A stretch of DNA of 64,000 nt from Pristiophorus japonicus (Eukaryota). A program made the translations under genes and the position numbers. Where the stretch lies: NCBI RefSeq assembly GCF_044704955.1, contig NC_091989.1, forward strand, positions 186,992,001 through 187,056,000, given 5' to 3'. Below are positions 1 to 64,000 of the stretch, piece after piece; the stretch's first letter is position 1, and each line of letters opens with the position of its first letter. The notes beneath the pieces are model-generated. The model saw only the letters and a list, made by a program, of their open reading frames with translations, ran no database searches and was not told where the DNA came from.

Positions 1-188
1 CTCCCTCAGGGAGATATCTGTGCACTGACTGGTGACTCTCAGTCCCGCTCCCTCAGGGAGATATCTGTGCACTGACTGGTGTCTCTCAGTCCCACTCCCT
101 CAGGGTGATATCTGTACACTGACTGGTGTCTGTCAGTACCTCTTCCTCAGTGAGATATCTGGACACTGACTGGTGTCTCTCAGTCCCT
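1..188. repeat. 47-bp tandem repeat, ~4 copies, truncated by the window start
   Basis: CTCCCTCAGGGAGATATCTGTGCACTGACTGGTG... recurs at 1, 48, ~95 and ~142. Confidence 0.85.
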
Positions 189-314
189 CTTTTTAACATT
201 CAAAAAAATAAACTAAAGTAAAGTGTCCCTGGACCTTGACTGCGGAACTGATACTTGCTGGGGACCTGCTGTATAAATAAATCAGGGAATTGAAATGTGT
301 GCTGGGGGCGAGGA

Positions 315-403
315 GAGGAAGCTGAGCCTGTGGTTTGAGTGGGTGTGCCTCTGTTGGAACCTCACTCACTCACTCACTCACTCACCCCAGTTCCCTATTT
401 AAA
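315..403 (+). promoter_or_regulatory. Putative VH promoter
   Basis: TATTTAAA at 396-403, ~85 nt upstream of the leader ATG; GAGGAA (Ets-like) at 315-320; TGTGGTTT (Runx-like) at 329-336; no octamer seen. Confidence 0.45.
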
Positions 404-487
404 CAGCACTGACTGGGTCCCCACACCAAGGCGCCCTGAAGCTGCTGATTTGTGGCGTGTGTCTGTCTGTCTGCACACACAGGGGTA

Positions 488-533
488 ATGGCGAGTGCTG
501 CTTGTCTCGGTGTCCTTCTGGCCTGTGTGATGG
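488..533 (+). CDS. IgW: IgW VH leader exon (MASAACLGVLLACVM-G)
   Basis: ATG at 488, hydrophobic signal peptide, phase-1 donor G|GTGAGT; 108-nt intron ending TCTCTCTTCTGTTCACAG. Confidence 0.93.
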
Positions 534-641
534 GTGAGTTATTGTGCACCCAGTGCTGCCTGGCTTGTCCGGGAGGCTGTGTGAGCCCGTGTTGTTCCCT
601 ATATTAAAGTGCACCCTTCTCACTCTCTCTTCTGTTCACAG

Positions 642-935
642 GCGTGCGGTCCGCTATCGAGCTGAGACAGTCTGCTGCTGCCGTGAAACGGCCCGGGGAG
701 TCTCACAAACTGTCCTGTACAATCAGTGGCGACAGCAGCTACTACCTGAGCTGGGTTAAACAGGCCCCCGGGCAAGGGCTGGAGTGGCTGGCGCGTGTCG
801 ATTATGATGATGACAAGTTTTACTCACCTGGACATCGAGACCGATTGACCGTGTCCAAGTCCGGCAACACCGCGTACCTGGAAATCCGCAAACTGACAGC
901 CGGCGACACCGCCATCTATTACTGTGCGGATGGCA
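642..935 (+). CDS. IgW: VH gene segment (IgW-type)
   Basis: GVRSAIELRQ...KRPGESHKLSC...WVKQAPGQGLEWL...DTAIYYCADG: both canonical Cys, FR2 Trp and GLEW; open frame, followed by an RSS. Confidence 0.96.
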
Positions 936-974
936 CACAGTGAGAGGAAGCAGGGCTGGGCTGGTACAAAAACT
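936..974 (+). other. VH 23-RSS
   Basis: CACAGTG (936-942) + 23 nt + ACAAAAACT (966-974). Confidence 0.96.
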
Positions 975-1301
975 CAGCCGCACTACAGTCAGGGGAATCA
1001 GTGAAAGGGGAAGCACCATGGCTCACCCCCAGCCTCGCCGTGTTGGGATCTGTCCCCCCCCGTGAATGGGAGAGGGCATTAGCTGGGAAGCCCCAGGATC
1101 ATACAGCCCAGAGCCCCCCCCCCCCCACAACCCACTGTCTGCACACCCCACCCACCGTCTGACCCCCGTCCCCACCCATCATCTACCTCCCCCCCCTCCC
1201 GGGAATGGGAGAGGGCATTAGCTGGAAAGCTCCAGGATCATACAGCCCAGAACCCCCCTCAACCCACCATCTGCCCCCCGTCCCCCAACCCACCGTCTGT
1301 G

Positions 1302-1906
1302 GGACGGCCTATGATGAAGATTAGTGGGGAATTCCTGGCTCCGGGGGACGGCCTATGATGAAGATTAGCGGGAGATTCCTGGCTCCGGGGGACGGCCTAT
1401 GATGAGGATTAGCGGGGGATTCCTGGCTCCGGGGGACTGCCTAAGATGAAGATTAGCGGGGGATTCCTGGCTCCGGGGTTTGGCCTATGATGAAGATTAG
1501 CGGGGGATTCCTGGCTCCGGGGGGACTGCCTATGATGAAGATTAGCGGGAGATTCCTGGCTCCGGGGGGACAGCCTATGATGAGGATTAGCGGGGGATTC
1601 CTGGCTCCGGGGTTTGGCCTATGATGAAGATTAGCGGGGTATTCCTGGCTCCGGGGGGATGGCCTATGATGAGGATTAGTGGGGGATTCCTGGCTCCGGG
1701 GGGATGGCCTATGATGAAGATTAGCGGGGTATTCCTGGCTCCGGGTGACAGCCTATGATGAGGATTAGCGGGGGATTCCTGGCTCCGGGGGACATCCTAT
1801 GATGAAGATTAGCGGGGGATTCCTGGCTCCGGGTGACAGCCTATGATGAAGATTAGCGGGGGATTCCTGGCTCCGGGGGGATGGCCTATGATGAGGATTA
1901 GCGGGG
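1302..1906. repeat. ~42-bp minisatellite, ~14 copies
   Basis: Unit GGGACGGCCTATGATGAAGATTAGCGGGGGATTCCTGGCTCC. Confidence 0.9.
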
Positions 1907-2312
1907 AATCCTGGGGTGACCTGAAGCTGGGCCTTGGGACATATCTAAGAATTGATATATTTATTAATTCTCGAGGATGCAGAAGAGCCCGGTCTCCAAT
2001 TATCTTGGGTCCCCTTGTGATGGGACCAAGACCTTGTGATGGGACCAAGACCTTGCTCCGTCAAGTCCATGTGGAAGCTGGTGTGCGACGGCCAGCCCAC
2101 GATAAACGAATTCACGCACAGGCATCTTCCACTCTCGAGAATGAAGTTCGGGATCTGGAACATCAGGACCCTCATGGACAGCCCCAACAGCGATAGACCA
2201 GAACATCCACTGCTATAGTTGCCCAGGAACTCAGACGTTTCATAGACATCGCCGCCCTAACTGAGACCCGGCGGGCAGGGGAAGGCCAGCTCAAGGAACA
2301 AGGTGGAGGTGA

Positions 2313-5300
2313 TGTCATGTATTTCACCATCTTGCAATGACTATAAGTCTGTAACTGTAACTCATGCACACTGTACCTGTACCCTTGTAATGCACACCCT
2401 GACCACAGGGAGTGAGCTCCTCACCTGGGCTTCCAGGTATAAAAGGGGAGGTCCCACCCAGGATCAGCACTCTTTAGTCCTGGGAATAAAGTGAAGGTCA
2501 CAGAGTGACCGTGTCTGATATATACATGCCTCGTGTGAGTTTATAACAAGGTGCAGAGATATTACATCGGGCGACGAGAATCGAGAATCACCGAACCACG
2601 AGGATGGCCACCGGTGGCAAAGAGGAACGTTACTGTGTGGGTGAGGACTGGGACAACTTTGTGGAAAGACTCCAACAGAGCTTTGTCACAAAGGACTGGC
2701 TGGAAGAGACAGTGGCTGACAAGCGGAGGGTGCAGCTACTGACCAGCTGTGGTCCACAGACGTATGCACTGATCAAAGACCTGCTCGCTTCCCAAAAGCC
2801 AGTGGACAAGTTCTTCAAAGAGCTCAGCCAGCTGATCAGTGAGCACCTCAAGCTGCCAAGTAGCGTACACATGGCCCGGCACTGGTTGTACTCTCACTGG
2901 CGTCGGGAGGGTCAAAATATCTCGGACTTCGTGGTGGAACTGCAGCGTTTGGCCAGTCTCTGTAAGTTCTCCGATGCCTGCAGTGGGGAGATGTTAAGGG
3001 ATTGTTTCATCAAGGGCATTAATCAAGACGGCATTTTCAGGAAGCTCATAAAGACTAAGGATTTGACTTTAGAAGGGGCGGAGTTGATAGCTCAGACCTT
3101 TATGGCAGGGGAAGAGGTGACCAAGCTAATCTACGCACACAGCCCTGGTTTTAAAGTTGCGTTGAACCAGGGAATCAATGTAATAAAAATGACAGAACCC
3201 CACAGGCAGGCAAGGGCAATTCGACACCACCCAGGCAAACTGCAAAAATCTGCAGGTTCCAACTTTACACCTGTAGTGATACACATCACTCCGGACGCCA
3301 GACCAGTGCACCACAAAGCTAGAGCGGTGCCGTACGTGATGCATGAAAAAATTGAAAGTGAACTGGACAGGCTGCTCAGAGAGGGCATAATTTCGGCCGT
3401 TGAATTCAGCAACTGGGCAAGTCCCATCGTTCCCATTCTCAAAGCAGATGGCTCGGTTAGGATTTGTGGCGACTACAAAGCCACCATCAAACGAGTGTTG
3501 CTGCAAGACCAATACCCGCTCCCGAGAGCGGAGGACCTTTTTGTCACGCTGGCAGGTGGTAAGCTGTTCACGAAGCTGGACCTCACTCCGGCCGACATGA
3601 CTCAGGAACTGGCTGAAGAATCCAAGCTTCTGACCATCATCACGACACACAAGGGATTATTTGTCTACAACAGGTGTCCCTTTGGCATTCGTTCGACAGC
3701 GGCTATCTTTCAGCGAAACATGGAAAGCTTGCTCAAGTCCATCCCTGGAACGATTGTGTTCCAAGACGACATTCTTATAACGGGTCGAGACACTGAGGAA
3801 CACCTCCTCAACCTGGAGGAGGTGCTACGCCGATTGGAACGGGTAGGCCTGCGGCTGAAAAAGGCCAAGTGTGTGTTTTTAGCCCTAGAGGTCGAGTTTT
3901 TGGGCAGGAGGGTTGCCGTAGATGGGATCCGGCCCACTGAAACAAAAACTGAGGCGATTCGCCGGGTGCCCAGGCCCGGCAACACGTCGGAGTTGCAATC
4001 ATTCCTAGGACTCTTGAACTATTTTGGGAACTTCCTGCTGAACTTAAGCACATTGTTGGAGCTGTTACACATGCCCCTCCATAAAGGTTGTGAATGGTCT
4101 TGGGGGAGATTGTCAAGAACGGGCTTTCAATAAAGCGAGGAACCTGCTGTGTTCCAACAAACTGTTGACTTTGTATGACGCCTGTAAAAAACTGGTTTTA
4201 ACATGCGGCATCCTACGGGGTTGGGTGTGTTTTGCAGCAGAGTAACGATGACGGCCGACTCCAACCGGTGGCTTACGCCTCCAGGTCGCTCTCCCAGGCA
4301 GAGCGTGGATACGGCATGATCGAGAAGGAGGCACTCGCGTGTGTGTACGGTGTGAAAAAGATGCACCAGTGCCTTTTTGGTAGACAGTTCGAGCTAGAGA
4401 CGGACCACAAGCCGTTAACATCCCTGTTGTCCGACACCAAGGCTGTCAACGCTAATGCGTCAGCTCGCATACAGCGATGGGCCCTCACACTGACTGCGTA
4501 TGACTACACCATACGGCACCGGCCAGGCACCGAAAATTGTGCTGACGCGCTCAGCGGGCTCCCACTGGCCACCACCGAAAGGGTGTCGGAGCAGAGCGCC
4601 GAGATGGTCATGGCCATTGAGGCTTTTGACACTGCAGGCTCCCCCATCACAGCCCGCCAGATCAAACTCTGGACCAACAGGGACCCCCTCCTATCCATGA
4701 TAAAGAAATGTGTCCTGACTGGGGATTGGGCGCCCACGCACGGGCGTGTCCCGAGGAGGTCAGACCGTTTCAGAGACGGATGGATGAACTCTCCATCAAG
4801 CCTGTTATGGGGCAGCCGGGTAGTCATGCCCCAGAAAGGAAGGGACAGCGTTCATGAGGGAACTCCACAGCGAGCACCCTGGCATCGTGTTAATGAAGGC
4901 CATTGCCCGGTCGCACGTGTGGTGGCCGGGGATTGACTCAGACCTGGAACACTGGGTTCGCAGGTGCACGACGTGTGCTCAGCTGGGCAATGCCCCCAGG
5001 GAGGCCCCACTCAGCCCTGGCCCACCAGGCCATGGTCACGTATTCACGTAGACTATGCGGGCCCGTTCATGGGGAAAATGTTCCTGATCGTTGTCGATGC
5101 ATACTCGAAGTGGATCGAGTGCATCATATTGAACTCATGCACGACATCCATCACCGTGGAGAGTCTGCATATGGCTTTTGCGACCCACGGCTTGCCAGAC
5201 ATCCTGGTCAGCGATAATGGCCCGTGTTTTACCAGCCATGAGTTCCAGGAGTTTATGTCGGGCAATGGTATCAAACACATCCGGACAGCGCCGTTCAAGC

Positions 5301-6242
5301 CAGCCTCCATTGGCCAGGCGGAACGGGCGGTCCAAATCATAAAGCAGGGCATGCTACGAATCCAAGGACCCTCCCTTCAGTACCGCCTATCGCGCCTCCT
5401 GCTGGCCTACAGGTCCCGGCCGCACTCGCTCATGGGAGTCCCACCAGCGGAACTGCTCATGAAACGCACGCTCAAGACGCGGCTGTCCCTCATTCACCCA
5501 GCCCTGGCAGACATTGTTGAGGGCAAGCACCAGTCCCAAACCGAGCTCCATGATCAAGGCTCAAGGGGAAGGTGTATAGAAATAGATGACCCGGTATTTG
5601 TTATTAACCATGCTTTGTGACCCAAGTGGCTTGAGGGCACCGTAATTGGCAAAGAAGGAAATAGAGTCATGGTGGTCAGACTAAACAATGGGCAAATATG
5701 CCGCAAACACTTGGACCAAGTAAAGACAAGGTTCAGTGCAGACACGGAGGAACTGGAAGAAGAGCATGATGAGATAGCTTCCACACCACTGCCAGCGTAC
5801 GAGCAACAAAGACAGCCCTCAGCATGCACAGTCCCTGCGGCCAGCTGGACAGGCCGGAATCACCTCAAGTGACAGAGACGCGTGCTGAGGCTCAGCCACC
5901 AGAGTCACAACTGCAGTGCTCCACGAGAGAGCGACGACCACCTGACAGACTTAACCTCTGAAACTAAAAGACCTAAGGGGGGAGGTGATGTCATGTATTT
6001 CACCATCTTGCAATGACTATAAGTATGTAACTGTAACTCATGCACACTGTACCTGTACCCTTGTAATGCACACCCTGACCACAGGGAGTGAGCTCCTCAC
6101 CTGGGCTTCCAGGTATAAAAGGGGAGGTCCCACCCAGGATCAGCACTCTTTAGTCCTGGGAATAAAGTGAAGGTCACAGAGTGACCGGGTCTGATATATA
6201 CATGCCTCGTGTGAGTTTGTAACAAGGTGCAGAAACACTACA
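2313..6242 (+). mobile_element. Ty3/Gypsy LTR retrotransposon, internally deleted and frameshifted
   Basis: 254-bp TG...CA LTRs at 2313-2566 and 5989-6242 (about 6 differences seen); PBS-like TCGGGCGACGAG; PPT AAGGGGGGAGG; TSD GTGA/GTTA; domain order gag-RT-RNaseH-integrase. Confidence 0.93.
2604..5620 (+). pseudogene. Gypsy gag-pol remnants
   Basis: RT motifs WASPIV, RICGDYK, FQDDIL (2604-4133); RNase H PVAYASR...ETDHKPL (4232-4936); integrase HVDYAGP, SDNG, AERAV (4964-5620); no protease or Zn knuckle visible; frameshifts. Confidence 0.88.
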
Positions 6243-8032
6243 GTTACACCTTCTTCTGGAAAGGGAAACCAGAAGCAGAACGCCGCCTCCATGGGGTACT
6301 CTGCGCCATAAAAAATGATCAAGTTGGGCATCTCAGAGACTCCCCCTGCAGGATAAACGAACCTTCGGTTCACCCGAGCCCGGAATCAGTGTGCTATGGT
6401 CTTCAGCGCATAGGGCCCAACACTGAAAGCTATAGATAAGACCAAAGAGCAATTCTACTCCAGCCTTGAACAATCCCTGTCCTGAGTCCCAACAGGCGAC
6501 AAGCTGATCCTCCTCAGTGACTTTAATACCAGAGTCGGTAAAGACACAGACCTCTGGGGAGATGTGATCGGCAGAGAGGGGGTCAGGAAACCCACTCCAG
6601 CGGTACCCTGCTCCTGACAAAATGCTTAGAACATGCCCTCGTCATAAACCAACACTTTGTTCCGTCAGAGAAACAAATACAAGTCTTCATGGCAACACCC
6701 TTGTTCCAAGCTCTGGCATCTGCTCAACTACGTCTTCGTCTGAGCGAGGGATCGCAAGGACGTGCACATCACCCACCCCATGCCAGCAGTCGACGACTGC
6801 TGGATGGACCACCGTCTAATCCGCTCAGTCATTTCCATCAATGTAGCCCCAAAACAGCCGCAGCAACAGAAGCAATGCCGCAGGAAAATCAACGCTGGAG
6901 CACTCAAAGATCCTGCTAAGAAAGCTCTATTCAGCCAGTGCCTCACAACCAGCCTGACTACTCCCAGTGACCCAGAGACTCAGAGTGCCCACAGTGCCTG
7001 GTCTGCCTCAAGGCCTCCATAATTAGCACCTGTGAAGAGACGCTCGGTCACTCGACCAGGAAACACCAAGACTGATTCAACGAGAATGGCCAGGAGATCC
7101 AGGAGCTAATAAGCTGCAAGCGCAAGGCATTCTTGAACTGGAAACAGCAACACAACTCGAGGGCAAGAAAGCAGCTCTATAGACGTCTTAAGACCGAGGT
7201 CCAACAGAAAACCCGTGACCTAAAGAACAGATGGTGGGTGGAGAAAGTGCAGGAGATCCAGCAAAGAGCCGACAACCACGACGTGCGAGGATTCTTTAGC
7301 GTAGTCAAGATCACCTACGGCCCAAGCACCCAAGGTCCTACCCCACTGAGGGCTAAGAACAGAGAGGCAGTCAGTGCTCGCTGGAAGGAGCACTTCAAAG
7401 ATCTCCTTAACCGAGACTCTGTCTTCAATGTGAGTGTCCTCAATTCCATCCCACAGCATGCTACCCACCACCATCTCAGCACAAGCCCTGCTCAGTATCT
7501 GACTACTGAAGAACAACAAGGCCTCAGGAGCAGAAGGAATCCCCTCCGAAACACTAAAACACTATTATTGCGAAGCCATGATCTCATTTCTCTTATCCCA
7601 GGGGATCTCAGAGACACTGTAATCGTGACCATCTTCTATAAAGGAGACCAGTATGATTGCGGTAATTACAGAGGAGTTTCCCTGCTGTCGGCCACAGGGA
7701 AGGTCATCGCAAGAATCCTCCTCAATCGCCTTCTACCTGTAGCTGAAGAGCTCCCCCCAGAGACACAATGCGGATTCCGCCCACTAAGGGACACAACGGA
7801 CATGATCTTCACCACGCGGCAGATACAAGAGAAATGCAGGGAGCAGCACCAACCCCCTGTACATGGCCTTCTATGACCAAACAAAGGCCTTCGACTCTGT
7901 CAATCGTGAGGGATTATGGAGTGTCCTCCTCAACGTCAGTGTTCTCGATCAGGCCAACATCCCCAGCATCGAAGCACTGACCACACTCAATCAGCTCCGC
8001 TGAGCAGGCCACATTGTCCGCATGCCCGACAC

Positions 8033-10208
8033 TTAATGGCGAATGATACTTAAGGGGTTGACTGTGGATGGGCAATGGCAGACATTTAGAGACCGCATGG
8101 ATGAACTACAACAATTGTACATTCCTGTCTGGCATAGAAATAAAAAAGGGAAGGTGCCTCAACCGTGGCTATCAAGGGAAATCAGGGATAGTATTAAAGC
8201 CAAGGAAGTGGCATACAAATTGGCCAGAAATAGCAGCGAACCTGGGGACTGGGAGAAATTTAGAACTCAGCAGAGGAGGACAAAGGGTTTGATTAGGGCA
8301 GGGAAAATGGAGTATGAGAAGAAGCTTGCAGGGAACATTAAGACGGATTGCAAAAGTTTCTATAGATATGTAAAGAGAAAAAGGTTAGTAAAGATAAATG
8401 TAGGTCCCCTGCAGTCAGAATCAGGGGAAGTCATAACGGGGAACAAAGAAATGGCGGACCAATTGAACAAGTACTTTGGTTCGGTATTCACGAAGGAGGA
8501 CACGAACAACCTTCCGGTTATAAAAGGGGTCGGGGGGTCTAGTAAGGAGGAGGAACTGAGGGAAATCCTTATTAGCCTGGAAATTGTGTTGGGGAAATTG
8601 ATGGGATTGAAGGCCGATAAATCCCCAGGGCCTGATGGACTGCATCCCAGAGTACTTAAGGAGGTGGCCTTGGAAATAGTGGATGCGTTGACAGTCATTT
8701 TCCAACATTCCATTGACTCTGGATCAGTTCCTATGGAGTGGAGGGTAGCCAATGTAACCCCACTTTTTAAAAAAGGAGGGAGAGAGAAAACAGGGAATTA
8801 TAGACCGGTCAGCCTGACATCGGTAGTGGGTAAAATGATGGAATCAATTATTAAGGATGTCATAGCAGTGCATTTGGAAAGAGGTGACATGATAGGTCCA
8901 AGTCAGCATGGATTTGTGAAAGGGAAATCATGCTTGACAAATCTTCTGGAATTTTTTGAGGATGTTTCCAGTAGAGTGGATAAGGGAGAACCAGTTGATG
9001 TGGTATATTTGGACTTTCAGAAGGCGTTCGACAAAGTCCCACACAAGAGATTGATGTGCAAAGTTAGAGCACATGGGATTGGGGGTAGTGTACTGACATG
9101 GATTGAGAACTGGTTGTCAGACAGGAAGCAAAGAGTAGGAGTAAATGGGTACTTTTCAGAATGGCAGGCAGTGACTAGTGGGGTACCGCAAGGTTCTGTG
9201 CTGGGGCCCCAGCTGTTTACACTGTACATTAATGATTTAGATGAGGGGATTAAATGTAGTATCTCCAAATTTGCGGATGACACTAAGTTGGGTGGCAGTG
9301 TGAGCTGCGAGGAGGATGCTGTGAGGCTGCAGAGCGACTTGGATAGGTTAGGTGAGTGGGCAAATGCATGGCAGATGAAGTATAATGTGGATAAATGTGA
9401 GGTTATCCACTTTGGTGGTAAAAACAGAGAGACAGACTATTATCTGAATGGTGACAGATTAGGAAAAGGGGAGGTGCAAAGAGACCTGGGTGTCATGGTA
9501 CATCAGTCATTGAAGGTTGGCATGCAGGTGCAGCAGGCGGTTAAGAAAGCAAATGGCATGTTGGCCTTCATAGCAAGGGGATTTGAGTACAGGGGCAGGG
9601 AGGTGTTGCTACAGTTGTACAGGGCATTGGTGAGGCCACACCTGGAGTATTGTGTACAGTTTTGGTCTCCTAACCTGAGGAAGGACATTCTTGCTATTGA
9701 GGGAGTGCAGCGAAGGTTCACCAGACTGATTCCCGGGATGGCGGGACTGACCTATCAAGAAAGACTGGATCAACTGGGCTTATATTCACTGGAGTTCAGA
9801 AGAATGAGAGGGGACCTCATAGAAACATTTAAAATTCTGACGGGGTTAGACAGGTTAGATGCAGGAAGAATGTTCCCAATGTTGGGGAAGTCCAGAACCA
9901 GGGGTCACAGTCTCAGGATAAGGGGTAAGCCATTTAGGACCGAGATGCGGAGGAACTTCTTCACCCAGAGAGTGGTGAACCTGTGGAATTCTCTACCACA
10001 GAAAGTTGTTGAGGCCAATTCACTAAATATATTCAAAAAGGAGTTAGATGAGGTCCTTACTGCTAGGGGGATCAAGAGGTATGGCGAGAAAGCAGGAATG
10101 GGGTACTGAAGTTGAATGTTCAGCCATGAACTCATTGAATGGCGGTGCAGGCTAGAAGGGCCGAATGGCCTACTCCTGCACCTATTTTCTATGTTTCTAT
10201 GTTTCTAT
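8033..10208 (+). mobile_element. 5'-truncated CR1 LINE (subfamily A, (TATGTTTC)n tail)
   Basis: TSD GACAC at 8028-8032 and 10209-10213; 8-bp tail repeats; inserted into the RTE. Confidence 0.93.
8043..10109 (+). CDS. CR1 ORF2 reverse transcriptase, open 688 aa, endonuclease domain missing
   Basis: KSPGPDG, NYRPVSLTS, YLDFQKAFD, GVPQGSVLGP, FADD, RPHLEYC, TRGH motifs. Confidence 0.9.
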   Translation: MILKGLTVDGQWQTFRDRMDELQQLYIPVWHRNKKGKVPQPWLSREIRDSIKAKEVAYKLARNSSEPGDWEKFRTQQRRTKGLIRAGKMEYEKKLAGNIKTDCKSFYRYVKRKRLVKINVGPLQSESGEVITGNKEMADQLNKYFGSVFTKEDTNNLPVIKGVGGSSKEEELREILISLEIVLGKLMGLKADKSPGPDGLHPRVLKEVALEIVDALTVIFQHSIDSGSVPMEWRVANVTPLFKKGGREKTGNYRPVSLTSVVGKMMESIIKDVIAVHLERGDMIGPSQHGFVKGKSCLTNLLEFFEDVSSRVDKGEPVDVVYLDFQKAFDKVPHKRLMCKVRAHGIGGSVLTWIENWLSDRKQRVGVNGYFSEWQAVTSGVPQGSVLGPQLFTLYINDLDEGIKCSISKFADDTKLGGSVSCEEDAVRLQSDLDRLGEWANAWQMKYNVDKCEVIHFGGKNRETDYYLNGDRLGKGEVQRDLGVMVHQSLKVGMQVQQAVKKANGMLAFIARGFEYRGREVLLQLYRALVRPHLEYCVQFWSPNLRKDILAIEGVQRRFTRLIPGMAGLTYQERLDQLGLYSLEFRRMRGDLIETFKILTGLDRLDAGRMFPMLGKSRTRGHSLRIRGKPFRTEMRRNFFTQRVVNLWNSLPQKVVEANSLNIFKKELDEVLTARGIKRYGEKAGMGY

Positions 10209-10506
10209 GACACGATAATCCGAAAACAAGTGCTCTACTCGGAACTCCTACACAGCAAGTGAGCCCCAGGTGGACATAGAAAATGCTTTAAGGACACCCT
10301 CAAAGCCTTCTTGAAAAAGTACAACATCCCCACCGACACCTGGGAGTCCCTGGCCAAAGACCACCCAAAGTGGAGGAGATGCATCTGGGAGGACGCTGAG
10401 TACCATGGGTCTCGTCGCCGAGAGCATGTGGAAGCCAAGCGCAGGCAGCGGAAGGAGCGTGCGGCAAACCTGCCCCACCCACCCTTTCCTTCAACCACTG
10501 TCTGTC

Positions 10507-11320
10507 ACAGAAACATAGAAAATAGGTGCAGGAGTAGGCCTTTCGGCCCTTCGAGCCTGCATCACCATTCAATATGATCATGGCTGGTCACGCAACTTCA
10601 GTACCCCATTCCTGCTTTCTCTCCATACCCCTTGATCCCTTTAGCTGTAAGTGCCACATTTAACTCCCTTTTGAATATATCTAATGAACTGACCTCAACA
10701 AATTTCTGTGGTAGAGAATTCCACAGGTTCACAATTCTCTGAGTGAAGAAGTTTCTCCTCATCTCGGTCCTAAATGGCTTACCCCTTATCCTTAGACTGT
10801 GATCCTTGGTTCTGGACTTCCCCAACATCGGGAACATTGTTCCTGCATCTTACCTGTCTAAACCCATCAGAATTTAATATGTTTCTATGAGATCCCCTCT
10901 CATGCTTCTAAATTCCAGTGAATATAAACCGAGTTGATCCAATCTTTCTTCATATGTCAGTCCTGCCATCCTGGGAATCAATCTGGTGAACATTTGCTGA
11001 ACTCCCTCAATAGCAAGAATGTCCTTCCTCAGATTAGGAGACCAAAACTGTACACAATACTCCAGGTGTGGCCTCACCAAGGCCCTGTACAACTGCAGTA
11101 AGACTTCCTGCTCCGATACTCAAATCCTCTCGCTATGAAGGCCAACATGCAATTTGCCTTCTTCACCGCCTGCTGTACCTGCATGCCAAACTTCAATGAC
11201 TGATGTACCATGGCACCCAGGTCTCGTTGCATCTCCCATTTTCCGAATCCATCACCATTCAGATAATAATCTGCCTTCCTGTTTTTGCCACCAAAGTGGA
11301 TAACCTGACATTTATCTACA
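10507..11320 (-). mobile_element. CR1 3' fragment inserted in the RTE
   Basis: Minus-strand RPHLEYCVQFWSP...GYGEKAGMGY; reversed tail at ~10507. Confidence 0.88.
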
Positions 11321-11469
11321 GCTGTGCCCCACCTGTGACAGAGACTGTCATTCCCGTATTGGACTGTTCAGTCACCTGAGAACTCACTGAGAGTGGACGC
11401 AAGCCTTTTGAGGGACTGCCTATGATGATGATGGTGGTGGTAACTGAGTGTCTCACTGGGACCACTTCA

Positions 11470-11735
11470 GAGAGCAGGTAAGGGGCAAGCAATTGGGGGT
11501 GGGACTGGAGTCACCTATAGGCTCGGCTGTGTTCCAGAAGGACCTCAGTGACCAGTTGGGTGTTTACGACCATCCGCCAGCTGCATGGTCACTTTTACTG
11601 AGCCCAGAATTTTTTAGCCTCAGATTTTTAAAATGAAATTGCCAAACTCCCATAGAGGGATTTGAACTCGGGAGTTCCTGGGATTATTGAATCCAGGTCT
11701 TCAGATCACTGGGCCAGTGACAGAACCACCATCGC
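11470..11735 (-). mobile_element. Degraded tRNA-derived SINE
   Basis: GGATTTGAACTC is the reverse complement of a B box (GAGTTCAAATCC). Confidence 0.5.
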
Positions 11736-11830
11736 CAGCGTAAATCAGAGAGCAGGATCACTCACTTGTAGCCGAGCCAGTGCAGTTTCAATGTGAAGTG
11801 ACTGGGGCCAGTGTCAGTGACAGAGGCAGA

Positions 11831-11911
11831 GGTTATTGTACGGCTGTGTATCACTGTGCCTATACTGGGTGGCACAGTGTGAGAGGTGGGGGCTCCCTCC
11901 ATTCAAAAACC
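11831..11911 (+). other. IgW: DH1 segment (coding 11859-11872, CCTATACTGGGTGG) with 12/23 RSSs
   Basis: GGTTATTGT-12-CACTGTG (11831-11858); CACAGTG-23-TCAAAAACC (11873-11911). Confidence 0.93.
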
Positions 11912-12246
11912 TGCCACACCAAAGCTGCTTAAATTGGACTCTTCGGGCCATCTCACCAGCCTTTGCTTCATCACCCCTGGATAGAAAGCAGATCCCGATT
12001 AAACAGTCTGGCTGTGCAAGCAATTTTCTTTAAAGATATGACTTGAAAGGAAGGGGAAAGCAGCGAGTAACAGATGTGGGACCAAGAACACGGAAAGCTC
12101 CCTGTGGATTATAGCTCCATTTTACAAAGTCCTGGAAGCCCAGGTTTGACAGCTGCTGTGTGTGGAACACGGAGACAGACTGAGGGACCATAAAGCCAGC
12201 GGCAGGTTGGTGGGACATTGTGTTTGGGGCTGGATCTTCTGGCGGC

Positions 12247-12316
12247 GGTGTTTGAGCTGAGGTGAAGCACTGTGCTGGGTATACGGCCCACAGCAGCACA
12301 GAGCTTGACAAAAACT
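12247..12316 (+). other. IgW: DH2 segment (coding 12275-12288, CTGGGTATACGGCC) with 12/12 RSSs
   Basis: GGTGTTTGA-12-CACTGTG (12247-12274); CACAGCA-12-ACAAAAACT (12289-12316). Confidence 0.92.
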
Positions 12317-12651
12317 CCCCGCCACAAATAAGCGGCTGATTCACAGCCCGTGCCCACAGATTCCGCATTGTTGCCTCTCACACTCACATGGATCATCGCC
12401 CACTCGGACTGTGGGAGGGAAATGTGGATTTGTGGGGAATAAAAGGTGCTAAGGAGCGAGTGTGTTTCTCGGCGATGTGCAGGAGCTGCGAGCCACTGAC
12501 AGGGAAAGTGCAAAACTAGCTGAGTGATGAATACCCGGAGCAGGTTTAGGATGGACTGTCAGATCCAAATACAGGCGGCTGCTGCTCCCAGGATAAAAGC
12601 AGCTTTTTATTTTCACCACACCCTGAGATTGTGAGATATTTGTGCGGGTGA

Positions 12652-12690
12652 AGTTCCTACATTGCTGGGACCAGGAGACGGAGCACTGTG
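12652..12690 (+). other. JH 23-RSS with perfect heptamer and degenerate nonamer
   Basis: AGTTCCTAC (12652-12660) + 23 nt + CACTGTG (12684-12690). Confidence 0.7.
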
Positions 12691-12738
12691 ACTATCTTGA
12701 CTACTGGGGCACAGGAACCTCGCTGACAGTGACTTCGG
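12691..12738 (+). CDS. IgW: JH segment (YLDYWGTGTSLTVTS)
   Basis: WGxGT motif; phase-1 donor G|GTAAGA. Confidence 0.96.
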
Positions 12739-13429
12739 GTAAGACAAACTTCTCATTCCTTCCTAATCTGATATTGATTTTCTTAATTTGCGTTATTTAG
12801 CGAATTCGGTAATGCACGAATGTGTGAAATCGGTGAGATATTCAGAATAATTTCGCGACTCTATCCGAGACTGACTCCATTCTTTCGAGTTAAGAATACA
12901 CCCAGTAATTGTGGCTAACATCTGCTAACTGGATGGAGTGTTAAGGGTTAAGATTTAAGCCCACAGAATTGATTCCCGGAATCTAATAAATGAGGAGCTT
13001 ACTTGGGTTTACAGGATGTGTTCAGTCTGAGCTGCGGGATCCACATTCTAGTTTTGGGACACTTGCTCTGTGGGTGGAGATTTGATCATTTGGACGGTAG
13101 GACATTGCAGGCGCTTTAGGGGTTTGTTATAATTCGAGTTAAAACACAGTATCCAATTGTGTCGGGATTTAACAGTTGGAGTCACAGACTGTTGTTTAAG
13201 GTTACAGTTAAAATCGTTGAAGGAACAGCTTTTGGATGTAAAACAGAATAAGTTCCAGGTTCCACTGGATATTTCAGTGCTGATGGAGGGCAAATAGTTT
13301 GCACAGAATGAGAAACAGGGACTTGTGTTTATCAAACATGTCTCACACCAACAAGCGTTCAGCATTAACCAGCGAGCTGCCGGACCGATAGCAAACGGCT
13401 GCATGTGTAATAAGGTTGTGTCCTGTTGA

Positions 13430-13910
13430 TACTGTATTGTGGAGCAGTTCAGAGAAGGTTCACTCGGTTAATTCCTGAGATGAAGGGGTTGTCTAATGAA
13501 GAAAGGTTGAGCAGATTGGACCTATATATTGGAGTTCAGAAGAATGAGAGGTGATCTTATTGAAACATATAAGGTTCTGAGGAGGCTCGACAAGGTGGAT
13601 GCAGAGAGGATGTTTCCCCGTGTGGGGGAATCTAGAATAAGGGGCCGCCCATTTAAAACAGATGAGGAGGAATTTCTTCTCTGAGGGTCATGAATCTGGA
13701 ATTCTCTGCCCCAGAAAGCTGTGGAGGCTGGGTAACTGAATATATTTAAGGAGGAGGAAGATAGATTTTTAAGCAATAAGAGAATAAAGGGTTATTGGAA
13801 GCGGGCAGGGAAATGGAGCTGAGTCCATTGAACTTATTGAATGGCGGAGCAGGCTCGAGGGGCCGTATGGCTGACTCCTGCTCCTATTTCTTATGTTCTT
13901 ATGTTCTTAT
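13430..13910 (+). mobile_element. CR1 3' fragment
   Basis: LEFRRMRGDLIETYK-like coding; (TTCTTATG)n tail. Confidence 0.8.
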
Positions 13911-14349
13911 TGTGCCTGGACAGTAGCCGTTTAACTATCTGCGCTGTGCATGCTCCCAATTTAGTGTTTAATTCACCTCTCGTCTCTGAAACCTCAGCTT
14001 GAACTGAACCAATTCAAGGGTTGGGAACTGGAAGGACTTCTGTGCAGTCAAAATCGTTCCTTAGCAATAACAGCAATGGATCTGTTAATTGGCAGTCTAT
14101 TGGTATCAGATTTTTCTGTTCAGTTTGAATGATGTTCACAATTATTGGGTTAAAACATTGGAGGAGGGAATTTCACACACATGTATTAACTCATTGATGA
14201 CTAAATATGGCAGAGTGCCAGTGTAATGGGTGGAGTAAGATCTCCTCTTGCAGTGTGAGTGGAACAAGGTTTATCACTCGGGCGGTTCTGACCCACTCCT
14301 TTTAATGGAGGCAGTATCCCAAATTAAGGCAAGGCGTGTGGGAAATGAG

Positions 14350-15460
14350 ATGGTCTTATATAATTTATATTAACGGTTTAGACTTTGGAATCAAAAGCAC
14401 AATTTCTAAATTGGCGGCTGACACCAAACTTGGCGACCGTCAATACTGAGGAGGCCTGCAACAACTTACAGGAGGACATTAATAAACTTGCAGAATGGGC
14501 AAACTGGCAAATTAAGTTCACCGAGCACGTATTACATTTTGTTAGGGAGAAAGAAAGACTTGAATTTATATAGCGCCTTTCACGGCCACCAGACTTCTCA
14601 AAGCGTTTTACAGCCAATGAAGTACTTTTGAAGTGTAGTCACTGTTGTAATGTGGGAAACATGGCAGCCAATTTGTGCACAGCAAGCTCCCACACACAGC
14701 AACATGATAATGTCCAGATAATCTGTTTTTGTTATGTTGATTAAGGGATAGGGAGGTCACTTATTACTCGGAGGGTGTGAGTCTAGGTGGGGTAGAGGAA
14801 CAAAGGGATCTTGGAACAAATCATTAAAAATTGTGATGTTGGTTAGCCAGGCAAGCACTCGGGTTTATTTCTAGAGGTATCGAATTGAAGAATAGGGAAG
14901 TTATGCTAAACCTGTATCGAGCTTTGGTTAGACCACACTTGGAGTCCTGCGTAATGTTCTGGTCGCTATATTAGAGAAAGGAGACAGATTTACAGGGATG
15001 ATACCAGAAATGTGAGGGTATACATATCGGGAAAGGATGAACAGGCTGGGTCTCTTTTCTCTTGGAAAAAGAAGGCTGAGGGGTGACCTAATAGAGGTCT
15101 TTACAATTATGAAATGTTTTGATAGGGTGGATACAGAGAAGGTGTTTCCACTTGTGGGGAAGAGCATAACCAGAGGTCATCAATATAAGATAGTCACCAA
15201 GACATCCAATAAGGAATTCAGGAAAAACTTCTTTACCCAGAGAGTGGTGAGAATGTGGAACTCGCTGCCACAGGGAGTGATTGAAGTGAATAGTATCGAT
15301 GTATTTAAGGGGAGGCTGGACAAGCATATGGGGGAGAAGGGAATAGAGGGTTATGCTGATAGAGTTAGATGAGGAAAGACTGGGGGAGGCTCGAGTGGGG
15401 CATAAACAGCAGCATGGCCTGGTTGGGCCGAATGGCCTGTTTCTGTGCCGTATATCCGGT
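14350..15460 (+). mobile_element. Degraded CR1 with a minus-strand SINE tail inserted (~14545-14745)
   Basis: RRLRGDLIEVF...TRGHQYK...FFTQRVV; SINE tail AAAGAAAGACTTGAATTTATATAGCGCC. Confidence 0.75.
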
Positions 15461-15566
15461 GTAATCCGATGATCTGTTTGAGATGCAGCTTTATGGCCCA
15501 TTCGCGGTAAAGGGAGCTTCAATGGCCCTCCCTAACCCTGTCGGGGCAGAGCACAAAGTAGACTTT

Positions 15567-15925
15567 CATTACACCTGGTGTATCTATCTGGACTGGATTC
15601 TAACATGCACTGTACAGTGTGGAACTGTTATTACACCTGGTGTATCTATCTGGACCGGATTCTAACACACACTGTGTGGAACTGTTATTACACCTGGTGT
15701 ATCTATCTGGACTGGATTCTAACACACACTGTGTGGAACTGTTATTACACCTGGTGTATCTATCTGGACTGGATTCTAACATGCACTGTGCAGTGTGGTA
15801 CTGTTATTACACCTGGTGTATCTATCTGGACTGGATTCTAACATGCACTGCGCAGTGTGGTACTGTTATTACACCTGGTGTATCTATCTGGACTGGATTC
15901 TAACATGCACTGTGTGGTGTGGAAC
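15567..15925. repeat. ~57-62-bp minisatellite, ~6 copies
   Basis: TTACACCTGGTGTATCTATCTGGACTGGATTCTAAC repeated. Confidence 0.88.
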
Positions 15926-16459
15926 AACACACCTCACTGAGCACAAACACTTGGTCCAGTTAAACTAACTGCTTTGAAAACCCCTCGGCCTGTGCACTTC
16001 CAACACACACCCTTCTTTGCCAGAAAGGCTTTGAAAACTGGACAGCCAAACGTATCTTGTGCCCGGATGCTTTCGATGTTTTTTTTTGGTGTTTATTGTC
16101 TGAATTTGCTGACTGGGGATTGGCTACCCCTTCCTTTCTACACCCTTCTCCTTCACCTTGTTTATTGCCTCCTTTCATCCTCACCTTTCCTCCTTTGATT
16201 CTTTTCTTTGTTTTTGTTCTTTCTTTCTCCCCTCTTTATTTCTTGCCCTCTCTTGCTGTTCCCCTATCCTCCTTTGTCTCTGTCTCTCTCCCCTCTGTTT
16301 CCTACAAGTTAATAGAACAGTCCTCCAACCTATCAATCGGGGTGAAGATTGAATGAACAGTTCTGCAAAGATGTTGAACTCATCAGTTGAGCCCGAGCTT
16401 GTGTTCTGGGCTCGGTTAACGGAGAGGTAGAGTAGGAGGTCGCTAATGTACTGTAATCA

Positions 16460-19420
16460 TATCATAGAATCATAGAAATTTACAGCATGCAAGGAGGCCA
16501 TTCAGCCCAACGTGTCCGTGCTGGCCGACCAAGAGGCTACCCAGCCGAATCCCACTTTCCAGCTCTTGATCCGTAGCCCTGTAGGTTACGGCACATCCAA
16601 GTACTTTTTAAATGTGGTGAGGGTTTCTGCCTCTACTACCCTTTCAGGCAGTGAGTTCCAGAACCCCACCATCCCTCTAGACCTCCTACCTGGATGACGG
16701 CCTCCTCTTGTTTATCATTCCACAAAGCTGCAATTGCCTTTGGGTAGTATAGTAAATCGGGTGTGCTCCCTGGTTGTTGACCCCTCTGCTAAGGGAATAG
16801 GTCCTTACTATCCACTCTATCCAGGCCCCTCATAATTTTATACACCTCAATCAGGTCTCCCCTCAGCCACCTCTGTTCCAAAGAAAACAACCCCAGCCTA
16901 TCCAATCTTTCCTCATAGACAAAATTCTCCAACCCAGGCAACATCCTCATATATTGAATGGTGGTGCAGGCTCGAAGAGCCGAATGGCCTACAACTGCAC
17001 CTATTTTCTATGTATCTATGTATCTGTGTAAATCTCCTCTGTACCCTCTCCAGTGCATTCACATCTTTCCTGTAATGTGGTGACCAGAACTGCAGGCAGT
17101 ACTCCAGCTGTGGCCTAACTAGTGTTTTATACAGTTCAAGCATAACCCCTTGCTCTTATATTCTATGCCTCGGCCAATAAAGGCAAGCACTCCGTATGCC
17201 TTCTTAACCACCTTATCCACCTGCACTCCCAGGTCCCTTTGTTTCTCTACACTTTTCAGTGTCCTACCATTTATTGTGTATTCCCTTTCCTTGTTAGACC
17301 TCCCCAAATGCATTACCTCACATTTCATAAGAACATAAGAATTAGGAACAGGAGTAGGCCATCTAGCCCCTCGAGCCTGCTCCGCCATTCAAAAAGACCA
17401 TGGCTGATCTGGCCGTGGACTCAGCTCCACTTACCCGCCCGCTCCCCATAACCCTTAATTCCCTTATTGGTTAAAAATCTATCTATCTGTGATTTGAATA
17501 CATTCAATGAGTTAGCCTCAACTGCTTCCTTGGGCAGAGAATTACACAGATTCACAACCCTCTGGGAGAAGAAATTCCTTCTCAACTCGGTTTTAAATCG
17601 GCTCCCCCGTATTTTGAGGCTGTGCCCCCTAGTTCTAGTCTCCCTGACCAGTGGAAACAACCTCTCTGCCTCTATCTTGTCTATCCCTTTCATGATTTTA
17701 AATGTTTCTATAAGATCACCCCTCATCCTTCTGAACTCCAACGAGTAAAGACCCAGTCTACTCAATCTATCATCATAAGGTAACCCCCTCATCTCCGGAA
17801 TCAGCCTAGTGAATCATCTCTGTACCCCCTCTAAAGCTAGTATATCCTTCCTTAAGTAAGGTGACCAAAACTGAACGCAGTACTCCAGGTGCGGCCTCAC
17901 CAATACCCTATACAGTTGCAGCAGGACCTCCCTGCTTTTGTACTCCATCCCTCTCGCAATGAAGGCCAACATTCCATTCGCTTTCCTGATTACCTGCTGC
18001 ACCTGCAAACTAACTTTTTTGGATTCATGCACAAGGACCCCCAGGTCCCTCTGCACCGCAGCATGTTGTAATTTCTCCCCATTCAAATAATATTCCCTTT
18101 TACTGTTTTTTTTTCCTTGGTGGATGACCTCACATTTTCCGACATTGTATTCCATCTGCCAAACCTTAGCCCATTTGCTTAACCTATCTAAATCTCTTTG
18201 CAGCCTCTCTGTGTCCGCTACACAACCCGCTTTCCCACTAATCTTTGTATCATCTGCAAATTTTGTTACACTACACTCTGTCCCATCTTCCAGGTCATCT
18301 ATGTATATTGTAAACAGTTGTGGTCCCAGCACCGATCCCTGTGGCACACCACTAACCACCGATTTCCAACCCGAAAAGGACCCATTTATCCCGACTCTCT
18401 GCTTTCTGTTCGCCAGCCAATTCTCGATCCATGCTAATACATTTCCTCTGACTCCACGTACCTTTATCTTCTGCAGTAACCTTTTGTGTGGCACCTTATC
18501 GAATGCCTTTTGGAAAGCTAAATACACCACATCCATCGGTACACCTCTATCTATCATGCTCATTATATCCTCAAAGAATTCCAGTAAATTAGTTAAACGT
18601 GATTTCCCCTTCATGAATCCATGTTGCGTCTGCTTTGATTGCACTATTCCTATCTAGATGTCCCGCTATTTCTTCCTTAATGATAGTTTCAAGCATTTTC
18701 CCCACTACAGATGTTAAACTAACCGGTCTATAGTTACCTGCCTTTTGTCTGCCCCCTTTTTTAAACAGAGGCGTTATATTAGCTGCTTTCCAATCCGCTG
18801 GTACCTCCCCAGAGTCCAGAGAATTTTGGTAGATTATAACGAATGCATCTGCTATAACTTCCGCCATCTCTTTTAATACCCTGGGATGCATTTCATCAGG
18901 ACCAGGGGACTTGTCTACCTTGAGATCCATTAGCCTGTCCAGCACTACTCCACTAGTGATAGAGATTGTCTCAAGGTCCTCCCTTCCCACATTCCCGTGA
19001 CCAGCAATTTTTGGCATGGTTTTTGTGGCTTCCACTGTGAAGACCGAAGCAAAATAATTGTTTAAGATCTCAGCCATTTCCATATTTCCCATTATTAAAT
19101 CCCCCTTCTCATCTTCTAAAGGACTAACATTTACTTTAGTTACTCTTTTCCGTTTTATATATCGGTAAGAGCTTTGGTTTGTATTTCATTTGCCACAGTT
19201 CTGCCCACCTGACCAGTACATTGATATCTTCCTGCAGTCCGCAGCTTTCTTCTTCTTTATCAACCACACGGCCAATTTTAGTATCAAACTTCTTAATCAT
19301 ACCCCCAACATTTAAGCCTAGATCATTGATATATACCAGAAAAAGCAAGGGACCCAGTACTGAGCCCTGCGGAACCCCACTGGAAACATCCTTCCAGTCA
19401 CAAAAACACCCATCAACCTC
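16460..19420 (-). mobile_element. Older CR1 fragments with a nested CR1 subfamily B copy (~17326-19175, (TAAGAACA)n tail on +)
   Basis: Minus-strand RT ORFs 17421-19092 with FADD; flanking CR1 ORF pieces 16913-17388 and 19136-19477. Confidence 0.85.
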
Positions 19421-19564
19421 ATATGGTAATGTAGTGTATGAGGCCCATCCGGTATAATGAACAGCCTCAGTCAGCATTGCACGGATATTAAAAATATCTC
19501 GGGATTTATTGTTGGGATTAAGGACACTTCAGTTTGTTTTCCTTAGGGAAGAAGCAGTTTTTAA

Positions 19565-19733
19565 AATTCAAAAGGGAGTTAGATGTGGCCCTTACGGCTA
19601 AAGGGATCAAGGGGTATGGAGAGAAAGCAGGAATGGGGTACTGAGGGAATGATCAGCCATGATCTTATTGAATGGTGGTGCAGGCTCGAAGGGCCGAATG
19701 GCCTACTCCTGCACCTATTTTCTATGTTTCTAT
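19565..19733 (+). mobile_element. CR1 3' end
   Basis: KRELDVALTAKGIKGYGEKAG followed by TATGTTTC tail. Confidence 0.8.
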
Positions 19734-20149
19734 GAATTGAGAAAGCAGGTGAAGTGTATAAGGGAGCAACAGGCCAGTCAGCCTGACTTCAGTGGGGAGA
19801 CTTTTGGAGACAATATTGGGGTAAATAAGGAAAGGTTTTACACAGCGAGTTGTTATGATCTGGAACGCAATGTGTGAAAGGGCGGTGGGAGCAGGTTCCA
19901 CAGTATCTTTTAAATGAGAATTGGATAAATACTTCATGTGAAAACCTTTTACAAGGTTATGGGGAACAAGCAGGGGACTGGGATTAATTCGTGAGCTCGA
20001 CCAGGCGTGGCTGGCTGACCGGTCTCCTCCTCTGTCTCATTCCACAAAGCTGTAATTGCCTTTGGGTGGTATAGTAAATCGGTTAATGGCAAATCAGCAG
20101 CTGGTATCACACTCCGTCTGAGTTAGCATTCCATTGACATCAGTGTAAA

Positions 20150-20732
20150 GTAAGGCTCCCTCTACATGGCCCACCAAACACACCCAGGGCAGGTACAGCA
20201 CGGGGTTAGATACAGAGTAAAGCTCCCTCTACACTGTCCCACCAAACACACCCAGGGCAGGTACAGCACGGGGTTAGATACAGAGTAAAACTCCCTCTAC
20301 ACTGTCCCATCAAACACTCCCAGGGCAGGTACAGGGGGTTAGATACAGAGTAAAGCTCCCTCTACACTGTCCCACCAAACACACCCAGGGCAGGTACAGC
20401 ACGGGGTTAGATACAGAGTAAAGCTCCCTCTACACTGTCCCATCACACACTCCCAGGGCAGGTACAGCACGGGGTTAGATACAGAGTAAAGCTCCCTCTA
20501 CACTGTCCCATCACACACTCCCAGGGCAGGTACAGCATGGGGTTAGATACAGAGTAAAGCTCCCTCTACACGGCCCATCAAACACTCCCAGGGCAGGTAC
20601 AGCACGGGGTTAGATACAGAGTAAAGTTCCCTCTACACTGTCATATCACACACTCCCAGGGCAGGTACAGGGGGTTAGATACAGAGTAAAGCTCCCTCTA
20701 CACTGTCCCACCAAACACTCCCAGGGCAGGTA
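20150..20732. repeat. ~68-bp minisatellite, ~8.5 copies
   Basis: GAGTAAAGCTCCCTCTACACTGTCCC...CAGGGCAGGTACAGCACGGGGTTAGATACA. Confidence 0.9.
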
Positions 20733-21105
20733 CTTTGGAATACCTGTTCTTTAGGTATGAAAGCAAACTGCAGCAGTTTAGTTTCATTTAAAAAGTGCAA
20801 AACAAATCAACAAGAAGGTGGGAACGCTCTGGGGCCCTCATTGTGGGAGACGGCAGAGCAGTTATTGTCCCATGACAGAAACACATGATTTGCCATTCTT
20901 CAATATTCTGTGAGGCTCAGGGACTGAATACGTTTTTGCTTCAATGTGAAGTCAGTGACCAGTCCGGTTAGATTCTGAACAAAATCACTTTATATTTCCC
21001 ATGTGTTCTCGAGCTGTACTGTTCCAGTGAAGCACTCGATCTTAGTGCTGTGCCAATTCCATGTCATCATTTATCCCCTAACTGGGTTAGATTTCACAGG
21101 TTCCA

Positions 21106-21566
21106 GTGTCAGCTGTGGCTCAGTGGGCAGCACACTCGCCTCGGAGTCAGGAGGTTGTGGGTTCAAATCCCACTCCAGGGACTTGAACATTTAAATCCAG
21201 CCTGACACTCCAGTGCTGCACTGTTGGAGGGGCAGCACTGAGGGAGTGCTGCACTGTTGGAGGGGCAGTACTGTCGGAGCGCTGCACTGTCGGAGTGCTG
21301 CACTGTCGGAGGGGCAGTACTGAGGGAGCACTGAGCAATGAGATGTTAAACTGAGGCCCCGCCTGCTCTCTCAGGTGGATGTAAAAGATCCAATGGCTCT
21401 ATTTTGAATAAGAGCAGGTGGGGCTATCCCTGGTGTCCTGGGCCAATATTGATTCCTTAATTACAACAGTGACTACACTTCATAAAGTACTTAATTGGCT
21501 GTAAAGCACTTTGAGACATCTGGTGGTTGTGAAAGGTGCTTTATAAATGCAAGTATTTCTTTTTTT
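21106..21566 (+). mobile_element. tRNA-derived SINE (DeuSINE/SacSINE1-like)
   Basis: A box TGGCTCAGTGG, B box GGTTCAAATCC, central GATGTTAAACTGAGGCCCC core, tail ATAAATGCAAGT-(T)n. Confidence 0.75.
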
Positions 21567-21604
21567 TAACCAAGCTTGATCGTCATGCATTAGAAGTGGT
21601 TGTG

Positions 21605-22437
21605 AAAGGAAGAACTTGCATTTATATAGTGCCTTTGATGATCTCAGGATGTCCCTGAGCGCTTTACAGCCGCTGAAGTACTTTTGAAGTGTAACATAAT
21701 GAGAGCGAGTTTGTGCACAGCAAGCTCCCACACAAAACAAGCTGGTAATGACCAGATCATCTGTTTTTGTGATCTTCAGGGATAAGTATTGGCCCAGGAC
21801 CTCAGGAAATCAGCTTAACCATTCACCTGAAAGACGGCACCTCCAACAGTGCGGCGCTCCCTCAGTACTGCCCCTCCGACAGTGCAGCACTCCCTCAGTA
21901 CTGCCCCTCCGACAGTGTGGCGCTCCCTCAGTACTGCCCCTCCGACAGTGCAGCACTCCCTCAGTACTGCCCCTCCGACAGTGCGGCGCTCCCTCAGTAC
22001 TGCCCCTCCGACAGTGCAGCACTCCCTCAGTACTGCCCCTCCGACAGTGCGACGCTCCCTCAGTACTGCCCCTTCAACAGTGCGGCACTCCCTCAGTACT
22101 GCTCCTCCGACAGTGCGGCGCTCCCTCAGCACTGCCCCTCCGACAGTGCGGCGCTCTCTCAGTACAGCCCCTCCGACAGTGCGGTGCTCCCTCAGTACTG
22201 CCCCTTCAACAGTGCGGCACTCCCTCAGTACTGCTCCTCCGACAGTGCGGCACTCCCTCAGTACTGCCCCTCCGACAGTGCAGCACTCCCTCAGCACTGC
22301 CCCTCCGACAGTGCAGCACTCCCTCAGCACTGCACTGGGAGTGTCGGCCTAGATTTATGTGCTCAAGTCTCCGGAGCGGGACTTGAACCCATGCCCACGT
22401 GAGTCCGAGGCGAGAGTGCTGCCCACTGAGCCACTGC
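21605..22437 (-). mobile_element. Same SINE family, with ~15 copies of an internal 33-bp unit (21838-22332)
   Basis: Reverse tail ACTTGCATTTATATAG; reverse A/B boxes near 22380-22435; unit CCCTCAGTACTGCCCCTCCGACAGTGCGGCGCT. Confidence 0.8.
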
Positions 22438-22729
22438 CAATGGGCGGCTATTGTCCATCTGTCCCCAAAGACAACATTATACTGGCATTGGAGGCAGTTC
22501 AGAGAAGTTCACCAGGTTGATTCCTGAGATGAAGGGGTTGACTTATGAGGAAAGGCTGAGTAAGTTGGAGTTTAGAAGACAGAGAGGTGACCTTATTGAG
22601 ACATATAAGATTCTGAAGGGGCTCGACAAGGTAGACACGGAGAGGATATTTCCCCTCGTGGGGGAATCTACAACTAGGGGAATAGTTTCAGAGTAAGGAG
22701 TTGCCCATTTAAAACTGAGATGAGAAGGA

Positions 22730-23138
22730 CCCCCACCGATCCCGCTCTGACCCCCACCGACCCGCTCTGACCCGCACCGACCCCGTTCTGACCCACACTG
22801 ACCCCCACCCACCCCGCTCTGACCCCCACCGACACCGCTCTGACCTCCACCGACCCCGCTCTGACCCCCACCGACCCCAATCTGACCTCCACCGACCCCG
22901 CTCTGACCCCCACCGACCCCACTCTGACCTCCACCGACCCCGCTCTGACCCCCACCGACCCCGCTCTGACCCCCACCGACCCCGCTCTGACCCCCACCGA
23001 CCCCGCTCTGACCCCCACCGACCCGCTCTGACCCGCTCTGACCCCCACCGACCCGCTCTGACCCGGCTCTGACCCGCTCTGACCCGCTCTGACCCCCACC
23101 GACCCGCTCTGACCCGGCTCTGACCCGCTCTGACCCCC
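22730..23138. repeat. ~21-bp C-rich minisatellite
   Basis: GACCCCCACCGACCCCGCTCT repeats. Confidence 0.88.
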
Positions 23139-23339
23139 CGGTCCCAGGGTGGAAGATGACCGACTGATATCGCCGTGCCGCCCGCTCTGGAAATGTTCAG
23201 CAGCTCCGGCCGCGGCTGGGGTCAGAGAAACGTTTCCGGTCCGTGACCTTTCATCACAACTTTGTTTTCAAATTCAGATCTCCAGGTTTTTATTTTGTTT
23301 TCCTGTTTTTAAAAAAGACTCGCCTTTGTACAGCGCCCT

Positions 23340-23895
23340 TCACAGTCGCAGGGTGACCCCGGGGGGTGTACCCGGGGGCTTCACAGTCGCAGGGAGTCCC
23401 CAGGGGGTGTCCCCAGGGGGGTGTCCCCGGGTGGCTTCACAGTCGCAGGGTGTCCCCGGGGGGTGTCCCCGGGGGGGTGTCCCCGGGGGGCTTCACAGTC
23501 GCAGGGTGTCCCGGGGAGGTGTCCCCGGGGGGGTGTCCCCAGGGGGGCTTCACGGTCTCAGAGGGGGTGTCCCAGAGGGGGTGTCCCCGGGGGGGTGTCC
23601 CCGGTCGCAGGGTGTCCTCGATCGCAGGGTGTCCCCGGGGGGTGTCCCGGGGGGGTGTCCCGGGGGGTGTCCCAGGGGGTGTCCCCAGGGGGGTGTCCCC
23701 GGGGGGGTGTCCCAGGGAGGTGTCCCCAGGGAGGTGTCCCCAGTCGCAGGGTGTCCCCGGTCGCAGGGTGTCCCCGGGGGGTGTCCCCGGGGGGCTTCAG
23801 ATTCGCAGGGTGTCCCCAAGGGGTGTCCCCTTGAGGGCTTCACGGTCCCAGAGGGGGTGTCCCCGGGGGGCTTCACAGTCGCAGGGTGTCCCAGA
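23340..23895. repeat. GC-rich GGGGTGTCCCC-type tandem repeat inside a SINE tail
   Basis: Repeated GGGGGTGTCCCCGG and CTTCACAGTCGCAGGGTG; SINE tail resumes at 23904. Confidence 0.8.
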
Positions 23896-24517
23896 GGACT
23901 ACGCAGCCAATGAAGTACTTTTGGAGTGTGGTCACAGATTGTCGGGTCATTATCACATTGCTGTGTGTGGGAGCTTGCTGTGCACAAGTTGGCTGTCGCA
24001 TTTCCCACATTACAACAGTGACCACACTCCAAAAGTACTTCATTGGCTGTAAAGTGCTTTGGGATGTCCGGTGGTTGTGAAAGGCACTATATAAATGCGT
24101 CTTTCTTTCATTCTTGCTCTCTCTCCTTTCTCTCTCTCTGTTACTCTCACCCTCTCTATCCTGCACAACCTCCACACACACACACACTTGTTCCTTAGTT
24201 TTTAGCAATTTCTTTCCCCCCGTCAAATTCTGGGGAATGGAATCACCTGTGATAACGTGTCCGTTTACATCAATCTCTGCCCAGTCCGATCCTTGCCCTA
24301 TTCCTGAGAGTTCATTAATCACCGCCATTAATTGCCTTTTACTGCAATCGCTGTATCATCAAGGGCTTAGATTTTCTTTTTAATTTTTCAGGCCAGTGTG
24401 GCTGGCATTTATTGCCCATCCCTAGTTGCCCTGGGGGTGTGTGTGACTGGAGTCACATGTAGGCCCAGACCGGGGAGGGGGCGGCAGGTTCACTTCCCTG
24501 AAGAACGTTAATGAATC

Positions 24518-27500
24518 GGGGTCACAGTCTCAGAATAAGGGGTCGGCCATTTAAACCTGAGATAAGCAGAAACTTCTTCACTCAGAGGGGGGTGAATCTC
24601 TGCAATTCTCTGCCCCCGAGGGCTGGAGGCTCAGCCTTTCAGTATATTTAAGACGGAGATCGATAGATTTTTGGATATTAAGGGAATCGAGGGATATGGG
24701 GATAGTGCAGGAAAGTGGAGTTGAGGTCGAAGATCAGCCATGATCTTATTAAATGGCGGGGCAGGCTCGAGGGGCCGAATGGCGGACTCCTGCTCCTAAT
24801 TCTTGTGTTCTTATGAACCCGGTGGGTTTTTACCACAATCCGACAGCTTCTCCCGAAGGAAAAGGGGTAAGCTATTTAGGACTGAGATGAGGAAAACTTC
24901 ATCACTCAGAGAATTGTGAACCTGTGGAATTCACTACCACAGAAAGTTGTTGAGGCCAGTTCGTTCGATATATTCAAAAGGGAGTTAGATGTGGCCCTTA
25001 CGGCTAAAGGGCTCAAGGGGTATTGAGCAAAAGCAGGAATGGGGTACTGAAGTTGCATGATCAGCCATGTCACAGGAACCAATGTCCTCGGGGGAGTGTT
25101 TGCTAGAGCTGTTGGGGAGGAGTTAAACTAATATGACAGGGGGATGGGAACCAATGCAGGGAGACAGCGGGAAACAAAATGGAGACAGAAGCAAAAGACA
25201 GAAAGGAAATGAGTAAAAGTGGAGGGCAGAGAAACCCAAGGCAAAAAACAAAAAGGGCCACTTTGCAGCAACATTCTAAAGGGTATAAGTGTGTTAAAAA
25301 GGCAAGCCTGAAGGCTCTGTGCCTCAATGCGAGGAGTATTCGGAATAAGGTGGACGAATTAACTGTGCAGATAGCAGTTAACAGATACGATGTGGTTGGC
25401 ATCACGGAGACATGGCTCCAGGGTGACCAAGGCTGGGAACTCAACATCCAGGGGTATTCAACATTTAGGAAAGATAGACAGAAAGGAAAAGGAGGTGGGG
25501 TGGTATTGCTGGTTATAGAGGAAATTAATGCAATTGTAACGAAAGATATTAGCGTGGATGATGTGGAATCGGTATGGGTGGAGCTACGGAATACCAAGGG
25601 GCAAAAAACGCAAGTGGGAGTTGTGTACAGACTTCCAAACAGTAGTAGTGATGTTGGGGAGGGCATCAAACTGGAAATTAGGGGTGCATGCAATAAAGGT
25701 TCAGCAGTTATCATGGGTGACTTTAATATGCATTTAGATTGGGCTAACCGAACTGGAAGCAATATGGTGGAGGAGGACTTCCTGAAGTGCTTCCTGGGAT
25801 GGTTTTCTAGACCAATATGTCAAGGAACCAACTAGGGAGGAGGCCATCTTAGACTGGGTGTTGTGTAATGAAAGAGGATTAATTAGCAATCTCGTTGTGA
25901 GAGGCCCCTTGGGGAAGAGTGACCATAATATGGTGGAATTCTACATCAGGATGGAGAATGAAATGGTTAATTCAGAGACCATAGTCCAGAACTTAAAGAA
26001 GGGTAACTTTGAAGGTATGAGGTGTGAATTGGCTAGGATAGATTGGCGAATGATACTTAAGGGGTTGACAGTGGATGGGCAATGGCAGACATTTAGAGAC
26101 CGCATGGATGAACTACAATAGTACATCCCTGTCTGGCGTAAAAATAAAAAAAGGGAAGGTGGCTCAACCGTGGCTATCAAGGGAAATCAGGGATAGTATT
26201 AAAGCCAAGGAAGTGGCATACAAATTGGCCAGAAATAGCAGTGAACCCAGGGACTGGGAGAAATTTAGAACTCAGCAAAGGAGGACAAAGGGTTCGATTA
26301 GGGCAGGGAAAATAGAGTACGAGAGGAAGCTTGCAGGGAACATTAAAATGGACTGCAAAAGCTTCCATAGATATGTAAAGAGAAAAAGATTAGTAAAGAC
26401 AAACGTAGGTCCCCTGCAGTCAGAATCAGGGGAAGTCATAACGGGGAACAAAGAAATGGCAGACCAATTGAACAAGTACTTTGGTTCGGTATTCACTAAG
26501 GAGGACACAAACAACCTTCTGGATATAAAAGGGGTCAGAGGGTCTAGTGAGAAGGAGGAACTGAGGGAAATCCATATTAGTCGGGAAATTGTGTTGGGGA
26601 AATTGATGGGATTGAAGGCCGATAAATCCCCAGAGCCAGATGGTACTTAAGGAGGTGGCCTTGGCAATAGCGGATGCATTGACAGTCATTTTCCAACATT
26701 CCATAGACTCTGGATCAGTTCCTATGGAGTGGAGGGTAGCCAATGTAACCCCACTTTTTAAAAAATGAGGGAGAGAGAAAACAGGGAATTATAGACCGGT
26801 CAACCTGACATCGGTCGTGGATAAAATGATGGAATCAATTATTAAGGATGTCATAGCAGCGCATTTGGAAAGAGGTGACATGCTAGGTCCAAGTCAGCAT
26901 GGATTTGTGAAAGAGAAATCATGCTTGACAAATCTTCTGGAATTTTTGAGGATGTTTCCAGTAGAATGGACAAGGGAGAACCAGTTGATGTGGTGTATTT
27001 GGACTTTCAGAAGGCTTTCGACAAGGTCCCACACAAGAGATTAATGTGCAAAGTTAAAGCACATGGGAGCGTGCTGATGTGGATTGAGAACTGGTTGGCA
27101 CACAGAAAGCAAAGAGTAGGAGTAAATGGGTACTTTTCAGAATGGCAGGCAGTGACTAGTGGGGTACCGCAAGGTTCTGTGCTGGGGCCCCAGCTGTTTA
27201 CATTGTACATTAATGATTTAGACGAGGGGATTAAATGTAGTATCTCCAAATTTGCGGATGACACTAAGTTGGGTGGCAGTGTGAGCTGCGAGGATGATGC
27301 TATGAGGCTGCAGAGTGACTTGGATAGGTTAGGTGAGTGGGCAAATGCATGGCAGATGAAGTATAATCTGGATAATTGTGAGGTTATTCACTTTGGTGGT
27401 AAAAACGGAGAGATAGACTATTATCTGAATGGTGACAGATTAGGAAAAGGAGAGGTGCAACGAGACCTGGGTGTCATGGTACATCAGTCATTGAAGGTTG

Positions 27501-28180
27501 GCATGCAGGTACAGCAGGCGGTTAAGAAAGCAAATGGCATGTTGGCCTTCAAAGCGAGGGGATTTGAGTACAGGGGCAGGGAGGTGTTACTACAGTTATA
27601 CAGGGCCTTGGTGAGGCCACACCTGGAGTATTGTGTACAGTTTTGGTCTCCTAACTTGAGGAAGGACGTTCTTGCTATTGAGGGAGTGCAGCGAAGGTTC
27701 ACCAGACTGATTGCTGGGATGGTGGGACTGACATATCAAGAAAGACTGGATTAACTTGGCTTGTATTCACTGGAGTTCAGAAGAATGAGAGGGGAACTCA
27801 TAGAAACGGTTAAAATTCGGACGGGTTTAGACAGGTTAGATGCAGGAAGAATGTTCCCAATGTTGGGGAAGTCCAGAACCAGGGGTCATAGTCTAAGGAT
27901 AAGGGGTAACCCATTGAGGACCAAGATGAGGAGAAATATCTTCACCCAGAGTGGTGAACCTGTGGAATTCTCTACCACAGAAAGTTGTTGAGGCCAATTC
28001 ACTAAATATATTCAAAAAGGAGTTAGATGAAGTCCTTACTACTAGGGGAATCAAGGGGTATGGTGAGAAAGCAGGAATGGGGTACTGAAGTTGCATGTTC
28101 AGCCATGAACTCATTGAATGGCGGTGCAGGCTCGAAGGGCTGAATGGCCTACTCCTGCACCTATTTCCTATGTTTCTATG
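24518..28180 (+). mobile_element. CR1 fragments plus a long CR1 copy with endonuclease and RT, frameshifted (~25070-28180)
   Basis: LNARSIRNK, ITETW, GDFN, SDH endonuclease motifs; FADD RT motif; TATGTTTC tail. Confidence 0.88.
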
Positions 28181-28423
28181 TTCGATTAATCTCCCAATCA
28201 ATGTCAGTGCATTAATCTCCCAATCAATGGTCACCGTATTAATCTCCCAATCAATGTCAGTGCATTAATCCCCCAATCAATGTCAGTGCATTAATCTCCC
28301 AATCAATGTCACCGCATTAATCTCCTAATCAATGTCAGTGCATTAATCCCCCAATCAATGTCAGTGCATTAATCTCCCAATCAATGTCAGTGCATTAATC
28401 TCCCAATCAATGTCAGTGTGAAC

Positions 28424-30371
28424 ACTGGGAGAAATTTAGAACTCAGCAGAGGAGGACAAAGGGTTTGATGAGGGCAGGGAAAATAGAGTTCGAGAAGAAG
28501 CTTGCAGGGAACATTAAGACGGATTGCAAAAGTTTCTATAGATATGTAAAGAGAAAAAGGTTAGTAAAGACAAATGTAGGTCCCCTGCAGTCAGAATCAG
28601 GGGAAGTCATAACGGGGAACAAAGAAATGGCAGACCAATTGAACAAGTACTTTGGTTCGGTATTCACGAAGGAGGACACAATCAACCTTCCGGTCAGAGG
28701 GTCTAGTAAGGAGGAGGAACTGAGGGAAATCCTTATTAGTTGGGAAATTGTGTTGGGGAAATTGATGGGATTGAAGGCCGATAAATCCCCAGAGCCTGAT
28801 GGACTGCATCCCAGAGTACTTAAGGAGGTGGCCTTGGAAATAGCGGATGCATTGATAGTCATTTTCCAACATTCCATTGACTCTGGATCAGTTCCTATCG
28901 AGTGGAGGGTAGCCAATGTAACCCCACTTTTTAAAAAAGGACAGAGAGAGAAAACAGGGAATTATAGACTGGTCAGCCTGACTTCAGTAGTGGGTAAAAT
29001 GATGGAATCAATTATTAAGGATGTCATAGCAGCGCATTTGGAAAGAGGTGACATGATAGGTCCAAGTCAGCATGGATTTGTGAAAGGGAAATCATGCTTG
29101 ACAAATCTTCTGGAATTTTTTGAGGATGTTTCCAGTAGAGTGGACAAGGGAGAACCAGTTGATGTGTTATATTTGGACTTTCAGAAGGCTTTCGACAAGG
29201 TCCCACACAAGAGATTAATGTGCAAAGTTAAAGCACATGGGATTGGGCGTAGTGTGCTGACATGGATTGAGAACTGTTTGTCAGACAGGAAGCAAAGAGT
29301 AGGAGTAAATGGGTACTTTTCAGAATGGCAGGCAGTGACTAGTGGGGTACCGCAAGGTTCTGTGCTGGGGCCCCAGCTGTTTATACTGTACATTAATGAT
29401 TTAGACGAGGGGATTAAATGTAGTATCTCCAAATTTGCGGATGACAGTAAGTTAGGTGGCAGTGTGAGCTGCGAGGAGGATGCTATGAGGCTGCAGAGTG
29501 ACTTGGATAGGTTAGGTGAGTGGGCAAATGCATGGCAGATGAAGTATAATGTGGATAAATGTGAGGTTATCCACTTTGGTGGTAAAAACAGAGAGACAGA
29601 CAATTATCTGAATGGTGACAGATTAGGAAAAGGGGAGGTGCAACGAGACCTGGGTGTCATGGTACATCAGTCATTGAAGATTGGCATGCAGGTACAGCAG
29701 GCGGTTAAGAAAGCAAATGGCTTGTTGGCCTTCATAGCGAGGGTATTTGAATACAGGGGCAGGGAGGTGTTGGTACAGTTGTACAAGGCCTTGGTGAGGC
29801 CACACCTGGAGTATTGTGTACAGTTTTGGTCTTCTAACTTGAGGAAGGACATTCTTGCTATTGAGGGAGTGCAACGAAGGTTCACCAGACTGATTCCCGG
29901 GATGGCGGGACTGACCTTTCAAGAAAGACTGGATCAACTGGGCTTGTATTCACTGGAGTTCAGAAGAATGAGAGGGGACCTCATAGAAACGTTTAAAATT
30001 CTGATGGGTTCAGACAGGTTAGATGCAGGAAGAATGTTCGCAATGTTGGGAAAGTCCAGAACCAGGGGTCACAGTCTAAGGATAAGGGGTAAGCCATTTA
30101 GGACCGAGATGAGGAGAAACTTCTTCACCCAGAGAGTGGTGAACCTATGGAATTCTCTACCACAGAAAGTTGTTGAGGCCAATTCACTACATATATTCAA
30201 AAAGGAGTTAGATGAAGTCCTTACTACTCGGGGAATCAAGGGGTATGGCGAAAAAGCAGGAATGGGGTACTGAAGTTGCATGTTCAGCCATGAACTCATT
30301 GAATGGCGGTGCAGGCTAGAAGGGTCGAATGGCCTGCTCCTGCACATATTTTCTATGTTTCTATGTTTCTA
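28424..30371 (+). mobile_element. 5'-truncated CR1 subfamily A with open RT ORF (28465-30273)
   Basis: Nearly identical protein to 8043-10109; TATGTTTC tail. Confidence 0.92.
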
Positions 30372-31060
30372 TTAATCTCCCAATCAATGTCAGTGTATTA
30401 ATCTCCCAATCAATGTCAGTGCATTAATCTCCCAATCAATGTCAGCGCATTAATCTCTCAATCAATGTCAGTGCATTAATCTCCCAATCAATATCAGTGC
30501 ACTAATCTCCCAATCAATGTCACCGCATTAATCTCCCAATCAATGTCAGTGCATTAATCTCCCAATCAATGTCAGTGCATTAATCTCCCAATCAATGTCA
30601 GCGCATTAATCTCTCAATCAATGTCAGTGCATTAATCTCCCAATCAATGTCACCGCATTAATCTCCCAATCAATGTCACCGCATTAATCTCCCAATCAAT
30701 GTCAGTGCATTAATCTCCCAATCAATGTCAGTGCATTAATCTCCCAATCAATGTCACCGCATTAATCTCCCAATCAATGTCACCGCATTAATCTCCCAAT
30801 CAATGTCAGTGCATTAATCTCCCAATCAATGTCAGCACATTAATCTCTCAATCAATGTCAGTGCATTAATCTCCCAATCAATGTCAGCACATTAATCTCT
30901 CAATCAATGTCAGTGCATTAATCTCTCAATCAATATCAGTGCACTAATCTCCCAATCAGTGTCACGGCATTAATCTCCCAATCAATGTCAGCGCATTAAT
31001 CTCCCAATCAATGCCAGCGCATTAATCTCCCAATCAATGTCAGTGCATTAATCTCCCAAT

Positions 31061-32597
31061 CATAAGAACATAAGAACATAAGAATCAGGAACAGGAGTAG
31101 GCCAACTAGCCCCTCGAACCTGCTCCGCCATTCAACAAGATCATGGCTGATCTGGCCGTGGATTCAGCTCCACTTACCCGCCCGCTCCCCGTAACCCTTA
31201 ATTCCCTTATTGGTTAAAAATCTATCTAACTGTGATTTGAATACATTCAATGAGCTAGCCTCAACTGCTTCCTTGGGCAGAGGATTCCACAGATTCACAA
31301 CCCTCTGGGAGAAGAAATTCCTTCTCAACTCGGTTTTAAATTGGCTCCACCATATTTTGAGGCTGTGCTCCCTAGTTCTAGTCTCCCCAACCAGTGGAAA
31401 CAACCTCTCTGCATCGATCTTGTCTATCCCTTTCATTTTTTTAAATGTTTCGATAAGATCCCCCCTCATCCCTCTGAACTCCAACGATTAAAGACCCAGT
31501 CTACTCAATCTATCATCATAAGGTAACCCTCTCATCTCCGGAATCAGCCTAGTGAATCATCTCTGTACCCCCTCCAAAGCTAGTATATCCTTCCTTAAGA
31601 AAGGTGACCAAAACTGCACGCAGTACTCCAGGTGCGACCTCACCAATACCCGATACAGTTGCAGCAGGACCTCCCTGCTTTTGTACTTCATCCCTCTCGC
31701 AATGAAGGCCAACATTCCATTCGCCTTCCTGATTACCTGCTGCACCTGCAAACTAACTTTTTGGGATTCATGCACAAGGATCCCCAGGTCCCTCTGCACC
31801 TCAGCATGTTGTAATTTCTCCCCATTCAAATAATATTCCCTTTTACTGTTTTGTTTTCCAAGGTGGATGACCTCACATTTTCCGACATTGTATTCCATCT
31901 GCCAAACCTTAGCCCATTCGCTTAACCTATCTAAATCTCTTTGCAGCCTCTGTGTCCTCGACACAACCCGCTTTCCCACTAATCTTTGTATCATCTGCAA
32001 ATTTTGTTACACTACATTCTGTCCCCTCTTCCAGGTCATCTATATATATTGTAAACAGTTGTGGTCCCAGCACTGATCCCTGTGGCACACCACTAACCAC
32101 CGATTTCCAACCTGAAAAGGACCCATTTATCCTGACTCTCTGCTTTCTGTTAGCCAGCCAATTCTCTATCCATGCTAATACATTTCCTCTGACTCCGCGT
32201 ACCTTTATCTTCTGCAGTAACCTTTTGTGTGGCACCTTATTGAATGCCTTTTGGAAATCTAAATACACCACATCCATCAGTACACCTCTATCCACCATGT
32301 TCGTTATATCCTCAAAGAAGTAAATTAGTTAAACATGATTTCCCCTTCATGAATCCATGTTGTGTCTGCTTGATTGCATTATTCCTATCTAGATGTCCTG
32401 CTATTTCTTCCTTAATGATGGTTTCAAGCATTTTCCTCACTACAGATGTTAAACTAACTGGCCTATAGTGGTGACCTGTCTTTTGTCTGCCCCCTTTTTT
32501 AAACAGAGGCGTTACATAAGCTGCTTTCCAATCCGCTGGTACCTCCCCAGAGCCCAGAGAATTTTGGTAGATTATAACGAATGCATCTGCTATAACT
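31061..32597 (-). mobile_element. CR1 subfamily B, truncated and frameshifted
   Basis: (CATAAGAA)n reversed tail; minus-strand RT fragments. Confidence 0.9.
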
Positions 32598-32784
32598 GTC
32601 AGTGCGTTAATCTCCCAACCAATGTCACTGCGTTAATCTCCCAATCAATGTCACTGCATTAATCACTCCCTCAGCACTGCACTGGAGTATCAGCCTCGAT
32701 GATGGGCTCAAGGATCTGGAGCGGGCTTGAACCCACTACCTTCTGACACAGAGCTGAGAATGATACCATGATTCCCAACTGAGC

Positions 32785-33242
32785 CATACGAGGAGAGACT
32801 GGATCAACTGGGCTTGTATCCACTGGAGTTTAGAAGAATGAGAGGGGATCTCATAGAAACATATAAAATTCTGACGGGATTAGACAGGTTAGAGGCAGGA
32901 AGAATGTTCCCATTGCTGGGTTGTTCCAGAACCAGGGGTCACTCTCTAAGAATAAGAGGAAACCATTTAGGACCGAGATGAGGAGAAACTTCTTCACCCA
33001 GAGAGTGGTTAACCTGTGGAATTCTCGACCGTAGAAAGTTGTTGATGCCAGTTCGTTAGATATATTCAAGAGGGAGTTAGATATGGCCCTTACGGCTAAA
33101 GGGATCAAGGGGTATGGAGAGAAAGCAGGAAAGAGGTACTGAGGTTGCATGATCAGTCATGATCTTATTGAATGGCGGTGCAGGCTCGAAGGGCCGAATG
33201 ACCTGCTCCTGCACCTAATTTCTATGTTTCTATGTTTCTATG
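32785..33242 (+). mobile_element. CR1 3' fragment ending ~150 bp before CH1
   Basis: EERLDQLGL...; (TATGTTTC)n tail. Confidence 0.85.
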
Positions 33243-33392
33243 AGCAACAATACAACTGTAAGCTGGTTGTGTCGCAGTGTAACTGTTTGGGGAAATGGCT
33301 GGTGTTATACACAACACAATCTCTCCTGCTGTGTGTGCCTGTCATGCACTTTGTTTACTGGACTTATCTGTGTACACCTATTTATCTTTCAG

Positions 33393-33713
33393 TTGTTCAG
33401 TCCAAACCATCTGTCTACATCGCCAACCCTTCCTGTGGCAGCAACTCCAACCAAGATGGGATCACCTTCCTGTGCCTGGTCAAAGACTTTCAGCCCAAGA
33501 GCATCATTCAGACATGGTCCACTAATGGAGCGGACATCACGACTGGAGTGAAGAAGTATCCGGCTGTCTTGGGGCAAAATATGGCGTACACGATGAGCAG
33601 TGCGCTCAAAGTCTCTGCAGCAGATTGGGAAACCAATCGGGTCTACTACTGCAAGGCGGGGTACAAGGCCAGTGAAATGTTGGTGGCTCAGACCCCAGAA
33701 CCTGGACCTAAAA
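33393..33713 (+). CDS. IgW: IgW CH1 exon
   Basis: TTTCAG|TT; VQSKPSVYIANPSC...FLCLVKDFQP...W...YYCKAGY; extra N-terminal Cys for light-chain pairing; A|GTGAGT. Confidence 0.93.
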
Positions 33714-34047
33714 GTGAGTACAGACATGATTGACCATTTAAAACTGCACTGGTGTCGGGGGTGAAACTGGACGAGGAAATGTGACCAGCAATGTGGGAGG
33801 TTGTTGGGCAATAGAAGCGGTACGGAGTCCTGTGCCCCACACTCTATCCCCGGGACACCAGCGGTGCTGATGGTGGCACAATACAGGGCAATGAGAAATC
33901 ACCTGAAATTGGACAATGGGCGGAGACGTAATGTCATCGGAATCGCCTCTACCGCCCGTGATATGACACGCCCGATATTCGGGTCTAAAGTCAATGAAAG
34001 TGTGTAACGGGTGACTGATGTCATACCACCCATTGGGTCGTCGATCG

Positions 34048-34542
34048 TGTCCCCTCCCCCACTCCCCACACACTCCCCCCCCGCCCACCCTCACCACACA
34101 CTCCCCGTACCCTCCCCCCATCCCCACACACTCCCCTCTCCCCCCCCGACACACACACTCCCACCCCACACACACTCCCCACACACTCCGCCCCCCCCCT
34201 CACCACACACTCCCCGTCCCCTCCCCCCATCCACACACACTCTCCCAACACCCCTCCCACCCCCCGACACCCCCCCCCACACACACTCCCAACACCCCTC
34301 CCCCCATCCCCACACACTCCCCCCTCCCCCCCCGACACACACACTCCCCCCCCCACACACTCCCCACACACTCCCCCCCTCCCCACACACTCCCCCCCAC
34401 CCCCACACATACTCCCAACCCCTGCTCCCCCTCCCCCCCCCACACACACGCACTCTCAATAACCGCCCCCCCCCCGACACACACACTCACCACCCAACAC
34501 ACACACTCCCCCTCCCCCCCACCCCACACACACACTCCCAAC
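34048..34542. repeat. C/A-rich low-complexity tract
   Basis: CCCCACACACTCCCC variants. Confidence 0.85.
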
Positions 34543-34937
34543 CAGGCTCTGGTTGATAGAACCCTACAGGACAGGACTCCATTGGGCCCATCGCGCTTGT
34601 ACCAGCAATATCCGAGGTATCACATTAGTCCCACTCCCCCCCCGCTCTTTCCCCAAAGCCCTGCAGATTTTCCCGATTCAAGTATTTATCCACTTCCCTT
34701 TGGAAAAATATGATTAAGTCTGCTCCCACCCCCTCTCCCAGACACTGCATTCCAGATCTTAGCTTGTCGCTGAGGGTATAACAAACATTTTCTTGCTAAA
34801 TTCCTCATCTCCCCCCTGGATTTTTTGCCAATTGAATTCTATCTGTGACCTCTGGCCACCCACCCTCCCGGCAGTGGTAACAGTTTCCCCCCATCCACTG
34901 AACCCCTCACAATCCGGCACACATCCATTACATTCCC

Positions 34938-35852
34938 CCACGGTGTGTGTGGGGATAGAGTGTACACAGAGGGAGGGTCAGCCCACAGTGTGTGGGGATA
35001 GAGTGTACACAGAGGGAGGGTCAGCCCACAGTGTGTGGGGATAGAGTGTACACAGAGGGAGGGTGTACAGCCCACGGTGTGTGGGGATAGAGTGTACACA
35101 GAGGGAGGGTACAGCCCACAGTGTGTGGGGATAGAGTGTACACAGAGGGAGGGGGTACAGCCCACGGTGTGTGGGGATAGAGTGTACACAGAGGGAGCGT
35201 CAGCCCACGGTGTATATGGGGATACAGTGTACACAATGGGAGGGTCAGCCCTCGGTGTATATGGGGATACAGTGTACACAGAGGGAGGGTCAGCCCACGG
35301 TGTGTGTGGATAGAGTGTACACAGAGGGAGGGTACAGCCCACGGTGTGTGTGGATAGAGTGTACACAGAGGGAGGGTACAGCCCACGGTGTGGGTGTGGA
35401 TAGAGTGTACACAGAGGGAGGGTACAGCCCACGGTGTGTGGGGATAGAGTGTACACAGAGGGAGGGTACAGCCCACGGTGTGTGGGGATAGAGTGTACAC
35501 AGAGGGAGGGGGTACAGCCCATGGTGCGTGTGGGGATAGAGTGTACACAGAGGGAGGGTACAGCCCACGGTGTGTGGGGATAGAGTGTACACAGAGGGAG
35601 GGTACAGCCCACGGTGTGTGGGGATAGAGTGTACACAGAGGGAGGGTACAGCTCACGGTGTGTGTGGGGATAGAGTGTACACAGAGGGAGCGGGTACAGC
35701 CCATGGTGTGTGTGGGGATAGAGTGTACACAGAGGGAGGGTACAGCCCACGGTGTGTGGGGATAGAGTGTACACAGAGGGAGGGGGTACAGCCCATGGTG
35801 TGTGTGGGGATAGAGTGTACACAGAGGGAGCGGGTACAGCTCACGGTGTGTG
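34938..35852. repeat. ~42-bp minisatellite, ~21 copies
   Basis: CCCACGGTGTGTGGGGATAGAGTGTACACAGAGGGAGGGTACAG. Confidence 0.9.
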
Positions 35853-36211
35853 GGACACATCCATTACATTCCCTCCTGAACCTTCTCTGCTGTACATAAG
35901 GAGAACAATCCCAGCTTCTGTGGTCTCCCCATGTCACTGAAGCCCCTCATCCATTTCAGTAACTCTCCCCCACGGCCTCTCCGTGGCCTTGAATTCCTTG
36001 GTCCAGTGCGACTCCGGCAATCTGCCACAATCCACCAGCTGGGGCCTGGCCGGTGATTTACGGCGGTTGTGGGGAATATCTCCCTTGCCTTTGTGCTCTA
36101 CGCCTCGGTTTATAAAGCCCAGGGTCCCGTGTGCTTTTTACTGAAAAATCTTGGCCACTTGTCCTGCTGCCCTTCAAAGGTTTGTCCCACCGGTCTCCTC
36201 GGTCCCTGCAA

Positions 36212-37860
36212 CCCTGTAATAGGGCACCATTCACCCTCTGTAATAGGGCACCATTCACCCTGTAATAGGGCACCATTCACCCCCTGTAATAGGGCACCAT
36301 TCCCCCCCTGTAATAGGGCACCATTCACCCCCTGTAATAGGGCTCCATTCACCCCCTGTAATAGGGCACCATTCACTCCCTGTAATAGGGCACCATTCAC
36401 CCCCTGTAATAGGGCACCATTCACCCCCTGCAATAGGGCACCATTCACCCCCTGTAATAGGGCACCATTCACCCTGTAATAGGGCACCATTCACCCCCTG
36501 TAATAGGGCACCATTCCCCCCCTGTAATAGGGCACCATTCACCTCCTGTAATAGGGCTCCATTCACCCCCTGTAATAGGGCACCATTCACTCCCTGTAAT
36601 AGGGCACCATTCACCCCCTGTAATAGGGCACCATTCACCCCCTATAATAGGGCACCATTCACCCCCTGTAATAGGGCACCATTCACCCCCTGTAATAGGG
36701 CACCATTCACCCCCTGTAATAGGGCACCATTCACCCTCTGTAATAGGGCACCATTCACCCTGTAATAGGGCACCATTCACCTCCTGTAATAGGGCTCCAT
36801 TCACTCCCTGTAATAGGGCACCATTCACCCCCTGTAATAGGGCACCATTCACTCCCTGTAATAGGGCACCATTCACCCCCTGTAATAGGGCACCATTCAC
36901 CCCCTGTAATAGGGCACCATTCACCCCCTGTAATAGGACACCATTCACCCTCTGTAATAGGGCACCATTCACCCTCTGTAATAGGGCACCATTCACCCCC
37001 TGTAATAGGGCACCATTCCCCCCCTGTAATAGGGCACCATTCACCCCCTGTAATAGGGCACCATTCACCCCCTGTAATAGGGCACCATTCACCCCCTGTA
37101 ATAGGGCACCATTCCCCCCCTGTAATAGGGCACCATTCACCCCCTTTAATAGGGCTCCATTCACTCCCTGTAATAGGGCACCATTCACCCCCTGTAATAG
37201 GGCACCATTCACCCCCTGTAATAGGGCAACATTCACCCCCTGTAATAAGGCACCATTCACTCCCTGTAATAGGGCACCATTCACCCCCTGTAATAGGGCA
37301 CCATTCACCCCCTGTAATAGGGCACCATTCACCCCCTGTAATAGGGCACCATTCACCCCCTGTAATAGGGCACCATTCACCCCCTGTAATAGGGCACCAT
37401 TCACCCCCTGTAATAGGGCACCATTCCCCCCCCTGTAATAGGGCACCATTCCCCCCCCCTGTAATAGGGCACCATTCCCCCCCCTGTAATAGGGCACCAT
37501 TCCCCCCCCTGTAATAGGGCACCATTCCCTCCCCTGTAATAGGGCACCATTCACCCCCTGTAATAGGGCTCCATTCACCCCCTGTAATAGGGCACCATTC
37601 ACCCCCTGTAATAGGGCACCATTCCCTCCCCTGTAATAGGGCACCAATCCCCCCCCCCCCGTAATAGGGCACCATTCCCTCCACTGTAATAGGGCACCAT
37701 TCACCCCCTGTAATAGGGCTCCATTCACCCCCTGTAATAGGGCTCCATTCACCCCCTGTAATAGGGCACCATTCACCCCCTGTAATAGGGCTCCATTCAC
37801 CCCCTGTAATAGGGCTCCATTCACCCCCTGTAATAGCGCACCATTCACTCCCTGTAATAG
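36212..37860. repeat. 24-bp minisatellite, ~68 copies
   Basis: CTGTAATAGGGCACCATTCACCCC. Confidence 0.93.
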
Positions 37861-38009
37861 TGCGCCATTTAACTTGCGTTGCCTCTTTTGTCCGTCCTTC
37901 CTACACCGAGGTCAATGGTGAGGACAATGGGGCGGAGCTACAAGTGGGCTGCCGATTGGCTGTCGGCGCCTCGAGCTCCCGCCCCACACCAATTGACACC
38001 ATTTACTAT

Positions 38010-39335
38010 TGCACCATGGAGGGAGAATGGTGTCAGTACGTCTCACACTGCACCATGGAGGGGGAATGGTGTCGGTACGGGCTCACACTGCACCATGGAG
38101 GGGGAATGGTGTCGGTACGTCTCACACTGCACCATGGAGGGGCAATGGTGTCGGTACGTCTCACACTGCACCATGGAGAGGGAATGGTGTCGGTACGTCT
38201 CACACTGCCTGCACCATGGAGGGGGAATGGTGTCGGTACGTCTCACACTGCACCATGGAGGGGGAATGGTGTCGGTACGTCTCACACTGCACCATGGAGA
38301 GGGAATGGTGTCGGTACGTCTCACACTGCCTGCACCATGGAGGGGGAATGGTGTCGGTACGTCTCACACTGCACCATGGAGAGGGAATGGTGTCGGTACG
38401 TCTCACACTGCACCATGGAGGGGGAATGGTGTCGGTACGGGCTCACACTGCACCATGGAGGGGGAATGGTGTCCGTACGTCTCACACTGCCTGCACCATG
38501 GAGAGGGAATGGTGTCGGTACGTCTCACACTGCACCATGGAGGGGGAATGGTGTCGGTACGTCTCACACTGCACCATGGAGGGGGAATGGTGTCGGTACG
38601 TCTCACACTGCACCATGGAGAGGGAATGGTGTCGGTACGTCTCACACTGCACCATGGAGAGGGAATGGTGTCAGTACGGGCTCACACTGCCTGCACCATG
38701 GAGGGGGAATGGTGTCGGTACGGGCTCACACTGCACCATGGAGGGGGAATGGTGTCGGTACGTCTCACACTGCACCATGGAGGGGGAATGGTGTCGGTAC
38801 GTCTCACACTGCCTGCACCATGGAGGGGGAATGGTGTCGGTACGTCTCACACTGCACCATGGAGGGGGAATGGTGTCGGTACGTCTCACACTGCACCATG
38901 GAGAGGGAATGGTGTCAGTACGTCTCACACTGCACCATGGAGGGGGAATGGTGTCGGTACGTCTCACACTGCACCATGGAGGGGGAATGGTGTCGGTACG
39001 TCTCACACTGCCTGCACCATGGAGGGGGAATGGTGTCGGTACGTCTCACACTGCACCATGGAGGGGGAATGGTGTCGGTACGTCTCACACTGCACCATGG
39101 AGAGGGAATGGTGTCAGTACGTCTCACACTGCACCATGGAGGGGGAATGGTGTCGGTACGTCTCACACTGCACCATGGAGGGGGAATGGTGTCGGTACGT
39201 CTCACACTGCCTGCACCATGGAGGGGGAATGGTGTCGGTACGTCTCACACTGCACCATGGAGGGGGAATGGTGTCAGTACGTCTCACACTGCACCATGGA
39301 GGGGGAATGGTGTCAGTACGGGCTCACACTGCCTG
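38010..39335. repeat. 39/43-bp minisatellite, ~33 copies
   Basis: CTGCACCATGGAGGGGGAATGGTGTCGGTACGTCTCACA. Confidence 0.93.
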
Positions 39336-39464
39336 CATCTTGTGGATAATTGTAGTTTCCCCACAGGCTCAGCGAGAAGGTTACAAAGTGCAGCCCTGTC
39401 GACTCCGATCCCAGACCCGGTTATGGGCACTGTGGGATCTTCAGGTCCCTGCAGAAACATTGGC

Positions 39465-39845
39465 TGTGAGGACAGATTGGATCGGCTGGGGTTGTTTACT
39501 TTGGAACAGAGGAGGCTGAGGGGAGACCTGATTGAGGTGTATAAAATTATGAGGGGTCTGGATAGAGTGGATAGGAAGGACTCGTTTCCCTTAGCCGAGG
39601 GGTCAATAACTAGGGGACGTAGATTTAAAGTAATTGGTCGGGGGAATTTGAGGGGAAAGTTTTTAACCCAGAGGGTGGTGGGGGTCTGGAACTCACTGCC
39701 TGAAAGGGTGGTAGAGGCAGAAACCCTCACCACATTTAAAAAGTACCTGGACGTGCACCTGAAATGCCGTAACCCACAGCTCTTGGTCGGCCGGTGTGGA
39801 CACGATGGGTCGAATGGCCTCCTTCCGTGCTGTAAATTTCTATGA
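39465..39845 (+). mobile_element. CR1 3' fragment
   Basis: LEQRRLRGDLIEVYKIM...FLTQRVVGVWNSLP. Confidence 0.8.
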
Positions 39846-40178
39846 TGCTGTGAACATACACAGCAAATCGGTCAGCATCTGAAATGTGAAAAGGGAGGCT
39901 GGTTTTCCGAGCCCAGATCTGAAAAGTAACCACACATTTCAGGAGAGGCCGAGAGAGAATCCAGTCACAATTGGGGGTGGATTGACAGGCTGAGTGAGAT
40001 GAAAGGTCACCTGAGAGATCCACAGGATTCCCTTGTTCTGTTGATACCCCTCGATATCTGTCCAGGGGAACACAGGAACAGGGGTAGGCTAGTCAACCTC
40101 TCCGGCCCGTTCTGCTACTGCATTAGATCGCGGCTAATCCCAACCCCATTTAATCTGAAATCTTGCAACGTGTTACAG

Positions 40179-40484
40179 CTCAAGCTCCAAGCCTCATCTC
40201 GCTTGTTCCATCGCCGGAGGTTGTCTACAATCAAACCACCGCTGTCCTGGGCTGTGCCATATCTGGATTCTATCCCGACAAACTAAAGGTTTCCTGGAAG
40301 AAAGGCGGGGTAGACCAGAAGGGTATCGTTCTCCCTTCCAGACCGGGAGCCGCCGATACCTTTGAAACGGTGGCTTACCTGACGGTGCCTGTGAAGGAAT
40401 GGACCAAAGGGGAGGTTTACACCTGTGAAGTGGCCCATGGACCTTCGAACCTCCCTAACACAATCAGCATGAGGTATCAAGCGG
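40179..40484 (+). CDS. IgW: IgW CH2 exon
   Basis: TTACAG|CT; QAPSLISLVPS...LGCAISGFYP...VSW...YTCEVAH; G|GTAAGT. Confidence 0.93.
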
Positions 40485-40854
40485 GTAAGTGGTGTCTGAG
40501 GGGGAGGAATATGGTCAGTAATCCAGCCTTGTATTAACTTAATGCGCAAATGTTCGCCCTTAACTCGTGAATCACTGTCCCGAATATCGCCCCTGGTGAG
40601 AGAGGCGAGATGTTTAGTATTTTACGTGTTGATATTGAACCGACACTTAGAGAGAGTAACTTTAACCCAAGGCGCTGGGCGGGGAAACTGCCGGGGTCGG
40701 GCTGGTCACCCGTTTACACTCTCGCCCGATTTTACTCTCCGCTGACTTCAATGGAAAGGATAATGGTGCGGAGCGTGAAACGGGCGGCCCATCGATACCT
40801 TCACCTCCTACCTGTTCCCTTCCTACTGTCTCCCAAATGTTATTTTATAGACTA

Positions 40855-41480
40855 GAACCAGAGAATGGTCACAGCACGAAAGGCCAGTCAGCCCATCGAG
40901 CCCGTGCTGACCCCAGCCAGTCCCACTCCCTGCCCTTTCCCCGTAGCCCGCCAATATTTTTCCCTTCAGATATTTATCCAACTCCCTTTTGAAAGCAGGA
41001 TTGAGCCTGCCTCCTCCACCCTCTCAGGCCGTGAATTCCAGATCCCAACCACTCGCTGCGTAAACAAGTATTTTCTTACATCGCTTTTGGTTCTTCTGCC
41101 AATCGCCTTAAATCTGTGTCCCTCTGGTTCCTGACCCTTCCCCCAATGGGAACAGTTTCTCTCTCTATCGACTCTGTCCAGACCCCTCATGATTGTGAAC
41201 ACCTCGATCAAATCTCCTCTCAACCTTCTCTGCTCCAAGGAGAACAACCCCAGCTTCTCCAGTCTATCCCCGTCACTGAAGTCCCACATCCCTGGAACCA
41301 TTCTCGGAAATCCCCTCTGCTCCCTCTCTAAGGCCTTCACATCCTTCCTACAGTGCGGGGCCCAGAACTGGACACAATACTCCAGCTGGGGCGAACCCGT
41401 GTTTTATACAGATCCATCATCATTCCCACGGGCAGTACTCTGTGCCTCGGTTTATGAAGCCCAGGATCCTGGAAGCCTTT
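40855..41480 (-). mobile_element. CR1 3' fragment
   Basis: Minus-strand LEQRRLRGDLIEVF...LFTQRVVGIWNS. Confidence 0.78.
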
Positions 41481-41912
41481 ATAACTGCTTTCCCAACCTG
41501 AGAACACCTCTGTCAAATCTCCTCTCAACCTTCTGCGATTTCTGCACATACACCCACAGGTAGGAAATAAATCTGCCCAGTTTTGCATTTGAATGAATTG
41601 CCACGAGCTGCTGCACCCTCTCCTGAGGGAACGTGTTCCATCGATTGACCACTCACTGAAATATTGATCCCCCACATCAGATTTGAAGTGACCAGTCCCC
41701 AGCTCCCCTTTAAGCGCAGCTCGTGTCTCTGGTTCGCCTGTTCAGGACCAGGTGAGACAGCGTGTTATGGTCCACACGATCTGCTCCCTTTTAGCATCAT
41801 ATAAACTCCGGATGGAGCAGAGTTCCAGGGCCGTGTGGAGCTCCCACTTTCCCAGCACGGGACGGGAGGTGAAAATGTATAACACTTAAATCTGCAACTC
41901 TTCCGATTCCAG

Positions 41913-42043
41913 GTGGAAACGCTGCGTGCTCTTGTTCTGAGTGTGTGCCGAAGTTTCTCTACCAGACTAACCTTAAAGTGACCCTTCCCGATGGTGACGA
42001 GCATCAATATAAATGTCACCAAAACAAATGCGAAATAAAGTGA
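41913..42043 (+). CDS. IgW: IgW short-form secretory tail exon (GGNAACSCSECVPKFLYQTNLKVTLPDGDEHQYKCHQNKCEIK*)
   Basis: Acceptor CTCTTCCGATTCCAG, phase 1 with CH2; 5 Cys; AATAAA at 42034-42039; fits the known long Cys-rich tail of two-CH-domain IgW/IgX. Confidence 0.87.
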
Positions 42044-42107
42044 TTGGTTGTGAATGGAATTGGCCGCTGGATTTTATTACAAAGTGTCTGATGGCTTATA
42101 GACACGG

Positions 42108-43333
42108 CCCACAGTGTGTGTGGGGATAGAGTGTACACAGAGGGAGGGTACAGCCCACGGTGTGTGTGGGGATAGAGTGTACACAGAGGGAGGGTCAGCC
42201 CACAGTGTGTGTGGGGATAGAGTGCACACAGAGGGAGGGTCAGCCCACAGTGTGTGTGGGATAGAGTGTACACAGAGGGAGGGTCAGCCCATAGTGTGTG
42301 TGGGGATAGAATGTACACAGAGGGAGGGTCAGCCCATGGTGTGTGGGATAGTGTACACAGAGGGAGGGTCAGCCCACAGTGTGTGTGGGATAGAATGTAC
42401 ACAGAGGGAGGGTCAGCCCATGGTGTGTGTGGGGATGGAGTGTACACAGAGGGAGGGTCAGCCCACAGTGTGTGTGGGATAGAGTGTACGCAGAGGGAGG
42501 GTACAGCCCATGGTGTGTGGGGATAGAGTGTACACAGAGGGAGGGTCAGCCCATGGTGTGTGGGATAGTGTACACAGAGGGAGGGTCAGCCCACAGTGTG
42601 TGTGGGATAGAATGTACACAGAGGGAGGGTACAGGCCATGGTGTGTGTGGGGATAGAGTGTACACAGAGGGAGGGTCAGCCCATGGTGTGTGGGATAGAG
42701 TGTACACAGAGGGAGGGTACAGCCCACGGTGTGTGTGGGGATAGAGTGTACACAGAGGGAGGGTCAGCCCACGGTGTGTGTGGGGATAGAGTGTACACAG
42801 AGGGAGGGTCAGCCCACGGTGTGTGTGGGGATAGAGTGTACACAGAGGGAGAGGGTACAGCCCACAGTATGTGTGGGGATAGAGTGTACACAGAGGGAGG
42901 GTACAGCCCACGGTGTGTGTGTGGATAGAGTGTACACAGAGGGAGGGGGTACAGCCCACGCTATGTGTGGGGATAGAGTGTACACAGAGAGAGGGTACAG
43001 CCCACAGTGTGTGTAGGGATGAGTGTACACAGAGGGAGGGTCAGCCCATGGTGTGTGTGGGGATAGAGTGTACACAGAGGGAGAGTTAGCCCATGGTGTG
43101 TGTGGGGATAGAGTGTACACAGAGGGAGTGGGTACAGCCCACGGTGTGTGTGGGGATAGAGTGTACACAGAGGAAGGGGGTACAGCCCACGCTGTATATG
43201 GGAATAGAGTGTACACAGAGGGAGTGGGTACAGCCCACGGTGTATATGGGGATAGAGTGTACATAGAGGGAGGGGGTACAGCCCATGGTGTATATAGGGA
43301 TAGAGTGTACACAGAGGGAGGGGGTACAGCCCA
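42108..43333. repeat. ~43-bp minisatellite, same family as 34938-35852, ~28 copies
   Basis: Same GGGGATAGAGTGTACACAGAGGGAGGG unit and same orientation. Confidence 0.9.
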
Positions 43334-43509
43334 AGCTCGGTGCCCAGCCCAGCCCACTCCTGGTCTGTATGGTCATTCTTTGCTGGGTCACTTCGGATCG
43401 GTCCCGGCCCCACAGCTTGACCGTTGCCTCTTTGGTCTGGGCCGAGTGGGCAACAATTGGAGGACCATCTCTGGCCCAGGGATACAGTGGCGGGGGGGGG
43501 GGGGGGAGA

Positions 43510-44072
43510 AAGTAATGTCCCATTAATCCAGTGATGGGGGTGGGGGGGAATGTCCCATTGATCCAGTGACGGGGGGGGGGGGGATGTTCCATTGTTCCAG
43601 TGACGGGGGAGGGGGAAATGTCCCATTGATCCAGTGACGGAGGGGGGGGATGTCCCATTGTTCCAGTGATGGGGTGGGGGGAATCTCCCATTGATCCAGT
43701 GACGGGGGGGGGGGGGAGGGGAATGTCCAATTGATCCAGTGGAAGGGGAGGAATGTCCCATTGATCCAGTGAAAGGGGGGATGTCCCATTTATCCACTGA
43801 CGGGGGTGGGGGGGAGGGGAATGTCCAATTGATCCAGTGGAATGGGAGGAATGTCCCATTGATCCATTGAAAGGGGGGGGAATGTACCATTGATCCAGTG
43901 AAAGGGGGGGAATGTCCCATTGATCCAGTGAAAGGGGGGGGATGTCCCATTTATCCAGTGACGGGGGGGGGGAATGTCCTATTGATCAATTGAAACAAGG
44001 GGTGGGGGATATCCTATTGATCCAGTGAAAGGGGGGGCGTAATGTCCCATTGATCCAGTGAAAGGGGGGGGC
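43510..44072. repeat. G-run minisatellite
   Basis: AATGTCCCATTGATCCAGTGA followed by G runs. Confidence 0.85.
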
Positions 44073-44195
44073 GTCTTTAATGATGTTGGTCCTGAGGCAC
44101 ACTGCTGAGAAAGGACACAGCAGCCCAACTGGTGCCCTGCACAACCTGATAGGTTTTGGATGAAAACTCTGGGTAGCAGAAATAGAAAAGATTCC

Positions 44196-44760
44196 ACACC
44201 TGGAATATTGTGTTCAGTTTTGGTCTCCTAATCTGAGGAAGGACGTTCTTGCTATTGAGGGAGTGCAGCGAAGGTTCACCAGACTGATTCCCGGGATGGC
44301 TGGACTGTCATATGAGGAGAGACTGGATCAACTGGGCCTTTATTCACTGGAGTTTAGAAGAATGAGAGGGGATCTCATAGAGACATATAAGATTCTGACG
44401 GGACTAGACAAGTTAAATGCAGGAAGAATGTTCCCGATGTTGGGGACGTCCAGAACCAGGGCTCACAGTCTGAGGATAAGGGGTAGGCCATTTAGGACTG
44501 AGATGAGGAGAAACTGCTTCACTCAGAGAGTTGTTAACCTGTGGAATTCCCTACCGCAGAGAGTTGTTGATGCCAGTTCATTGGATATATTCAAGAGGGA
44601 GTTAGATGTGGCCCTTACGGCTAAAGGGATCAAGGGGTATGGAGAGAAAGCAGGAAAGGGGTACTGAGGGAATGATCAGCCATGATCTTATTGAATGGTG
44701 GTGCAGGCTCGAAGGGCCAAATGGCCTACTCCTGCACCTATTTTCTATGTTTCTATGTTT
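44196..44760 (+). mobile_element. CR1 subfamily A-like 3' fragment
   Basis: QRRFTRLIPGMAGL...GYGEKAG; TATGTTTC tail. Confidence 0.87.
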
Positions 44761-45075
44761 CATTCACCCAGCTCCCGGATACTGACATCAGTCAACGACA
44801 GGAGCTCAATGATCACAAGGAATTCAAGTTTGGGAAGTGGTTTTATAAATTCCCCTCCCCTCCTCCCCCTGAGTAAACGGAATGAAGCGTCTCTCGCCCA
44901 ATAATATCATCATTTTGGAATAACAAGGGGAATATTGCGGCCCTGTGTGGGCTGATGATGGGTGAGCCTCTGTCACTGGGAACTGTTCAATGTCCAGACT
45001 TGATCACTGATGCAAGACAGGGGCTGAGCACCTTCCAAAAACCGCAACATTTAACATCAGCACCGTGCAGACTCA

Positions 45076-45885
45076 ACCTGGGTTTGATAATCACTGACTA
45101 TATACGGTGTATATTAAACCTGGGTTTGATAATCACTGACTATATACGGTGTATATTAAACTTGGGTTTGATAATCACTGACTATATACGGTGTATATTA
45201 AACCTGGGTTTGATAATCACTGACTATACACGGTGTATATTACACCTGGGTTTGATAATCACTGACTATACACGGTGTATATTACACCTGGGTTTGATAA
45301 TCACTGACTATATACGGTGTATATTAAACCTGGGTTTGATAATCACTGACTATATACGGTGTATATTACACCTGGGTTTGATAATCACTGACTATATACG
45401 GTGTATATCGCACCTGGGTTTGATAATCACTGACTAAAGACGGTGTATATTAACCTGGGTTTGATAATCACTGACTATATACGGTGTATATTAAACTTGG
45501 GTTTGATAATCACTGACTATATACGGTGTATATTAAACTTGGGTTTGATAATCACTGACTATACACGGTGTATATTAAACCTGGGTTTGAGAATCACTGA
45601 TTGCACGGTGTATATTAAACCTGGGTTTGAGAATCACTGACTATACACGGTGTATACTACACCTGGGTTTGAGAATCACTGATTACACGGTGTATATTAA
45701 ACCTGGGTTTGAGAATCACTGATTACACGGTGTACACTACACCTGGGTTTGAGAATCACTGATTGCACGGTGTACACTACACCTGGGTTTGAGAATCACT
45801 GATTACACACATCTACACCTGGGTTTGAGAATCACTGACTATACACGGTGTACACTACACCTGGGTTTGAGAATCACTGATTGCA
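45076..45885. repeat. 42-bp minisatellite, ~19 copies
   Basis: AACCTGGGTTTGATAATCACTGACTATATACGGTGTATATTA. Confidence 0.9.
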
Positions 45886-47669
45886 CACTGTGACAAGCCT
45901 CAATGTGACCAATCCCAATCCGACAGCATTTCTGTTCAAAATGCCGGGGAGAGGAACAGAGACGATCTTTAAATGAATCAAAGACACGGTCCTGTCAGAC
46001 AGAGACTGTGCTGACACAGCAGCTCAATCTGCAGCCGGAGAGGGTGATTCCCGGTACTCATTAAAGGTTTCAATCCTGACCCAGAGATGGCCATCCTGCC
46101 TCCTCCCTCCCCCAGTGTTGAGATTACATATACACAGGGTAAACATTGCCTGAGTTGTGACACACAGTGAATGTGTGTGTGTGAATAGCGCTCAGAACAC
46201 GCAGTGAGCTGCGGGGTGACTGAAGTGACCATGGTCCTGTGAGAGACCAGTGTAAAGGGGGAATGTGTGAAGGATGTCACTGGCCCCGAGGGTGTGTGAG
46301 CTGCAGGTTTAGGCATTCACAGCGTGTGCCCAAACCCACAGCAATCCTCGCCACAGGTCGCACACATCCGGATAAAGGGCCTCCGCGGGCAGATAGTTGG
46401 GCTGCCTGCCCAGCCCCTGACCCTGCCCCGGGCCCTGCCCCTGCCCCAGGCCCTGATCCTGCCCCTGCTCTGCCCCCTGCCCCAGGCCCAGCAATTTTTC
46501 CAAGTGATAGAAGCAGGTGTAAGGCCTGCTTTAATCAGCATAAGACTTTTAAAGGACAGAAAAATGCATTTTCAATAATTTAAACATTTAAAATCCTATT
46601 AAATCAGGTAAGTTTATTTGTGGACCCTTTAAAATATGTAAATTTATTTTTCATAAAATTAAATTTTTGTTTTTAATAATTACATTTCCTTTTGATGAAT
46701 TTTAAATATGTGATGGTTTAGAACATGTATATTATAACTGTGTGTTTTGGAGGTATTCCCGTTCAAACTGACGCAGACAAAAATTGTCACCGAGCCAAAG
46801 GAAGGAAAGACTTGCATTTATATAGCGCCTGTCACCAGCACCGGACGCCTCAAAGCGCTTTCCAGCCAATGAAGCACTGTCTGTAGTCAGTGTTGTAATG
46901 TGGGAATATTGTGAAGCAGGAGAGAGAAGGAGAGTGACCAAAAGCTGGGTCACGGGGCAGGCTGTGTCCCAGGGAGAGAGAGGGTGACAAGCCATGAGGT
47001 TTAGGAGGGAGTTCCTGAGGTTCGGGCCCAGACACGGGGCTGAAGCCACGGCTGGCTGACAGTTTTGGGGCGATGGGAATGCAGGATGTACAAGAGGCCA
47101 GAGTTGAGGAATGCAGGGTTCCCGGAGGGGCTGTAAGGCTGGAGAAGGTTAGAGAGATGAGGGAGAGGTGAGACCATGGAGTGATTGGACACTGGGCTCG
47201 CTGTGAATGGTGAGGAGGGGTCCTCATTGCCTCAGTGTGTGATCGATGTCACAGATCGATGCACAGCCCTACATGGGGGCTCTGAGCAAACCAGCATTTC
47301 TCCCATTTCACTCAGCAGTCTGCGTCTCTCGCTGCATTTCACAAAGCAGGGATTGCATTTTATTAACATGTCGCTCAGCCCCATTGCAGTCCCCGCTGGG
47401 GATCTGTTGTTCAGGGTTACAGCGAGCGGATCCAAAACGGCTCGGGTGGATCCCTGACGCTCTGATTATGTTTTCTCCGTCAATTTACAAGCCAAGAAAT
47501 GCAAGATGGGGGCGTCGCTCCCCTGTGCCCCTGATTGGGGGAGGGGTAACCTCCTGTGGCGGGGGGGGGGGGGGGGGGGGACCTCCTATGGAGGAGGGGT
47601 AACCTCCTGGGGGGGGGGGGTGTAATCTGGTAACCTCCTGGGGGGGGGGGGGGGGGTGGTAATCTGGTA

Positions 47670-48890
47670 ATAAGAACATAAGAACATAAGAATTAGGAAC
47701 AGGAGTAGGCCATCTATCCCCTCGAGCCTGCTTCGCCATTTAACAAGATCATGGCTGATCTGGCCGTGGACTCAGCTCCACTTACCCGCCCGCTCCCCGT
47801 AACCCTTAATTCCCTTATTGGTTAAAAATCTATCTATCTGTGACTTGAATACATTCAATGAGCTAGCCTCAACTGCTTCCTTGGGCAGAGAATTCCACAG
47901 ATTCACAACCCTCTGGGAGAAGAAATTCCTTCTCAACTCGGTTTTAAATTGGCTCCCCCATATTTTGAGGCTGTGCCCCCTAGTTCTAGTCTCCCCGACC
48001 AGTGGAAACAACCTCTCTGCCTCTATCTTGTCTATCCCTTTCATTATTTTAAATGTTTCTATAAGATCACCCCTCATCCTTCTGAACTCCAACAAGTAAA
48101 GACCCAGTCTACTCAATCTATCATCATAAGGTAACCCCCTCATCTCCGGAATCAGCCCAGTGAATCGTCTCTGTACCCCCTCCAAAGCCAGTATATCCTT
48201 CCTTAAGTAAGGTGACCAAAACTGCACGCAGTACTCCAGGTGCGGCCTCACCATTACCCTGTACAGTTGCAGCAGGACCTCCCTGCTTTTGGACTCCATC
48301 CCTCTCGCAATGAAGGCCAACATTCCATTCGCCTTCCTGATTACCTGCTGCACCTGCAAATTAACTTTTTGGGATTTGGGCACCGGAGGGACTGGAGTGC
48401 ATCATCACGCCTGGCAACCAAATTTTAATTTGATTTTACGTTTTTAAGTTTAATTTGTTTTAATTGCCGGTGCTTTTAGTGTCCCCCTTCCCTTTTATAG
48501 GGGGCACTGGGGAAAATTGTGATTTTAGTGCCCCAAAAAAAAAAAAAAAAAACACAAAAAAAAACAAAAAAAAGGGGGAAAAAAAAAGAGCCTTGTAAAT
48601 GTCTGGAGTGTCACCCAGGTCGGGTGGCACAGTTTAATGTTTATGTTTTGCAGGTAGACTCTAAAAGAGTTTCATGCTCAAGGACTCCCAGGTCCCTCTG
48701 CACCACAGCATGTTGTAATTTCTCCCCATTCAAATAATATTCCCTTTTACTGTTTTTTTTCCCAAGGTGGATGACCTCACACTTTCCGACATTGTATTCT
48801 ATCTGCCAAACCTTAGCCCATTTGCTTAACCTATCTAAATCTCTTTGCAGCCTCTCTGTGTCCTCTACACAACCTGCTTTCCCACTAATC
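47670..48890 (-). mobile_element. CR1 subfamily B inserted in a GGGGTAACCTCCTG repeat and itself interrupted at 48377-48670
   Basis: (TAAGAACA)n tail; minus ORFs 47772-48383 and 48641-48890. Confidence 0.88.
48377..48670 (+). mobile_element. 3' end of a probable Tx1/L1-clade LINE nested in CR1
   Basis: WAPEGLECIITPGNQILI* (48377-48433) followed by T-rich and A-rich 3' UTR; splits the CR1 sequence GGGATT|CATGC. Confidence 0.55.
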
Positions 48891-49469
48891 TCCTGGGGCG
48901 GAGGGGGAACTTCCAGTGGGGGGGGGGGGGAACCTCCTGGGGGGGGGGGAGAGTAACCTCCTGGGAGGGGGAGGGTAACCTCCTGGAAGGGGGGGGTAAT
49001 CTCCTGGGGGGAAGGTAATCTCCTGGGGGGGTAACCTCCTGGGCCGGAGGGGGAACCTCCTGGGGGGGGGGCGGGACTTTTAGAGCCCGGCACGGAATTG
49101 CCCTCACTGCTCCTTGAAGGAAGCATAGTGCTCCCCTCCCCCTTCCCCGGTTGAAAAGCCCCTGACCTCTCCCCCCCTGCCCCCCACCGGAGGCGCTATC
49201 GGGACCAATTTCACCCTCTGATACCTTTCCAACAACCCAGGGATGTCCCAATGTGAGATTTGCTCCAGGTTTAGCTGCAGTGCCGCTTGATCGAGTATCA
49301 ACCCCAGATATTACACATTGAAAAGGACTCTGGTTTAAACTGTTGAAACTCACTTCCGCCCTGACCTTCCATCACGGAGCATCAATCTTTTTCTTCCCTC
49401 GGGAGCAGCAAAGCAAATCAAACATCAATATCTCAGTCAGATCTCCAGGCCCAAGCTCCTGGTGTAACA

Positions 49470-49900
49470 GTGTGCAGATCCTGCAGGCTGCCTGTGTATT
49501 CCCTCTGGGGGCAGGGCTCGATGATGTGCTCCAGGGTCTGATTAGGAGCTCCACAGTCACACGATGGGGAGGCTTTAATCTCCCACCCCTGGAGAAGGTG
49601 GCAGCATCGACTGTGACCGGTTCTGAGGCGGTCGATGGTTGCCCAATGTTTGTGAGGAAGGTTTGATCCTTCAGGTTGTACTGTGGGCCCCTCGATAATC
49701 CATTCCGTATGTCACACTTCTTCCAAGCATTTCGCCGTCGGTCATCGAGACTGAGGGGAGATCGCTGAAAGGCTTCAGCAATGGTCCAAAATGGCGGTCT
49801 AGATTGGAGACAGATTGGGGATCCTTTCTCCATAACATGGACTTCCCCACGTTTCATGTCAGAGCCATTGGACTAGGCACAGAATGTGTTCTCCTTGGCA
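49470..49900 (-). mobile_element. Degraded non-LTR retrotransposon C-terminus (RTEX-like)
   Basis: Minus strand reads ...HWATIDRLRTGHSRC...SPSCDCGAPNQTLEHIIEPCP (CCHC-type knuckle). Confidence 0.6.
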
Positions 49901-50006
49901 CTGCTCTCTCAAAGGACCATCAATAGAAAAGTCTCTCGAGATTCTGAAGCCGGCTGGCACCAGACATTGTCCATTCTTCTGAAAGTTTTCCCTTTCTCAT
50001 TCCCAG

Positions 50007-50309
50007 AAATGTCTGTTTTTATTCAAAATCCTTCTATGGAAGAGGTTTTGATCAGTGGGACTGCTACCCTGGTGTGTGAAGTGTTCTGTGCCGATCCGAA
50101 CCCGGTCGAAATCTCCTGGAAGGTGAGCGGGCTGGACAGAAGTGAAGGTGTTAATACTCAGCAACTGAGAGAGGAAGGGACCCTGTACAGAGTCGTCAGT
50201 CAACTGCGAACCAGCGTGGAGGAGTGGAGCAGTGGGGTAGAGTACATGTGCTCTGCCCACCGGACTTCCTCGTCCTCGCCAGTGTCAGTACAGACAAGCC
50301 GTGCAAAAG
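50007..50309 (+). CDS. IgW: IgW CH3 exon
   Basis: TTCCCAG|AA; EMSVFIQNPSMEE...ATLVC...ISW...EEWSSGVEYMC; G|GTGGGC. Confidence 0.9.
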
Positions 50310-50387
50310 GTGGGCAAAGGATCAGAAATGTAACGCCTGGCTTTGGTAACCGCGAGGGAAAGAGTTTAACACTGTCTCTGTTTCCAG

Positions 50388-50705
50388 TTCACACAAAGGG
50401 TCCCAACGTCCGACTGCTGCCTCCACCGGCCCAAGGCACCCAGAGCAGAAACACGGCCACCCTCGAGTGCATGATCACCGGATTCTACCCGAACATCATA
50501 CACGTCTCCTGGGAGAAGGACCACTCTCCCATCTCCTCCAACACCAGCGCTGCTCGCACCATGCTGGAGCAGGCAGGGACTTTCAGTGCCAGCCACTTCC
50601 TGACTGTGAGCACAGAGGAGTGGAAGAAAGGTTCAGTCTTCACCTGCACAGTCTCTCATCCATCGTCCAACACCAACACCAGCCGGGACGTCAAGGATGA
50701 CCAAG
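50388..50705 (+). CDS. IgW: IgW CH4 exon
   Basis: TTTCCAG|TT; GPNVRLLPPP...TLECMITGFYP...VSW...FTCTVSH; G|GTAGGG. Confidence 0.92.
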
Positions 50706-50814
50706 GTAGGGTCCCGGAGCCTGACTCCAATATTCACCTCCTTTGGCCCCACTGCTATCAACTCGACTAGAGCCAGACACATTCAACACTGACCACATAG
50801 CTCATGTAGTGGAC

Positions 50815-51450
50815 CAGTTAGAGTTTACTGACGTTGTAACTGGCACAGTAGATAAGGGGGAACCAGTGGATGTGGTCTATTTAGATTTTCAGAAGGCATT
50901 CGATAAGGTGCCACACAAGAGGCTATTAAACAAAATTAGGGCTCATGGGATTGGGGGTAATATACTAGCATGGATTGAGGATTGGTTAATGGACAGAACA
51001 CAGAGAGTAGGAATAAACGGGTCATTTTCAGGTTGGCAGGCTGTAACTAGTTGGGTGCCGCTGGGGTCAGTGCTGGGGCCCCAGATATTTACAATCTATA
51101 TCAGTGATTTGGATGAGGGGACCAAATATAATATATCCAAGTTTGCTGATGATACAAAGCTAGGTCGGAATGTAAGTTGTGAGGAGGATGCAAAGAGGCT
51201 TCAAGGGGATACAGACAGGCTCAGTGAGTGGGCAAGAACATGGCAAATGGAATATAATGTGGAGAAATGTGAAGTTATCCACTTTGGTAGGAAAAATAGG
51301 AAAGTGTTTCCCCCGGGCTGGGAAGTCTAGAACCAGGGGTCACAGTCTCAGGATAAGGGGTCGGCCATTTAGGACTGAGATGAGGAGAAACCTCTTCACT
51401 CAGAGGGTGGTGAATCTGGAATTCTCTGCCCCAGAGGGCTGTGGAGTATA
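50815..51450 (+). mobile_element. CR1 RT fragment
   Basis: YLDFQKAFDKVPH and FADD motifs. Confidence 0.82.
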
Positions 51451-51454
51451 TTCA

Positions 51455-52110
51455 ACAACAACAACAACAAAAACTTGTATTTATATAGCAATGTAGCACC
51501 TTTAATGTAATGAAAGTCCCAAGGTGCTTCACAGGAGTATTATGGGATAGAAATTTGACACCGAGCCGCATAAGTAGAAATTAGTGCAGGTGACCGGAGG
51601 TAGGTTTTAAGGAGTGTCTTCAAGGGGGAAAGAGAGGCGGGGAGTTCCAGAGCTTAGGGCCCAGGCAACAGAAGGCACGGCCACCAATGGTTGAGTGATT
51701 ATAATCAGGGATGCTCAGGAAGGCAGATTGAGAGGAGCGCAGACATCTCGGGAGTTGTGGGGCTGGAGGAGATTACAGAGATAGGGAGGGACGAGGCCAT
51801 GGAAGAATTTGAAAATAAGGATGAGAATTTTGAAATCGAGGTGTCGCTTAACCGGAAGCCAATGTAGGTCAGCGAGCACAGGGGGTGATGGGTGAGCGGG
51901 ACTTGGTGCGAGTTAGGACACAGGCAGCCCACTTTTGGATCACCTCCAGTTTACATTGAGTAGAATGTGGGAGGCCAGCCAAGAATGCGTTGGAATAGTC
52001 AAGTCTGGAGGTAACAAAGGCATTGATGAGGGTTTCAGCAGTGGAAGAGCTGAGGCAGGGGCGGAGACGGGCGATGTTACGGAGGTGGATATAGGCGGTT
52101 TTAGTCATGC
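51455..52110 (-). mobile_element. L2-clade LINE 3' fragment
   Basis: HLRNIARLRP...AFVTSRLDYSN; (CAA)n reversed tail. Confidence 0.75.
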
Positions 52111-52920
52111 TGTGGCTATGTGGTCGGAGTCAGATATGACCCCAAGACAGAGATGGATCGATTTTTGGATATTGAGGGAATCGAGGGATTATGAGGACAG
52201 TGCAGGAAAGTGGAGTTGGGGTCGAAATCTGCCGTGATCCCATTGAATGGCGGAGCAGGCTCGAGGGGCCAAATGGCCGACTCCTGCTCCTAATCCTTCT
52301 GGTCTTATTTAATCCAGAGGCCTGGACTAAAAACAGAAAGGAACAATTGCAAATATGTCATGTCTTTCACAACTTCAGGATGTTCCAAAACGCTTCACAG
52401 CAAACAAAGTCATGTTTTTATTCCAGTGTAGTCACTGCTGTGATGGAGGGGACGAGTCAACCAATTTACACACAGCAAGCTCCCATAAACAGCCATGTGG
52501 TGATGGGCAGATAATCTGTTTTGGTGCTGTTGGTGGAGGTGTGATCTCTCTGGTCCACCCGCGAGTACAGACGGAGCCCTCGATTTAACGTCTGATCTGA
52601 AAGAGGGTACATCCAATGGTGCAGCACTCCCTCAGTGCTGGCAACGGGGAGTGTTGGTGTGGATTATGTGCTCGAGTGTCCGAGGTGGGGCTTGAACACT
52701 AACTTTCTGACAAAGGGAGAGGGTGCCGCCAATGAGCCGAGAATGACGGCGGCAGTTAATAATCCAGGGAACTGAGGCCAACTCCCACCGCAGCACTTTG
52801 AGAATTTGAATTCAGTTTTAAAAAGTAAAAACAGGAAATAAAAAGTTGGTTGAGGGTAAAAGTGACGGAAGCTGTCGGAATGTTGTCGAAAACCCCAAAT
52901 GCTTCGCGAATGTTCCACTG

Positions 52921-54826
52921 AAAGAAAGAAAGACTTGCATTTATATAGCGCCTTTCACGACCACCTCAAAGCACTTTACAGCCAATGAAGTACTTTTGGA
53001 GTGTATTCATTGTTGTAATGTAAGAAACGCGGCAGCCAATTTGCGCACAGCAAACTCCCACAAACAGCAATGTGATAATGACCAGATAATCTGTTTAGTG
53101 ATGTTGATTGAGGGATAAATATTGGCCCCAGGACACCAGGGAGAATTCCCCTGCTCTTCTTCGAAACAGTGCCATGGGAACTTTTATATTCACCTGAGAA
53201 GGCAGACAGGGCCCTCGGTTTAACGTTTCATCTGAAAAACGGCACCTCCGACAGTGCGGCTCTCCCTCAGTACTGCCCCTCCGACAGTGTGGTGCTCCCT
53301 CAGTACTGCCCCTCCGACAGTGTGGTGCTCCCTCAGTACTGCCCCTCCGACAGTGCGGCGCTCCCTCAGTACTGCCCCTCCGACAGTGCAGCACTCCCTC
53401 AGTACTGTCCCTCCGACAATGCGGCGCTCCCTCAGTACTGCCCCTCCGACAGTGCGGCACTCCCTCAGTACTGTCCCTCCGACAATGCGGCGCTCCCTCA
53501 GTACTGTCCCTCCGACAGTGCGGCACTCCCTCAGTACTGTCCCTCCAACAGTGCGGCACTCCCTCAGTACTGCCCCTCCGACAATGCGGCGCCCCTCAGT
53601 ACTGTCCCTCCGACAGTGCGGCACTCCCTCAGTACTGTCCCTCCAACAGTGCGGCACTCCCTCAGTACTGCCCCTCCGACAATGCGGCGCTCCCTCAGTA
53701 CTGTCCCTCCGACAGTGCGGCACTCCCTCAGTACTGTCCCTCCAACAGTGCGGCACTCCCTCAGTACTGCCCCTCCGACAGTGCGGCACTCCCTCAGTAC
53801 TGCCCCTCCGACAGTGCGGCACTCCCTCAGTACTGCCCCTCCGACAGTGCGGCGCTCGCTCAGTACTGCCCCTCCGACAGTGCAGCACTCCCTCAGTACT
53901 GCCTCTCTGACAGTGCAGCCCTCCCTCAGTACTGCCCCTCTGACAGTGCGGCGCTCCCTCAGTACTGTCCCTCCGACAGTGCGGCACTCCCTCAGTACTG
54001 CCCCTCCGACAGTGCGGCACTCCCTCAGTACTGCCCCTCCGACAGTGCAGCGCTCGCTCAGTACTGCCCCTTCGACAGTGCGGCACTCCCTCAGTACTGC
54101 CCCTCCAACAGTGCGGCGCTCGCTCAGTACTGCCCCTCCGACAGTGCGGCCCTCCCTCAGTACTGCCCCTCCGACAGTGCAGCACTCCCTCAGTACTGCC
54201 CCTCTGACAGTGCTGCCCTCCCTCAGTACTGCCCCTCCGACAGTGCGGCCCTCCCTCAGTACTGCCCCTCCGACAGTGCTGCGCTTCCTCAGTACTGCCC
54301 CTCTGACAGTGCAGTACTCCCTCAGTACTGCCCCTCTGACAGTGCGGCGCTCCCTCAGTACTGCCCCTCTGACAGTGTGGCACTCACTCAGTACCGCCCC
54401 TCTGACAGTGCGGTACTCCCTCAGTACTGCCCCTCCAACAGTGCGGCGCTCCCTCAGTACTGCCCCTCTGACAGTATGGCACTCCCTCAGTACCGCCCCT
54501 CTGACAGTGCAGTACTCCCTCAGTACTGCCCCTCTGACAGTGCGGCGCTCCCTCAGTACTGCCCCTCTGACAGTGTGGCACTCACTCAGTACCGCCCCTC
54601 TGACAGTGCGGTACTCCCTCAGTACTGCCCCTCTGACAGTGCGGCGCTCCCTCAGTACTGCCCCTCCGACAGTGCGGAGCTCCCTCAGTACTGCACTGGA
54701 GTGTCAGCCTAGATTTCTGTGCTCAAGTTCCTGGAGTGGGACTTGAAGCCACCACCTTGTGACTCAGAGACTCTGAACTTTGTGACTCTGAGGTGAGTGA
54801 GCTGCCCACTGAGCCACGGCTGACAC
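52921..54826 (-). mobile_element. tRNA-derived SINE with ~44 copies of the internal 33-bp unit (53246-54694)
   Basis: Reverse tail (AAAG)nACTTGCATTTATATAGCG; core; reverse A/B boxes at ~54735-54820. Confidence 0.85.
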
Positions 54827-55003
54827 TGGGGAAGGAGACCTGCTGACCTCGCCCTGTCCATGCCACATGTGACTCCCGTCCCACACCAATGTGGTTGACC
54901 CTTCACCGTCCTGCGGAGAGGACTGACAAATGCCGGCCTTTGCCAGCGATGCCCAGATCCCGCCGGGGGAATGGTGAAATAATAATTGTGACATTTCCCC
55001 CAG

Positions 55004-55324
55004 GTGAATGTTTGGACGCCGGTATCTCGGTCACTTTGAGCAAGCCGCCCTTTGAGGAGATCTGGAGGAACCGGACAGCCACCATTCTGTGCGAGGTGCT
55101 TCACGGTGATTTAGAGGGGGTCAGAGTAACCTGGCAGGTGAACGGGAGTGAGAGAGAAGACGGGGTGGAGACCCGGGGGCCCGAGAGGCACGGAGATAAA
55201 GACATGATCTCCAGCAGACTGACCGTCCCTGCCGCAGAGTGGGAGAGCGGGGTCGAGTATTGGTGTTTGGTGGAGGACAAGAGCCTGCCAACGCCGGAGA
55301 AGAGGCTGATCAAGAAGGCGCAAG
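55004..55324 (+). CDS. IgW: IgW CH5 exon
   Basis: TTCCCCCAG|GT; GECLDAGISV...KPPFEEIW...ATILC...VTW...EYWCLVEDKSLPTP; G|GTACGT. Confidence 0.92.
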
Positions 55325-55544
55325 GTACGTGTGGAGAGAGCTCGGTGTGTGTGTCTGGGTCTGAGCCCATGAGGCCATTTATTACCGTCTAGTGGTGAGC
55401 TGTCTAGTCCGCGGTGTCTGAGTGTGTTAAAGACAGAGAGAAGCTGGAACCCTGCCGAGAAACGGATCAGGAAAACAATCCCAAATCACAACAACGGCCC
55501 GGCACCAAACCACACTGGCTCCCGCGGGATGGGTTGGTGGCAGT

Positions 55545-56980
55545 GGGATCGACCTCGAAGCAGTGGGTGGGATAGACCCCGAGGGAGTGGTTGGGATAGA
55601 CCCCGAGGGAGTGGGATAGACCACGAGGGAATGGGTGGGATAAACCCCGAGTAAGTGGGTGGGATAGACCCCGAGGGAGTGGGATAGACCACGAGGGAAT
55701 GGGTGGGATAAACCCCGAGGGAGTGGGTGGGATAGACCCCGAGGGAGGGAGTGGGTGGGATAGACCCCGAGGGAGGGAGTGGGTGGGATAGACCCCGAGG
55801 GAGTGGGATAGACCACGAGGGAATGGGTGGGATAGACCCCGAGGGAGGGAGTGGGTGGGATTGACCCCGAGGGAGTGGGTGGGATAGACCCCGAGGGATT
55901 GGGATAGACCCCGAGGGAGTGGGTGGGATAGACCCCGAGGGATTAGGATAGACCCCAAGGGATTTGCTGGGATAGACCCCGAGGGAAAGGGTGGGATAGA
56001 CCCCGAGGGAGTGGGTGGGATAGCCCCCGAGGGATTAGGATAGACCCCGAGGGATTAGGATAGACCCCGAGGGAGTGGGTGGGATAGAGCCCGTGGGAGT
56101 GGGTGGGATAGACCCCGTGGGAGTGGGTGGGATAGACCCCGAGGGAGTGGGATAGATCCCGAGGGATTGTGATAGACCCCGAGGGAGTGGGTGGGATAGA
56201 CCCTGAGGGAGTGGGTGGGATAGACCCCATGGGAGAGGGTGGGATAGACCCCGAGGGAGTGGGATAGATCCCGAGGGATTGTGATAGACCCCGAGGGAGT
56301 GGGTGGGATAGACCCCGAGGGAGTGGGTGGGATAGACCCCGTGGGAGTCGGTGGGATAGACCCCGAGGGAGTGGGATAGATCCCGAGGGATTGTGATAGA
56401 CCCCGAGGGAGTGGGTGGGATAGACCCCGAGGGAGTGGGTGGGATAGACCCCGTGGGAGTCGGTGGGATAGACCCCGAGGGAGTGGGTGGGATAGACCTC
56501 GAGGGAGTGGGTGGGATAGACCCCGAGGGATTGTGATAGATCCCGAGGGAGTGGGTGGGATAGATCCCGAGGGAGTGGGTGGGATAGACCCCGAGGGATT
56601 GGGATAGACCCCGAGGGATTGGGTGGGATAGACCCCGTGGGAGTGGGATAGATCCCGAGGGATTGTGATAGACCCCGAGGGAGTGGGTGGGATAGACCCC
56701 GAGGGAGTGGGATAGACCCCGAGGGAGTGGGTGGAATAGACCCCGAGGGAGTGGGATAGACCCCGAGGGAGTGGGTGGAATAGACCCCGAGGGAGTGGGT
56801 GGGATAGACCTCGAGGGATTGGGATAGACTCCGAGGGAGTGGGTGGGATAGACCCCGAGGGAATGGGTGGGATAGACCCCGAGGAAGTGGGTGGGAAAAA
56901 CCGCGAGGGAGGGAGTGGGATAGACCCCGAGGGAGTGGGATAGACCCCGAGGGAGTGGGATAGACCCCGAGGGATTGGCA
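55545..56980. repeat. G-rich 20/24-bp minisatellite
   Basis: GGGATAGACCCCGAGGGAGTGGGT. Confidence 0.92.
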
Positions 56981-57572
56981 GATGTCACGGTATTAGGAGG
57001 AGCCCGAGGCAGAAGAGCCATTGGAAGGGTGAGGGAGATTGTCTGTCTGAGGCCGAGGTTGAACATGTCGCCAATTCCCTTGTGAAAGTTACTGTTGATT
57101 CTGCCTCCACCACCCTCGTTCAGGCAATGCGTTCCAGACCATCATAACTCGCTGAGTAAAACGCAAGTCTCCTCACCTCCCCTCTGGTTCCCTTGCCAGT
57201 TAAATGTGTGTCAGGGAATCATAGAGCACTTCCCACACAGGAGGCCATTCGGCCCATCGTGTCCACACTGGCCGACCAAGAGCTACCCAGCCTAATCCCA
57301 TTGTCCAGCTCTCGGTCCGTAGTCCTGTAGGTGACAGCACTTCAGGTGTACATCCAGGTACTGTTTAAATGTGGTGAGGGTTTCTGCCTCTACCACCCTT
57401 TCAGGCAGTGAGTTCCAGAACCCCACCACCCTCTGGGTGTAGAAATCTCCCAGTTTTCAAGCGAGGTCTAACCAAGGGTCGATACAGGTTGAGTGTAACT
57501 TCCCTACTTTACAATACTGTGCGCGAGGACGGGACAGGACTCGGTCTAACCCAAGGTTGTCTCTGTTTGCAG

Positions 57573-57955
57573 TCGGTGCCAAGACCCGCCCTCGAGTCTA
57601 CCTCCTCCCCCCTTCACCGCAAGAGATGGAGATGGATCGGACGGCGACCCTGGTGTGCCTGGTCACCAGGTTCTTCCCCGCGGAGATCTACGTGGCCTGG
57701 ATGGCCAACGACACCCTTGTGAGGTCAGGGTTGGTGACCCAGGCACTGAGCGAGGACGGCACCAACGGCTGGAACTCGGTGTCCAGTCAGCTGACGGTCC
57801 CCACGGAGCAGTGGGACAGGGGTACCACCTTCTCCTGTGTGGTGGGGCACGAGTCTTTAACCACCAGCCTGATCAGGAGCATCAATAAATCACAGGGTAA
57901 ACCCACCCTGGTCAATGTCTCACTCGTTCTAACCGATAGCTTTCAATCCTGCTGA
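57573..57955 (+). CDS. IgW: IgW CH6 exon with long-form secretory tailpiece (internal donor after 57896 for TM splicing)
   Basis: TTTGCAG|TC; PRVYLLPPS...TLVCLVTRFFP...VAW...FSCVVGHESL; tail GKPTLVNVSLVLTDSFQSC*; CAGG|GTAAA. Confidence 0.94.
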
Positions 57956-58291
57956 TACCATCCAGTGATTTCATCAATCCTCGCCCCCCATATATATATC
58001 TGGTTATATAATCCCTGTAAATGGCTGGTTCACCCTACCACAGGGTGGCTGTGCTCACTGTGAAATCTCCCTTCTGCCAGTAGAATGCTTAAAATCCTGA
58101 TCACAATCCGATCTCCTTCAGTCATTGAGAAAATAATGTGTCATCAAGGATCAAATCGGGCAACAAACATCATCTCCAAATCTTTGAAAGTCTGGAGTTC
58201 CTTTGTGCCGGGTTTGATCCAGTTTGAAACCTGTGAGACACCACCAAGTGTTAAATGGATGTCGCAAAGTGTCAATGTAACCATCCAATTC

Positions 58292-58297
58292 AATAAA
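58292..58297 (+). terminator. Poly(A) signal for the long secretory mRNA
   Basis: AATAAA ~340 nt after the stop, followed by a GT/T-rich tract (58310-58350). Confidence 0.7.
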
Positions 58298-58407
58298 ACA
58301 GATGTGACAAGGTTTCTGCTTCGGGTGTTCATTGTTGGTGTTTTTTGGTAAATGGGACAGGAGGTGGGGCAGTATCGTGTGTTTGGGTAAATGGGACAGG
58401 GGGTGAA

Positions 58408-60202
58408 CATCAGAACATAAGAATTTGGAACAGGAGTAGGCCATCTAGCCCCTCGAGCCTGCTCCGCCATTCAACAAGATCATGGCTGATCTGGCCGTGG
58501 ACTCAGCTCCACTTACCCGCCCGCTCCCCGTAACCCTTAATTCCCTTATTGGTTAAAAAACTATTTATCTATGACTTGAATACATTCAATGAGCTAGCCT
58601 CAACTGTTTCCTTGGGCAGAGAATTCCACAGATTCACAACCGTCTGGGAGAAGAAATTCCTTCGCAACTCGGTTTTAAATTGGCTCCCCCGTATTTTGAG
58701 GCTGTGCCCCCTAGTTCTAGTCTCCCTGACCAGTGGAAACAACCTCTCTGCCTCTATCTTGTCTATCCCTTTCATTATTTTAAATGTTTCTATAAGATCT
58801 CTCCTCATCCTTCTGAACTCCAACGAGTAAAGACCCAGTCTACTCAATCTATCATCACAAGGTAACCCCCTCATCTCCGGAATCAGCCAAGTAAATCGTC
58901 TCTGTACCCTCTCCAAAGCCAGTATATCCTTCCTTAAGTAAGGTGACCAAAACTGCACACAGTACTCCAGGTGCGGCCTCACCAATACCCTATACAGTTG
59001 CAGCAGGACTTCCCTGCTTTTGTACTCCAACCCTCTCGCAATGAAGGCCAACATTCCATTCACCTTCCTGATTACCTGCTGCACCTGCAAACTAACTTTT
59101 TGGGATTCATGCACAAGGACCCCCAGGTCCCTCTGCACCGCAGCATGTTGTAATTTCTCCCCATTCAAATAATATTCCCTTTTATTTTATTTTTTTTTCC
59201 AAGGTGGATGACCTCACATTTTCCGACATTGTATTTCATCTGCCAAACCTTAGCCAATTCGCTTAACCTATCTAAATCTCTTTGCAACCTCTCTGTGTCC
59301 TCTACATAACCCGCTTTCCCACTAATCTTTGTATCATCTGCAAATTTTGTTACACTACACTCTGTCCCCTCTTCCAGGTTATCTATGTATATTGTAAACA
59401 GTTGTGGTCCCAGCACCGATCCCTGTGGCACACCACTAACCACTGATTTCCAACCCGAAAAGGACCCATTTATCCCGACTCTCTGCTTTCTGTTAGCCAG
59501 CCAATTCTCTATCCATGCTAATACAATTCCTCTGACTCCGCGTAACTTTATCTTCTGCAGTAACCTTTTGTGTGGCACCTTATCGAATGCCTTTTGGAAA
59601 TCTAAATACACCACATCCATCGGTACACCTCTATCCACCATGCTCGTTATATCCTCAAAGAATTCCAGTAAATTAGTTAAACATGATTTCCCCTTCATGA
59701 ATCCATGTTGCATCTGCTTGATTGCACTATTCCTATCTAGATGTCCCGCTATTTCTTCCTTAATGATAGCTTCAAGCATTTTCCCCACTACAGATGTTAA
59801 ACTAACCGGCCTATAGTTACCTGCCTTTAGTCTGTCCCCTTTTTTAAACAGAGGCGTTACATTAGCTGTTTTCCAATCCGCTGGTACCTCCCCAGAGTCC
59901 AGAGAATTTTCGTAGATCATAACGAATGCATCTGCTATAACTTCCGCCATCTCTTTTAATACCCTGGGATGCATTTCATCAGGACCAGGGGACTTGTCTA
60001 CCTTGAGTCCCATTAGCCTGTCCAGCACGACCTCCCTAGTGATAGTGATTGTCACAAGGTCCTCCCTTCCCACATTCCCGTGACCAGCAATTTTTGGCAT
60101 GGTTTTTGTGTCTTCCACTGTGAAGACCGAAGCAAAGTAATTGTTTAAGGTCTCAGCCATTTCCACATTTCCCATTATTAAATCCCCCTTCTCATCTTCT
60201 AA
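58408..60202 (-). mobile_element. CR1 subfamily B, 5'-truncated
   Basis: Minus ORFs 59165-60175 (FADD) and 58569-59168. Confidence 0.9.
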
Positions 60203-60269
60203 GGCTGGGGCAGTATCATGTGTTTGGGTAAATGGGACAGGGGGTGGGTTAGTGCCCCTGGTTCGGTTC

Positions 60270-61222
60270 GGGGGTAGTGTCCCGGAGTTGGTTCGGGGTT
60301 GTGTCTCGGAGTCGGTTCGGGGGTATAGTGTCCCGGGGTCCGTTCGGGGGTAGTGTCCCGGGGTCGGTTCGTAGGGAAGTGTCCCGGGGTCGGTTCGTAG
60401 GGAAGTGTCCCGGGGTCGGTTTGGGGGGAAGTGTCCCGGGGTCGGTTCGGGGGGGTAGTGTCCCGGGGTCGGTTCGGAGGGTAGTGCCCCGGGGTTGGTT
60501 CGGGCTAGTGTCCCAGGGTCGGTTTGGAGGGTAGTGTCCCGGGGTTGGTTCGGGGTGTCATGTCCCGGGGTCGGTTCGGGGGTAGTGCCCCGGGGTCGGT
60601 TCGGAAGCTAGTGTCCCGGGGTCGGTTCGGGAGGTAGTGACCCGGGGACGGTTCGGGGGATGGTGTCCCGGGGTCGGTTCGGGGGGTAGTGTCCCGGTGT
60701 CGGTTCGGGAGGTAGTGACACGGGGTCGGTTCGGGGGTAGTACCTCGGGGTCGGTTCGGGGGTAGTGCCCCGGGGTCGGTTCGGGGTAGTGCCCCGGGGT
60801 CGGTTCGGGGGGTAGTGTCCCGGGGTCGGTTCGGGGGGATAGTGTCCCGGGGTCGGTTCGGGGGAATAGTGTCCCGGGGTCGGTTCGGCGGGTAGTGCCC
60901 CGGGGTCGGTCAGGGAGGTAGTGACCCGGGGTCGGTTCGGGGGATAGTGTCCCGGTGTCGGTTCGGGGGGTAGTGTCCCGGGGTCGGTTCGGGGGGTACT
61001 GTCCCAGGGTCGGTTCGGGGGGTAGTGTCCCGGGGTCGGTTCGGGAGGTAGTGTCCCGGGGTCGGTTCGGGGGTAGTGTCCCAGAGTCGGTTCGGGGGGT
61101 AGTGTCCCGGTGTCGGTTCGGGGGGTAGTGTCCCGGGGTCGGTTCGGGGGGTACAGTCCCAGGGTCGGTTCGGGGGGTAGTATCCCGGGGTCGGTTCGGG
61201 GGGTAGTGTCCCGGGATCGGTT
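60270..61222. repeat. ~27-bp G-rich minisatellite
   Basis: GTAGTGTCCCGGGGTCGGTTCGGGGG. Confidence 0.9.
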
Positions 61223-61274
61223 CTGATGTAAAAGCCCCGGAATTGGGCCGTTTAACTTAAACACGCCATTGGGC

Positions 61275-61512
61275 GGGGGGGACACTCCGAGCTCTGTGGG
61301 GGGGGGGGAAACTCAGAGCTCTGTGGGGCGGGGGGACACTCCGAGCTCTGTGGGGGGGGGACACTCCGAGCTCTGTGGGGGGGGGGGGAAACTCAGAGCT
61401 CTGTGGGGCAGGGGGACACTCCGAGCTCTGTGGGGGGGGGAACACTCCGAGCTCTGTTGGGGGGGGGAACACTCCGAGCTCTGAGCGGGGGGGGGTACTC
61501 CGAGCTCTGTGG
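61275..61512. repeat. GAGCTCTGT-G(n) minisatellite, ~8 copies
   Basis: ACACTCCGAGCTCTGTGGGGGGGG. Confidence 0.85.
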
Positions 61513-61899
61513 GCGGCCCGGACGAACCAGCGTTCCCCATTGCCTGCCAACAACAAACAGCGCGACACAAATCTGTTTCCCCGCCTGCCCCCGGGGGCAA
61601 AATGTCCTCAGCGCCCCGTTAGCCTCCCGGACGGGACAACGGGCATTTGGGTCCCACTGTGATTGTGTGCGGCTCAGTGAGTTATTGTCGGTGTCGAGGA
61701 GTCAGCAACTGGTCTGGCTGAGCTGGGAGATTGGAGAATACTACAGGGAAATGGAGAATCAAAGGGGAGGCAGAAGGACTGAGGTTATAGAAAGGATTTA
61801 ATATCCATCTGTCGTTTGTTTGTGTAGGACTCTAAAGAGTGAGTGAGACAAAGAGGGTGAAAGAATGAGGGAGACAGAGAGGGAGAGGGAATCAGTAGA

Positions 61900-62213
61900 N
61901 NNNNNNNNNNNNNNNNNNNNNNNNNNNNNNNNNNNNNNNNNNNNNNNNNNNNNNNNNNNNNNNNNNNNNNNNNNNNNNNNNNNNNNNNNNNNNNNNNNNN
62001 NNNNNNNNNNNNNNNNNNNNNNNNNNNNNNNNNNNNNNNNNNNNNNNNNNNNNNNNNNNNNNNNNNNNNNNNNNNNNNNNNNNNNNNNNNNNNNNNNNNN
62101 NNNNNNNNNNNNNNNNNNNNNNNNNNNNNNNNNNNNNNNNNNNNNNNNNNNNNNNNNNNNNNNNNNNNNNNNNNNNNNNNNNNNNNNNNNNNNNNNNNNN
62201 NNNNNNNNNNNNN
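61900..62213. other. Assembly gap (314 N)
   Basis: Run of N. Confidence 0.99.
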
Positions 62214-63330
62214 GAAGGAGAGAGCGAGGGAGGGGGAAGGAGAGCACGAGGGAGGGGAAAGGAGAGCGCGAGGGAGGGGGAAAGAGAGCACGAGGGAGGG
62301 GAAAGGAGAGCGCGAGGGAGGGGGAAGGAGAGAGCGAGGGAGGGGGAAGGAGAGAGCGAGGGGGGGAAAGGAGAGAGTGAGAGAGGGGGGGAAGGAGAGA
62401 GCAAGGGGGGGGAAGGAGAGAGCGAGAGAGTGGGGGGGAAGGAGAGAGCGAGAGAGGGGGGGGGGAAGGAGAGAGCGAGAGAGGGGGGGAAGGAGAGAGC
62501 GAGGGGGGGAAGGAGAGAGCGAGAGAGGGGGGGAAGGAGAGAGCGAGAGGGGGGGGAAGGAGAGAGCGAGAGAGGGGGGGAAGGAGAGAGTGAGAGGGGG
62601 CGCAAGGAGAGAGCGAGAGATGGGGGAAGGAGAGAGCGAGGGGGGGGGAAGGAAAGAGCGAGAGAGGGGAGGAAGGAGAAAGCGAGGGGGGGGAAGGAGA
62701 GAGCGAGAGAAGGGGGAAGGAGAAAGCGAGAGAGGGAGGGAAGGCGAGAGCGAGAGTGGGGGGGAAAGGAGAGAGCAAGAGAGGGGGGGGGAAGGAGAGA
62801 GCGAGGGAGGGGGGGAAGGAGAGAGCGAGAGAGGGAGGGAAGGAGAGAGCGAGAGGGAGGGAAGGAGAGAGCGAGAGGGGGGGTGAAGGAGAGGGCAAGA
62901 GAGGGGGGGAAGGAGAGAGCGAGGGGGGGGAAGGAGAGAGCGAGAGAGGGAGGGAAGGAGAGAGCGAGAGAGGGGGGAAGGAGAAAGCGAGAGAGGGGGG
63001 GAAGGAGAGAGCGAGAGAGGGGGGAAGGAGACAGCAAGAGAGGGGGGGAAGGAGAGAGCGAGAGAGGGGGGAAGGAGAGAGCGAGAGGGGGGAAGGAGAG
63101 AGCGAGAGAGGGGGGAAGGAGAGAGTGAGAGGGGGGGGAAGGAGAGAGCGAGAGAGGGGGGAAGGAGACAGCGAGAGAGGGGGGGCGGAAGGAGAGAGCG
63201 AGAGAGGGGGGAAGGAGACAGCGAGAGAGGGGGGAAGGAGACAGTGAGAGAGGGGGGAAGGAGACAGCGAGAGAGGCGGGGGGAAGGAGAGAGCAAGAGA
63301 GGGGGAGGGAAGGAGGCAGCGAGAGGGAGA
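62214..63330. repeat. Polypurine (GA-rich) tandem repeat
   Basis: GGGGAAGGAGAGAGCGAGAGA units. Confidence 0.92.
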
Positions 63331-63459
63331 GAGCCTGTCCGATGAGTGACTGCCCCCAGTGTTCCCCCACCGTGCCCTCCCCCTCACTGTGTTGAGATGT
63401 TGCTGGCCGTGGAAGGCCCACAGGAAACTCTAACAGCCCCAATTGCTCACTGGTTTCAG

Positions 63460-63602
63460 GATTGGCGCCGGACGGGACAGGAGAGGAAGGGAAGGAGGAA
63501 GCGGGAGATTGGGATGGAGACGGGAACGTGCTGACAGTCGCTGCCTTCACCATTCTCTTTATTCTCAGTTTTCTCTACAGCACCTTCGTCACCATCGTCA
63601 AG
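63460..63602 (+). CDS. IgW: IgW TM1 exon
   Basis: TTTCAG|GA; acidic spacer, then VLTVAAFTILFILSFLYSTFVTIVK (CART-type F..LF..S..YST motif); AAG|GTAACC. Confidence 0.92.
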
Positions 63603-63754
63603 GTAACCAGACTTTGCCTGTCACATGAGCAACACCTGAGACATCCCATAATGCCCATGGTGTGACCTGCCATTTATCGCCACATCTGATTATCTGACTG
63701 AGATCCCGAGTATCACCCACTGGGAGCAGTCGTCAGTGCAGTGTAGGCCGACCC

Positions 63755-64000
63755 AATCTGTGGGTCCCTGAACCTTCACCCCCGACCCCCCGACACAACC
63801 TGTGGTTCCTTGGACCTTCACCCCCCGACCCCCCCGACCCAACCTGTGGGTCCTTGAACCTTCACCCCCGACCCCCCGACACAACCTGTGGTTCCTTGGA
63901 CCTTCACCCCCCCGACCCAACCTGTGGGTCCTTGAACCTTCACCCCCCGACCCAACCTGTGGGTCCTTGAACCTTCACCCCCGACCCCCCCGACCCAACC
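63755..64000. repeat. C-rich minisatellite
   Basis: AACCTGTGGGTCCTTGAACCTTCACCCCCGACCC. Confidence 0.8.

Follow-up and report, generated by a model that had tools for sequence, protein, structure and literature searches.

A retroelement nest in the V-D1 interval of IgW heavy-chain clusters of Pristiophorus japonicus

Architecture of the IgW cluster

The window, that is, the whole 64,000-nt stretch of Pristiophorus japonicus DNA that was analysed (GCF_044704955.1, NC_091989.1, 186,992,001-187,056,000, forward strand), carries a heavy-chain cluster on its plus strand. The leader exon (488..533) is followed by a GT donor at 534; its protein is identical in four paralogues, and the leader splice is in use in the public run X1. 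The V exon (642..935) is open, encodes a conventional VH with FR2, CDR2 and the Cys/Trp/Cys core, and ends at a 23-RSS (936..974), which is also identical in four paralogues. D1 (11859-11872; 11831..11911 with its signals) lies between a 12-RSS (11831-11858) and a 23-RSS (11873-11911). D2 (12275-12288; 12247..12316 with its signals) is flanked by two 12-RSSs (12247-12274 and 12289-12316), of which the 3´ one has the heptamer CACAGCA. The J segment (12691-12738; 12652..12738 with its 23-RSS) has its heptamer at 12684-12690 and a degenerate nonamer at 12652-12660 that matches the consensus at four of nine positions in all five split copies of the cluster. The signals of V, D1, D2 and J are 12/23-compatible, with the J nonamer being weak.

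Six open constant exons with a secretory tail follow (33393..57955; Cw1 starts at 33393). Cw1 shares 74% identity with spiny dogfish IgW and 61% with houndshark IgW, and a public model named IgW short secretory form shows 97% Cw1 identity. Judged from its sequence, the window thus holds an IgW heavy-chain cluster of a shark: the Cw1 homology, with 74% identity to dogfish IgW, is accompanied by six C exons, a secretory tail and the V, D and J signals. The same content of one V, two D, one J, six C and a secretory tail is described for cartilaginous-fish IgW miniloci in the available portions of PMC5192425 and PMC4279169, and the 23/12-23/12-12/23 signal layout of these miniloci is shared as well. 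D1-D2 and D2-J each measure 335 bp, the value that the earlier note had given approximately, and the V and D signals that it had described as intact were found as such. The V-D1 interval, however, spans 10,856 bp.

The retroelement nest between V and D1

The interval contains a duplicated C-rich 139-bp repeat recognised by its sequence (1050..1290, plus strand) and 13.9 copies of a 44-bp minisatellite (1301..1914, plus strand), the unit of which contains an RTE-type 3´ end (this motif also occurs at 11404-11432). The minisatellite and the weak J nonamer were absent from the first account of this locus.

An old, decayed LINE occupies 1915..11440 on the plus strand (start approximate), as traced by Pfam matches and reading frames. 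We take it to belong to the RTE clade, a name based on its motifs. It has a single-ORF plan with endonuclease, RT, C-terminal zinc finger and short-repeat tail, although its frames are decayed. Endonuclease motifs of the RTE flank the Gypsy element on the left and right, and its zinc-finger end and TGA tail are located at 11321-11440. Since the RTE frames continue across all three inserts, the RTE hosts all of them. The first, a Gypsy LTR element (2310..6242, plus strand), is present in all five split copies. It has paired LTRs (about 2310-2566 and 5986-6242), a primer site, a purine tract and the order RT-RNase H-integrase, with Pfam matches to these three domains in three separate frames. 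In the window its two LTRs agree at all but 6 of 254 sites, and about 0.6 kb near 3275, kept in the paralogous copies, is deleted. Its coding capacity is not intact, and a protease gave no Pfam match; no clean 4-5 bp target duplication was found around the element, the left flank of which resembles the purine tract.

The other two inserts presumably belong to the CR1 family, named from C-terminal motifs of the RT. The older, truncated one (10506..11320, minus strand) is common to all five split copies. The younger, 5´-truncated one (8033..10208, plus strand) occurs only in the window cluster, and its site is empty in all four paralogues. This 2.2-kb element has an RT domain, a short-repeat 3´ tail and a GACAC target duplication; its closest copy seen is 99.0% identical. 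Its open RT frame (8037-10109) has 690 codons and matches RVT_1 only. ORF1, a Pfam endonuclease domain and a promoter are absent, and the element is not autonomous.

The earlier picture, in which a Gypsy element and two CR1s sit inside an RTE LINE, is therefore borne out, with element DNA filling 9,526 of the 10,856 bp (88%). Once the nest and the minisatellite are removed, 467 bp are left, a normal V-D length. ARAGORN detected no tRNA within the interval, and a low-power scan with a CTCF-like consensus gave no match at 150 bp or less from either the V or the D1 signal. Element-into-element insertion, target duplication and paired LTRs are features of nested clusters of RTE, Ty3/Gypsy and CR1 elements in general, and only the placement between two RSSs is unusual here.

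V(D)J joining generally leaves excised circles as a by-product. The earlier note had predicted that rearrangement would release a circle carrying LTRs and an open RT frame. The predicted circle (936-11858, 10,923 bp) stands if the window V is used, but its cargo would be broken or promoterless, as it comprises an internally deleted Gypsy element split over three frames and a CR1 that lacks an endonuclease. The transposon nest and the excision circle are themselves ordinary.

Long V-D1 spacers among the IgW copies

Searches with the V returned five close relatives (66-75% protein identity), those with the D-J region four (98%) and those with Cw1 six. Seven Cw1 copies are present in the genome, of which five belong to split clusters, one to a germline-joined cluster and one to a contig where no V, D or J was found. 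From heptamer to heptamer, V and D1 are separated by 9,574 bp in C3915, 10,923 bp in the window, 28,783 bp in C3873, 78,145 bp in C3019 and 104,820 bp in C2079; the four paralogue spans contain no N and no further segment or signal. VH-D1 distances of 250-500 bp are given for cartilaginous-fish clusters in the accessible parts of PMC5192425 and PMC4279169, a range far below the spacings of the window and its split paralogues, which run from 9.6 to 104.8 kb, whereas D1-D2 and D2-J remain at 335 bp. Around Cw1, the sequences of C3873 and C3915 diverge by 0.1%; several of the unplaced contigs could be allelic, in which case the five copies would represent fewer loci.

The earlier note had suggested a survey of V-D lengths across all clusters. 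Compared with the five split IgW copies, 55 of the 64 other heavy-chain V loci examined (from 150 matches listed, out of 541 candidates) are compact, with a J motif at most 1,157 bp away; the other nine were not resolved by the script. The germline-joined copy, C3281, is an out-of-frame V-(D2)-J. Its flanks differ by 2-4% from those of nest-bearing copies, and homogenisation of the flanks blurs the dating of this copy. C2472 has Cw1, but the 72 kb preceding it gave no match to V, D or J. D and J look-alikes in C11 were set aside as remnants, with the J heptamer absent and no V match in 70 kb.

None of the six V frames is interrupted, and their indels are in-frame. The CDR2-FR3 lineage of the window V differs from that of the other copies: compared with C3915, 36 of 81 sites differ in CDR2-FR3 and 4 of 256 in the leader and intron. 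Three copies have a CDR2-FR3 type with 76-83% identity to proteins of dogfish, basking and bamboo shark but 25-29% identity to that of the window. A V search among short proteins gave no shark match. The open frames, the CDR2-FR3 divergence and the conserved type are consistent with selection on the V protein; dN/dS over the whole V is near 1.

The RTE, Gypsy and minus-strand CR1 junctions are the same in all five split copies, and each copy has added private CR1s or array length within V-D1. The long spans are stretched mainly by the 44-bp minisatellite, the arrays of which reach about 10, 60 and 89 kb in paralogues; 691 of the 695 exact 35-nt cores in the genome lie inside the five IgW spacers. 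The arrays contain diverged higher-order repeats (96-99.8% identity). In C2079, a 1,869-bp array segment is 99.8% identical to its neighbour, and array lengths may thus be off. This segment and the repeat-rich character of the interval would suit an assembly artefact, which the earlier note had named as a concern. The nest recurs in four other contigs with the same junctions and 2-3% divergence, a target duplication is matched by empty sites, no piece contains N, and the array units are diverse. An artefactual interval is accordingly hardly credible, and the interval is not misassembled.

The RTE is 79-83% identical to its best non-orthologous copies (40 scored) and 97-98% identical to the paralogous ones. 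This 17-21% distance from unrelated copies, set against 2-3% among paralogues, places the RTE before the duplications. LTR pairs across the copies differ at 6-11 of 254 sites. From the shared junctions, the private plus-strand CR1 and the RTE, LTR and CR1 divergences, the order of events is RTE, then Gypsy and the minus-strand CR1, then duplication, and then private CR1s. Three of the four insertions in the window likely came by duplication and were not gathered there. The copies are mosaic, C3915 resembling the window on its 5´ side and the other three copies on its 3´ side, which is consistent with unequal crossing-over.

The earlier note had suggested that the interval may be a safe harbour because B cells using the cluster delete it; in a specific form of this idea, elements gather in V-D1 owing to that deletion, and the expressed gene is spared. 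The 88% element content, the private additions of every copy and the position of the largest arrays of three copies, all in V-D1, are in line with this explanation. However, the J-Cw1 intron, which is retained, is at least as rich in insertions per kb, its 20.6 kb holding some 12-14 CR1 pieces compared with four insertions in the 10.9-kb V-D1. Insertion counts were used here because RT cover (49% versus 53%) undercounts the V-D1 nest. A large 26-bp array of at least 30 kb lies in the retained J-C intron of C2472, and the compactness of 55 of the 64 other V loci also argues against a safe harbour. D1-D2 and D2-J, which are deleted as well, carry no insertion in any of the five copies, although their 3.4 kb in all is too little for a test. 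Given the CR1-rich retained intron, the C2472 array and the clean D1-D2 and D2-J intervals, the nest can be explained without invoking its deletion in B cells, and we consider a safe harbour improbable.

A different course would account for these features. The RTE would have inserted first and stretched the V-D1 spacer, so that Gypsy and the CR1s could then enter, with the first insertion possibly serving as a neutral target for later ones. The nest was likely passed to all five split copies through cluster duplication. The 44-bp unit at the RTE 3´ junction may have expanded by unequal crossing-over, which may also have shuffled the V and D-J-C halves among the copies. Neutral growth of the spacer is likely because its length appears to be weakly constrained. 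We therefore favour, with reasonable though not strong confidence, a neutral, inherited expansion of the V-D1 nest, across at least 10 kb of which V-D1 joining by RAG likely continues.

Probable joining across the nest and V-less IgW

X1 is one public run of unrecorded type, tissue and individual, and the precise leader-to-Cw1 splice that it contains indicates that it holds RNA. A 460-nt contig of the D-J region from this run carries V-D1 and D2-J coding joints. It consists of the V end TACTGTGCGAG, five untemplated bases and a D1 trimmed by six; D1-D2 follows in unrearranged form, and after it come part of D2, the letters GT and a J without trimming. We read this GT as the palindrome that the opening of a hairpin would leave. 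GCG at the V-end codon occurs in IgW V ends, and the 18 other V ends compared all lack it; the V end fits the four IgW paralogues but neither the window V nor any of those 18. Over D1-D2, the contig differs at 2-3 of 416 letters from C3915 and at 6 from the window. Although its 11 V letters fall below the 31-letter bridging rule, the two joints suggest that V-D1 joining across the nest likely works, at least for the shortest gap, the contig being nearest to the 9.6-kb copy C3915. The molecule may also have been germline-joined in that animal, or may derive from an allele or a trans-rearrangement. Germline-joined or not, the RAG-type joint arose in a copy that postdates the nest. The window V exon is not covered in X1, no contig covers any IgW V exon at 85%, and no full VDJ-C transcript was seen in the run; the sole V piece recovered from it is an IgM-type V.

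The VD1-D2J configuration of the contig, with trimmed ends and added bases, resembles the VD-DJ intermediates of nurse shark IgM (PMC2435157, available part). In the shark IgH model given there, segments lie about 400 bp apart and are joined in one stage without a long-distance step, whereas the V-D1 joint observed here likely spans at least 9.6 kb.

The insertions could instead have silenced rearrangement, so that the window cluster, and perhaps most IgW copies, are now V-less IgW genes. The leader-to-Cw1 spliced contig in X1 has a leader closest to the 78-kb copy (1 of 134 letters differs), a public gene model whose protein is 97% identical lacks a V, the D2 3´ heptamer of the 105-kb copy (C2079) has lost its CAC, and the J nonamer is degenerate. 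On the other hand, V-D1 and D2-J joints are present in X1, the V frames are open and diversified with RSSs untouched, and the degenerate J nonamer is old and was used. The same leader-to-first-C splice is known from V-less IgW, which arises by alternative splicing, makes up 8% of dogfish IgW and is a minor form, also where no long spacers are known, according to the accessible part of PMC5192425. We regard such silencing as unlikely; V-less IgW may here be tied to long unrearranged spacers or to the out-of-frame joined copy.

Spacer length might also be selected as a dial, with longer spacers reducing rearrangement and setting the ratio of V-bearing to V-less forms or the use of V lineages. 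Promoters and RSSs are near-identical over a ten-fold range of spacing, and the V-less leader is nearest to the 78-kb copy while the rearranged molecule is nearest to the 9.6-kb copy. This pairing comes from two contigs only, arrays expand in other parts of these clusters too, and what has decayed in the longest copy is compatible with drift; we regard such a dial as very unlikely. Under neutral expansion of the nest, the longest copies may rearrange rarely or never and yield mainly V-less transcripts. A broader reading, which we put forward tentatively and hold to be possible rather than probable, is that the entire IgW isotype has lost segment proximity, each split copy having to join V to D1 over 10-105 kb of retroelement and private minisatellite DNA, with joins that work at 10 kb and fall off with distance and with the longest copies becoming V-less genes. 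IgW of this shark lineage would then represent a natural intermediate from minilocus to long-range rearrangement, an idea that is part of this joint reading and equally tentative.

Long V-D spacers in shark IgW were not reported in the literature covered, which was partial and leaves room for a prior description; the available parts of PMC12227049 and PMC11641339 contained nothing on spacing. The locus was proposed in the earlier note as a natural test of segment proximity, and it is a better one than foreseen, since five copies span 9.6-104.8 kb. Its main value is that of a ready-made natural series of distances over which shark V(D)J joining can be compared, which also allows one to ask whether V-less IgW stems from copies in which rearrangement fails. 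As promoters and signals hardly differ among the five copies, the distance dependence of RAG joining in a minilocus could be measured within one animal.

V exons and joined copies

The V genes of six IgW copies, comprising the window (642-935), its split paralogues on contigs C3915, C3873, C2079 and C3019, and the copy on C3281, are ~99% identical outside CDR2-FR3. Within CDR2-FR3, three very different cassettes occur among them, and distant sharks also carry one of the three types. This pattern suggests that old V lineages were retained while their flanks were homogenised. The C3281 copy (G000:C3281:80576-80979) is a germline-joined, out-of-frame V-(D2)-J; its 5´ side clusters with three copies and its J intron has 13 sites in common with the window. 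In many IgM-type clusters (L022-L050, L136-L175), the V-to-J distance is 36-45, ~430, ~520 or ~900 bp, which marks these clusters as germline-joined, partly or fully.

Spacer DNA near D1

The leftover native spacer (window 11442-11730) is itself probably in part an old repeat, because many places in the genome match it at 68-82%. The two CR1s (9386-10201 and 10506-11320) form an 820-bp inverted repeat of 88-90% identity, with arms separated by 304 bp, 0.5 kb from the D1 signal.

IgW remnants and the J and D2 signals

The locus G000:C2472:8102-40000 contains an IgW C region preceded by a large minisatellite array, whose 26-bp unit also occurs at window 30371-31062. A search of the 72 kb upstream of this C region found no match to V, D or J. 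Older IgW-like D2 and J remnants of 83-85% identity (L082, L085, L086) are located at G000:C11:162.80-162.90 Mb. Both J remnants lack the heptamer, for which one identical 13-bp deletion accounts.

The J nonamer (window 12652-12660) matches the consensus at 4/9 positions in all five copies (the window and its four split paralogues), and likewise in the C11 remnants. Despite this, a D2-J joint is present in the public run X1. In the C2079 copy, which has the 105-kb spacer, D2 (L054) has a 7-bp deletion, through which the end of D2 is lost together with the initial base of its 3´ heptamer.
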